Shown here piece by piece: positions 1 through 64,000 of a stretch of 64,000 bases of DNA; position 1 is the first letter of the stretch, and every line of letters begins with the position of its first letter. The notes under the pieces are model-generated. The model did not search any database, was not told where the DNA came from, and was given only the letters and a program-made list of their open reading frames with translations. The position numbers and the translations under genes were made by a program. The stretch is from Takakia lepidozioides (taxonomy: Eukaryota > Plantae > Bryophyta): the NCBI GenBank assembly GCA_030704615.1, contig CM060732.1, positions 82,274,001 to 82,338,000 on the forward strand, written 5' to 3'.

Positions 1-213
1 TGTCACCTTGAGCCTCATTGACACCATTGTGCAATTTGCACCGGAGGGCTGTGGAATTTCCTTTCTTCACCATTGCTGATGTTGAAAGGCTCCATGAATG
101 AACAAGTGCTTTAACCTTTCTCCATCTGTCTTCACACTACCCCAAAGCCCATTTCAATTGAAAAGATTCACACTTGGAGAGTGTGAGAGCAACACACGAG
201 AGAGTGTGTGTAC

Positions 214-663
214 CTGAGTGGGCTCATAAATCTCCTTGACAAAGAAGCTCCAATAGCCCGGCATAGTTACTTTCTCAATGCGATTCCTACCGTACTTCTT
301 CAACCGTGAAATAACCTCCTCCTTTCCGAGACCTTGCGCAGGCTGGACATCCAACTTCTCACACAGGGACACCCCCGACTGCGACCACGGCGGCGGCCAT
401 ATCTGGCACTCGGACTCCATCTCTCGCTCAGGCACATTTGCATTCTTTCTTCTGAGTTTGTCAAGGGGCGGAATCATGAGGAGAAAGATGAGCAGCCCCA
501 GAACTACAACACCCGCAAAGAAATGGGGCAACTCCGATGGGCTCGTCCCAGCCAGTACACCGAAGATTCCCCCAATGACGAGAGAAAGAGAAATCAACAC
601 GCCCACCAGAGGTGAGATCCATGGGAACCAGGTAGATGAAAAGGGAGATGACGACAGTGCCAT
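214..663 (-). CDS. First coding exon of a P-type (P2-like) cation-transporting ATPase; gene continues beyond the left edge
   Basis: LDVQPAQGLGKEEVISRLKKYGRNRI...YWSFFVKEIYEP matches the Cation_ATPase_N motif (GL..EEV..RL..YG.N.L). ATG at 663; donor CAG|GTAC at 214/213. Two hydrophobic helices precede the motif. Confidence 0.7.
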
Positions 664-1287
664 AAACACAGTCACACACTCACCTTCCAAAGCACCTGCT
701 CCGTGACTCTGTCGTATTAATCTATGGGAAAATTTTCAACCCACCTGCAATCTTGCATGCTAGGGGTGCACAATCCTCTTCGTGGAGAAGTTGAAATGAT
801 ATCCAGTATTTCCTCACGGCAATGCAGCGACCCCCCGGCATTTACAAGCATAATCTTTGCAACCTAATTCTCTCAGCCATCTCTCCAGCAATCTACCCAT
901 ACTATACTCTCACCAAGCTCCCAAAGCCGGTTGGCTCGACAAACCCATCAAGAGATCTCTCTCTTGCAACAAAATGCACGTCTCTCTCGATGGAATTCTC
1001 TAACACAAAATCCCAAAGTCGTCATCTCTCTCGTGACTTTCTCAAAGCTTTCCGTTTTTCCTCCCCTGATCTCTAGTCTCGCAGAACTCGCAAAACTCAA
1101 CGTGCCAAGTGGCCTCTGTTCCTTTTCTGTATAAAAACAATACATAAAATAAATTCGTTGGTAAAATAATAGCAAGTAATTGTAGATAAAACGTAAACAA
1201 CCAGAATTACTGATGGTAAACCAGAGTGCATGCATGGCCACGCAAGTGCGATCTCGACAGTTGGGGCTGCCATGCCGCTGCTGCTTA

Positions 1288-1811
1288 GGGAATTCCAAAA
1301 AGGCCTTGATGTGAAATGCATCGCAATTCACTTGATTTGTCTTTTTTTCCGGAGCTAGCCATGTTTCTTTTGCCAGTGAATCACAGGAAGCTGCTGATCT
1401 GTCTCCGTCTCTGGCTCTCCTTTTCACGCTGAGGGTGAGGGTGGCTTCACAACTCCACAATTTCCTCAAGGGCACAAGAAAGAGGGCCAGCAAGAATAGA
1501 CGGGCATAAATATAGTTTGAATATATACATGTACATATATATTATATATTATATACAAAAATAAGTTAAAAAGTATAGATTACAATTCAATTGAATTGCC
1601 AACTAGCGATTCAATTGAATTGCGAATTGGCAATTCAATTGAAGTGCGGGTTGACAATTCAATTGAATCGTCAACTCGCAATTCAATTGAATCGTGTGCC
1701 GACAATTCAATTGAATTGCAAATTAGGGTTAGTTCAATTGAATTGCGCACTTTTAGGGGGTGATCAAGTGAATTGCGATGCATTTCACATCAAGGCCTTT
1801 TTGGAATTCCC
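1288..1811. mobile_element. MITE with 49-bp perfect TIRs and TA flanks
   Basis: GGGAATTCCAAAAAGGCCTTGATGTGAAATGCATCGCAATTCACTTGAT at 1288-1336 is the exact reverse complement of 1763-1811. TA at 1286-1287 and 1812-1813. Confidence 0.85.
1582..1746. repeat. Tandem array of palindromic CAATTCAATTGAATTG units inside the MITE
   Basis: About 7-8 copies of (c)aattcaattgaa(tt/tc/gt)g with a ~21-bp period and variable short spacers. Confidence 0.9.
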
Positions 1812-2236
1812 TAGCTGCTCATACAAAGTGCTCCAGGTCTCTCGCACTGACGCGATGGGAGAGTGCGTTGGAGGTCTGCAATCCGTGCTCTACTCGTAGT
1901 TCGAGGGGCATATATATCTGGATCTATCTTTGTTTATCTCACAAACCTTCTTCGTGTTGAACTGCATCTGTCTGGGACCTCTGTTCTGCAACCTGAAAGC
2001 TTGCACGACATTTTTGATCAAACAGTGAGTGAGTGGGTGAGTTCTCCTGTATTGATTGCTTTCGCAGCTGGAAGAATGTTATTTCAGAAAGAGAGTGAGT
2101 TCCCCTGTGTTGATTTCTTTTGCAGCTGGAAGAATGTTAGTACAGAAGTAGACGTACAGATTTATCAACACTTCCGGAAACGATGGCCATTCGAAATGGT
2201 GGAGGCATGGCGGACTTCCCTTGCTCGGAGGAGGTA

Positions 2237-2788
2237 AACATTTGAATCTTTGGTTGTCCAGATGAGCAGCATGGTGCTGGAGGGAGCACATCCCATGTAC
2301 GGATGGAGCAATTACAGACAGGATGGGAGAGATTAAAGCACATTGATGGCGGTATATGATTCCACATTGAAATAGTGGACACGTGGTACTAACACCCTTC
2401 AGGACTACGTCTTCATGGTCATGGAAGCTCAGTCCACTTTTGCAATGTGGAATCACACACCGGCATCGATGAAGCGCCATCGAAAGATCTTGTAAGATAG
2501 GTCTGCTGCATCTGAAATCACCATGTGAATCCTTGGTGGTTCAGATGAACATCATGGTGCTGGAGGAGCACCTTCCATCGCAGGAAACATGGAGGGTAGC
2601 AGCGATGAATCTGAACCCCTCATTTGAGTGAGTTTGCCGGATGAACGGCATCTATTACACCGCCGTTCCCGCCGAGATGCTATGGAATCATCTCGCATAG
2701 CGCCCTCTTTAGTCGCGATTGCTCAGCCCTAACTATTCTCCCCAACCCTACCCTTCTGCTGCTCCTTCTTCTCATTCTTAATAATATA
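2237..2788 (-). repeat. Left arm of a long inverted repeat (partner ~20100-20820); the arm resumes at ~19392-19440 beyond the Helitron
   Basis: Near-identical inverted sequence (both copies give the spurious ORF MALHRCRCVIPHCKSGLSFHDHE..). The right arm has an extra ~150 bp. Confidence 0.9.
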
Positions 2789-5070
2789 CTAGGGTAGCCT
2801 GTGCCGTTGGCCCAAGTGTCCAGTGTCATCTATCTAAGTCTAAGTGTAATCCCCTGTGTATCTAGAGACCCTCCTGTTTGGGAGATCTAGGCCTAGGGTA
2901 GCCTGCGCCATTGGCCCGTGTGTTAAGAATTGAAATCTAGTTCAAGTGCAATCCCCTATGTATCTAGAGACCCTCCTGTTTGGGAGATCTAGGCCTAGGG
3001 TAGCGCAAATCTAAGTCCAAGTGCAATCCCCTATATATATTCAAGTAGCGTCTCCTATGTCAAGGCCATGTGTGAAGAATTGAAATCTAAGCCCAAGTGC
3101 AATCAATATATGAATTAAGACGTTTTGTTTTGTTTTGTTTTGTCACGTTGAGATGTCCCCAACCGCAAGGCCCCAGGTGCTTGGTACCGTTGGAAAGCCC
3201 TTGACGAGGAGGGGTGCACGGGCTTGGTCTCACGATTTTTGGACCTATGGTGTGGGCGATACGGAATTCCAAGTACTTTTGGCGCCGGAAATTCACAAAA
3301 AATAGCAAAAATGGCTTAGATAGGCCTCAACATAGGAGATGCACATGGGAGATGTCAAAGTTGGAGGCATAGGAGATTGCGCTTGGGCTTAGATGACATT
3401 GGACACTTGGGCCAACGGCGCAGGCTATCCTATCAATACATGAAGCGAGACGTTTGTTTTGTTTTGTTTTGTAGCGTCGTTGAGATCTCCCAAACCGCGG
3501 CCCCAACGCAGGTGCTTGGTGCCGTTGGAAAGCCCTCGATGAGGAGGGGTGCACCGACTTGGTCTCATGATTTTTGGACAAGCGGTAAGGAAGATGTGGA
3601 ATTCCAAGTGCTTTGGGTCGCTGGAAATTCACAAAAAATAGCAAAAATGGCAAAGTGGGCAATCCTGGACAATGGTTGGAGCCTCGAGGGGAGAGATATC
3701 AAGGGAAAGGTCTCCGGTTCAAATCTGGTCGTAGGCTCTCTGAAAAAAAAACAAATGATTAGATAAGGGATTGCACTTGGACACTTGGGCCTGCACATGG
3801 GAGATGCACTTGGATACTTGAATAGAAGATTGCACTTGGGCTTAGATTTCAATTCTTCACACATGGGCCAACGGCATAGGCTACACTAGAGGTCACATTT
3901 GGGCCTCGACATAGGAGACCGGCCATGGATACATAAGAAATTGGGCTTAGGTTACAATTCTTCACACATGGGCCTTGACATAGGAGATGTTACTTGAATA
4001 CATAGGGGATTGCACTTGGACTTAGATTTCAATTCTTAACAGATGGGCCAATGGCGCAGGCTACCCTAGGCCTAGATCTCCCAAACATGAGGGTCTCTGA
4101 ATACATAGGGTACAGGCTATCTTAGAGGTTGCAATTAGGCCTCGACATAGGAGACATAGGAGACGCACTGGGATACATAGAAGATCTTACACTTGGACTT
4201 AGATGACACTTGACACTTGGGCCCACGGTACATGCTACCCTAGAGGTCGCATTTGGGCCTCGACATAGGAGACACACTTGGATACAAATAGGAGACGTTT
4301 GGGCCAATGACACATGCTATCCTAGATCTCCCAAACATGGCTACTCAACACCATCCATTCACCGAACACGGACACGGGGGTGCGGGAGGGCGGAGCTCCG
4401 CTCTCCCGCCGCCAACCTCAGCTAAATCCCGTAGTCATGACTAATTTTTAGGGGTATGCCATCTTCTCGGTTTTACAGTCTCATTTTCTTCAACTTTTAG
4501 CAATGCCGCTACTCTAACCCTTACTTTCTTTCTAGCTACGGCAGCCGCCATGGCGCGAGTTTCAGCTCGTCGCGTTGCTGTGCAGCTGCCTTGCTGCTCT
4601 TCTCCCCTCTACCTGCCCAACAAGATAACCTCCTTTCAAAGCTCCGCTTAAGCTATCTTTCCATAGTTTTATCATGTTGTTTTCTTATCGTCTTGTTTTC
4701 AATGGCTGTTCACAACCGGATGTCCACCCACCTGCATGTTCAAGCCGCGTCCATGGAGTTCTCACAGGGCATCGTCTCAGCTTGGCAACGCATGACTAAA
4801 CATCCCGCCCTGTTGCGGCGAGTTCAAATGATTCCACCGTGCAGCGTTTTAATGTTATTGATGCTTCCTTGTCGACACTCTCCTCTCTCTGTCAAGCAGC
4901 ACAGCACTGCGGAAGGCACCATTTCCAGCAGCTGGCCTCTCAACCAGTATGCCAAAGTGGGAGTATAAACGATGCACGTCAAGTGTTCAACAATATGACT
5001 AGGGCTCCAGACCCTGGTCTGCTACTTGAGCTGAAGAAGCCAGCCCGGCGATTTCGTCATTCTTCGCACT

Positions 5071-8000
5071 GTGTTAGGTGTACAGATTGCATATCCTCAT
5101 TCGCAGCTACACTTTCCAGGGCTGCTTTTTACCTTTATGTTTTTCTCATGGCAAGTGGTACGAGCTGGCACAGCCTGGGTTTGCAACACCCTCTCTACTT
5201 CACACACCTCTCACTCAAGCAAGGATCGTGCCAAGAAGATGATCGACATTTATCAGCAAGGTGGGAGAAAGATTGCCTTCGTGACTACGAACAAAGCTCA
5301 ACTCACTGCAACGCCCTTTAATAGCCACTTCAGGTTGTTGCTAGGTGCTACCCTCTACGTTCTCTCCTGGATATGTTGTGCACACTGTACACAACATGAG
5401 AACCATACCAAGATCGTCCTCCAGCAGCCCGCCATCATGCAAGTGCCCTGGAACGAGTGCAACCTTACTATTTCTATTCTTCTCAATGCGGAGGGTCTGG
5501 ACACCTTCGACGATGCGAGATGCGTTGACAAGAATTGGGTAGCTAACACTATACTCCCGAATGCTAGCGCTAAGAGATATGCTGCAGCCACAGATCGTAT
5601 TGGCTTTGGAGCAGCCCAATTACTGCTGTTGGCCCCCCATGACACGGTGCTCAAGCCAAGATACCCTTGCCTTTCTCGCTTCCCAAATGTGATGAGTAAG
5701 CCCAAGCATTCCAGGCCGGCAAATGTGTTTTGTTTCATACCTGCTCAAGCCCATTGCAACTTCCTCATGATGGGGAAGCCGCTCAAATGTTTCAGTGGAG
5801 GTAGCTATTCGAGGCGGAGGGATCAGTTGTACCTGTGCCTAAGCTTGGAGGTTGTTGGCGGCTGGAGTTATAGCTGCAACAATTCCAAAAGCCCTACCTT
5901 TGTAATTTGTAACTTCCAAGACCGACATCTGCCAAGACGAATCCAGAAGATGGAGTGCGGCTGGGTTGCAGCACCTGCCCGAGACAAAGATTCGATACCA
6001 GCAAACACAGACTTATCTTTTGATGATGGCGCTCAGGTATCCCCCTCAGGCCCAGCTAATGCTCTGGCTGCTCAGTTACATGTTCATACCCACTCTACCG
6101 TCAACCTTCTTCCAAGATTCAACGGTATGCGATTCCACCTGCTTGCTAAAACTCACTTTGTTCTTCCCAGAACCCGGGCCAGTGTATTTTGTTACCCCGC
6201 TCTTCATGGCCTTGATGATTATAGCATCTTAAGCAGAGTCCATGCTGCCCATGCTGCCATCATGAGAGCAGAAATTGAGTCAGATATCATGTCGGACACT
6301 GCCTTGGTCGACATGTTTGCCATATGTGGCAGCATAAATGATGCACGTCAAGTGGATGACAATATGCGCCTACAAAATGTGGCCTCATGGAATGTAATGA
6401 TCACAGGATATGCCTGCTATGGGTGTGGTAGGAAGGCTTTGGAGGTCTATGAGCAATTGATAAAGAAAGGGGTTACATTTGCCTACGGTCTCAATGCTTG
6501 GGCCAGCTTGGCAGCTCTCAAAGAGGCCCATACCGATATTAAAAATGCAGGAATTGTGCTAGGTTATGCCCAATACGGCTACGCTGCTACACTGCAAATT
6601 GCGGCAGCAGGAGCTTCTCAAGATGCTATCAAACTGGGAAAATATGTACCCCTGCCTCCACAGCAGAAGCGGCAGGCCAGGCTGAATGGCCATGTCAAAG
6701 CTGAAGTTGTTACACATGTCGTGGAAACCTATGATCAAGTGATGGTGGAAGGGATGAAGCCCAACCACATCGCATCTGTGTGCATTTGCAATGCTTGTGC
6801 AAACCTGGCAGCCCTGGTAAAACTCAAGGTTGTTCATGTTGACATCATCAAAGCTGGAGCTGTACCAAATGTCATTCTGAACACTGCCCAGGCAGCTCTG
6901 GAAAAGGGCAAAGAGGCCCATGGCGACATCGTCAGAGCTGGAATTGTACCGACTGTTATTCTAAAGTATACCCTAGTGGTCACGTATGCAAAATATGAGG
7001 AGGCACAGGGAGTGTTTGACACTACGGCTGAACGGGATGTCGTGTCTTGGAATGTGACCCTTATAGGGTATGCGCAACAGGGACGTGATATGGAGGCTTT
7101 GGAGACCTATGATCAAATGTTGGGGGAAGGGGTGAAACCTGACCACAACACGTTTATGTGCATTTACAATACGTGTGCAAGCATGGCAGCTCTGGAAAAG
7201 GGTAAAGAGGTCCATGGCGACATTTTCAGAACTAGAATTGTACCAAAGGTCACTCTGAACAGTACCCTTGTGGCCATGTATGTAAAATGTAGGTGCATTG
7301 ATGATGAAAAGGGAGTGTTCAACAGACTGGAGACTGCCCCTGCAGATATGTATGCCAAATGTGAGAGCATGAAGGATGCATGTCAAGCTACAGCTGCCAA
7401 CAGTGTCACCCCGGTGTTGCGGCAACGGGCACCACTCTTGCCTGCAGATGTGCAGCTGAACCCACCCGCACCACTCTGTGGACTGACCTGTACCTGCCCT
7501 GCAACCCTCAGAAAGGGCGAAGAGGTCCATGACGGTGTCATCCTAGCTCAAAAGACACCGAACATCAGTCTGGAGACTGCCCTGGCTGACAGGTTTGCCA
7601 AATATGGGAGTGTGCAAAGCTGGCTGCCACAGCAAAGGGTGCACGGGCTTGTTAACGATCACCCATGTATGGCTACCAACCACCATCTTCAGCTGCCAGC
7701 CTTCAGAAGCAGTGGCACTGTCAGGGGCTGTTCTCATCCACCAGCCGCTGCACCAAACCAGCCAGCCAGTCCGCCAAAGTCCTCAATCTTATGGCAGTTT
7801 CACACAATCAGCAGGCCCCTACCCACCACTTCCCTTCTACCCTCATCTAACTCACCTCCAGCTGATGTAGCTCATCAGACTGAAAATCCCGACACTCCAC
7901 CATGCAGCAAGTCAGCACACTTACTGGAACTCTATTTATCTCTCAAGCAGCGCCGCATTGTGGGTCAGCTCAACTACCAAGATAGCGATGAGCTTGTGGT

Positions 8001-11000
8001 ACTGTGGAACTATGCCAAGGCTGCAGATAAGTGGGCAGCTCCTGCAGGTGGTGCTGTAGTTGTTCCAAATGTCACTCTACACACTGCCCTGGCAGATCTG
8101 GGAAAGGGCAAAGTGGTCCATGGCGACATCTTCAGAGCTGGAATTGTACCAACTGTCACTCTGAACAATACCATGGTGGACATGTACACAAAATGTGGGT
8201 GCATCGAGGATGCAAAGGGAGTGTTTGACACTATGGCTGAACGAGATATGATGTCATGGAACGCGATGCTTGCAGGTTCTGTTGTAGCTGTACCTAATGT
8301 CATTCTGCACACTGCCCTGGCACATCTGGAAAAGGGCAAAGAGGCCCAAGGCGACATCTCCAGAGCTGAAACTGTACCAACTATCATCCTGAACAATATC
8401 CTGGTGGACATGTATGCAAAATGTTTTGATGTATCTGTACCAAATGCCATTCTGCACACTGCCCCGGCAGATCTGGATAAGGGCAACGAGGTCCATGGCG
8501 ACATCTTCAGAGCTGGAATTGTACCAGCTGTCACTTTGAACAATACCCTGGTGGACATGTATGCAAAATATGGGCGCATCGAGGATGCAAAGGAAGTGTT
8601 TGACACTATGGTTGAACGAGACTTGGTGGTGTGGAATGCGCTGCCTGCAGGCATTGCTGTAGTTGTACCAAATGTCACTGTGCACATTGCATTGGCAGAT
8701 CTGGAAAAGGGCAAAGAGGTCCATGGCGACATCTTCAAAGCTGGAATTGTACCAACTGTCATTCTGAACAATGCCCTGGTGGACATGTCTGCAAAATGTG
8801 AGTGCATCGAGGATGCAAAGGGCGTGTTTGACACCCTGGCTGAACGAGATGGGGGGTCGTGGAATGCGATGCTTGTAGGTTTTGCATGGCAGGGACGTGG
8901 TATGGAGGCTTTGCCCAGCACCGCTCCTACCTACCCCACCACCTTGGCGTCCTCCCATAAACAGCAAATGAATTTCCCGCTACCCCAGCGTCCTCTGACT
9001 TACAGGGAACCCTCTCACCTCATATCATCTTCGTGGTCGCTCCCTTCTTTCTTTCTGGTCAACTGTCCTCTGAATCCATATCCAATGAGTTCCCTCCATG
9101 ATTTGCAGTTGTTGTGCTATGGACTACTCACTAATCACATGTGGCGTTCCAACCTCCTGCAGGCACAATTGCATAGAATGAGCATTCCTGAGTATTTAAC
9201 TCGAGGAAAGTACAACTCTCAAGCAGGCTATTTTCCAAGCGTGGACCACTCAGCACTCTTGGTCTCCTCTCCCCAAGCTACTTGGGTACACTGGCTCTCT
9301 CGATTCCAAACAATTTTACACACTTGTTACTATCCCCACACAATTGTACACAATGATTTTTACTCCATGCTCCTACTCAATTCTCATAAATGTTATTTCT
9401 CAAATGACTGCCACTCAATACACTACCACTCGCTTTTTGATATTCGGAGCTACTGGCTACCTCAGGAAAATGCTACCTCAGAAAAATGCTACCTTTGGAA
9501 AATGCTACCTTTGGAAAATGCTACCTTTGGAAATTGCTACCTTGGGAAAATGCTACCTTTGGGGAAAGATTACCTTCGGAAAATGTTACCTCGGGAAAAT
9601 GCTACCTCACTCTATTGCTATCCATACTATTTCCAAACAATTCTACACCATGATCTTTACCCCCTGTTCTCACTCAAAACAATTCTACACCATGATCTTT
9701 ACCCCCTGTTCTCACTCAAAACAATTCTACACCATGATCTTCACTCTCTGTTCTCATTCAAAACAATTCGACACCGTGATCTTCACTCTCTGTTCTCATA
9801 CAATGACATTTACAAAATCCATTACCATCACTATGGTACTCATCTCCTTTCGGAGGCATATCATCCATCTTCTATCAATTATATCCTATCACAAATCCCA
9901 CGGTACCAGAGACTCTCTGTATGTGAAACAATTGGCTCTTACAAAAACCTTCATTACTACTTTCATCCGTGTCCCCCCAAACATACCACCCCCCTTCACA
10001 TCCCCTTTACCCATAACCGCCACCTCACCCAATTACAGGACTTTTCATCCGTGCCACTGCCCGAACTCATTCATCCATGGATGTCGTCCACTTATCCTCT
10101 TTCCCCCACTCTAGTTAATTATATACTCTCTACCCACCATACACCCATATTCAATTTTTATCCCCATCATGAGAGCTCATGTACAACAAACCTCCTTCAT
10201 GATCCCCAGACAAACCCACACACTAATCCACACGCAATACCTTCCCCCCCACACACAAATGCAACTAGCTCCACTAGTACCCACTATGCTAATACCAACT
10301 CTACCCCCCTCATACACTTTCTCCACAACTACCCCCCACGCACCCCCACCCCTCACCCCCTCAAAATCCAACTTATAACCCACTACTCACATGGACGATA
10401 TCACCAGAGACCCCTTGCATCCAAACACTCCTCTCACCATCCACCATCCCACTTTAAGTCCTATCTACTTGCCTATGAAACACTTACACTACTTCATTGC
10501 GGCGACATTCACCCAAACCCAGGCCCCTATACCATCACTAGCATCATCAACAAGCTTCCAAAAGATCATAAAGACAGATATAAATTATATTTCCAAACAG
10601 ACACTGTTACACTCGTGCCTGCATATCATCACCTTAGTGATCACTTCTCTCCCTTTCTCCCTAACCCTCCTACCAATAACCGTAAACCCACGCACCCAAT
10701 TGTCACCTTTGGGATCCCTACCTGCGAACACCCATCCCTAGTCACTGCCACCCATAAACTTAGCACATACCCCCCACAACACCTACTACTCTCACTAATC
10801 GTTGTCATCTCTCCAATCCCCTCAATATGCAATGACTACTTTAGAACCCAACCAGACATACACATACGTTTGCTACTACAACAACTGCATGAGTTACCCA
10901 CACTACCTCACAGATACTTAGCACCCCCACACTACCTACACAATCTCCACGAATCCCTTGACCTACTACAAGCCAAGCCCGGAGTAGTTCACAAGATTCT

Positions 11001-12783
11001 TGGCGAACACCTAGTGCACCCAACTGCTATTATACTCGAGCTAGAGACTCTCACCAACAAATTCCCATTCATTTCCAAAAATATTCTCACTGCAACTCTC
11101 CACGCCAAGACAAACATCCCTGGATATCAACCCCCTCCCATGATACCGCCACCAATCATCTCATCTTGCTTGCCCAGCCACATCAATGACCCACCTCCAA
11201 CACCCCTTAGATCCAACAGTCCCCCACACGCCCCCTTCTCCCAGCAAGCACACGCACTCAACATACTCTCCTGGAATGTAGGGTCACTTGCTACCAGCAT
11301 TCAAAGCCTTATCCATCTAACGGACTCTACACCTCCGCATATCATTCTATTACAAGAAACTAAACTCAACACACATGGCCCTAACAACTCCTACATCAAC
11401 AATCTCCTTCCAGCCTACTATTTGCTATATGGCAGTTCCTTCACAGCCACACAATGCCTACTTAGACGCTCCGCGCCATATCATCCCATTCGGGGCAGAG
11501 TGGCTTTTGGTATCCTTCGCACACATCACTCCCCTAGTACCACGGTCAAAATACCTGTTGCTCTCTCCCTCCGATCACACCTTCAAATCATCAAACTACA
11601 CCTCCCAGCTATCCCTCCCATTATCTTTATCCACTTGTACATGCCCTCACATGCCGAAGATCTCCCCTTGATCCATAATATCCTATTTACCATCTCTAAC
11701 ACACTCACACAATTCTCCAACCAATCCCAGCACTACATCCTAGCAGGCGATTTCAACAGGGACATTGCCCTCATAGGCCACACATACAATGGTGTTCACA
11801 AACCTCCATCCCCCGTTGACCATGAATGGGCAAAATTCACTCACTCACACTGCCTCCATTATATACCGGTCGATCACCATTACTCCAGACAAGGTGGACT
11901 TAACTACTCATCCCTCAATCTTCTTGATGGTTTCTACTTCAAGACACAAAATGACATCCCCTCATATCTCAACAGCCATGTACACATTAATAGTTTATGC
12001 AATTCAGACCATTATCCCGTCTCAGTCACCATCCCAGCATCCATCATCCCCTTTCGACCTATCCCACCTATACATGTTCCACCGCCGCAATCTAGAATCT
12101 TATCCCCATTTCCCCACAATAACATAATCGCCTTTCTAAAACACTCCCAGCCAACATTCTTACACCTCATGCTAAGACTCTCCGATATACTCTCCAAAGC
12201 AAACCTCGTGCAGTCCCCTGACAAAGCATGGAACGACGCCGAGACCATACTCACGACTTCAATGCAAGAAATGACCAAAAGTGTGATTGCCACCTGCTCT
12301 GCCCCCCCTGAAATCCCACAAACTGCACGCTCAAAACAAAATGGTGGCTACCTTACCCGTACTCAAAAACGTATATGGACATCACATCTTAACACCTACC
12401 ACACGATCAGGCGTGCCCTTGCTATTATACCCACCACTACCCCCATTCACCAGAGGAACAACTGGACATCGGATCCACGGATCACTTGCCTAAATACCTT
12501 AACAACGTGTCAAGCACTAATGTCACCACCTGCCAATCCCTATTCCAAAATGGACAACTGCTCTCTCCAAAGTTGGCAGATATGCCAAAAAAGCCGCTTA
12601 CAATATTACCAAACAACCACCGATGCCGTCCAACTAATAGGAAACATCTACACAAACAACACTACTGAATACTTTGGCACATACTATGGCTCCACCCCGC
12701 CTATCCCCATCCTTCGTGGAACTATCCAAGGTGACACCTTAAGCCCCTACCTATTCATTATCTTCCTAGAACCCCTACTTTGA
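5071..12783 (+). CDS. 2570-codon ORF: host-fragment/PPR mosaic, low-complexity linker, 2A-like motif, APE endonuclease, then part of the RT after an apparent frameshift and deletion (~12540-12620)
   Basis: PPR motifs (TALVDMFAICGSINDARQV; VVSWNVTLIGYAQQGRDMEALETYDQMLGEGVKPDHNTFMCIYNTCASMAALEKGKEVH) at ~6240-8910. APE motifs LNILSWNVGSL, ILLQETK, ILAGDFN, LLDGFY, SDHYPV at ~11260-12020. RT motif RGTIQGDTLSPYLFIIFLEPLL. First in-frame ATG at 5137. Confidence 0.8.
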   Translation: MLGVQIAYPHSQLHFPGLLFTFMFFSWQVVRAGTAWVCNTLSTSHTSHSSKDRAKKMIDIYQQGGRKIAFVTTNKAQLTATPFNSHFRLLLGATLYVLSWICCAHCTQHENHTKIVLQQPAIMQVPWNECNLTISILLNAEGLDTFDDARCVDKNWVANTILPNASAKRYAAATDRIGFGAAQLLLLAPHDTVLKPRYPCLSRFPNVMSKPKHSRPANVFCFIPAQAHCNFLMMGKPLKCFSGGSYSRRRDQLYLCLSLEVVGGWSYSCNNSKSPTFVICNFQDRHLPRRIQKMECGWVAAPARDKDSIPANTDLSFDDGAQVSPSGPANALAAQLHVHTHSTVNLLPRFNGMRFHLLAKTHFVLPRTRASVFCYPALHGLDDYSILSRVHAAHAAIMRAEIESDIMSDTALVDMFAICGSINDARQVDDNMRLQNVASWNVMITGYACYGCGRKALEVYEQLIKKGVTFAYGLNAWASLAALKEAHTDIKNAGIVLGYAQYGYAATLQIAAAGASQDAIKLGKYVPLPPQQKRQARLNGHVKAEVVTHVVETYDQVMVEGMKPNHIASVCICNACANLAALVKLKVVHVDIIKAGAVPNVILNTAQAALEKGKEAHGDIVRAGIVPTVILKYTLVVTYAKYEEAQGVFDTTAERDVVSWNVTLIGYAQQGRDMEALETYDQMLGEGVKPDHNTFMCIYNTCASMAALEKGKEVHGDIFRTRIVPKVTLNSTLVAMYVKCRCIDDEKGVFNRLETAPADMYAKCESMKDACQATAANSVTPVLRQRAPLLPADVQLNPPAPLCGLTCTCPATLRKGEEVHDGVILAQKTPNISLETALADRFAKYGSVQSWLPQQRVHGLVNDHPCMATNHHLQLPAFRSSGTVRGCSHPPAAAPNQPASPPKSSILWQFHTISRPLPTTSLLPSSNSPPADVAHQTENPDTPPCSKSAHLLELYLSLKQRRIVGQLNYQDSDELVVLWNYAKAADKWAAPAGGAVVVPNVTLHTALADLGKGKVVHGDIFRAGIVPTVTLNNTMVDMYTKCGCIEDAKGVFDTMAERDMMSWNAMLAGSVVAVPNVILHTALAHLEKGKEAQGDISRAETVPTIILNNILVDMYAKCFDVSVPNAILHTAPADLDKGNEVHGDIFRAGIVPAVTLNNTLVDMYAKYGRIEDAKEVFDTMVERDLVVWNALPAGIAVVVPNVTVHIALADLEKGKEVHGDIFKAGIVPTVILNNALVDMSAKCECIEDAKGVFDTLAERDGGSWNAMLVGFAWQGRGMEALPSTAPTYPTTLASSHKQQMNFPLPQRPLTYREPSHLISSSWSLPSFFLVNCPLNPYPMSSLHDLQLLCYGLLTNHMWRSNLLQAQLHRMSIPEYLTRGKYNSQAGYFPSVDHSALLVSSPQATWVHWLSRFQTILHTCYYPHTIVHNDFYSMLLLNSHKCYFSNDCHSIHYHSLFDIRSYWLPQENATSEKCYLWKMLPLENATFGNCYLGKMLPLGKDYLRKMLPRENATSLYCYPYYFQTILHHDLYPLFSLKTILHHDLYPLFSLKTILHHDLHSLFSFKTIRHRDLHSLFSYNDIYKIHYHHYGTHLLSEAYHPSSINYILSQIPRYQRLSVCETIGSYKNLHYYFHPCPPKHTTPLHIPFTHNRHLTQLQDFSSVPLPELIHPWMSSTYPLSPTLVNYILSTHHTPIFNFYPHHESSCTTNLLHDPQTNPHTNPHAIPSPPHTNATSSTSTHYANTNSTPLIHFLHNYPPRTPTPHPLKIQLITHYSHGRYHQRPLASKHSSHHPPSHFKSYLLAYETLTLLHCGDIHPNPGPYTITSIINKLPKDHKDRYKLYFQTDTVTLVPAYHHLSDHFSPFLPNPPTNNRKPTHPIVTFGIPTCEHPSLVTATHKLSTYPPQHLLLSLIVVISPIPSICNDYFRTQPDIHIRLLLQQLHELPTLPHRYLAPPHYLHNLHESLDLLQAKPGVVHKILGEHLVHPTAIILELETLTNKFPFISKNILTATLHAKTNIPGYQPPPMIPPPIISSCLPSHINDPPPTPLRSNSPPHAPFSQQAHALNILSWNVGSLATSIQSLIHLTDSTPPHIILLQETKLNTHGPNNSYINNLLPAYYLLYGSSFTATQCLLRRSAPYHPIRGRVAFGILRTHHSPSTTVKIPVALSLRSHLQIIKLHLPAIPPIIFIHLYMPSHAEDLPLIHNILFTISNTLTQFSNQSQHYILAGDFNRDIALIGHTYNGVHKPPSPVDHEWAKFTHSHCLHYIPVDHHYSRQGGLNYSSLNLLDGFYFKTQNDIPSYLNSHVHINSLCNSDHYPVSVTIPASIIPFRPIPPIHVPPPQSRILSPFPHNNIIAFLKHSQPTFLHLMLRLSDILSKANLVQSPDKAWNDAETILTTSMQEMTKSVIATCSAPPEIPQTARSKQNGGYLTRTQKRIWTSHLNTYHTIRRALAIIPTTTPIHQRNNWTSDPRITCLNTLTTCQALMSPPANPYSKMDNCSLQSWQICQKSRLQYYQTTTDAVQLIGNIYTNNTTEYFGTYYGSTPPIPILRGTIQGDTLSPYLFIIFLEPLL
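8055..8880 (+). repeat. About 4 tandem, internally deleted PPR (L-S type) units
   Basis: Repeated VPNV.LHTALADLEKGKEVHGDIFRAGIVPTV.LNN.LVDMYAKC.CIEDAKGVFDTMAERD..SWNA, all sharing the same deletion junction (TALA|DLEKG). Confidence 0.85.
9456..9609 (+). repeat. ~16-bp minisatellite (GGAAAATGCTACCTTT), about 9 copies, inside the ORF
   Basis: Directly visible; translation cycles through ENATS / KCYL / KMLP. Confidence 0.9.
9635..9800 (+). repeat. 42-bp in-frame tandem repeat, about 4 copies (KTILHHDLYPLFSL)
   Basis: aaacaattctacaccatgatctttaccccctgttctcactca repeated. Confidence 0.9.
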
Positions 12784-15700
12784 TCGCTAGCTCGAGGCAA
12801 GCTTGGATATCACTACAAAACCTCATCAAGTGACATCTCAGCTACAGCATATGCAGACGAGCTAGCCATCCTGGCACATAAACCACAACACCTCAACCGA
12901 CAAGTTAATAAACTACTCTGATTCAACCTATGGTCAGGCATGGAACTCAGCTTACACAAGTGCGCCATCACAGCCGCCACACATCATAGTCGGCTCACCA
13001 AAACTGCCATAGCCTCACATTGTAAACTCTATGTACACTACCAAAACGCACCCTTCCCCTTCCTAGGACCAGACGAGCCATACACTTACTTAGGCATACA
13101 ACTCGTTCCCTCCCTTACTTGGCATATCCAAAAAGAATCTACATCATCCAAACTCATTACCAAAAGTATTGCCTTGCTTAAATCCCTAATTGCCATTCGA
13201 CCAAAACTATCAATCATTCAATGAGTACTACAAACACAAATTCAATATTCGTTCCACACCGCACCCTTCTCCTTATCAGACATCAAAAAACTTGATAAAA
13301 GTATTATCCAGCTAACAAAACGTGTATGTGGTCTACAAACTAGCACCCCCAATGCCCTCACACAAGTACCTACGGACCACTACGGCATTGGTTCAAGCCC
13401 ATTAATCATCTCATATGTTCGAACATTAGGCACCTAATTAAAAGAAGCACTCAATGATCCTGGGCGTCTAGGTATCATTTATCAGGGACTTCTCAAATAC
13501 CTTGCATCTAAATACAATGGCATATACTCATTATCATCCCTGCACCCACAAGCCTGCCTACACTCCCCCACTGCACGCACACTACTCATCCTGTGTCAAA
13601 TGAAAATTAGCATACAAACTGATCTGCCTGACTATCCTAATGCCTCATCACCCTTAGAACGCGCATGGCTTACAAGCCCTTCTCTACCACAGTTTGACAT
13701 TTCTTATCCCAAACAAAAGGTTTCCCTCCTCACATATTTCAAAGAACAACACATCACCACCCTCACCCAACTTACTACCGCCACTGGCCATAGACTTTTA
13801 AAACCTAGCGAATTCACTCTTAAATTCTCTCGAGCCACGACCAAAACCAATTGCTACCTACATCATTTTCGTACCCTCTTCTGCCATCCCTCGACCGCCT
13901 GCACTCTACAATGTGACCTCCCATGTCTCTACTATCCGCATACGGCTCAAGACCTGCTCCCCCAGTACCGTTCTACCCCTACTACCTCCATCTACCAAAC
14001 ACTCCAAACGACATATGCCACCAATACCCAAACAGACATAGAATCTAATTTCTCCTCTCAAGTAACTAACACACAACACCCTGAACCTATCCGCCACTTG
14101 CATACGCCATAATCCCTCACGTGCTCGGCAAGGATCCCACATCCCCCTAACCACCGCACCATCCCCCCCACCTTCACCACAATACGACGACAATAACAAT
14201 GCTTATATCATTGAAGCTATACTAGGAGTTAAAACCCAAACGTCCATTGATGCCTTTGGAGCCACCTGCATTGATACATACTATCACTGTCAATGGGCTG
14301 GGTACTCTTCCGCAGACAACACATGGCAGATAGAAGATGACCTCTTCGGCCGACATGACGATTGCGACCCCGAACACAATCTTGCCCTCCTCACTACCTT
14401 CCATAAACAAACCAACACCAACTATCTAACACACATGCACCAACAACACACCACTCCCGCCCAACCTACAGATAACAGATATATACACCAGCCACTCTAT
14501 GCCCCCAACGTGCACATCTGCATAACTGAATGTAATCCTGACAAAGATGTCAAGCATGATCAACCTCTAATCCACATGGGCCCCCCGCCTTTCCAACATT
14601 TACGCTCAACATGGCCGTTTCATTGGCCTCATCCCCAATACAAGACTAACGTGGCTCTGGGAGAAATACTCTACTACTACCTCATCCCCACAGTCCCTAC
14701 AACCCCCGAAACAAGATTTTGCTACCAAATTATATTGGCTGGTTGATCGCTACCTAAAAGACACTCCCCCCAAGAAACCACGGTCTCTCACTAAATTGGA
14801 AACAACATGTGCGCATCATACTATACCCCAAGATATTCTCTCCTTACTTATCAACACATTCCAGCTTACTCACTCATATTACTCCAACCCATTGACATGT
14901 CCTATGACATTGCCCACATTTTCTAGCCCGCACCATAGAGACTGTATCTTTGGAGCCACTGGTACTGCCACCCACCACACCTGGGAAGGCCGGGGCCTTG
15001 CCCACCCTCCACCTGGTTCTCCTTCTCACGAAGCTCTTCAACGGGCAAAACTTGCTGCGCACTCCTCTCCTACTGCATCCACAATCCTCATCATCGCACA
15101 ACAAAACACTCCTAATATCTCTCACCCTCTTCTACAACTCCCAGAAGGGGTCAATCTACTCGCCACAATTGACCCAAACTAGCTTAAGTATATTCACACC
15201 CCTCCTCTTCCCAAATATCTCAAACGGAAGGAACCCACCCTAACCCTGATTCTACACATCCAAAACCCCCGGCATACAGCCATACCGCCATCTTTCTTTT
15301 CTCAGCTCGAATAATTGCTCACCATCACTCATAAAATAAAGGCCACCATCCATTATCCAACCATCCTCTCCCACACCCATACACCCACCACATTGTCCCG
15401 GATCAAAACCAACAAAGCTTGGAACATTGCGACACCACGCCCTTCTCAGGTCACGCCAACAACACCTCTACCCCCAATCTCTGCAATATATCAACAAAAC
15501 ACTATCCCCAAATATCCACTGGCCAATTCACATTACACTGACGGATCCCTCACCAAACCTAACGCAGGGTATGGAATCTATCACGCCGGCACCAGTGAAG
15601 GCGTTGCCCTCAGGCTCCCTGGCTCTGCCACCATCCTCCGGGCTGAACTCATGGCCATTTATACGCCCTCTCTCTACTTGACACCTCCCCCCCCCCACAC

Positions 15701-16933
15701 TATATTTTCACCGACAACCTTACCTCACTATTCCTCATTCGTAACCACATCTCCAACCCCTCTGCCCATCATCATCACCCCGACCGCAACCTCATTGCCG
15801 CTATTGTCTAGAGGGCCATCTCCCTAGGCCACCTAGTCCATATACTCAAAGTCCGTTCGCATACTGGCATCCATGGTAATGAAGAAGCAGACCTACTCGC
15901 CCAACTCGGCGCCTCCCAACCCATAGTTGAACCCTCGAACGACCCTATTCACATCGCCCACACCCATCCTTTCTGGTTCATACACCCCGTTCCAGACCCA
16001 CGTGCACCCAGACCAGTCCGAAACCTCCTGACCACTCTGACCAGAGAAGCAAATAAACAAGCGGCAGCCTCCATCAGCCATACCAAAGTACACATCCAAA
16101 AATGGACTCAATCCAATGTACTACACCATAAACTCTCCAATCATTTCTGGCTAACCAAAACCACTACCGACGCACAAATCCGACAAACACTCAAATTCCG
16201 ATATGCCCAATACATGGGCCACCAGCGCAAACACATCTTCTGGTCACATCTGTTCCCATCCCCATACTGCCCGTTATATGCAACCACCCACCAAGCTCGT
16301 GACACTTGGCCACATCTCCTCAGCCAATGTACACACCCAGTTATACATGGCTTACATATCACGCGTCATAACCAGGCAGTCTGGCACCTCCACAAGCTCT
16401 TTCTAAAACGTGTTGAAACCCATTGGTTCTCGCTCATGAATGCAGGCACCTACCAGGGACGGCCACCCGACCACACAGTACCACCGTGGCTACTACCATG
16501 CATATGTACCCAAACACCATGCTCATGCCCCGCTCGACTTTGCCCGGACATACTCCTCGTCCAAGGTCTACCTATCAACACTTTACCCCCCACCTCACCA
16601 TCCCCACAACTCACCATCCATTTCATTGAATTCACATTTTGCCACGATCGTTATCCAAATGATTCAATCTTAGAAAAACGGCAAAAATATGCCCCGCTTA
16701 TCTTTGCACTCCGAAGGCGTGGCTGGAAAACCGGCCCATTAACTGTCATCACAGCCGGCACTCGAGGTGGCATTCATAACACCAATATCACGGACATACA
16801 CGATAACTTCCAAATTCCCATTCTTCCCATCCACAAATGTTTCAAAGAAATCCATCTCACAACACTCCGTTCACTCACAGCTATTATCACCAACAAACGC
16901 CAACTGGAATCCGGCACTTCAAACGCACCTTAG
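12784..16933 (+). pseudogene. Decayed 3' half of the retroelement ORF: RT core/thumb, chromodomain, MTase-like segment, RNase H, CCHC-like knuckle, restriction-like endonuclease
   Basis: AYADELAI (12847, YADD>YADE) and YTYLGI. Chromodomain YIIEAILG..YYHCQWAGYSSADNTWQIEDDL (~14204-14343). RNase H YTDGS..AELMAI..IFTDN..KVRSHTGIHGNEEADLLA (~15533-15900). CPLY..DTWPHLLSQC..RHNQAV, then PDILLV..IEFTFC..EKRQKY (16268-16790). Multiple stops and frameshifts. Confidence 0.88.
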
Positions 16934-19444
16934 GTCCCCCGGGATACCCCTGGGTACCCAGGGGTACCCTCGCCCCCTCTATTCTTAGCGGTCACCTGGT
17001 GTCCTCCTGGACACTTTTTGTTATAGGGCCCACCCCCGAAAGGGGGCAGTAGCCGCAAGGCGAAGTGGCTCTTAGTTACGCCGGCCTCGGCCGGAGTCTT
17101 CTCTCTCTCTCTCCCAAACATGCGGGTCTCTAGATACATAGGGGATTGCACACCGGGCACTGTGGAATTTTTTTTACTTAGATGACATTGGACACTTGGG
17201 CCAACGGCAAAAGCTACCCTAGAGGTTGCATTTGGGCCTCGACATAGGAGACCCACTCTGATACATAGGGGATTGCACACTGGGCTTAGATGGGCCTCGA
17301 CATAGGAGATGCACATGGGAGATGTCAAAGTTGGAGGCATAGGAGATTGCACTTAGGCTTAGATGACATTGGACACTTGGGCCAACGGCGCAGGCTATCC
17401 TATCAATACATGAAGCGAGACGTTTGTTTTGTTTTGTTTTGTAGCGTCGTTGAGATCTCCCAAACCGCGGCCCCAACGCGGGTGCTTGGTGCCGTTGGAA
17501 AGCCCTCGATGAGGAGGGGTGCACCGACTTGGTCTCATGATTTTTGGACAAGCGGTAAGGAAGATGTGGAATTCCAAGTGCTTTGGGTCGCTGGAAATTC
17601 ACAAAAAATAGCAAAAATGGCAAAGTGGGCATTCCTGGGACAATGGTTGGAGCCTCGAGGGGAGAGATATCAAGGGAAAGGTCTCCGGTTCAAATCTGGT
17701 CGTAGGCTTTGTGGAAAAAAAACTTACTTAGATGATATTGGGCCATTGGAAATTTGGGAAAAATAGCAAAGTGGTCAATCCCGGGAGAATGGTTGGAGCC
17801 TTGACGGGAGAGACAACAAGGGAGAGGTCTCCGGTTCAAATCTGGTTATAGGCTATGTGGGAAAAAAAATGATTAGATATGGTTAAATCATTAGACTTAG
17901 ATGACTTAGATGACAGTGGACACTTGGGCCAATGGCAGAGGCTACCCTAGAGGTCGCACTTCGGCCTCACTTAGAGATCTTGCACTTGGCCTTTAGATGA
18001 CACTGGGCCAAGGGCACAAGCTATCCTAGAGGTCGCATTTGAGCCTCGACATAGGAGACACAATTGTATATATAGGGGATAGCACTTGGAGATATCAAGG
18101 GAAATGAGACAAATCTGGTCGTAGGCTTTGTGGAACGAAAATGATTGGATATGGCTTGCTTCATATATTGATGCACTTGGACTTAGATGACATTGGACAC
18201 TTGGGCCAACGACACAGGCTATCCTATCAATATATGAAGCGAGACGTTTGTTTTGTTTTGTTTTGTTTGTTTTATTTGTAGCGTCGCTGAGATCTCCCAA
18301 ACCGCGGGGCCCTAGCCCCGGTGCTTGGCGCCATTGGAAAGCCCTCGATGAGGAGGGGTGCACCGGCTTGGTCCCATGGTTTTTGGACCCGCGGTGTGGG
18401 AGATATTGAATTTCAAGTACTTTTGGTCTCTAGAAATTCGGGAAAAATAGCAAAGTGGGCTTTCCTGGAGCAGTGATTGGGCCTTCACGTGGGAGATTTG
18501 GAATTTCAAGTACTTTTGGTCGCTGGAAATTCGCAAAAACTAGCAAAGTGGATATATCAATATACGAAGCCTTAAGAGGGGAGATTGCAAAAATAGCAAA
18601 GTGGGCTTTGGGATTGCACTTGGACTTTGGTGACATTGGACATGACTGGAGGTCGCACTTGGGCCTCTACATGGGAGACGTACATGGATACATAGGAGAT
18701 TGCAATTTGGGCTTAGATTTCAATTCTTCACACATGGGCCAATGACACACGCTACCCTAGATCTCCCAAATAGTGGGGTCTTTGGATACATAGGGGATTG
18801 CACTTGGACATAGAAGACAATGGAGTACACTTGGGCCAATGGCACAGACTACCCTAGTTTCTTATGTATCCAAGTGGGTCTCCTATTTCGAGGCCCAAGT
18901 GCGACCTCTAGTGTAGCCTATAACGTTGGCCCATGTGTGAAGAATTGAAATCTAAGCCCAAGTGCAACCTTTTATTCATGTATCCAAGTGCATCTCCAAT
19001 GTACAAGCCCAAGTGTCCAATATCATCTAAGTCCAAGTGCAATCCCATATCTGATCATTTTTTATTTTTATTTTTTTCAGAGAGCCTATGACCAGATTTG
19101 AACCGGAGACCTTTCCCTTGATATCTCTCCCGTCGAGGCTCCAACCATTGTCCCAGGAATGCCCACTTTGCCATTTTTGCTATTTTTTGTGAATTTCCAG
19201 CGACCAAAAGTACTTGGAATTACGTATCTCCCACACCGCATGTCCAAAAATCATGAGACCAAGCCGGTGCACCCCTCCTCGTCCAGGGCTTTCCAACGGT
19301 ATCAAGCACCAACGCTGGGGGCTTGCGGTTCGGGACATCTCAACGCTACAAAACAAAACAAAACAAACAAACGTCTCGATTCGTATATTGATTCGGAGTT
19401 AAAAGCAATTGAATATTTCTTTCTTTTTTAATGCTTTAAACTGT

Positions 19445-20065
19445 CCCGTAGGAAGATAATAGGAATAATGAACTTAATGGACACATGCAACCTCTGACAT
19501 AATGGTACGCCGATTTTTGGAATGTCAAATCTTCCCCACCCTCTCTTGAGAGTGACATGGAACTGAAGGAGTGTAAACTCCAGTCAGGGTTACACTAGGG
19601 TACAAGGTGAGGTGTGTAATTCCACTTGGAGTTACACGACAAGGTGTGTAACTCCACTCGGGGTTACACGACAAGGTGTGTAACTCCACTCGAGGTTACA
19701 CGACAAGGTGTGTAACTCCACTTGGTGTCACTCACCCTTGGTATCGAAATTTGACTAAGTCCAAATTTGGCCAAGTATAAAATGGACTAATCAGGGTTAC
19801 ATGAGAGATCAGGGTTACACTAATAATCCGGACTAACTAGGGTTACATGATAGACCGGGGTTATACACTACAAGAGCCTCCCATCAAGAGCCGCCTTACC
19901 ATCAGCTTATCCTCTTACCATCACGCTGCCCACCACACCATGAAAACCACTTGGATTCTTAAGTAAACCGAGGGTAAGAGGGATTTGACAGGGCCAGTCA
20001 GAGGAGCCCAGGCTGCAGCGACACGTGTCCATTAAGTTCTTACAGTATTCCTATTGTCTTCCGGG
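19445..20065. mobile_element. Non-autonomous TIR element with internal 32-bp palindromic tandem repeats; related inverted copy at ~48130-48575
   Basis: Imperfect TIRs CCC..GGAAGA(T/C)AATAGGAATA..AACTTAATGGACAC. Unit GACAAGGTGTGTAACTCCACTCGGGGTTACAC about 3.5 times at ~19610-19725. No clear TSD. Confidence 0.7.
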
Positions 20066-20099
20066 AAATATATATATAATTAAATGTGACGCAAAGATC

Positions 20100-20820
20100 C
20101 AAGGCATTGAGAAAGAAAAAAAAAAAGTATTCAATTGCTTATAACTCCCAATATATTATTAAGAATGAGAGGGAGCAGTAGAAGGGTAGGGCTGGGGAGG
20201 ATAGTTAGGGCAGAGCAATCGCGAGATGCGAGATGATTCCACAGCATCTCGGCGGGAACGGCGGTGTAGTAGATGCCGTTCATCCGGCAAACTCACTCAG
20301 ATGAGGGGTTCAGATTCATCACTGCTGTCGAGACTGTTGGGCCTAGCAGCCGTATGAGCTCTCCCTCCTCCTTTGCTTGCAATGCTGATGGCGCAGGAGA
20401 CCAAGGGAGAGCAGCGCGTTGTCTGTTGAATACCTTTTCAGCGAGAGTGCCTCGTGCAGGCAATTGATCTGCGACAACCCTACATGGAAGGTGCTCCTCC
20501 AGCACCATGATGTTCATCTGAACCACCAAGGATTCACATGGTGATTTCAGATGCAGCAGACCTATCTTACAAGATCCTTCGATGGCGCTTCATCGATGCC
20601 GGTGTGTGATTCCACATTGCAAAAGTGGACTGAGCTTCCATGACCATGAAGAAGTCGTCCTGAAGGGTGTTAGTAGCACGTTTCCACTATTTCAATGTGG
20701 AATCATAGACCGCCATCAATGTGACTGCTTCGTGTCTGTGATTGCTCCATCCGTACATGGGATGTGCTCCCTCCAGCACCATGCTGTTCATCTGGACAAC
20801 CAAGGATTCAAATGTTGTTG
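20100..20820 (+). repeat. Right arm of the long inverted repeat
   Basis: Reverse complement of 2237-2788 plus 19392-19440. Confidence 0.9.
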
Positions 20821-22892
20821 ATCTCGGATGCATCAAACCAGCTATCATTTCAAATGCGTTGGATGTCGAGATTGGCTGTATGCTACTGTATCCTAGTGAC
20901 ATAGGACTCTAGCTTTGGACATGGAAGAGTTGGCCTGCGCAGCTGGGCGCCTAGAAGCTCCTTACCAGCAAAGGTAGCTACTATCTCATTCGTGGTGGTA
21001 AGCTACTATCTCATTCGGCAATATAGGTGTACAAGATCTAGTTAATCTAGTTTGCTGCTCGAGATTCTAAACGAGTTGAAAATTGTATATTAATTTAATA
21101 AACAATTGCCGAATGAATGGGACATTGCGTCGCGCTTGGTGCAACCACAACAAGCAGCTGGAGAGAAGCGAACGTGAGGATGCTGCTGAATCACTTCTCC
21201 GTCGCAGGGGTCTAGATTTCTATCTAGACTGCTGAATCCTGCGGAGGATAGAATCACTGCTCCTTCTCAGAATTGTCAACGAGGTGGCCTATATTATATT
21301 GTAGACTGGGCCTGAACCCTGAATCCTGCGCAGGATAGAATCAAGGTGGTCTAGATTTTGTTGTAGACTTTGTGAGAGGCTGTAAACGATCAAGCACTTC
21401 GCCGAAGCTGCATCGAGATTCAACAATTCTAGATTTTTAGATTTTCTAGAAAGCTCTGAAGAGCTAAAACATGGCACGATAGTCCCCTAGGCAGGCGGCC
21501 ACGTAATACTCTTGTTCAAAATAATGCTTGCAGTCGTTTACTGCAGTGAGCTACACATAAATAATTCGTTTGTCTAGACTCTTGTGTCAAAACTGTAATT
21601 TCTGGTCGCACTGTCTTCTACGTAAACTTGCTGTCAATGGGCACGATGCACGATGTGTGGGGCTTGCACCGCGCACCCAGAATCCAATTATCTTTTCTTT
21701 CAACTATTCAACTATATTCCTTTCAACATCTTTTTGACAAGTGAGAGTGCATTCCTCATTTCTCTTCTGCACTTGTAACTTACTCCTTCCTAGAAGCAAA
21801 ATTAGTTTAACAGCTTGGAGGTTGAAATCGTATGCGCGAGACTCAAAAATTACTGGCATGCATTTACTTTCAGGACTTCCGTGGACAGTCACATCTGGAA
21901 AACTGCTTCAGAATTCGTGTTACAAGCTCGGTAATAAAGAATCATGCTCTAGAGAACGGTCGATCTTATTTCATGGGCGTTCATACACTAATCTAACGCT
22001 GATAGTGGTTAGGTACATCGGCACAATTCATTCACGTTGCATGTACATATAGTGATCAATCTTTGGAAGGCCTTAGGAATAGTTGGGCACCATGTTAGCT
22101 TCTGAATGGGGAAGTGTGAACAAGAAGTGCCAGCGCTTTCTACTTCCCGTGTTTCTATTGTTTTGGTTTTCCATCCTTTCTGCAATAAGAAAGAGGCTTG
22201 CATGCTCTCTACCCCAGAATGGCCACCCTACCTGCTTGGGTTCCCGTTGGTTGTGTGAATGAAGTTTTTGCACGTTTGATAGACGCTCACAAACCCTCTC
22301 TATATCATGAATCGGAACTTGCATATGGAGGTGAATACTCCAGTGCTTCTTCTGCCTCTCAAAACTTGACTGCTGTATGTTTTGTGGTTACTGATGACAC
22401 TTTCATAGAGGGCCTCATTACACTCCGTAAAGCTTTATAAAACATGCAAAGGAGGTGACTGCACAAGTTTTAACAAGAACCTCAAAGTGGTGAAATAGAA
22501 ACCCCATAAAGAACGAGAAATGTAAGGACAACAAAGGAAATCAAACAGATGTAGCATCTGCCTCAAGTAGATCAGACAACAAGAAAGAAGGTGGCAAGTG
22601 CCCCCCTGTGGAAGCCAGGTTTTTTCTCATGTTTCAGATGTTTAAGTAGCAATATGGAAACCCTAAAATAGTGCAGCCCTAGTGAATCACAACCGTTCAA
22701 GTGGAAACTCACAGGTCTCAACAGCGTCCGCTGGTCGCTGATGAGAATGCTTACTGACCAACGGTCGTCGTTGAATTGACCGAAGGTGAAGAAGAAGGGA
22801 GGACTGTGGAGTTCCATTGTCCCTGCACGCGGGATTGCGAGAGTTGAGGCGATCTGTTTATTGTTTGGATATTTGGGTTTGGGGGGGACGAG

Positions 22893-25800
22893 ATGGGGAA
22901 GAAGCAGCACAGCAAGGATCGCATGTTCATAACGAGCACAGAGTGGGCAACCGAATGGGGGGGTGCCAAGTCGCGTGACCTTCGCTCTCCCTTCAAGCGC
23001 TTACCGTTCTACTGCTGCGCGTGAGTTTTCTACCCCCTCTCTTTTGGTGTATGGATGGATTTGTAGGGCTTGTGGGTCTGGTTATGGCACGCTCGAGTTC
23101 TGGTTACAGCGTCTGACTCTCTGTACTTTGATCTTGGGTGGTTGTCTGATCACATATCGAAATGAGGGAGATTTGGGAGCCTTCTATAATACATATGCAC
23201 CTATGAGAGGGGGGGAAATAACTGCTCGAGTCATTCCGCGCTCTGATCAGTTTGCAGTAGCTAAGGTCAAGGTCCAATGTTGCTGAGGCTGCCCTAAAAA
23301 TCCATTGGCAAATGATCAATCTTTTGGGCTGCTCAAGGAGAAGATGTGTAGTTAAAGGGTTTACTACTTAAGATGGGTAAGCTAGACACATGGACAAAAA
23401 ATCTTGGTACAATAATTTCAAGAGTTTTGACATGATGGGCTCCTTTTTGGGAAGCAGAGTCTCATTCACACCATTTGAGGATGCAGTGTGCACACCAGAG
23501 GGACATGTTTTTGACATTCTGTAAGTCACCCCCAGTTCACATGTCTATTAAATTGTCTTTATGTACTTGATATAATTGTCATGTGAATTGTGTTGAAACT
23601 TTGTAGTATGTGATTAGGTCAAGGATATGGTTGGTGAAGGGAGGATGGGTGTGTGACAGAGACAGACAGACAGAGGGCCAGACAGATGCTGCTGTATGCA
23701 CACACACAAAGCTTGCAGATAGCGTAAATTATAGTGTTGAGGTTCCCTGTTGTTTGCCTGCTAGCTATAGCAACATTGAGGAGAATCTCTTTGACCCTCT
23801 CTAGTATTTTCCAATGCTACTTTGGTACTTAGTGATGATGGTGGGTGAGGATGGTTGCAGGAACATCATACCATACATTCAAAAGTTCAAAAAGAATCCT
23901 GTGACAGGCTTGCCTTTGGGGGTGAAAGACCTTATCAAGCTCCAATTTCACAAGAATTCTGATGGTATTGGTTATCCATCTTCATTTGCATGTATATCGA
24001 GGCCACCTTCAAAAGCTGAAGAGTAGATGCATTTGGGGCACAGCTTTAGGCAGCTTGTGGTAGCTTTTGGTAGCTTTTGGCAAGTCGATGAAGTCGATGA
24101 AGTAAACTTGTATGTTGTGCAAGCATGCAGGTGAGTATCAATGCCCAGTGCTCCATAAAGTGTTTACAGAATTTACCCACATTGTGGCTGTGAAGAAGAC
24201 AGGGAACGTATTTTGTTATGAGGTAAGGTGAGGTTTAGTTGCACAATCGCCACCAGCATTCAGAATGCAAGTTGCATGGATGGGTATGCAGTCCAACATG
24301 ATATGTTAGTGTGGTGCATGTAGTTTGTAGGCAGGGTAAATGATCTTCCTGGTGCATTCTGTCATCTACTTGCTGTTACGTTGTGTATCTCTACTCGATA
24401 GCCGAATGGGACTTTCTGACCAGTGTAGGGTTCATTGGGGGCCAGGCCATTAAAGAGCTGAATGTGAAGCCCAAGAATTGGAAGGAGCTGTTGACAGATG
24501 AGCCCTTCACCAGGGATGACCTCATCACCATCCAGGTATGGCTTGCTCCTCTTTGAGGAAATGGATTCCTTTCACCTCATAGCCTGCTCCTTGTCATCTA
24601 CAAAGCATGATCTAATTCATTTTTTTACAAACTTGGGCACTAGGGATGCAGCATTGATTGATATTATTTGTGAACATTGTGGCAGGATCCTAATGCATTG
24701 GATGCAAAGGTGCTGTCAGATTTTGACCATGTCAAGCAGGACCTGCAGCTTGATGATGAAGGTACATCCTCTCCTTGTCTTTTCAGAAAGGTCTCGTGGT
24801 GTATTGGTTAGCTCCTCCATTGACACATGTGAGTTAGTGTCAATACCCTCTAGAAGACTGTTGGATATAGGAAATGGAGTCTTTGACTTGGACCAACTTG
24901 CAAATCACTTCATCAGTTGCATTATATTCCATCTCAGGGACTGGCTAGCAGTCCGTAAGCCACCCTTCCTTCATTTTTAAAGGAGATTCACTACAGAAAC
25001 CCTTGTCACTGGCCACTCCACATGAGACAGCAATAAATGAACGGGAAGGAAATATTGAAATGGTAGGATGGCAAGTGGACCTTGCCGTTGTTTAATATTG
25101 GTCAGAGCAGTAAACAAGACTACTTCCTGTATGGGGTGAAGCCCTGAAAGATCTTTTTTCCTTTCAGTGGAGGTGAAGTGTTCATAGTTCATACCTTCAC
25201 AGGCCGCTGGTATGTGTTAGTGAGTTTGGGTATGACCTGACGTGGGCAACAGCTGCTCATCATCCAACCACATTGCTAATGAGCCCCCATTCCTCACAGA
25301 GCAAAAAAAGCTGAGAGAAGATCCTGCCTACAACATCAACATGTCGGAAGACACAAAACGCATGCTGCAGGAGTTGGGCACTGAAAAGGGGAAGGCAGCT
25401 GCAATGGTGGGTGGGGGTGGTGGAAAGGCTCAGCGTGAGCATGCTGCTGCCCTTGCAGCAGTCCAGGCAGCAAAGGACCACCCCACACAGGACAAGGACT
25501 CGAAGGAAGGGAAACAGGTCCCCCCTGCCTTGAGTATTGTGGATGCAGCGTCAGCTGCAGTGCATGGGCGCAGTGCAGCGGCTGCAAAGGCAGGGTCAGC
25601 AGAGAAGACAGCTGCACGGGTAGCAGCCCATGCTGCAGGCGAGTGTGTTCCTGTGAACACCAAGCTGGTCAGTTCATTCTTTCTGTTGATCTACCTGTGT
25701 GTCGTGATCTGTCCGTTGGATCGAGAGGTTTGTACAGCAGACTAGAGTTTATTGCATCGAATGCATACATATGATGAGAGGGAGTGGCTTTATAGGGCGA

Positions 25801-28355
25801 GAGAGAGATAGTGCCTGTCTTATCTTGACAAGAAAAGATCTGTCTATTCCAGACTAGATCAAAAATTTGTAGACAACAACAGCCTTCAAGGAAGGCACCA
25901 TCACATTTCTCTTGATCCAGACTCAGCATTGATTCCATATTTATAGAGGTGATCGGGGTGGGTGGTGGTGTATCTGTATATGATCAAGTACAGATTTCCC
26001 TCCCACCTTAGATTTGCCAGAGGTAGACAGAATTCTTCATGGTTTTTCATTACCTGTCATACTGCTCTATTGTAGAGAGTACGAGATAGCTCTGTCTTAT
26101 GCAGATTACTGCTATGTCAACCAGCATTGTATTGTAACTTGTTTTCAAACAACGCCTCTATCAAGTCACTGCATTTCCACCCATATGGCTTGGAGGAAAC
26201 TTGAGCATAGAGCTCAGAGCTTGGACAGCTTAGGTTCTGGAAATGAGCTCATGATAAACTAATGTGCCTCGTAGTGATATATTGTGCCTATTCACTACAT
26301 CACTAACCTAGCAGATTGGAAAAATCTCGAAGTATAGGTTAGATCCCTGGAGGGGGTCAACCCGCTGCTGCGGTTATTCTTGCCTGAAGTCCTCTCATAG
26401 GTAGTGGCACTATAACACTGGTTGCTCACTGCAAATAAGCCTTCTCATGTCTGCAAAACGACTCCATATCCAGCTCTGTGATTCCAGACAACTCAAAATT
26501 TCATTGAAGAAGAGTTGCCCTCACCTGCACCCGTCCCAAAAAACACCACAAGTCAGTGGCTCCACTACTTGTTGTTTCCTTAATACTGTAAAGACTACGG
26601 GGTGGAAGACTTAAAAGGATTCTATATGCAATGTCCCAGGTTAAGAGCAGGTACACCTCAGGGGCGGCATCGCGCTCATTCACATCAACATCCTATGACC
26701 CGGTTACGAAGAATGAGTTTGAGTATGTAAAGGAAGAGAAGAATCCCAAAAAGAAGGGCTATGTGCGCTTGCATACGACACACGGCGATCTCAACCTGGA
26801 GTTACATTGTGACATCACACCACGCACATGTGAAAACTTCATCACCCTTTGCGAGCGAGGTTACTACGATAATGTTGTCTTTCACCGGAGTATCAGGTGT
26901 ACATTCTGTCAATTTTGGTGTTTACAAGTCTTAGTTGTTCCTTTGCAAAATATCAATTGAAATTTATGCCACCCTAGACCTCTGCTCCCGGCACTCTTTC
27001 CTTTGGGGCTGTAATATATTTTCTTCTCATGTTGTTTTACTGTGTCCCATGGGCCCTCAGGACGTTATAAGGTTCCTTTCTTTCTTTCTTCTCTCCTGCA
27101 GATGTCAGGGACTTGTTCCTCTCTTCCCTGGATGGCCTTGTGGATGCCTAATGGGAACCATTGGAGCATAATATGGATGCAATTTTAGGGAATGTCAAAA
27201 TCACATTAGGTCTCTGACAAGTGTCTGCCTGTCTGGTCTTTGTGTCTATGAAATTACAGGAACTTTATGATTCAAGGGGGTGACCCAACAGGCACTGGAC
27301 GAGGGGGAGAGTCAATATGGGGAAAGGCTTTTAAGGATGAGCTGAATTCCAAGCTCTTGCATACCCAGAGGGGTATTTTGAGCATGGCCAACAGCGGCCC
27401 TCACAGCAATAGCTCTCAGTTTTTCATACTCTATAAGTCAGCACCACACCTCAACTACAAGCACACCGTGTTTGGTTCTGTAGTGGGGGGTTTGGAGACT
27501 CTGTCGGCACTGGAGAAGGTCCCTGTGGATGATGATGACCGACCCCTGGTAGGTCCATGTTTTTTCCTAGTGCAAATTCCTGATGTACCAGCTCATTGAG
27601 TTTTCCGTAAACTAGGGTATATTAGAAACCGAAGAGTAGTCATGATTATTCAGGTATCTTGGGACGAGAAGCTCAAATTCAAACCATTCTTTTATGCAGG
27701 GGCTCTTTTTAGGCTTACTGTTGCTTTTTCATGCCTTATCCTATCTCCCTGTTTGAGATTTTGTACTTATTCCAGGGTTATCAAATTTTTCCTGCTTTGA
27801 TGGACTGAAAGAGCCCCATGGTTTAGATGGTGATATGGAAGTGGGAATTGGTCCATCATGTGGATGCAGGAGGATCTGAAGATTTTGCGAGTATCTGTGT
27901 TTGTTAACCCTTACACTGAACCTGATGAAGAGGAAGAAAAAGCAAAAGCAGCGGAAGCGAAAAGGGCAGCCGAAGCTGATGGCGAAAATGTAAGGCATAA
28001 TTTGAACTGCTCTTTTATGATGGGCAAAGTAAATGGTGCATTTCACTATTCTCTTAGAGATCTTTTTGTGTCAGGATTGATTTTTCCTTTGCAACAGACT
28101 GTCCCTCCCAGTTCTCAGAAAGTTGTTAAAAAATCTGTTTTGCAGGAGAAGATGGGAAATTGGTACAGTAATCCAAGCTTGTTCACAGCACCTGTCGCAC
28201 ATGGGACTGGCGTGGGCAAGTATCTCAGAAGTTCAGAGCCTGAGAAAGGAGGGGTTGTGGCCAATGGTAAGGCAAATTTGGAAGGTTCTTTGAGCAAGCG
28301 AAGGAAAGTAGGGGGAGGGACGGGGGTCCAGTTCAATGATTTCTCTGGCTGGTAG
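22893..28355 (+). CDS. CYP65: U-box cyclophilin (peptidyl-prolyl isomerase CYP65/PUB49, PPIL2 orthologue), 11 exons
   Basis: Start [38 protein letters not shown]-box exons ([32 protein letters not shown]). Cyclophilin domain [48 protein letters not shown]. Ends FNDFSGW*. GT-AG junctions keep frame. Confidence 0.95.
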
Positions 28356-31300
28356 GCCAGCCTCTTTATTACCTGAAGTCTTAGCTGCATGTTTAGCCTC
28401 GCACGTCTGATTTGTACAAAATTTGTAATTGAGCCCCAGAGTGTACTATAGCAAAGAGCTCATGAAAGCTTGTATTGTTTGATGTTGGAACTGTGATTTA
28501 GACCAAATGTATAGCAACTCATATGAAATGGTTTTAGAGCACTTGAAAAAGCAAGCTTGAGAAACGTGGTGCATGGAATGGCTTGCAGAGCCTCGACAAC
28601 CTTTCATGTACCTTGGGATTGTCATGTTCGGGGACAGAATTGGATTGCTTTTATGTAGAGGTGAAGTTCTGACCCGAGGACCTCTCCTGGATTTGAGAGT
28701 CTCGCACATAGGGCAGACTCAAAAATCCCGAAGGTAAGAACCTCACCTGTTGTAAAGCCAAACTCGAAAATTCCCCCCTGCCCCTTTCCGTGCTCACCTT
28801 ATGAGAATGCCCCAGGATCGCACGGGGCAGAACTATGGAATCCAGCCCAAAGCAAAATAGAGGGCTCAGTCCAAAAGTCCTTTACCTGTGGTTTCTCAGC
28901 ACCCAGTGTGTGTGATGTACCTTGATTCATAAATCAAGTTCAGTTGACAATTGTTTGATGCAAGAGAATGCTGGAGTGGACTGTAAACTTGGTTGTGACT
29001 TGTTTCCTATGCAATGGATTATGGACACCAATTCACCAGTGCTGGTGGCTTGGCTGGAGATTTCCTACAAGTTCAGGCTAGGAAATGTAATGTCCATTAT
29101 TACCATCATAGGGCCCTTTACATATGTGGGTTGATACATTCAGCCAGCCATGATTAACGAATGTGCTGGTTGAGAAGTTGTCTCATGTCAGCTGTTAAGT
29201 TAACCTTCTTGACATGAGCCACTTGTGGTATTTAGCGGAGCATAATGGGAGGCGGGCTGCTTCCTCCAGAGTCGCTGGTTTGGCAGGGGTGGAGGATCTG
29301 TTCAGAAGTTTCTCTAATCATCACCATCATCATCACCACCACCACCGATCATGATTTCAGGTGAATTTGCCTGGCTCTACCTGCAAACACTTAGGAACTA
29401 TGGTGCATGTCCGGGACTGCCATCAGTGATTCATTATTCTGGCACGCCTCTAGAATTGGGTAGGAATGACCAACGAAGTGATTGTACCACAGCGGGACTG
29501 TCCGGGTGATCTGCACACACACACATTATCTCCACACCTCCGCCCCAATCTCTTGTAAAAGGAATACCTGCAACCCAACCCATTGTTTCCATATCCGACC
29601 TAAGTTAATCTCTCATGCATCCAGACGTCCCGATAATGCCCCAAGGAAAGCGGCTTGACAATGAAACGCTATGGTGGAACTCTGCTTTCGCTCACAAATG
29701 CAGGGCCCACCCAAGAACAGCAGAGGTCGCCCTTGCAATCAAGCACCGCCCTCAAACGGCGCGCTGCACGGTGCCGCATTCATCATACGCTGCGTATTAA
29801 TACATCATACCCAGACGGATACTGGTTGGGTGCCTAACAAGTAGGTAGCTCTACCCCGAGTATTCATAGAAATGATGATTTTTTGTGCAGGCCAGGACCA
29901 CACATCCACCCCCCCCCCCGGATCCATACAAAGCAGCCACCAGGAAACAAAATCTTGCGAAGTTGAAATTTGGTATGCAGCGGGTGGTAGGGAGGTGCGC
30001 CCAAAATTTGGGGAAGAGGAGATTCTTCCGGCACTATTATTATGGACATGCTTTCCTTGTTGGACTCATTTGTAGGTGGTCGAAGTTGACGAGGTAGCTG
30101 AAAGTAGTTGCTGAAGTTAGCCTGTGATGGCTGCAAGTCTTGAGATTCAATGTGGGCTGGGAATGCACAGTCAATGGAACCATTCCATTCTGGGCCTTCA
30201 TTTCTAACTTGGAAGAATGAAGTTGTGGGGATAAGAAACAAGAGAACCCCACAACTTCTAGGAACTGGACATAAATGGGTACTGAGGGTGAAGAAGAAGA
30301 GAGTGAGAGAAAGTGATAGCGGCTTGCAACAGTAGGTTTCTCGTTGGTAATAAGTATAGATGGATATGGAGGAGCATTAACTATTGGCCTCTCCACATTT
30401 ACTGAGCATGCATTTCACTGCTTTTCTTCAGTCTTGATTTCTAAGTTCTTTCTCAGTGGATTGGACACACACGAAATAACTTTTTCGCTTTTGTATTTCG
30501 TATTTTGTTTTCTTGCCAGTTCTTTGAATACAGGATGGCTATGGCGACTCTCGTTCTGCCCAATGGAATGTGGCCCTCTTCCCGAGCTGTTTGAGTTGCA
30601 GCTGGATCCTGACACAATTCTGAGAAGAAAAAGCGCGGGGGGCATTATTATGTCTTGTGTGGGGCTGGAGGCATAGCTGCGGAAAGATGAACAGAAAGTG
30701 ATTGCTCGTCAGTCGTGCTCTCTTTGCAGAGCATTGCAAAGAGTTGGCATTGGAGGGGCTTCTGAGCATGAACGTCTGCAATGCAATTGATGGGTTGACA
30801 TAGCGGATGGGATTGGATCAGAGCTGGGGAATGATCTGTGTTGTCGAGCAATGGGGTGTGTCCTGCTCCCCGTTTGGCTGCTTGCGGATTAGCACCTTGG
30901 TGAAGATAAAAGTAAAGCAATCCCGGGAATGTCCACGAATCGCACAGCACGTTTGAAAGAAGGGGCAGACAAACTGGAGGGTTTGGTCATCTCAAATGGG
31001 TTCGACTGGAAAGAGAAAATGGCCTCGATTTTGGTGGGAAGCCTAGCTACGAGCAATGCCGTCAGTCACGAGTCTATAATCTGCTACTGAGCGAAGTGGG
31101 TAGATATGGAGCCACAAAGAAATGGGAGGTTACTGTTGGAACGACACAATGCAATTGCTTTGAGAATCTGCAACCAATCAAGATGCAGACAACGATTGTT
31201 GGATAGAGGGACCCTGGTTTCCAGGTGCTTTAATGTAGCCACATGCAAGCCTGAAAATTTAGGATTAAGGTTCTAAAGGAGATTAGAGTTTTTGTGATCA

Positions 31301-31397
31301 AGGAGATCTAGGTGAAAACTGCGCGCGGTTTGAAAGTGTAGAGACACAAACCCGGTCCTTCGGCAGGTAATTGATCAGATAAATCGGAGTATTGACA

Positions 31398-34300
31398 ATG
31401 AAGAAGGCACCTGGAAGGGTTGAATTTTGCTCCATGGGACGCCTGCGGTATACAGTACTTGCGGTGGGCCTCCTGTGTATAGCGTTTATGAGCATTCGGG
31501 TTCCACAACTGTTTGAGCCGAAAATAGTTTCCCGCATTAATGCCCCGTTGGATGTGGTAGGAAATGACATTGAGGGCGCGGGTGCTGGCAATTCAGCATT
31601 AGGTGTAAACTACGATCACAGGAAGCTCACTGGTGATGAGTGGGATCCAAGAGTGATTCTCCAGCCCAAAAGGCCATTGCCCTTGGATGACGACGAAACG
31701 CTCGCAGCAGTAGAGCACGGTATGCAGGTCAGCATATTTGGCCTTTCTCTGGCTCATACTTTTGTGCTGGCAACAGTAATTTTCTCGGGAAGGTTCTTGC
31801 TAGATACCTCGTTTTGGAGGGGCTCGGCCTCCTTTGAATACATAATGGTTCTGCGTTAGCTAGCTGGCTGGTCACAATAACGTTTGAATTGGGGAATGCA
31901 GTGTCTTGAGTCTTGGTGTAATGGGCGGTTTCCATGTGGTTAGGCATTGGCGAGGGCTTGTGGATGCCACTCATTGCTGAGTGCTTCACATAGCACAGTT
32001 CAGGAGTTTACATTCATGGCTGTAGTCTGGTGGATACACACTGAATATATGATACTGCTTCTTATGGGTGGACAATTTTGTTGCAGGTTGACTTGGAATC
32101 TTTAAAAACACGCAGAAAACACCGTCGTGCTTACACAAGCAGATGGAACAGGGAATCTGGAAAAAATCAGGAATGGAGTCAGCACAAATATACCAAAGGC
32201 TCCCTGCAAAGTTCTGGCGTGATTCATTTACGCAGTGATGGGGAGCAGCATGAGAGCCCACAAAACAGCTCAAAGTTAGAGAGGCATGCGGACACATCCC
32301 TCCAGCATGCCGTTGAACAGGCATGGCTCGCAGGTGCCAATGCTTGGAGGGAAGTTGCAGAAGATATTTATCTGAGAAATGAGACTGTCGGCAGAGGGAG
32401 TAACAGTGGTCAGCCACCCACTGTTGTGAGGGCAAAGGCATGTCCTCCCTCCTTGTCGATGACTGGGGACGCATTGGAAAATGCAGGGCGAGTCATGTCT
32501 CTGCCATGTGGGCTCATGTTTGGGTCAGCCATTACTTTGGTTGGGAAGCCTCGTGAGGCTCACATGGAGCATAAACCCCCTATTGCACGGGTAGGGGAGG
32601 GTGTCTCCCCATATGTTATGGTCTCGCAATTTGTGATGGAATTGCAGGGACTGAATTTGGTGGACGGTGAGGAACCACCCCGCATTCTTCACGTAAATCC
32701 ACGACTACGGGGTGACTGGAGCTGGAAACCTGTGATTGAGCAAAATACATGCTATCGTGGCCAGTGGGGTGCAGGCCAGCGGTGTGAAGGATGGCAGTCT
32801 CCAGAAGATGAGGAAACTGGTACACATAGAGAGTGTTTATTGTCGCAGTTGTTGGAAAGAGTTCAAACAACATCTGGAGCTGCTGTATTTCGAGAATAGA
32901 GTTATTTAAACCATAATGCTCAGTTGCATTGCTGTTCTCTAGAGTAAATGGCGTGGGCTGCTGCACTACCAAGTGTGGAATCTGAACATATAGAATCCCT
33001 GAGCAGTGCTATGAAAGCTCCCAAGAGCCAACATTGGGTACTCACATCAAATTCTGCAAACAAAAATCCTGGCCTGCTTTATACCTACATAAGAACTGCT
33101 TCCAATCACCTGACAGTAGAATGTCTCCGTGTTTTGTTGGCAGTTGATGGGCAACCGAAATGTGAGAAATGGCTACGAGAGGCTGATGACAAACCACTGC
33201 ACTCTAAGAAGTCCTGGTGGCTGGACAGATTAGTTGGCCATTCTGACAATGATGCGGTGGAATGGGAGTACCCGTTGGTCGAAGGAAGACTGTTTGTCCT
33301 CACCATCCGAGCAGGTGTAGAGGGGTTTCATTTGACAATTGATGGCCGTCACATCAGCTCTTTCCCATATCGCAGTGTGAGTTCAGTACTGCTTTGCAAA
33401 GATACTCTCGAGTATTCTAAGCTTCCCAGGAATTCCAGTATTCCTTTTCTTTGATTGTGAGTGTGGCTGCTAAGGCTGGTTGTCATTGGTAGTCTGTTAC
33501 TGGTTGTTGCAGTTGCCCAGAGCTCCACTGCATACCAACACTTGCTCACTTGATAATAAGTTTTTGACTAGAATGCGCATTGAAGTCTTTATTGGCCTTA
33601 CCCTGTGCAACTAACAACACAAAGCTTCCGGCAGGTGGACAGTTCATTTTCGCAGCCACCCGTATTTACTTTCAGAGCTGCTTATGTAGCCAGACATGAC
33701 TTGGCTCGAGTTCCATATTCTAGTTACATTTTAAGCTCACTGTGTAAGGGATGGACTGGAGAACAGGGTTGGTTTGCAAGGGTTAAGGTGTGGTAACGGC
33801 ATGGAAAATGATGACCATCTTCATTCAGCCACTTTTCTGTCTTATCCTCTAAGGCCTTTACTCTCAACACGGAGACTAAAGGGTGTGCAGGAGCATATGC
33901 TAATGTAAAGAGGACATGTGCATTCCTTGCGGTAATTTGTAGTTTGCAGCAAACTAATCCATTTTGCTTCCATGTAACCTAACAGGGCTATGTCGTTGAA
34001 GAAGCAACTGGGGTATTAGTAGCAGGAAACGTCGATTGGCATTCAGTCATGGCCACATCACTGCCAGTGATGCACCCCAGCTTTTATCCTGAGCTGGTCC
34101 TTGAGACTTCTGATAATTGGAAGGCACCTCCATTTCCTACAGGCCCAATTGATCTGTTTGTTGGAATCCTGTCGAATCCATTTTTGCCGAGCGCATGGCA
34201 ACCAGGAAGACCTGGTTGCAGTCTGAGTCTATTCGGTCATCCAAGGTGGTGGTGGCTCGCTTCTTTGTTGCCCTGGTACTTCTCTGATTGCCATTTTCAT

Positions 34301-36475
34301 GTAGTTCCTTAGCCCACCTTCCCCCTTGAAACCATCTGGTAACCATTTGATCGGCGGGGTAAAAAAGGAAGCGACAGATGAACCTGAACTCTTCTTGCTG
34401 TACCCTTTTCCAATTGAACCCAGTTTTGGAACTAGAGAGAGAAACCAAGAGAGAAACCCACATGGGGCCCTGAGGTTTTGCAGGACAGGTAGAACAAAGA
34501 GGGAGAGAAGTAATAGGGAGGGGGGAGATTGTTAATGGAGGACTGACAAAATTCTGCTGGACATGGCAGTATGAAGCAAGATGACTTGGGTTTGTGTGGT
34601 GTACACAACTAGACTTGTTCAGATGCTTTTGCAAGTTTTCTCCCTGAGTATCATAGCCTCATAACATTCTGGTGCGATGTGGGTGGCTCTATGTGACCAT
34701 AGCACGCCAACAAGGACATCAATGTGCAAGTTAGGGAGGAGGCCGATTATTATGGAGATATAATCATTGTGCCCTTCCTTGACCGGTACAATCTGGTGGT
34801 GCTGAAGACTGTTGCAATCTGCGAGTTTGGGGTATGTCCATATTCTCCTGCACCTTCTCCATGTTTTAAAGCTACACCTGCCCTTCAGTTGCATCAGATT
34901 ATGCACTTTCGCACAGCAAAACAGTCTGGATTAAGTAACTCTTCTCATCTCATCTAACGTCTGCAGCTCCAATCTCCTGGCCACTTGTAGAGGACCATTC
35001 CACAGTACCACAAATTTAAGGAAATCAATTGTTTTTTCGCATCACATGAGAGGTGTGTCAAGAGGCACCAGTGGGTCACAGATGATTACTTCAATGATTT
35101 ATATCTACCTTCTGTCATAACAAATAAACATCCGTACTTGACAGGTTTTCAGATTCGGTTTGCTGCATAGTCTTTCAGACATCTAGGAACTTCCCTCAAA
35201 TTCTTGATTAAGTGGCACATTTTTGGAAACTTCCCAAGCTGAAATGCACATGAGATATGCGGTCAATGTTTACGAATTTACTGTAATGACTCTTGCAACA
35301 GGTGAAGAACGTGACAGCAAAGTACATAATGAAATGTGACGATGACACATTTGTGAGAATCAATGCGGTGCTTGAAGAGGTGAAGGCAACCTCTTTGCAA
35401 AAAGGTCTCTATATGGGCAAGATGAACGAATTCCACAAGCCCCTGCGCACAGGAAAGTGGGCGGTAACTTTCCGGGTATCATTCTTTCCCTTCACATTTC
35501 CACTCAAGCATGTCTGAGTCACAGAGATAGAGAGGTTTGGAGTACATAGAAGATTTCCCTGCAAATTACAGCTGTATACAAGGAACAAGATAAACAAGAC
35601 AGTTGACGTTGGAATTGGCAGCTCAGTGGGGGTTCTGTCATGGGTGACGTTTTTTTGTGCCTCAAAGAGCTGAAGAGTGTGTGAGGTCCACCACCTGGCA
35701 CTTTTCCCCTCTGCACTTACTCAAACGATGATGCTGAGGACACCTACATAAAAGTTGGCATCGATTATCCACTGGCTGACAAGTCTTTGAGTAGTAATGC
35801 TTTCCTCCTTCCGTTTCATCTGGGACACGAGTTTTTTTGGTTTGAGATGTCTGGCCTGATCAGACATTGTAACAGCTCTTTGGTGCACTGTGGAAGATGT
35901 TGCTGGGCAATCATTTGCAGACTGGCAGAAGCTATAAGGTCTAGCACCAAATTTTAACAACCACCTGAATAAGTGGAGTTTTGTAGTCACAGTCTGATTC
36001 ACCATCCTCCTAAAACAGATATTGGTTGGTTGTGCTACAGGAATGGCCAGAGCGTATCTACCCAATATATGCCAATGGCGCTGGGTACATTCTTTCAGAG
36101 GATATCGCACGCTTCATCGTATTGCGGAACATCAATAGAACTCTGCAGGTAAAGCACACCCATAATTAATTGCTGAAATTTCTTCACTGATTGTCCTTGG
36201 GCCCTTTTGTCTCTCTCCCTCTCTCGCTGGATCTGATGGGTTGGGTTGATGGTGTCCAGTTGTTCAAGATGGAGGATGTGAGCGTTGGAATGTGGGTGAG
36301 CCAATTCATTCAGGGTACTCAAGTCCAAGTGCAATATGAAAGTAGCTCACGCTTCTGCCAGTATGGTTGTGTGGACAACTACTTGACAGCGCACTACCAG
36401 TCACCACGTCAGATGTTGTGCATGTGGGAAAAGCTCTCTGTGAATGGGGAAGGAAAATGTTGCAATTATAGATGA
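31398..36475 (+). CDS. Hydroxyproline O-galactosyltransferase (GT31 with galectin domain, GALT2/4/5/6-like), multi-exon; one apparent frameshift at ~34175
   Basis: [115 protein letters not shown]. Confidence 0.92.
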
Positions 36476-37527
36476 CAGCGATGGTAGCCAAATCTGTGAA
36501 ACGCGTTAGCAGTAGGTGAAGGAAGGGTTGTTGTCCCTCATATGAGAGACAGCAGACGCCTTTGACCACATCAAGGTAAACACTTGGATCCACTTTCAAG
36601 GAGCATGTCTGGGAGCCAACAGATAAGTGGCAAAGTACTGAGTAGGGAAAAGCCACTACAGACTGTAGTCCCCAATTTTAAACATCCAAGACAGGAACCC
36701 GATGAAAAATTATCTGATGTTTTGAGGGAACTAAACATAATAGGCCATTTTGCCTTGTTGAAACAAATTGGAATTGACCTGGCCCCAATACAGCTGACCT
36801 ACCCAGCTGCATTTCAACATGTCACACAACATCCTGATCATCACCAGAGATCAACCATGCAACTGCACTTTTCAGCGGTCTTGACTTTGGGTTAGTTCCT
36901 GCCATCTCTTCAGCTGTGTAAATTAAGAAAATAAGTACATGGTACAAGGCTTGGAGTGTAAGGGTACACCATACCCCTTCTAGTGTCAATGGTACAATCG
37001 CCTCTCTTTTTTTGAGAACCTTCATCTCTTACTTCCAGCTACATTCCATCTCTTTTGTGACTACCATGTGATGGCAGTGCAACAGCTATGACTTCTCAAA
37101 TCTGTGTTGAGGTAGAGAGCTACAGTGCAGAGGCTTTTGCTTGTATGATATTAGCAGGTCCAGCCACTAGTACATCGACAGTCGCTCCTATAACCAGATT
37201 GTTTCCGGCTGTGAATGAGAGCTGCAAAATTTGAAGCTGAGTAGTAAATTCTGGTGGCTTAGAACCCAATGACGTGCAGCTAAGAGGTCCACCCTGACTC
37301 GGGACTATTTCTTCTTCAAGGGCCCGTCATTGCCAATGTTATCAGTTAATGAGTATATCCCTCTCTCTATGTCTGTGCTGCATATCTCAATACTATGATC
37401 CCTGCACTGTTCCTGTGGGGAAAATTGTGGGGCAAAAAATCGCTACCAACACATCATAGTACTACAAATACATTCAATTATAACACACCTCTCCTGCCCC
37501 ACCTCAAACATATACATAACGCCTTCA

Positions 37528-39057
37528 TCAGCTACTACCACCGTAACTTTGAAAGAGGGGCCGAAGACTAGCAGCTTGCCTCAACCATAGCTGATACATG
37601 CTCATATGAAATGAGTCAAGCGGTTGAGGAGAGGCATGCCACTGAAAGTGCTCTCTCACCTGACATGCATTGTGGTGCAGCCATGCATATTTCTCAGCAG
37701 ATATCTCTTGCAGTATAAACTTCAAGAGGGGGATGTCCGTGTGACTCACAATAACCGCAAACTCGTTCCAGTTCAGCACATTCGCAAGAGGGAGATCATA
37801 ATGGTCAGATATGATGACTGGGACACACCCATAGTGGAGGGCATCGGCAATGCGGGCAGTGTTTACCTCATAGCCCTTGACATGTAAGCAGAATTTGGTG
37901 GTTTGGAAAACTTTCTCATAAGAGCCTTTGACGAAGCTGGAGTGGATATCTAGGTCGCGGTCATTGCCCCAGGCATTGATGAGGCGCTGGCGCACCTGTG
38001 AGTTTTGGGCCCTGCCTGCATAAAAGGCCAGCCTCGTCCTGCAAATAACCAGGATATCCTCTGCTGAGTCTTTCCGTTTTCAAAGAGGTGACACCAACGA
38101 CATCAGAGATTGAGAATGTTTGAGGAGGTCGATGTTTGAGGAGCATTTGAGGAATGTTTAAGGAATATTTGAAAATGAAATGTACCTGTTTTGAGGAGGG
38201 GTGATGGAGACTTGAGGCTGGCGTGGCCAGACCTGGGGCAAAGCAACATCCTTGTGTGGGACATAGTGTCGGTGGTAATTATTGGACGAGCACACGGCCT
38301 GGATGACGTTACTTCTCAGCAATGGTGAGGCTGAGACTACGTCTCTGCCCACAGAATGGCAGCACACAAAAAAGTGGTCAGTCCCCTGTGTTCTATTCCA
38401 GTACTCATACATTGCGCTCACATTGGCAACATACTGAGCCACAAACTCGGCTATGGCGGCCTGGGATCTCACCCGGCGGTCATTTCGCAGCACATTGACG
38501 GAGAATGGCAAGAAGAAAAGGTTTGCCTCCGCTGGATTTCTGGTCAAGAACCCACTGGCCAGCAGGTTGATTTTGAACATGTGCTCGCTGAAGTAGTTTC
38601 CAATCTTCCGGTCATACGGGTTAGGATGGGGCAAGAACACTTCCGCAAATTCACCACTACTTTCAAATGCTTCAGGGTACACGTAAACCTTGAACTTTTC
38701 AACCATCTCAGTGTAATCCAGATCAAAAATCTCCCTGTTGACGAATAGACCCGAGCCATGTCCGTTTCTCACTGTAGATCCATCACTGGAGGTAGTGTCT
38801 AGCCTCTTGCCTTCACCCACATATTCTCGTACACCACCTCCCCGCCCACTTGAGAGCAAAGGCGTCTTCACAACCTCCGAAGGCGTTTCCACCTCATAGG
38901 TGAGAAATACAGCAGGAGCATCAAATCTGGAAGTCACAATCTGCTCTCTAAGCAGCCCCATAATGGCAACACTAATCACTGCTAACAATCCCTTGCACCA
39001 CCACCCAAATCCGCTGAATCTCTTACTAGAACCACCTCCCCCAGCCATACCTGTCAT
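37528..39057 (-). CDS. Exostosin-family (GT47) glycosyltransferase, 2 exons (39057-38186; 38038-37528)
   Basis: N-terminal TM anchor; FKVYVY, YFSEHMF, ANLFFLPFSV, WNRTQGTDHFFVCCH, KFCLHVKGYEVNTARIADALHYGCVPVIISD. The splice restores QNRTRLAFYAG. Confidence 0.93.
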
Positions 39058-40155
39058 CGTCTCTCTCTCCCTCTCTCACCTCCACCAGCAGGCCACCTCC
39101 ACTAGACCTCGTCGCCATAGCTGCGAGACGACAAGAGGATTATATATTTTATTCTTGTGGATGAAATTAACATATTCTGTTTCCTTTATGGATGACATTC
39201 CTTCATCCAATTTCTTGCATTCATGGATGCACTAACAACCCTAACTACTCTCTCTCTCTCTCTCTCTCTCTGATCTCCAATCCTCTCTCTCTCAACACAC
39301 TACAAACAACAAAGAAAGTCTAAAGCCTATCATTTCTTGATGTGAGCACACATTGAGAGAGTGATTGCATTTGCAGGTGTTTGAAAATGGCTCTTTACTT
39401 CATGTTTCTGAATGAATCATGACCTGAATAATGCAAACCATCCCTAAGTTAGAGATTAAAGTGTATATTTCTTGAGCTTTGTTGTTTGGAATTCATATGC
39501 AAACCATCCACTTTGCTATTGCAATTGTGCTGTCAACATGTTCAACCCATCATTCTATCTTACCACATTGAGCTTTGATGAAAAAAATAATCATGGGTCA
39601 AATTTTAAAGGAGAGGGCGATATGAATTTTATGCTGACTCGTTATCTTTGCGGCGATCATGGTTATTGAACTCTATAATGTGCAGGCTCATGTGGTTAGA
39701 ACGGACGGCTAAGCAAGTGGTGTGAATATTGTACAAATAAGATAAAACTATCAAAGTGAGAACCTTGATCAGTTGACATAGGCTTTGCTTTCACATAAAA
39801 CAAATAGCTATGCAATATCACAATAAATTAGATAGTAAGTTGTATTCACACATTATAGTACCCTACCGTCCGGGTAGGCTCAGATTGTGTGATTAAAATA
39901 TTTATTTAGAAAACATATTGATCCATTTTGATAAAATAGTTCATAATTATAGTAAACATCACTTACCTTGTCTTGGGTTGTTGATATTAGTAAGATTTGG
40001 GTGGGATGCTATTAACAATGTTGGGTTTTTGCATTATAGTACTAATCATCAACTAAGTACAACAAGAAATGTGACCGGAAAATATGTCATGTACATAAAG
40101 GAGTTTTGTTTTTAATTGTCATATGTTCTCTAAATGGTTTATGTCTTTCTCTAGG

Positions 40156-43100
40156 ATGGGAGGACCACAAGGAAGTGAACCATGGCCTTCATTACTCAAA
40201 TATGCAAATGCTACCATAGTTCCCACCAAGCCTCCTCCAGCTTCTAAACCAAGCGTCAAAGTATGATTATTTGTAACTCAACACCACATATGTAGTGAGT
40301 GCATTTAGGTTAATACAAACATATGCCTTTAAAAGCTTTTTGCATATAAATTGTCTATTATTTGCTAAAATTATACACAGTAGATGTTGAACAAGTTCTA
40401 TTGTCAAAATCTTTTGAAAGAAAAAGAACACACTGATGAAGAAAACTGAGATTATTAAGAATTTACCTGTTGCCTCCGTGAACTATGGGAGGCTGGGAAA
40501 CAAAAAGGGGCCTAGGTACAATATGGTTTCTAATTATTTTGTTGCATTATTATATCTTTAGTATCTATATAGTTGATAGGATCAAATATCTTGATAATAT
40601 GTTGATAAGTATTAAATTAATTATAATAGAACTCAATTATTATAATTCTCGCTATAACGCAGGGCACGAAGACTCTACCACCAGTTGAACAAAAGCCGAG
40701 TGCAACACAAACGGAAGACATCCTTGACTCCATATTGCCACCAAGGTATTAATCTGTTTGCCATATTGTTAGATTCTGAGCTCCGCTCTAAATACGACTT
40801 CTCACAATGAATTGAATCAAAGATTTGTGTAGTTTTAATGTATTCAATATAACTCCAATGAGAACATTGAAATATGAATTTTCACATTCAAATTTATATT
40901 TTCAATGACATGAAAAAAAAAAATTGTGTGAAAGTGGATAATAGGCAATGGAACGAGGGCGATAATGTATGGATACAGCATGTTTCTAGCACCCCTGCTA
41001 TACGTCTTGATGTCATCAACCTTCAAGTAAGCATCACAATTGTTATACCTAGATTTTAATTTAATTTCTTACAACAAGGACCAGCTGTAGTAAATATGAG
41101 ATTTATCTTGCAGTCTCATATAGCTATTATGTAGGACAAGGTAGCGGGTTTTGACCCCCAACCCATAGGGGTGACACAATGTGCACTATCCAAATGAGCT
41201 ACCAGTCATTTTATTTTTCCCAAAGGAAACACCTGGGACCGACGGCTCACAAATCAGGCCCCTTAACCCTTAAGTTCCCAAGGGACCCGATTCGGGTCAC
41301 TTTGAATTTGCAGTTCGACCTAATTTTTGCAGATCTAATCTGATGGGTCCCACTCTTGAAGCTTTAATGACAAGGGATTTGTCTCGAGTATGATGCAAAA
41401 AACAAAATTAAGAAAAAACAAAAGCTACGACTTACAAAAAATATCTTAGATCTTTAAATTACGTTGACGTGGCAGGTAAACAAGCCCAAAACAGATTGCA
41501 CTCCAAAGGCCATTTTTGGCAGAAATTAGCAATTTTGGAAAAAACACTTCACCTTGTGGTGTGTGAGCATTACATACACAGATCCACCGTTAGCTTTTAA
41601 AAAATTTGTAGAAAAAAAAGTACTTCATTTGGAGGCACATTTTCTCTTGTCAATTTTGAGATTTCAACCCCCATGTAATTGCATGAATAGCAAGCATAAG
41701 TGAAAAAATCAGTTGGACTTGCAATTTAGTGGGGTCATGGCCACTCCACTATTGATTTGGAAATGGTGGGTCTTGGGGCAAGCAAAATTGGATAAAGCTA
41801 GGTTTTGATTTGGTCAAACCAATTTCTTTCTAACTTTTTCTTTGGGACCTGATATTTGAGGTCTGGGCCAACACTATAATCTCACAATTTCCACGGTGGA
41901 CTTGGCTCATTTTTTGGCATGTCATGCATAAATGAGCTGGGCCCATTGCTATAAGGCTGGAATCTCTGGATGATTTTTGGTAGGTTTCTAGGGGAAATTT
42001 ACTGCAGCTGGGTACTCAAAATTGGTAAAAAGTCAAAAAAGGGCTTGGGAACTTAAGGGTTAATAGTGAGAGGAGAAAATAACCTCTTTCACAGTAACCT
42101 CGCCACGAAGGTGTGGAAATGGGACACCGTCCAGGGAAGGGGGAGAAGAGTATACCACACACGTCGAGTAGCAGGATTTGCTATTATTATCAAAATTGGT
42201 TATACATTATTTTATCACAATAATTGATGTTATTAAATATGTAATATATTTCATATACAATGAAATGTACAATATTATCACTGAAGTCTTTTGATAATCA
42301 TAATCACATATATATATATATATATATATGACATTCCCAGGAAAAATTGGATCAACAATTGCAACATCGACAAGCGCGAGAAACGGGCATTTGCCCTATT
42401 CGGGAAGAACTTTATGCTCAAGTAATTTCAAGTTGAATGAGTTATAATATGAAGTGTATCTCCTATTTCAATTACCATGTACTATAGGGAAAGGGCAACT
42501 GATGAGGCTCTTCCACCATTGAAGAATGTGTGAACGAGCCCCTCTTGTTCACCCGTTCAAAACCAGCAGGCTTGGCTGAGAACAGCTGCCCTTCAAAATC
42601 ATCATCTTACAAATTTGGTAAGGCTGTAGGTGTTTTACGCCCGGCGTAAGGTACGTCTCTTCTCAGGATGAAACTTTCCTTCTAAGACGGTAACGATTTT
42701 AACGGTATTTTCTAGACAGATTTGTACGCTACAATGACCTCATTGTAAGCCTCACAGCCACCTTGCGTGGTTATTTTTTTCTCGCCTTCTTAATACTTCG
42801 CCCCCTCTCCTTCAGCAGGTAGCCCAGTGGTTGGGGTGTTTGTGCCTTGCCTGTGCATAACCTAGGTGATCCTGGGTTCAATCCTTCAACATGTGCCTTC
42901 AGACCGTCCATTGGGCCCTCGATGGCCTATGTGTTGAGCAGTAGGCTCTGTAAATTCACTGGACGTTAAAGAACCTTTATCTTTATCTTATCTCCTATTT
43001 TAAATAAACGCAAACAAACAAAGTTAGTAGCCTAAACCGCAGCTATTGTAGTAAACAAAATACTTGTGGTTTGCAGTAGTTACAGAACTATAATATAATG

Positions 43101-44639
43101 GCTTTTATTCTGCTTCTTTGTTTCATATGAGACCATCAGATGTTGTACTATCGAAGTAAAATTATCTAGTGTGGTTAATAGCAAACAATTTGATCCCAAC
43201 TAGATGTAAGATCCACTAGTTTACCAACGCATGGCAAACGCATGTCAAGTGATATGCGTAAACCTTCCAAAATTTAGGAAGCATTATATACATGCTCTAT
43301 AAATAAACTTGCCTAGAATCAATTATGATGAATGAATAAAATAGCTGATATCATGGTTTATTTCTCACTCAATTGAATTATTAATAGAAAGTGAAACATA
43401 ATGATAATCCATTAGCTTCTTACAAAAAAACGTCTGGAAGAAAATTTGAAACTAGGATTTGATATTGGATGCAGTGTATGGATGAACTTATCAGACAAGT
43501 CACAGTAAATTGTGCAGAACGTGGTCTCCTTTTGCTTCGCGTACGAGATGAACTACGAATGGTAGGACTATAAACTTATCGTAATATAGTATAATTTGGT
43601 AAAATAATTGATAAAAGAAAATTAATAATTAACAGTAGTTAATATATCAAAGATTGAACTTTGTTTTCACCTGCAGATGTGAAGATATAGTGATCTATAT
43701 ACTATTAACTGTGTTGAGCAGACAATTGCTGCATATCAAACATTGTATGAAAGTAGTGTGGCATTTGGTTTGAGAAAAGCGTTACAAACAGAATATGGGA
43801 AGGCTCAAATGGAGTTGCGGGTTCAACAGGTGCTCAAACCAGTCATAGTTTATTATTATTATTATTATTAATTATTCATCATGAGAGTGTGATAAATTAT
43901 TCTATTTAATTCAATATCACACCATCTTCTAAATGGTTCAGATGAGAGTGTGTCTGAATTGTTTTTTGCTCATTTATATATGCTTCGGGAGGAGTTCACA
44001 AACTATTGTTCTTATTATTTAATTAAAAATAATTTATCAATAATTTAATTTCATAATTATCTAAGATATTAATTAATTGATTAATTAAATTTTTGTCGGG
44101 TGTATAATTACAGTTGGAGGCAGAACTAAAAGAGTTGGACCGACAAGTTAGTGAATGGAAAGTATGTACATAGTTTTCTTTTCTTCTCTTTTTAAACATA
44201 TTTTACATGTATTTTCCATTGGTAGCTCAAGATGATTATACTCAGATGTTGGGGTGGGATAGTCTTCATCGTCTAGAATGGATTGATAAGGCCACATTAG
44301 AGTTTATTTAATACACAAGCCCTAACTTTATCTGGGAATGTTTTAAAAACTCCTTAGACACCATAGTAAGGCTACTTCATTAATCTCATATCATCTTAGC
44401 AAATTTATTTAACAAATTATCTGTAATTATATTTTCAAATTGCTTAGTACACTTATGTTATGCTTTGAAATATTATGATGATATTCGTGCAGAACAAGTG
44501 TGAAGTCAATGAAAAACGAGAGGCGGAGCGCAAAATTTACGAAGACAAAAAGCATACTGAAGAAATTGCGTACTTTAGTCGGTCTAATAAGCAATTGAAG
44601 GCGCAACTTGAAGCTTTCTTAGCTCCAGCTAAGAAATAA
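40156..44639 (+). CDS. DNALI1: Axonemal inner-arm dynein light intermediate chain p28 (DNALI1/IDA4-like), 8 short exons; not in the ORF track
   Basis: Exons at ~40156-40260, 40663-40745, 40944-41026, 42341-42421, 43474-43561, 43722-43829, 44114-44161, 44493-44639 splice to MGG..SLLKY..QTEDILDSILPPRQW..WIQHVSSTPAIRLDVINLQEKLDQQLQHRQARETGICPIREELYAQCMDELIRQVTVNCAERGLLLLRVRDELRMTIAAYQTLYESSVAFGLRKALQ..NKQLKAQLEAFLAPAKK*. Confidence 0.95.
41137..41204 (-). repeat. tRNA-derived SINE-like head (degenerate)
   Basis: Minus strand has A-box-like TGGTAGCTCATTTGG and B-box-like GGGTCAAAACCC at tRNA-like spacing, but no intact cloverleaf. Confidence 0.35.
41267..42059. mobile_element. piggyBac-type non-autonomous element in p28 intron 3
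   Basis: TTAA|CCCTTAAGTTCCCAAG ... CTTGGGAACTTAAGGG|TTAA: perfect 16-bp TIR starting CCC, TTAA duplication, no ORF. Confidence 0.85.
42469..42988 (+). mobile_element. SINE-like retroposon in p28 intron 4
   Basis: 12-bp TSD TATCTCCTATTT (42457-42468 and 42989-43000). (CTTTAT)n tail. A-box TAGCCCAGTGG (42820) and B-box GGTTCAATCC (42875). Confidence 0.65.
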
Positions 44640-44945
44640 AGATGCAACAGTTATGTAAGAAACACAAGTAGCTTATTACTTCAACATACATTTTTATAGG
44701 TATGCATTTCAACACATGATATGACGAGAGACTTCATAAAATTATTGTAAGTTGACATGCTATAAAAATGTATTCCCCATGCGATTCGCCTCACAGCCCG
44801 TTAGAGGCTAATTTTTCATCGTTTACACTCTTCTTTTTTAAGGTGATTTCCAAAGCTTCATGAGTTTTCTGTTTTCCGGATTAAAAAAAAATAAGTTCGC
44901 ATATTGGAGATAAATGCGACGACATTCATTGACTCCTCCAAAATA

Positions 44946-47560
44946 TCACATGTGACGGCAAAGTTGTGCCCAGGATACCATAGCCCTTTTGGTGGGGTTT
45001 TGGGGGGAGGCACCCCACAAAAAGTTCCTCATCATTGCTTTCAGCTTTGTAATTAGCTTGGAACCCGGAGACCAAACCGAGGCTGGATACCACACTGATG
45101 CGAGTAGTATTTGATTTAGAACTAGAGCCCTGCCTGCAATACATAGCATAGCTGAGCTCCAAAAGGCCAGTTTGTTACGGAGCTTCTGTAAGACAGACTC
45201 AAATCTTTGCTCATCAGTGAGCCCTATCCCAATCTGAAAGCCCAAAAGTGTGTGCGCTGAACCTGGCTGGAGCCATTTAAGACCTACATCTTGTCCCCAA
45301 GGAGGGCCGTGTTGTCTGTAGGATGAAGCAGATAGCTCTGTGAGGAGGCCAACTGATTTGGTCCAATTTATTTTGAGCCCAGAAGCGGAGCAGAAAAATT
45401 GCAGGGCTTGACGAACCCTTTCAATGTTTGTTGGTGCCTCATTGTTCAAAAACAATGTGGTGTCATCAGTATACATTGAGTTCTTAATAGAGGATCCATC
45501 TTGCATTTTTAGGCCCAAAATATCCTGCCTTGAATTGAGGTAGTGGCCTAGGGCATCTGCTGCCATGAGAAAGAGGTAGGGAGACATTGGGCAACCTTGC
45601 CTTACGGACCTGAAAAGCGCAAAGGGCTTTGAAATCACTCCGTTTACCATGACTTTGCTAGAGGCTGAGGAAAGTAGGATATGGATCCATCTGTTGAAAG
45701 CTTCAAGCATTCCCATTCTGACCAAAACTTGATTTAGAAAACTCCAATCAATGTTATCAAAGGCCTTTTCAAAGTCAAGCATGAGTATGGCCATGGGCTG
45801 CTCAGAGCACTTGGCCTTATATATGACTTCATTGACTAATAGAATGTTATCTAGAATCATTCTCCCTTTTAGAAACCCGGATTGCTCTGGTCTGATAACC
45901 CGAGAGAGAATGGGCTGCAGCCTGAGGGCCAAAGCCTGACAATAATTTTATAAGCAGTGTTCAGAAGCGTTATAGGTCTATAATTAGATATCATGCTTCT
46001 ATCACCCTTTTTGAAAATCAAAGTGATGAGACCAATTGAGAGTTGTGAAGGCATGATGCCCTTCGAAAGTATATCTTTAGCCAACTCAACAAAGTCATTC
46101 ACTATGATATGCCAGAGGGCCGTAAAAAACTCAATTGGCATGCCGTCTAACCCTGGCATCTTTCCAGCTTTGAGGGAATGCAAGGCCTCCGCCAGGTCTG
46201 AGTCGGAGAGCGGGGAAGAGAGTTCATCTTTTTCTTTTTCAGAAAGGAGCGAGGGGACACATCACATAATTTCCTGAGAGGCAAACTTAGACTCTTCTGA
46301 GTGCTGCCTCTTAGAGAAGAGGGAGGCAAAGTGTTGCTCAACATAGGCAGCCATCGCTTTAGGGTTGGAGGAGATAGTGGACCCATGAGGGCTAGTGAGG
46401 GAGGAAATGGATGAAGCCATTTGCCTTTGTTTGGCCTTAGCAAAGAAATATTTAGTCATTTTTTCACCTTTTAGAGACCAGTTCACCCCTGCCTTTATAC
46501 GGATAGCGTTTTCCTTCTCATGTCTAAAATTCCAGAGATTGGATTTCGCTCTATTATAGTTCATCAGAGTACATGGTCCTTCATCTTTGTTCTCCAAAAG
46601 TTGTTGGCAAAGATGGAGGCATTTGAGCAAACTCTTCTCTTTTTGGGAGCACGCTAAAGCAAAGGCTTTGGATTGTTACTGCGATCTAATCCTGGTAGCC
46701 TCTAGCTTGGTAAGGAATCTAAGGGTGGCAGACTCAAAATGGTTCCAAGATGAAGACCATATCTGGGCCAGATCATTTACCATTGCCCTAGATTTAAGGA
46801 TAGATGGGTTAAGCTTGAAGTAACCTCTAACCTAGATCCAGGAACAGAAAAGAGAGCGCCAGTCTCTGCATGGTTGAAGTCAGGAAGTAGTGGGCCCATT
46901 GGAATAGGCTGGACCCAAGACACTATACCAGTAATGCAGTAAATTCGATCTAGTCTGGCCATAACCAGATCAGGCGGTGCTCTGCAATTTGTCCAAGAGA
47001 ATCGCAGCTGATTATCTCCAAGGATGGAGATGTCAATAAGACTGACAGAGAGATAGAGGGTCTCCCACGCATTATTCTCGTCGGGGGTGAGGCTGTAACT
47101 GCCAGGATTCAGCCTGTCCATAGTTTTTTCAGTCATATTAAAGTCTCCAGCCATTAGCCATTGGTCAATCTCTGGATGGCTTAAGATCTTGGAATGTAAA
47201 AGGTGCCAAAAAACAATCCCAGCATTGGGAGCATAAACATTTACGAGGCCTATTTTACAGAAGACAAAATTGCGCTCTGCCAATCATCCAATTTCCACTC
47301 CAGAGATATGGTTGGCCAGATTCGGGGACACCAGAATAGATGTGCCACCTCTAGAGTCAGCCACAGTTTTATTCCACCAAGAAAGATTGGCTGGCCACAA
47401 CATATTTCCCAAAGAGGTTATCTTAGAATCATTTAGCTCATGTTCCTGTAGGAAGATAATAGAATTTTCAAACATCACCGATGTAGCCCAACGTTTAATC
47501 TTGGATCTTTTAGGGGTAGAGGCTTCAGAACCTATGCCTCTAATATTCCAGGATCTGATG
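44946..47560 (-). pseudogene. L1-clade LINE ORF2 relic (APE + RT), frameshifted and 3'-truncated
   Basis: IRSWNIRG, FLQEH, VNVYAPN, AGDFN, ARLDRIY; PGLDG, NYRPITLLNTAYKI, QSGFLKGR, LDFEKAFD, VRQGCPMSPYLF, YTDD, spread over about 5 frames. Confidence 0.92.
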
Positions 47561-48129
47561 TTATATAACATTAACTTGGGGGAGAGGGCTCGAGAAAACT
47601 TCTCGAAATGATAGCCCTGATGTGGAAAAGAAGAAGACATGCCTACTGTCGTTGTGGAGGAGGGAGGAGAACCAACCAAATCTGGTGGAGGGGGGGGTGG
47701 TGTAGAGGAGAGGTAGATGACACCCACTGGTGTGTTACCTAGACCCTTTTTCTGTTGACCCTGAACCAAAGCAATAAACTGTGTCTTCTTTCTTGAAATA
47801 ACTGAACAGCCTTTAATGACATCCTTGAGCCCTAGCCAACAAGCAAAGTTGTGAAGGTATTTTTCTGATAGCAGTCTACTTCCAGGGGCATAGAAGAGAT
47901 GGGGGAGAATCATCCCTAGCGGATGCCAGCTAGCTAGAACCTGACATATGCCTGAGAAAGGGGATGGGCAGCAGATGAAAAAGGGGGGTATATTGAAATC
48001 AATATACCCGCACAACACTGGATTTTACATTTTATCCCCCCCCCCAATTCCTTCGTACAAGTAGCTGACCCATTTTCCAGGTGGAAATCTGGCAATTTTT
48101 GGCCAGATTAGAAAAACACTACCTGTTAG

Positions 48130-48575
48130 TAACGGAAGACAATACGAATAATGTAAGAACTTAATGGACGCGTGTGATCTGACGGTACTTTCGCCGGCTT
48201 CCGGCAACCTGGGCTCCTCCGGCGAGGCCCCTGTCAAATCCTCCCCTCCCCCTCTTACCTTGGTTTCACTATGAAATACTTCAGAATCCAAATGGGTTTC
48301 ATGCTGAGGTGGGGTAGCGTGACGGTAAGGTGACAGATATGCAGGCAGCAAGGTTCCGGATTTGATTCTTTATTTGGTGGAGTTACACTCCATTCTGTGT
48401 AACCCAGAGTGGAGTTACACACCTCGTCGTGTAACCCTGACTGTAGTTTACACTCCTTCAGTTCCATGTCACTCTCAAGAGAGGGTGGGGAAGATTTGAC
48501 ATGCCGGAAACCGGCGTACCATCCTGTCAGAGTTTGCCCGTGTGCATTACGTTCTCTATTATCTTCGGTTAGTAA
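48130..48575. mobile_element. Second, inverted copy of the 19445-20065 TIR family with fewer internal repeats
   Basis: Shares ctccttcagttccatgtcactctcaagagagggtggggaagatttgaca and the TIR-like ends. Confidence 0.75.
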
Positions 48576-50298
48576 CTTGCTGGACTGGGGGGTGTTTCCT
48601 GAAAAAAAAAGGAAGATTCCTTACCCTTATTAATAAAATTTACCAGGGCCACTGTCCCTTATTCTGTAAAAATTAAAAAATTAAAAAACAAATGTTCAAT
48701 TTATTTTTTATTTTTTATTTTTTCTAAAATTTTAAGGAAAGGGGACAGATGTTCAAGTGAAAGTGGCCCATAGAAAATTTCGGGAGGAGCCCCAGTCCCT
48801 CCATTTTGCTCATTCAAGAGGGCAAGAGGCTTGTGACTTGACTTCTGTGGCTCACAAGATCCTTGCCTGAAAATTGGAAGAGTACTTAGTGCGTTGGTGG
48901 ACCAATGAGATGGTGCCACGAGACCGGCTCTTTATGAATCATATCCAGGGAATAAAGGGATCCATCGTGTGTGTGCTCTCCCTGGATGAAACTGGGCTAC
49001 ATCCATCTACAGCTCTGTCGTGGCTAAACTGTGGCTATTCACGTGGCTATACGTCCAGCAACAACGTGGTAAAAAGCTGCTACAGTGCGGGTCGTGGGGC
49101 GGAGAGTGGGAGAGACGAATGCGGAGAGTGATGCACAAGACAAGACGATGCCGCTCTTGAGCTGACTGCGGCGCTTTGGACTGATCTGCTGCTCCCAGCA
49201 CCGGTAAGTGCTTTCAGAACTGACTATATTGCAATCGAAATGGAAAAATGGAGTGTTTTGAGCTCAAAACAAGCAAGAAAGAGATAATGCTGGCCTTGAG
49301 GTGATTGCAGTTTCACCAAGCACATTGTTAAGGTCACGGTGGGAGAGCTGCTCCCGCAACTGGAAAGTCTTCTCAAAACTGACTTCTACTTTGATTCGAA
49401 TGATGTAGAATAGTGTTCGAGGTTCACCCGGTGTAGAGATGGATGGGATATAAGTTGGACACGCACGGTATGATTTGGAACTTTGAGTACCGATGAACGC
49501 ACTAGGTGCAACAAAGATGGACTGTGGAAAGTTTGTTCGGGAAAACCTCCGCAGCAAGTGAACCAGGGCTCCTTTCGTGGTAAATTCCTTAAGGTGCAGG
49601 TCCTACTGATGCTGGGAATAACGTTGTCACAATTTTGACAACGATTTTCTCCTCCACTTGCAATTCATGTCCGGATTATCCTCCAAGAGTGAGGCAGGCC
49701 ATGGTCAAAATGGCCATCAAGTTTCTGGCAGGATGTTTTCGGCTTGTAGTGAAGATTGGACTTGTTTTGTTCCAGACGAAGATCAAAGAAGACCTGAAGA
49801 GGATCCTAAGTGAAAACATTGTGCAGATTACAGCCAGTGCTAAAACTGGCAGTTCTTCACTGCGAACGGTTACAAAGTAGCCAGTTCACACTCAACACTG
49901 CGACCTGGTTTCATACTGTAAACGCTTGAAAGTACTGAAACTGGCGCTTCCCCAATTCGCAACAGGCTAAAGAAGGCAATTCACGTAAAACTCTAGAGTA
50001 TGGACGGTCACTGTTTCCGGAAATGGAATCAGGTTGCAGATCTCTTTCTTCTTTTCCTGCGCAGAGCAATTCAAGATGTCTTCAATCTTACCAAGGAAAA
50101 TGAGAGGCTTGTGTTGGTCGTGCTTCCAATCCAAACGCAGGAATACATTATTGATGATACAATCTTGACAGTATTTTGTAAAAATGCGATTATTTCACTT
50201 CCCCTTCAGAAGTTGTTTACACTTTTTTCTCTTTCTGGCTGGTTTACTTTGGGGGACTGCAGGTGGACGTCGCAGGTGGTGCTTGAACAGTAAATTGG

Positions 50299-53200
50299 AT
50301 GGCGTTTCTGGGCTACTTGCTCGACCACTGGTCCACATATACTGTGTTCTTGGAAGTCTTCATTGTGATCTTCATATCTCTTGTGATTCTCTACAGTTAT
50401 GAGAAACGCCCATCCAGGGCTGGCTCAATCGATGATCAGTACAATCCAAGGGGGGTGTGGAGTATCTCTGTTGGGACTGTGTTTAGAAAAGACCTGTGGG
50501 AGGCTTTCAGGGGTGCCATCCATCCTGGCTGGTTACTTGGATTTCGGGCAATAGCGTTCATCTATTTACTGACATCCAGTATAATCCGTGGTGTTCAATG
50601 GGGAGCAATGGAATTCTTCTATTATTACACAGAGTGAGTTGGCCAACTGAACTTCATAGGTCCATGAAAGGAAAAGCAAGTCTTTGTCTCTCTTTAAATC
50701 CAGATACAAGAAGACTACTTGAAAGGTTTACTGGCAATTATGCTTTGTTTTCAATGTCATCAATTTTGGACTCGTTTGGTGATACTTGGGGTTATAATTG
50801 AAATGGTGATGACAATGGCAGGTGGACGCTCACACTTCTTGTTGTCTATTTCGCTGTGCGTATCCTAGCCTCTTAACCTAAATCTGTTCTTTGTCTCTCT
50901 TCCACTCAAGCATACTATTGACCTTCGAACTTGGCCATTGCCCTATGTGATGTTGGCCAAGTATGATGAGATGGATCTAGAATAGCTAGCAACTGAGAAG
51001 ACCCTTTAGAAAGTGCTTACCCTCGTTTGTGATATGCAAGTTGAGCTTTGGATGTGAATGTCTTGACTCATCTCTTCTGTGATATCAACAGTTTGCAACA
51101 TGGGTGAGTGCATCAGCGTTGTTTTCACGCATACGGAATGGCTCTCACACAGTTGAGCAGGTCATAGACACCGAGTCCAGATACCCTGTTCTACGCAGTG
51201 TTAGTAGCTTGGGGGCAGACCAAGAGAGACAGACCATTGAGCCGGGATCCCTGACAGACAAGGTGAAGACATGGTGGTATACGCACACCAATTCTCTAGG
51301 GAGGGAAGAAGCTGGAGGGTTGGGCTATGCACTGCAAACGGTCTTCGAGGTCCTCTCTCCGTCCTTGGTCATTAAAAAGTTCCTTTCTTTCTCTGTCTCT
51401 AGTAGTGAAATGCATCATTTTCATTCCCCCCTTTTTCTGACGTCTCTTCTCTTCTTCATGAATAAGTTGGTGGTCTTTGTATGACTAAACCCCTTGCTGT
51501 ATGTATCTGTGGCACGGCAGGTGGTGGCGCCAGCTGTGCTTTTGACGGATGGTGTGTACTGGATTGTTTTGTATCCCTCGTTTCCCGAGTTCTACCCTTC
51601 CACATCTGTAGGTGTTTTTCAACTTAATCCTCCCCACCTTCTCTTTAGTTTAGGATTTAGCATTTCTCAGTATGTTTGCACTGTCTTAGTTGCAGTGGGT
51701 TTGGTTCAACTGTGTGGTGCCCAGTGGATGGCAGGTAAATGCATTGGACGAGCATTTGATGAATGCCATCTTTTTGCTTGGTGAATTCTTCCTCAACTCT
51801 CTGGTGAGATTCTGTTTGCCTCTACAGTCAGATTACTGTTCCTTTCCTCCAACTTCTGTGGACTTTCATAAGCCATGAACAGTGCTTTTACTCAATTCAA
51901 CTACTAGTGACTCCCAGAATCTGCGGGTAGGAGTACCTTCTCTTAGTTAGTAGAGGAGAGGACTAGAAATTGTAGTTGAATGAGTTTAAATTTGGAATTA
52001 ATAGCGGACCGGTCTTGTGTTCAACCCTTTCTCAATGTTCTCTTCCATTGTGTGCATTTTGTTGATTTTGCACCTACTCAGCTTGTTTGGGTCACATTGG
52101 GTACGATCAGTACAGCTTCCCAGTGCAATGGCAGAGGAAGGTCTTTTATTGAGGGATGGTAACTCAACCCACCTTAAAGCGAATTACTTGGAGAGTTCAG
52201 GAAGTGATGAGTTATAGGGTTGTCCTTGTATACATGGACAGATGTCATGAAGTTGGTGGTTTGTGGGTGTTGCAGCCATTTCCGTGGTACCGTGGTGCCT
52301 ATTTTGCACTGTTTACTGGCCTCTACACCTTCTTTCAATGGATCATTCATGGTTTGGGTTGGGTGAAGTAAGTTGTCACTTGCTCCCTCCCTCTCAGGAA
52401 GCTGAGAAATCTGGGACGACTGATTGTTGCACAATGCGGGGTTGAAATATCAGACATAAAAATAGCACAGAGAAACCTGAAAAGATTTTTTAAATAAATC
52501 TATTGCTCATGAGCTATAGTCGAGCACATTGAGACTCGCAAGAATTAAGTTTTATCTGAGTGTCAAAAAACTTCATCCTCAGGTTGTGATTTTTAACTTC
52601 AGATTCTTATTATTAGTAAATGTAGCTGACTGCCTAGTATTGTTTTTGATTGGATCTTTTCTGGCTTCCCTCATGCCCTCTGCAGGTATAACAACAGTCA
52701 GTTGACTTTCTGACATCCTAGAGTATACCAGAAAATCTTAGGAAGTTTTTTTATCAAAAGTGCATCAGTTTGAGGTTTTTCTGTCCCCTTCTACTCTGTT
52801 TGAGGATTGATATACGCATCAATGCATTTGATAACTGACGTGTGGGGTTGCTTACTTCTTTGGGGACTGTGTGTTGGATGTGACCAGTCGGCCTTATCCA
52901 TATCCCTTCATGCAGCTTGACACGCCTTCAGCCCCTTTGTGGTACACTCTCTGTAGAGCTCTCTCGGTCTGACAAGGGATCTCATGGCTGTAAGAAGTAC
53001 CTTGCTAGATGAAGCTGACTTGGAGGCTGAAGTGTCTAATACCATGTTGGAAGCATGAAAAATGTTAAACAAAAATGAAGTTAGGAATAAAACATCCCTG
53101 AACTTGTTTCCAGTGTGTGACATGGGTAAGGATAATTGGTATGAAGGGCCTACCTGCCATCAGCACTAGATTGAAATTTCAGCTCAGGGCAGGGAGTCTA

Positions 53201-54148
53201 CCTTTGAACAAAAAACAGATGCAGAGAGGAAAGGGAAATTGTCAATGCCTGATGTGCGGGCAGCCTCAGGACACTATCCATTTTCTGATACAATGTCTGG
53301 CGTATTCTTATCAGAGAGTGACCCTCTTTGGGACCATCAAGAACATAGGCCTGCACCTCTCTTCACCAACTTTTAAAATCTTTAGACTGAGCCTAAAGCC
53401 CTGGCCCTGTTGGGGTCTAATTGCTGCACAGCAGATTGATGCTCGTGTGAAAGGTTTTCTAGAGGAAGTCTGGAAAGCCCGAACTAATTGTTTATACTAA
53501 GGTAAGTCCCTGGAGTGAGTCCCTCATAAATGTAGGGTCTTTTCCCTCTTGTTCCACCCAAACTGGGCATGGGGTCTGTGGCCACAAGGCTATGCCAAAC
53601 GTCTCATAAGTACATTTTCTTCTTGATTCCTTCTCGGGTCTTTATTTCAGTTCTGAGGACCTGAAGTCCAATGGTAGCCTGCATGAGGCACTTTGTCTTT
53701 GACGTTAGATGATGTTTTCTGAAGTTGTGTCTTGTCATTCGACTTTGTCCCGTCGGGGCTTTGCCACCCTAATACTATGGGCCTCTGGCTACTAACTATT
53801 CTCATCTGCTGTCTTTTGGCCCACTCGCTCTTTGAGCTTCCTGTGGACATTATTCTCACCCCCCCCCCACGAACTCGGGCAGTCATAGGGGTCAGGCATA
53901 GCATTTGGAAATACAGTGCAGCTTCTTCCTGTTTTGCCTTTTCTGCCTCTACACACTCAACTTGGTTAACATCAGAGAGTGATTGATGCAGGTACCTCTT
54001 GATTGCAGTGGCACACATTGTGTGCACTTTGTTGTGCTTGCTGCTGGTAACAGCCAAGCGCCAAGTCTACATGCGCATTTCTGTAAGTGGGGCAGCAGAA
54101 CGCAGAGAAGGTGCAAAAAAGCCTTTGCTTGAAGAAGCAAGTCCCTAG
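50299..54148 (+). CDS. Conserved plant multi-pass membrane protein (rolling stone-like family), about 8 exons
   Basis: IHPGWLLGFRAIAF, FYYYTEWTLTLLVVYF, REEAGGLGYALQ, AVLLTDGVYW, HLMNAIFLLGEFFLNSLPFPWYRGAYF, PYPFMQLDTPSAPLWY. Stop TAG at 54146-54148. Confidence 0.85.
53117..53600 (+). mobile_element. 3' fragment of a non-LTR retrotransposon (C-terminal zinc-finger region) in the last intron
   Basis: LKFQLRAGSLPLN..CQCLMCGQPQDTIHFLIQCLAY..R..L..VWKAR is typical of LINE ORF2 C-termini. Confidence 0.7.
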
Positions 54149-55239
54149 AGCTTCTCTTCTATCCCAGTGTCGGAATTTTTCTATGTGTTGTTAGACATTG
54201 GAGCTCCACTGATCTCTCTCTTGTCGGATAATGGGCTGGTATGTGAAGCAAGAAGGTTTGACATCTTTCTTCCTTTTCACGTGGATCCCGGAAAACATTC
54301 CAAGTTATCACTGTTGTAATTCCAAGATTGAGAATGCTCGGAAGTTTCTTGTTTTGTTACATGTATGGCTATCTAAAGTTCTGTCGAGTTTTCTTTTCAT
54401 GTAGGGACATTTCTCAGGCAGAACTTTGACTGTCTCGCTTTTAACGCTGTGTAAGGTCTACTGACGATCAATGCACCTCAGGGCCACTGATTTCAGAACT
54501 TCACAAGGGGTCAGGCACCCCTAATCTGGCCTTCGACATGTTCGAACATGTGACTTTGGGTTCGAACTCCCGGCCTCTGTGCTCTTAGGTTCTCAGTTGC
54601 GGAAGGCCTTGTCTGGGGGTGCCTCACCCTATACTGAAAATGCAGATCCATCTCATAATACTGCCGCTTATTGCCATGTCCATGGAACGTACAAAAAAAT
54701 CCCAAACATGTATAACAGGTATCATACCAAGATTGGAGGTATATTTTCGTTCTTTTAATCATTCTTTTGTTTTCTTGAGTAGTTGATGGATCGCAATACC
54801 TTACTACTTGATCTACAGCAGCCATTGCATTCCCTTGAATTCTAGTGATTATTGAAGGCAGGAGACTAGTTTCTGTAGAGCAGGAATATTTTGTCATATT
54901 GAGTTGTCATCATTACCACGTCATTGTCAACCACATCATCACCAGCCATGACATTGTCGTCATTTTTAAGTAAGGCAAAAAAAAGGTCCCTCACCATTGT
55001 GAGTCCTTGGGACGAAGTGGTGCTAATTAAAATTGAATTTTGAAATTTTCATCGTAGCAATGTCATAGTGCAATGGAATATAATCGGATTGGTTGACAAC
55101 AACATTGCAAATGCACTGGTATGTTCAACATTAATATCAAATGGGCCACTGCTCTCTGCCGGTGGAATTTTTTTTTAAATTTTATTTTTTTAAAGGAAAC
55201 GTGGGAGCGACTGCTCGCAATTCAGGCCCTTGAGGAGGA

Positions 55240-56060
55240 GGAATGGTGGATTGAAATATCAATCTATAAAATGCTGTTCGTCGATGAGGACCGGAATAAA
55301 AAAATACTTGCTTCACCTTCTTGTAGCCTTTGGAAATAGCATAGACCGCCAGAGCGATTCACATTTACTCATATCCATTCCGTTTGGCAAGAAGGCTCCG
55401 GATGCATAAAATTTACCGGATTTTAACACCGACAGTAAACAACCCACAAAGGAGCTTGTCAGGCGTGTATATGATAACGTGTTTTTGATAATATGATAAT
55501 GAGCTCTTTCAAAAACATTTTTTAATGTAAGACAATCGCGATTCTTTAGCTCTACACTAGCATATAAAGCATAGAGCTCATTTCCCTCTTCATTTTATAG
55601 TCACATTTTCACACAAGTACTGAAAATGAGGTTGACCAACGCGCCCTTCATTTGCTGTGCGAAGGCACGGGAGAGCTTTCAAACAGTAACCTAACATTCC
55701 TTTCCTTTCCAAGTGTGTTGGCTATCTTGAGTTTTTTACACGTAACTATGTGCACTAATGGCAGACATTTGTCCGAACCCAAATATCATTTGATCAGTTT
55801 GTTTGCAGGTATAACAATTGTTGCTAAGAACCTGATGACCACCCGAAAATGCAAATGAGAGAGGCTCCCACCTCTTTCAATCGCAAAAAACCCTCTTATG
55901 CACTTCTCTGGAATGAGCTTCTGCAAATATTCAAACAGACCGAGATCTACATCCTATCCACCAACTCCAATTGCGCACAATAGCTCAAATACAATTTGCC
56001 CTTTCTTGTCTGATTTAGGTTCCTTCTTTGGACGACGTATCCTCTTCACCAATGCTGTAT
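55240..56060 (-). pseudogene. Replitron-type HUH transposase relic
   Basis: Manual translation: FELLCAIGVGG*DVD..CIRGFFAIERGGSLSHLHFRVV (HUH)..NKLIK*YLG..HIVTCKKL..HTWKG/MLGYCLK (YxxK)..PHFQ..EEGNELYALY..LKNRDCLT.KNVFERA..LKSGKFY..GMD....SLWRSM.FP. Confidence 0.75.
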
Positions 56061-58547
56061 TCACTACTTTAAATTTAAAATTTAGAATATCAAGAGATAT
56101 AACCATATAAGAAGAAGAGAAGAGATAAAACTCTTTTGGAAGCACATGTAATTTATGGTGTTATTTCACCATGAAAATCTATTTCTTTTCATTTGAAATA
56201 TAAACATCTTTTAGCGGCAGTAAATAAGATAAACTAGGAAGGTTAAGTTTACGATGTGAATCCGGCAAAAATATTGTCAAATATCACATATGCATTGAAC
56301 ACCTTCTTTCCATCATCACAGGAAGACAGCCCAGTTTCTTACATCGTTCCGATCGTTTTTCATATAAAATGTATTTCCAATTAAAAAGAACATTGTTCTC
56401 ATAAGTCGTCACTAATAGTTTGGAGCAACAAGCTAGTTTTGTTGGCCCTGCCCCCACAATTGGTTTCTTGTTTCTTCCTAGAGACTGGGCAATTGCAATA
56501 ATGATAGACCCGCCACATGACCAAAGCAGTGAAAAGAAAACAAGAAAAATTGAATGCTTCAGTAACTTATACATGAAGTAGTGTTGATCGATGCCTCAAT
56601 CATAAATGTCAGTTTCTTGCTTATATGTTCACCACGGCCTTCCTGCACTTGATCGATCCAAGTCCTGATGATAGTCACACCATCACGGGCCTACAGGCAG
56701 CCAAGGAAGTTGGCTTCCCAGTAAATGAGAGTATACTTTGCGTCCTCGATACAACTGCCTGCTTGGAATTTCCTGCACACAACAACAACTTGGATTGAAA
56801 TATGCCGAATGAGCATGAAAAGATAACTGCCACTTTCAAGTCTAGGCTCGTGAAACGGGATCTCGCCTCGCTGCAAACACCAGTACTACCATTCTCAACA
56901 TCTGGGCCATTGGTAGGACCCTTCTCAATGGAAGCACCCAGTTGAGTTTTGGACTCTGATCACTTGACTACGTTCGGGCGCGGGACATGAGTTCATACCA
57001 TCTAGTCTGTAGGCAGGCATCTAATGCCCAGGTGCAGATCTCGGTCTTGCTATTGTTAATACAAGTCTTCTCCACGGCTTGAAGTCATGTTGGCTCCATT
57101 CTAAACGACTGCAGATATTTTGACGATTGAGAAGCCAGGCCTTGTCACTCCTCGAGCAACCCACTCGCGTTGTCTGCAAAACCACGCCGATCCCTATGAC
57201 CTTGTGAATGCTAGACAGGGATGATGATGTTTTAGAACAATTAGACAGTCTCAGAAGTAGCATCGTAGTCCCCACACATGGGATTGTATATTTGTGACTG
57301 GTGCCACCCCAAACAGAATCTCATCAACTTTTTCCTGATCATGCCATTTGAATTTCTATTTTTCTTTTGTTTTTTGCAGAGAAAGATGTCCAGCCCTGAA
57401 AATGCAACTGTGAGTTGAGTTGCCAGGGGATTTTAACTTCAAACATAATGATTCTATTCTTTTAATTTTTCGGTAGAAGGGGTGGAGCCTTGCCAGGAGC
57501 ATAATAACTCTCGTTACAAGTGGGGTCCTCAATGCCCCAAGATTACAACATCCTCTGTAAAACTAGGATCTTACCAGATGTTGATCCTCCTGTCTCAACG
57601 GTCGAGATTTCACATGTTAGCTCAATTTCTGTGAGCAACATAATCGACTTGGGTTTTGGTTTTTCTCTTTAAATGAACTAGAAGCTTTTCTCATCAACGT
57701 TAGAAAAACGTCATGTAGTCAACATAGAGCGCAACTCCCTTGTAATCAGACTGGATCCAAAGCTGAACTATGGTTTATCATAACCATATAATAACTTATA
57801 ATATGGCTATCTATATTTGGGCTGGACCTATGATTTATAATAATTAATAAAGATGGACAGCTTGCTGAACAGAGAACAGTTTGTTGTTGAAAAACTAAAC
57901 CTAACCAATAACGAACGGTTAACCCTAAAGTAATCTTACTTCGAATAATAATTTTTTATAACTTATAATATATTATGTGATTTATAATAATTATTAAATA
58001 ACCCCGAAAAAAGAGGGGTTCTCAACGGAGACCCCTGCATAATTAAAAACCTTATTATATGTTTATTATTTATTGCTCGGTTCCTATATAATATGATTTC
58101 TGATAACCCTAAGTTTTATACTGTTGGATTTGTAGTGCAATGTACTTTTTAGCTATGGCTCTTAAGAAGGTCATCATATAAAGTGGTTCATCAAAATAAG
58201 CATAATGAGACATGGTAATAAAAGTGAAAATAATATGTACGAGTTGCCTCAGGGGTGACCTTTGCGAAAATTGTGACCTACTCCATTACATCAGCTCACA
58301 CAGATGGGATATTCGATTCCACTATCACTGAAGGAAAAATCCAAAGACTATGTCGCCTCTCTTCTAAGTTCTATGCAGACACCACCACACTACTTCTCAG
58401 CGAAAATTTCAACACACAGACACCTTAGTGACACCTCATCGCACAAGGAGACGAAGCTTGTTGGAGCAAGTCACCTAGACTGCTGCAAGTATAGGGAAGG
58501 GGAGGAAACCATCCACCCCCGATTGCAATCCATCAAAGAGCAACAAA

Positions 58548-58900
58548 ATGGGTGGTTTGGGTATGAGCAGATCTGGAATCATCCTGTTAGCGGCGTTGGC
58601 TTCGTTTGCAATGGTATCTTATGTTGAAGCTAATGGCAGCATCATGTGGCAGGTACTGAACAGTGGAGACTACAAACCGCGACATATGATCAAGGTTCCA
58701 ACTGCTACTTACAACTCTCTACAGATGCACACATGCAGATCATAGATGGATCGGGCAACGAGTTATGGAACAATGGTGCGACATGGATGACATCCAGGCG
58801 GTGCTATCTGCAAGTGCAAGACGATGGCAACGTGGTTCTTATAGCCAGCATTTGGGTGGAAAATTCTGAACAAGTCTGGCAAACTGGCCGCCCTTTCTAG
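58548..58900 (+). pseudogene. Secreted bulb-type (GNA-related) lectin, apparently disrupted
   Basis: Signal peptide MGGLGMSRSGIILLAALASFAMVSYVEA in one frame; B-lectin subdomains NCYLQLSTDAHMQI..LW and YLQVQDDGNVVL..VWQT in another. No room for an intron, and the first subdomain is missing. Confidence 0.65.
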
Positions 58901-60860
58901 TGGGTGCAATTGCCACTGCATATGTCCAGACAAGTAGGCTTGATGTCGACTGCATGGCTGTATGAATGCAGATCGACATAATCTTCATCATTTTGCGGCT
59001 GCATACTCTTGTGCAGGCTTGATATGCATATAAGCTCCAATCAAATTATCTTTATAGAAGTAAATTCTTTGATCCGTGGGAGATTCCACTGTTTATTCAG
59101 TGGAACCCAAACTCTCACTGATGTCTTCCACTATGAGGATAAAAAATGCTTGGCAGCCTACCTGCACGAGGCCTTCACCCTTAGACAATCGCTAGAACAT
59201 TAATTGTGGTTTCTGGATTTGTTCCTCTCTCATGTTTTCTTCCATTTTGTCCCATAAGCTCTATGAGCTTTCCGCGGACGTTATAAAGCACCATTTCATT
59301 TCATTTTATTTGATAATCTGATTTGTGTTTAAGAGTTTAAAAGGAAACCTGGAAGCCACAGCTCACAGTTCAGGTCCTTTACAGAGGTGGGGGAAAAGTT
59401 AACCCGCTTTCATATAAGCCATGTAGCATACAGTAGACCCTAGACACCATCAGCGGCTGCTAAGATTTGAATGTAGAGTTTATTTGTTTTGTTTTGTGAT
59501 TACAAACAAATAAAATGAAATGTTTCTATTGTGATCTATACTGCTTCTACACTTACCTACCTATGCTTTCCACAATAGCAAAGGCACGATATACAAGAGA
59601 AAAACACTTCTGCCGCATCAGCAAGCATAAACTATGGTACCTGGTTGCAGACACCTTTTCAAAGCCACAAACTGGGGGAAGCTCTCGTGTACCCACAGTA
59701 CATTAGGTGAGTCGTTTTTACAGCTGAGTGTGTGGTTTTGAATCCATGTCCTAACCCGTGCACAAGACATTTCAATAGCAGATCACCATCACCATACTCT
59801 ATACTTGTATGAAGTCGAACTTGACCCAATTCAGTTTGGTGGGCTCAAATGTAAAGAGCTTCACATGCAAGGCTGTAGCCCCGTTTTGTCATGGAGGGGA
59901 GGATCACACGATCACACCAGTAACGCCCCTATTTCAAGTCACATTAGGGACTTAAATGTAATAACTGTGGCTGAGCTTGGGCTTGGTCGCAATCATGGGT
60001 ACCCACCATGAAATACTTTTCCAAGAATTTGCTCCAAGGAAAAACATGGATAATTCTTCCCAGTATCCACCCTATATGAGTCACCCGACTACCTATTGTC
60101 AAATATTACCTTGAATGCAATCACGATCATGTGCAAGGGCCTCAGATGTCCATTGCGTATGTCGTCTGGCTTGCTGGGCTTGCTGGATGCTACCCCTGTT
60201 GCCATGTTGTGGTGGGATGTTTGTTGGGACCTTTCTCTCATAAGGGTGATCATGACTGTGATAGTTGTGAGTTGCAAGCATCTACCTGAATCTGAGTAGA
60301 CTTCCATACCAATTCAGTTTGGTTGGCTGAAGTGTCAAACATGCATGGCTTTATCCATTACCTTGGTGAATCAAGTGAATCAAGTGAAATCAAGGAGAAC
60401 TTAGCATGCAAATAACAAACAAGAGTGTCATCCGCCTGCAATGTACTTAACATGCCCGACATGTAGCATTTATTACGTTGCTGGTACAAATATTGCACCA
60501 ATAGCAGCCATCTAATGTTTGAAAGTTGGGCCACAGGTCATCTGGCCTGACCATGCATAGGTCTTCATCAATTACTGGAAGAATAGGATGTATTTACAAG
60601 ATTCCACGGAACTAGGTGAAATTGCCAAAGGCAACTGCAGAACTGTATTTCGGAAAGGAAAAAAATGGACTTCATGATACACTGCACATAATGTACAACA
60701 GAAATTTCAATTTTGTACAAAACTACCCTATGCTTAGCTGGACCATGTCATGAGAGGCACTACTAGGGACCTCTCCTTGTTTGTTTGGTTACAAAAAAAT
60801 GGCCACGACATAAGAGCCAGAAATCTGTGCAGATATGCAACATAGATATACACAGATGCA

Positions 60861-63810
60861 TCAATGGCTGCCAAGTCGGGCTGGCTGACCAAAGTGCGTC
60901 CGGACATGGCGTGTCAAATCCACTTTATAGCCAAACAACCGCCCACAACCTGTAAACCTGCAGGGATACATTCCATCATACCCATTCAAGTTAAGAGACT
61001 CTGGCTTGAACCCATGACAAAACTGCATGTTACAAGAACCCTGCAGTTGGAACAGAGGGTTGTATAGCATCAAAGGATTGGCCTCATGGTCCCCTGCCAG
61101 GAGCAGTTTGTAGGTGGATACTCCTGACTGTGAACCATGGCAGTAAGACCAAATCATTTTGTGATCCAACTCGCTGGAGATTTGGAGATTTGGATGTCTG
61201 AGCATAAATATATCAACAATATAGTACACGCATTCCGGCAAACTAACAGATGTCTAACGCTCAACTGCTCGGTCTTCTTGCATAACTACTGATCTTTACA
61301 GATAGCAGTCTTAACAAGGGGTCCCTTACGTGCATTGAAAGGGCTTCTCCCCTGTGTGTGTCCTCATGTGACCATGGAGCGAGTTGGCCCATTTGAACGT
61401 CTTCCCACACCCTTCCCAAGGGCAACTAAGTGGTCTCTCATCACTGTGTGTCTTTTGATGAACAACCTGACCTCAAAAGATAAGCACACAAACATGGATC
61501 ACTTTTTTTGATTCGTCCTGTGAAAAGAACTCGGAACATCGAAACAAAAAACAACCAACATTAGGCCCTCTCTGCATTGTGTACGCTAGTGCTTTGGCAT
61601 TTCTGTACACTCTCTCCTTGTCAATATATGTTACACTTGCTGTTGCAGACTTGTTCTACTGTTTAGAGTGTTCTCATCAAAAGCATTCTTTCCTCACTGA
61701 GAGTCACTAACACTCTTTGTACGTTGGAACTTCGAACGGAGGCTAATGGGTCATATTGGCACTCTTCCAGTAGAGACAAATAGAGAAACAAACTGCAGAG
61801 GATCCCAGATTTCAGACAGCAATTGCGGCTGCAGAAAGCTTAAAAACAACCGCCAAGTGCTTCGAAATCTCAGTCTCTTCCTCTTTACTGTGAATTGATC
61901 ATGATAACCATAAAGCCCTTTGGACCAGAGTATTGTGAATTCTCTCTCCTACTTACTAGTATCTTAACACCTACCCCTTACCTTCAAACTTAGAGAAATG
62001 AGGCGGGTAATTACCAGGCGCTCCCGAAAAGCGAAACGTTTGTTGCAGCCCTCAAATGTGCACTTGTGAGAGCGCTCGTGCTTCTTCATGTGCCGACATA
62101 GTAGCTGCTTACTTGGGAAGCAGAGGCTGCACCCTTCAAATGTGCAAATATAGGGACGCTCCCCACTGCATCTCCACAACACCTCAACACCTCCTCTTAG
62201 ATTTAAGGAAGACACAAAGAATACCATATGAAATTCTGTCTAATCCTTTCAAACTGGAAGTGGTCTCACCGTGCAAATAAATGGTAAGAAGTCTCCAAAA
62301 ACATGTATGAGTCAATCCTGTCCAACAGGTCCTAATAAGAAAACTGCGCTATGATCCAGACTATGACCTCATGACCATGGATGGTACCTGTGCTCATTCA
62401 AATGGTCTCGAAGATTGCCAGGTGTGGCAAACCGACGACCACATCCTGGATGTGTACAATCATGCACTTTCTCAGTCAATGCCAGCATCTTCTTAGTCTC
62501 ATCCAACATCTGCACACACCCATGATGCTGAAAGTGAGGGGCAAAGTAGAGAAGCGGAGTCTGCAATGTCTACAACTTACTCAAAGTGTGGAATACAACT
62601 TAGTTTATATCCCATGTGGTGTTTATGACCCATTGAGGAAGTTCAGATGACATGCAGCTTAAGGCATAGACGACTTCAACAATTTGCCAGTGCTTGTGTA
62701 AGAGAGAGAGTTGCAAACCCAAGTAAGGCCCCACCTTCTCCATCTGTGCCATGGTCAGATCTTGCCATGGAGTTTCAAGCAATGAAGGTGACACGTCTAC
62801 CCCTGGATTAGACTCAGCCAGAGCGCGGAAAGCCATTGCCAGCTCTTGTGTCTCCTGCCCCTTCAAAGTGTCGAACCTTTTTAATACCATCCCCGGTTTG
62901 TTAGACTCTGGATCCAAAGTTGTTGGCATGCAAGGAGCTGAGTAAGTATACAATCTTGTCAACAAAGGAATGTGAACCAACTTCAACCCTGAAAAAGTTG
63001 GTCATAATCAGGACTACAATGTGTAACACATATATAACAACCTTCTTACAGCAGATCCATAACAGACTGATCATACAAATCATAGCAGATCAAAACAGAC
63101 CGATACCACCAAACTTTCATCACCATCCGTTCCTCGATCCTTGCCGACTCTTCCAGGCCCAACCAGCAGACCTCAGGGTGTGAACTTCAGACTTTCAAGA
63201 CGAGAGAAAGGGGAAGTGCATGGGAGGTGATTTGAGCTTTCTACTAATCAGACTTCTCTATGAAGCATAGCTGAGCCCCTGGGTGCAGCCACAAGGATGC
63301 AAGCGTACTGGACAAAATCACTGAGGACTGAAGACCAAAGCAAAAATCAATGGTCTACAAGTTAATTGTACAGCAAGTTGCACCTTGAAAGTGATAACAG
63401 TACACTAGTGCTTTGCCATTCTTTAGTTGCAACAATCTGACGAAGTAAAGAGTTAGCTCAAAACAATTCTTAGCTGAGGGAAAGAACAAAAGGAATCCCA
63501 CCTCCAATTATCACAGGATATACGACGATCATATTCAAGCTACCGACCTCAAACTTTGATACAATCAACCATTATAGTGTACGATCCAGAGTTCTGGTGA
63601 TACATCAAAGCTGCATGATTTCAAATGTGACTAATGAGCGAGGCACTCACTTTGTACGTTTCCACTTGTTGAGGGCGGGTTTGCGGATCGCACTTCTTTT
63701 GCCGTGCATGTCAAAAACCCCATTGGCACTAACAGTGGCATTCACAAACCTCTCCAGGCTTCCCGCATGTCTCTCACTTACCAGCTTCATTAACTTCTGA
63801 TGTGCTGTTA
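60861..63810 (-). CDS. C2H2 zinc-finger transcription factor (5 CxxxxC fingers); upstream exon structure uncertain, start probably beyond the right edge
   Basis: Exons give [115 protein letters not shown]. Confidence 0.88.
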
Positions 63811-64000
63811 TCACACACGCAGAAATGTAAGAGTCATGAGTGGTGGTGCATTGCCTCAAACGAGCCAGCCATTGCAGGAGAATCCAACATTGTCTTAAGG
63901 TTTTGTCTTCCTCTCATCACACTGCGTGTGACCAACTTCTGTCAGACAGAACCAATCATTTGAGAAAAACTTCATCGACGACCTTGCACTCATTCAGCTT

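Follow-up and report, generated by a model that had tools for sequence, protein, structure and literature searches.

The window analysed here, 64 kb of Takakia lepidozioides DNA, carries a single inserted unit of 12,770 bp (4340-17109), which lies within a repeat array (Table 1). The 3' part of this unit (8914-17109) is a LINE, and the 5' part contains pentatricopeptide-repeat (PPR) motifs. The same sequence, TCTCCCAAACATG, stands at both ends as a target site duplication (TSD), the true length of which is 10-13 bp because three of the 13 bases might belong to the (TC)n tail. Joining the left and right flanks restores a single host repeat unit, and this unit occurs uninterrupted at ~4077, at ~18760 and, on the minus strand, at ~2900, giving three empty-site paralogs. 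An earlier note on this DNA had described a 13-bp TSD around 12.8 kb and an empty-site paralog at ~18760; both observations are borne out, and two further empty sites are added. A direct repeat of 97-99% identity (3302-3751 and 17272-17722) was considered as a long TSD of the Dualen type and rejected: it stands away from the insert and agrees with neighbouring units of a ~1.19-kb host tandem repeat. No second copy of the element was found within the window by blastn. The sole other LINE-like stretch there, at 45357-46186 on the minus strand, belongs to a different family.

Table 1. Features of the insertion and its target site.
Feature	Position	Strand	Basis and remarks
TSD, left copy (TCTCCCAAACATG)	4327-4339	+	Direct reading; alignment with empty-site paralogs
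5' leader, UTR-like	4340-4701	+	Upstream ATGs; does not resemble the LINE 5' region
N-terminal part of the PPR-derived ORF	4702-5034	+	First in-frame ATG at 4702; first S-type motif at ~4945-4995
Open stretch, 365 codons	5035-6129	+	No PPR likeness, Pfam match or confident fold
Degenerate PLS-type PPR array	6130-7639	+	Pfam; blastx matches confined to frame 1; partly duplicated and deleted in register
Open stretch, scant PPR likeness	7640-8052	+	blastx and frame reading
Tandem 76-aa units	8053-8913	+	Each an L motif, an S motif and a 10-aa P stub
LINE 5' region, pre-2A open frame	8914-10476	+	C-rich; tandem repeats of 16 nt (9440-9650) and 42 nt (9590-9800)
2A-like motif GDIHPNPGP	10501-10527	+	His replaces the key Glu; motif comparison with relatives
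Conserved post-2A region	10528-11265	+	Common to relatives L001 and L002
APE endonuclease domain	11266-12020	+	Pfam Exo_endo_phos; catalytic motifs present
RT deletion site	12427-12621	+	~830 nt (N-terminal RT motifs) missing relative to L002
RT remnant (GTIQGD, YADE)	12622-14109	+	In-frame stops at 12781, 12919, 13222 and 13435
Chromodomain-like (~14204-14350) and PCIF1_WW-like (~14589-15092)	14204-15092	+	Reachable via frameshifts only
RNase H remnant	15489-15910	+	Profile and comparison with relatives
Restriction-like endonuclease (RLE) region	16268-16640	+	CCHC finger 16268-16330, RHN 16364, PD 16541, E 16625
3' UTR	16931-17109	+	G+C-rich hairpins, then (TC)n tail; sequence reading
TSD, right copy	17110-17122	+	Direct reading; alignment with empty-site paralogs

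The earlier note had held that the PPR block moved within the retroelement RNA and is not a neighbouring gene. The single TSD around both parts and the three empty sites support this. The PPR block was searched for an insertion signature of its own, and none was found. The 5' part and the PPR/LINE junction at 8913 have no direct repeat in common that reaches 9 nt, and on this ground we reject a nested insertion of the block. It is scarcely credible that 8913 is a misassembly, or that the LINE inserted into a PPR gene already in place. The strong repetition of PPR motifs in the T. lepidozioides genome would favour an error of this kind, but the junction is continuous in contigs from three runs of three studies, there is no TSD at 8913, no PPR remainder is found past 17122 or elsewhere in the 64-kb window, and both parts lie between the two TSD copies and the two halves of the split host unit. 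The type of the runs is not recorded and their contigs total only 33-49 Mb, so contig depth is not used here as a measure of copy number or expression. The additional differences seen in the junction contig of run X1 may be allelic instead of paralogous. The PPR 5' part demonstrably travelled inside the LINE RNA, in frame with the polyprotein of the element.

The LINE has the domain order 2A, APE, RT, chromo-like, PCIF1-like, RNase H and RLE. The catalytic motifs of its APE (N, E, D/N in GDFN, and SDH) are invariant in comparison with relatives, and the domain has the N-terminal position seen in Dualen/RandI elements. The C-terminal RLE of these elements is likewise recognisable, at the level of motifs only; the motifs are conserved in L002, to which the region is 38% identical over 367 aa. 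To judge from this architecture, the LINE is Dualen/RandI-like. Pfam finds no RVT_1 match in the window, whereas L002 has one, and beyond 12780 the frame contains four in-frame stops and several frameshifts. With its N-terminal RT motifs deleted and its frame broken in this way, the LINE copy cannot copy itself, and it is here classified from its sequence as non-autonomous and RT-defective. The 2A motifs of the relatives (DIELNPGP and DIEPNPGP) are of the canonical form, GD(V/I)ExNPGP, and substitutions at the key Glu gave inactive 2As in one study (PMC3708506).

Upstream of the RT, the coding sequence is very different in condition. Frame 1 is free of stops from 5035 to 12780, a total of 2,582 codons, where ~100 stops would be expected: ~57 in 5035-8913 and ~45 in 8914-12780. 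These expectations come from 2,000 runs of first-order Markov simulation, none of which reached zero. The frame passes through the Pfam-confirmed PPR motifs, the 2A-like motif and the intact-looking APE domain, and the Pfam matches to PPR and to Exo_endo_phos are both in frame 1, in agreement with the earlier claim that the PPR motifs share a stop-free frame with the APE.

The start of the frame differs between alleles, which diverge by just 0.5-2% in contig comparison. In the window allele, a 1-nt gap after 4956 leads to three stops, at 4966, 4996 and 5032. An extra T follows 4956 in runs X2 and X6, and in X2 a base is also missing at 5091; when the frame is counted out with both changes, the three open segments become continuous, and the natural allele in X2 is open from 4501. 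The small allelic difference, together with the open frame of X2, suggests that the insertion is young. Several ATGs occur upstream of 4702, one of them in a Kozak-type context (GCCGCCATGG, at 4550 in the leader), which opens a frame of just 33 codons. The 16-nt tandem array of the LINE 5' region has more the look of a UTR than of coding sequence, and all three frames are open in it.

The PPR-derived tract has been further analysed. Pfam identifies PPR (E=1.8e-25) and PPR_2 (E=1.7e-23) in 5071-8910, confirming by profile the PPR motifs that had been read in the ORF. In a blastx comparison with 120 plant PPR proteins, all matches are in frame 1, and extend from ~6130 to 8913-8958. The repeat spacings in the PPR array are 84, 294 and 906 nt, every one a multiple of 3. 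The tandem units that follow occupy 8053-8280, 8281-8427 (49 aa), 8428-8655 and 8656-8883, after which a partial P motif breaks off mid-motif at 8913. Each unit has lost core residues and most of its P motif, and the pooled dN/dS between units is ~1. In place of the regular P-L-S triplets of PLS-class PPR RNA-editing factors there are 76-aa units, partial duplications and non-PPR stretches. Pfam found no match to the C-terminal E or DYW domains (E/E+/DYW) of such factors, and the PPR homology stops at 8913. The PPR part of this copy therefore looks degenerate. The rearrangement in register, in units of 76 aa, and the dN/dS near 1 indicate that the tract was kept open, but not as a PPR protein.

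PPR copies are very numerous in the Takakia genome and closely similar to one another, and the PPR motif parts of the insertion match thousands of contigs from the same organism at 90-95% identity. These matches, the PPR homology in a single frame ending at 8913, and the switch of GC skew at the same position, where base composition breaks, all argue for a host origin of this PLS-type tract. The non-PPR parts of the cargo are found on a single contig per run, so that for them a further copy of at least 90% identity is not apparent.

The relatives of the LINE were next compared. Homology to L001 and L002 starts exactly at the 2A; long, unconserved ORFs precede the 2A in these relatives too. Pfam (E up to 1) detects neither PPR nor Josephin in those upstream ORFs or in the non-PPR stretches of the window. 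No relatives of 8914-10476 were found among 1.84 billion proteins, and an exhaustive HMMER search with the 785 aa preceding the APE gave relatives for the post-2A part only, all with E of 1e-13 or weaker. A search for fused relatives, as proteins of 1,420-4,518 aa resembling the LINE part, found none. The closest relatives of the LINE are metagenome proteins 30-38% identical to it, none of them from T. lepidozioides, and metagenome scans with a 24-mer from the LINE 5' end and with the junction-spanning protein returned nothing from this species. Single-sequence AlphaFold2 models of 5035-6129 and 8914-10476 have a mean pLDDT of 34.

The earlier note proposed either a LINE family that had taken up PPR tracts, as an RNA-binding module or as host mimicry, or a vehicle for amplifying and shuffling PPR modules. 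Both the family trait and the RNA-binding module are conjectural: the LINE proper begins at ~8914, with the homology of relatives confined to the region from the 2A onwards, and the supposed module is degenerate and sits in an RT-defective copy. It is improbable that Dualen/RandI-like elements of the green lineage characteristically use such a tract as an RNA-binding, ORF1p-like protein set free at the 2A. The frame has been maintained, and the tract lies upstream of the 2A, where ORF1-like functions are expected, since it has been argued that functions N-terminal of a 2A can substitute for ORF1 (PMC3708506); PPR domains are also reported N-terminally in the ORF2p of Dualen/RandI elements of Haematococcus (10.64898/2026.06.17.732966). 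Against this, the units show the neutral dN/dS and truncated P motifs described above, L001 and L002 have no PPR by Pfam, and the 2A-like motif has His for its key Glu. In addition, the host PLS type of the cargo and its nucleotide identity to host copies point to a recent capture, not to inheritance from algae.

Decay is uneven along the element. The 443 codons of the RT contain four stops, whereas the 2,582 upstream codons contain none. Uniform neutral drift sufficient for the four RT stops (~7% divergence) would give ~18 stops upstream, and even at the lower bound of at least 2% divergence at least five would be expected. The 5' ORF is thus intact and the RT lost, as in a HAL1-like half-LINE. 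Zero stops against ~100 expected, repeat spacings that are multiples of 3, and a dN/dS of ~1 together suggest that the constraint was on the open frame only. Recombination of a live with a dead RNA could also produce uneven decay.

On the basis of these observations, we propose an explanation to which we give about an even chance: that a host PPR 5' part was captured at the pre-2A (ORF1) position by a non-autonomous LINE lineage, which then passed through more than one cycle, with selection acting only to keep the frame open. The 5' 4.57 kb would stem from a host transcript for a PLS-class PPR protein, of which it preserves the 5' part: leader, start, N-terminus and PLS motifs, cut in the middle of a P motif. 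Two routes could have joined it in frame to the 5' end of the LINE: 5' transduction, the source LINE having lain within a PPR gene, or template switching of the RT. The join would have put the PPR tract in the place of ORF1. The 3' 8.2 kb would be the Dualen/RandI-like LINE with its structured 3' UTR and (TC)n tail. Since the copy is unable to copy itself, RT was presumably supplied in trans by autonomous relatives, and a single event of target-primed reverse transcription would have placed the 12.77-kb chimeric RNA in the host repeat. In this half-LINE sublineage, selected only for an open 5' frame through the APE, the PPR tract would stay free of stops and frameshifts while its amino acids drifted and the downstream RT decayed earlier. 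The PPR part would then be a translated leader, not a working PPR protein, and the young insertion would only now be starting to decay. The uneven decay of the one copy read may point to more than one cycle. That an RT-less element was selected to keep its frame open as far as the APE is conjectural. The long unconserved ORFs ahead of the 2A in relatives give this reading a context, and the PPR domains reported for Haematococcus a precedent. Counted against it are the single-contig coverage of the non-PPR cargo, the possibly allelic nature of the X1 differences, the UTR-like 16-nt array, the 2A without its key Glu, and the upstream ATGs.

A one-off chimera is possible, if somewhat unlikely: the RNA of a dead LINE would have been joined to a PPR-derived RNA at this insertion only, by 5' transduction or template switching, with no PPR-bearing LINE lineage, and the open frame would be inherited from the source, for example an odd live PPR gene or the cargo of another transposon. 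The composition break at 8913, relatives whose homology begins only at the 2A, and the single-contig coverage all fit this; the chance of an in-frame join is 1 in 3, and cellular RNAs are known to form chimeras with LINEs (PMC13174262, PMC2104539). However, a degenerate PPR that nevertheless has ~1,290 codons without stops or frameshifts needs long frame-only selection, which suits a translated ORF of an element better than a host gene, and decay of the RT precedes that of the upstream frame. That the host has retained the open frame with the PPR-derived tract and the APE (4702/5035-12780) as a domesticated gene is very improbable. The long frame, the intact APE motifs and the decay of the remainder would suit such a gene, but close to its start the reference allele is frameshifted and interrupted by three stops, the site is polymorphic, the amino acids of the PPR units drift neutrally, and the locus lies within a repeat array.

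PLS-PPR editing-factor families have undergone enormous expansion in some land-plant lineages, which is attributed to retroposition. To our knowledge, no carrier for this retroposition has been identified. The chimeric insertion offers a testable route for the spread of PPR sequence, though this copy is defective. A wider proposal, which we regard as doubtful, is that Dualen-like LINEs of Takakia habitually carry and retrotranspose host PLS-PPR tracts at the pre-2A (ORF1) position, the tract serving as an RNA-binding leader and the element as a vehicle that multiplies and reshuffles PPR sequence. If true, this would provide a concrete mechanism for the retroposition-driven expansion of editing factors, paralleling the Dualen of Haematococcus. 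Independent insertions sharing junction and cargo would mean that a PPR carrier has been seen directly; if the event was unique, the insertion is a LINE chimera of the ordinary kind, though of unusual size.

Several known systems resemble the Takakia insertion in part. HAL1 'half-L1' elements, reportedly described by Bao and Jurka in 2010, are non-autonomous LINE derivatives in which the 5' ORF is still open after loss of the RT. What remains in HAL1 is a bona fide ORF1, ORF2 having been lost, whereas the Takakia element has kept its APE, and its 5' ORF is largely host-derived and drifting. The Dualen/RandI LINEs of Chlamydomonas, reportedly described by Kojima and Fujiwara in 2005, share with it the combination of APE, RT, RNase H and a C-terminal CCHC/PD-type endonuclease, but not the chromo-like and PCIF1-like inserts, the 2A-like motif or the 4.6-kb PPR-derived 5' part. 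The TSD is also different: the 13 bp found here compare with a median of ~900 bp, among duplications longer than 50 bp, for Dualen-4b_cRei (PMC9977147).

Chimeric retrocopies and 5' transductions of LINEs, such as those made by L1 recombination with diverse RNAs (PMC13174262) and the Magnaporthe MGL chimeras (PMC2104539), similarly have one TSD around a sense cellular-RNA part fused to a LINE 5' end. In Takakia, by contrast, the cellular part is 4.6 kb long, in frame with the LINE ORF, and bears signs of long frame-only selection. 2A sequences are found in the APE-type LINEs L1Tc, Ingi, CR1, Rex1, L2 and Crack (PMC3708506). Unlike these, the Takakia motif has His at the key Glu, and its longest allele has ~1,930 codons before the 2A, compared with tens to ~100 in most described elements.

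The closest parallel is in the green alga Haematococcus lacustris, where Dualen/RandI ORF2p is reported to carry 2A-like peptides together with a pentatricopeptide-repeat domain, a Josephin DUB domain or both at its N-terminus (bioRxiv 10.64898/2026.06.17.732966). The earlier statement that no LINE of this architecture had been described is therefore out of date. The two systems are alike in the LINE clade to which their architecture points, in a 2A-like motif before the APE, and in an N-terminal PPR-type domain in the same frame; the algal case is a single sentence based on predicted structures, and the likeness is one of arrangement. The Takakia copy is rearranged and RT-defective, with a degenerate tract and no Josephin found. 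It differs also in coming from a land plant, and in carrying a host PLS (editing-factor) tract ~90-95% identical to host copies. Should its arrangement be shared by independent insertions, it would be a second, independent case of PPR before 2A in Dualen/RandI, after that of the green alga.

The 13-mer TCTCCCAAACATG occurs twice in the window sequence, at 4327-4339 and 17110-17122. The insert between the two copies (4340-17109, 12,770 bp) ends in a (TC)n run, and because three of the repeated bases may be part of this tail, the target-site duplication (TSD) is 10-13 bp long. The flanking DNA is a complex host repeat, with long inverted arms (2237-4340 and 18760-20816) and near-identical tandem units. 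Joining the left and right flanks of the insert rebuilds one host-repeat unit, and uninterrupted copies of this unit are found at three places, at ~4077, at ~18760 and, on the minus strand, at ~2900. The TSD and the empty-site paralog at ~18760 described in the earlier note are therefore real, and there are two further empty sites. A further copy of the 13-mer is found within the intact unit at 4077. The TSD reading stands all the same, since the right-hand copy has the tail of the element in front of it, where an intact host unit has its upstream half.

The host repeat around the element is large and foldback-like, with arms up to 98% complementary (2339-2578 against 20484-20723). The tandem units at 3302-3751 and 17272-17722 are 97-99% alike. 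The positions 1558-1719 and 19598-19725 hold a 24-nt tandem repeat based on the palindrome CAATTCAATTGAATTG and a 32-nt tandem repeat.

Within the element, frame 1 is free of stops from 5035 to 12780 (2,582 codons), while stop numbers are ordinary in the other two frames. Markov simulation predicts ~57 stops in 5035-8913 and ~45 in 8914-12780, and zero was reached in 0 of 2,000 runs. The first half of the open frame matches the Pfam families PPR (E=1.8e-25) and PPR_2 (E=1.7e-23), and the second half matches Exo_endo_phos, which bears out the claim that PPR motifs and an APE endonuclease share one stop-free frame. Matches by blastx to 120 plant PPR proteins are in frame 1 only, from ~6130 to 8913-8958. 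The rest of the 64-kb window has no PPR likeness, so the element is not followed by the remaining half of a PPR gene. Within the 5' region of the LINE, the open frame also contains two tandem arrays. One has a 16-nt unit (~10 copies, 9440-9650), a period incompatible with codons, and is open in all three frames; the other has a 42-nt unit (4 copies, 9590-9800).

Read evidence was taken from Logan contigs only, from libraries of unrecorded type. The junction at 8913 is crossed by contigs of the sequencing runs X1 (8877-9287), X2 (8793-9175) and X6 (8793-9030), which come from three studies, and it is therefore not a misassembly. The unique parts of the element are also present in X7, a low-coverage 'plant metagenome' run. 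X1 is identical to the window apart from its junction contig, where 4 of 411 positions differ; this could reflect a second copy or the other haplotype. The contigs of each run add up to 33-49 Mb, only a small part of the genome, and depth was therefore taken neither as copy number nor as expression.

The window allele has open segments at 4501-4965 (frame 1), 4800-5318 (frame 0) and 5035-12780 (frame 1), with stops at 4966, 4996 and 5032. In X2 there is an extra T after 4956 and one base is missing at 5091. The two positions of this natural polymorphism are separated by 135 nt and their effects on the frame cancel. By frame arithmetic on the window segments the two changes join all three, giving a natural allele with a frame open over 4501-12780 and its first ATG at 4702. 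The extra T, which is present in part of the depth in X6, also brings back a canonical YAKCGS...DAR..F motif.

The PPR-derived cargo (4340-8913) starts with a UTR-like leader containing several ATGs, one of them (4550) in a strong Kozak context. PPR likeness appears as an S-type motif near 4950 and again at 6130-7640, and fills 8053-8913 as 76-aa units, in which an L motif and an S motif are joined by a P motif reduced to its first 10 residues. At 8913 the array breaks off part-way through a P motif (...GRGMEAL), and the cargo has no E/DYW domain, 3' UTR or poly(A). Repeat spacings within the tract (84, 147, 228, 294, 375 and 906) are all divisible by three, a pattern of the kind that in-register recombination between PPR motifs would yield. 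Core residues have been lost in the units, and the three full units compared have a pooled dN/dS of ~1 (73.5 nonsynonymous and 23.5 synonymous differences). The stretches 5035-6129 and 7640-8052 have no PPR likeness, Pfam match or confident fold, and are open in frame 1 only. The cargo therefore looks like a PPR pseudogene in its amino acids, yet has been protected from stops and frameshifts. Thousands of contigs from the same organism match its PPR-motif parts at 90-95% identity, and its non-PPR parts match one contig per run. The former matches mark the cargo as host-derived and fairly recent, as opposed to a legacy of the LINE's distant relatives.

At ~8910 there is a sharp switch in GC skew, and the LINE part (8914-17109) is strongly C-rich, unlike the cargo. 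Its nearest relatives, with 30-38% identity, are metagenome proteins. One relative, L002, is a 17-kb ENA contig in which an APE gene precedes a 1,542-aa protein containing RVT_1, PCIF1_WW and RNase_H; its upstream ORFs (~1,300 aa) have no known domain. In tblastn against L002 and a second relative, L001, homology begins exactly at the 2A motif (10477-10483) and reaches 16912. The PCIF1_WW match recurs in the distant L002 and is therefore a clade feature. The combination of APE and RLE is the Dualen/RandI architecture, and on these sequence features the LINE is Dualen/RandI-like.

Features of the LINE part, in order along the element
Feature	Position	Remarks
2A-like motif	10501-10527	GDIHPNPGP
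Post-2A conserved region	10528-11265	~250 aa; common to relatives L001 and L002 at 34-37% identity; no Pfam match
APE		catalytic motifs intact
RT		remnants only
Chromo-like and PCIF1_WW-like stretches	14204-15092	between RT and RNase H
RNase H		3' of the chromo-like/PCIF1_WW-like stretches
C-terminal endonuclease region		CCHC, RHN, PD...E
3' UTR		many hairpins

The PCIF1_WW-like stretch is cap adenosine methyltransferase-like; the L002 region compared with the chromo-like and PCIF1_WW-like part is 10961-15589. Two upstream ORFs of L002 (4371-8296; 495 and 813 aa) overlap by 4 nt, first onto second, in a stop-start manner. Elsewhere in the window, 45357-46186 (minus strand) is a second LINE-like stretch with APE/RT-type blastx matches; at the nucleotide level it does not resemble the element and is therefore a different family.

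Judged from its sequence, the window copy cannot be capable of autonomy, because it lacks ~830 nt that in L002 correspond to the N-terminal RT motifs, no Pfam match to RVT_1 is left in the element, frame 1 has four stops in RT (12781, 12919, 13222 and 13435) and there are several reading-frame shifts beyond 14109. All of the unconditional frameshifts lie beyond that point. Some 3-4% of substitutions in these frames create a stop, and four stops in 443 RT codons correspond to ~7% divergence since loss of constraint (at least 2%). At that divergence ~18 stops (at least 5) are expected in the 2,582 upstream codons, and none is observed. We prefer the reading that the lineage persisted for some time without RT, with the 5' frame through APE needing to stay open. 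Alternatively, and less favoured here, the copy may have arisen by recombination, with its 5' part from a live RNA and its 3' part from a dead one. An RT-less lineage with a maintained 5' frame would resemble the half-L1 (HAL1) elements.

A single TSD encloses the PPR and LINE parts, no separate TSD flanks the PPR block, and the 5' end of the insert resembles a transcript start. Two routes would fit this one-TSD structure. In 5' transduction, a source LINE lying in sense orientation within a PPR gene would have been transcribed from the promoter of that gene. In the other, RT would have switched template from the LINE 5' end to a PPR RNA; switching of this kind is documented in L1 and Magnaporthe MGL (PMC13174262, PMC2104539).

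The observation in the earlier note is confirmed and its interpretation partly supported. The element is of interest mainly for the question of whether PPR modules are carried and multiplied by LINEs in Takakia lepidozioides.

Several LINE clades have well-established 2A-like motifs ahead of their APE, and sequence N-terminal of 2A has been proposed to be able to replace ORF1 (PMC3708506). The window motif has His at the position of the relatives' Glu, a key determinant of 2A recoding activity, and elements substituted there were inactive in the study that identified it (PMC3708506). Active Dualen LINEs occur in Chlamydomonas (PMC9977147). The view that no LINE with such an architecture had been described does not hold, since Dualen/RandI ORF2p of Haematococcus lacustris, with 2A-like peptides, carry an N-terminal pentatricopeptide repeat (n=1), Josephin (n=2) or both (n=2) (2026 preprint, bioRxiv 10.64898/2026.06.17.732966). 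The present element adds a land-plant host and a host-derived PLS-type cargo; these are new, together with co-mobilisation proven by the TSD and a constraint on the frame only that can be seen in the sequence.
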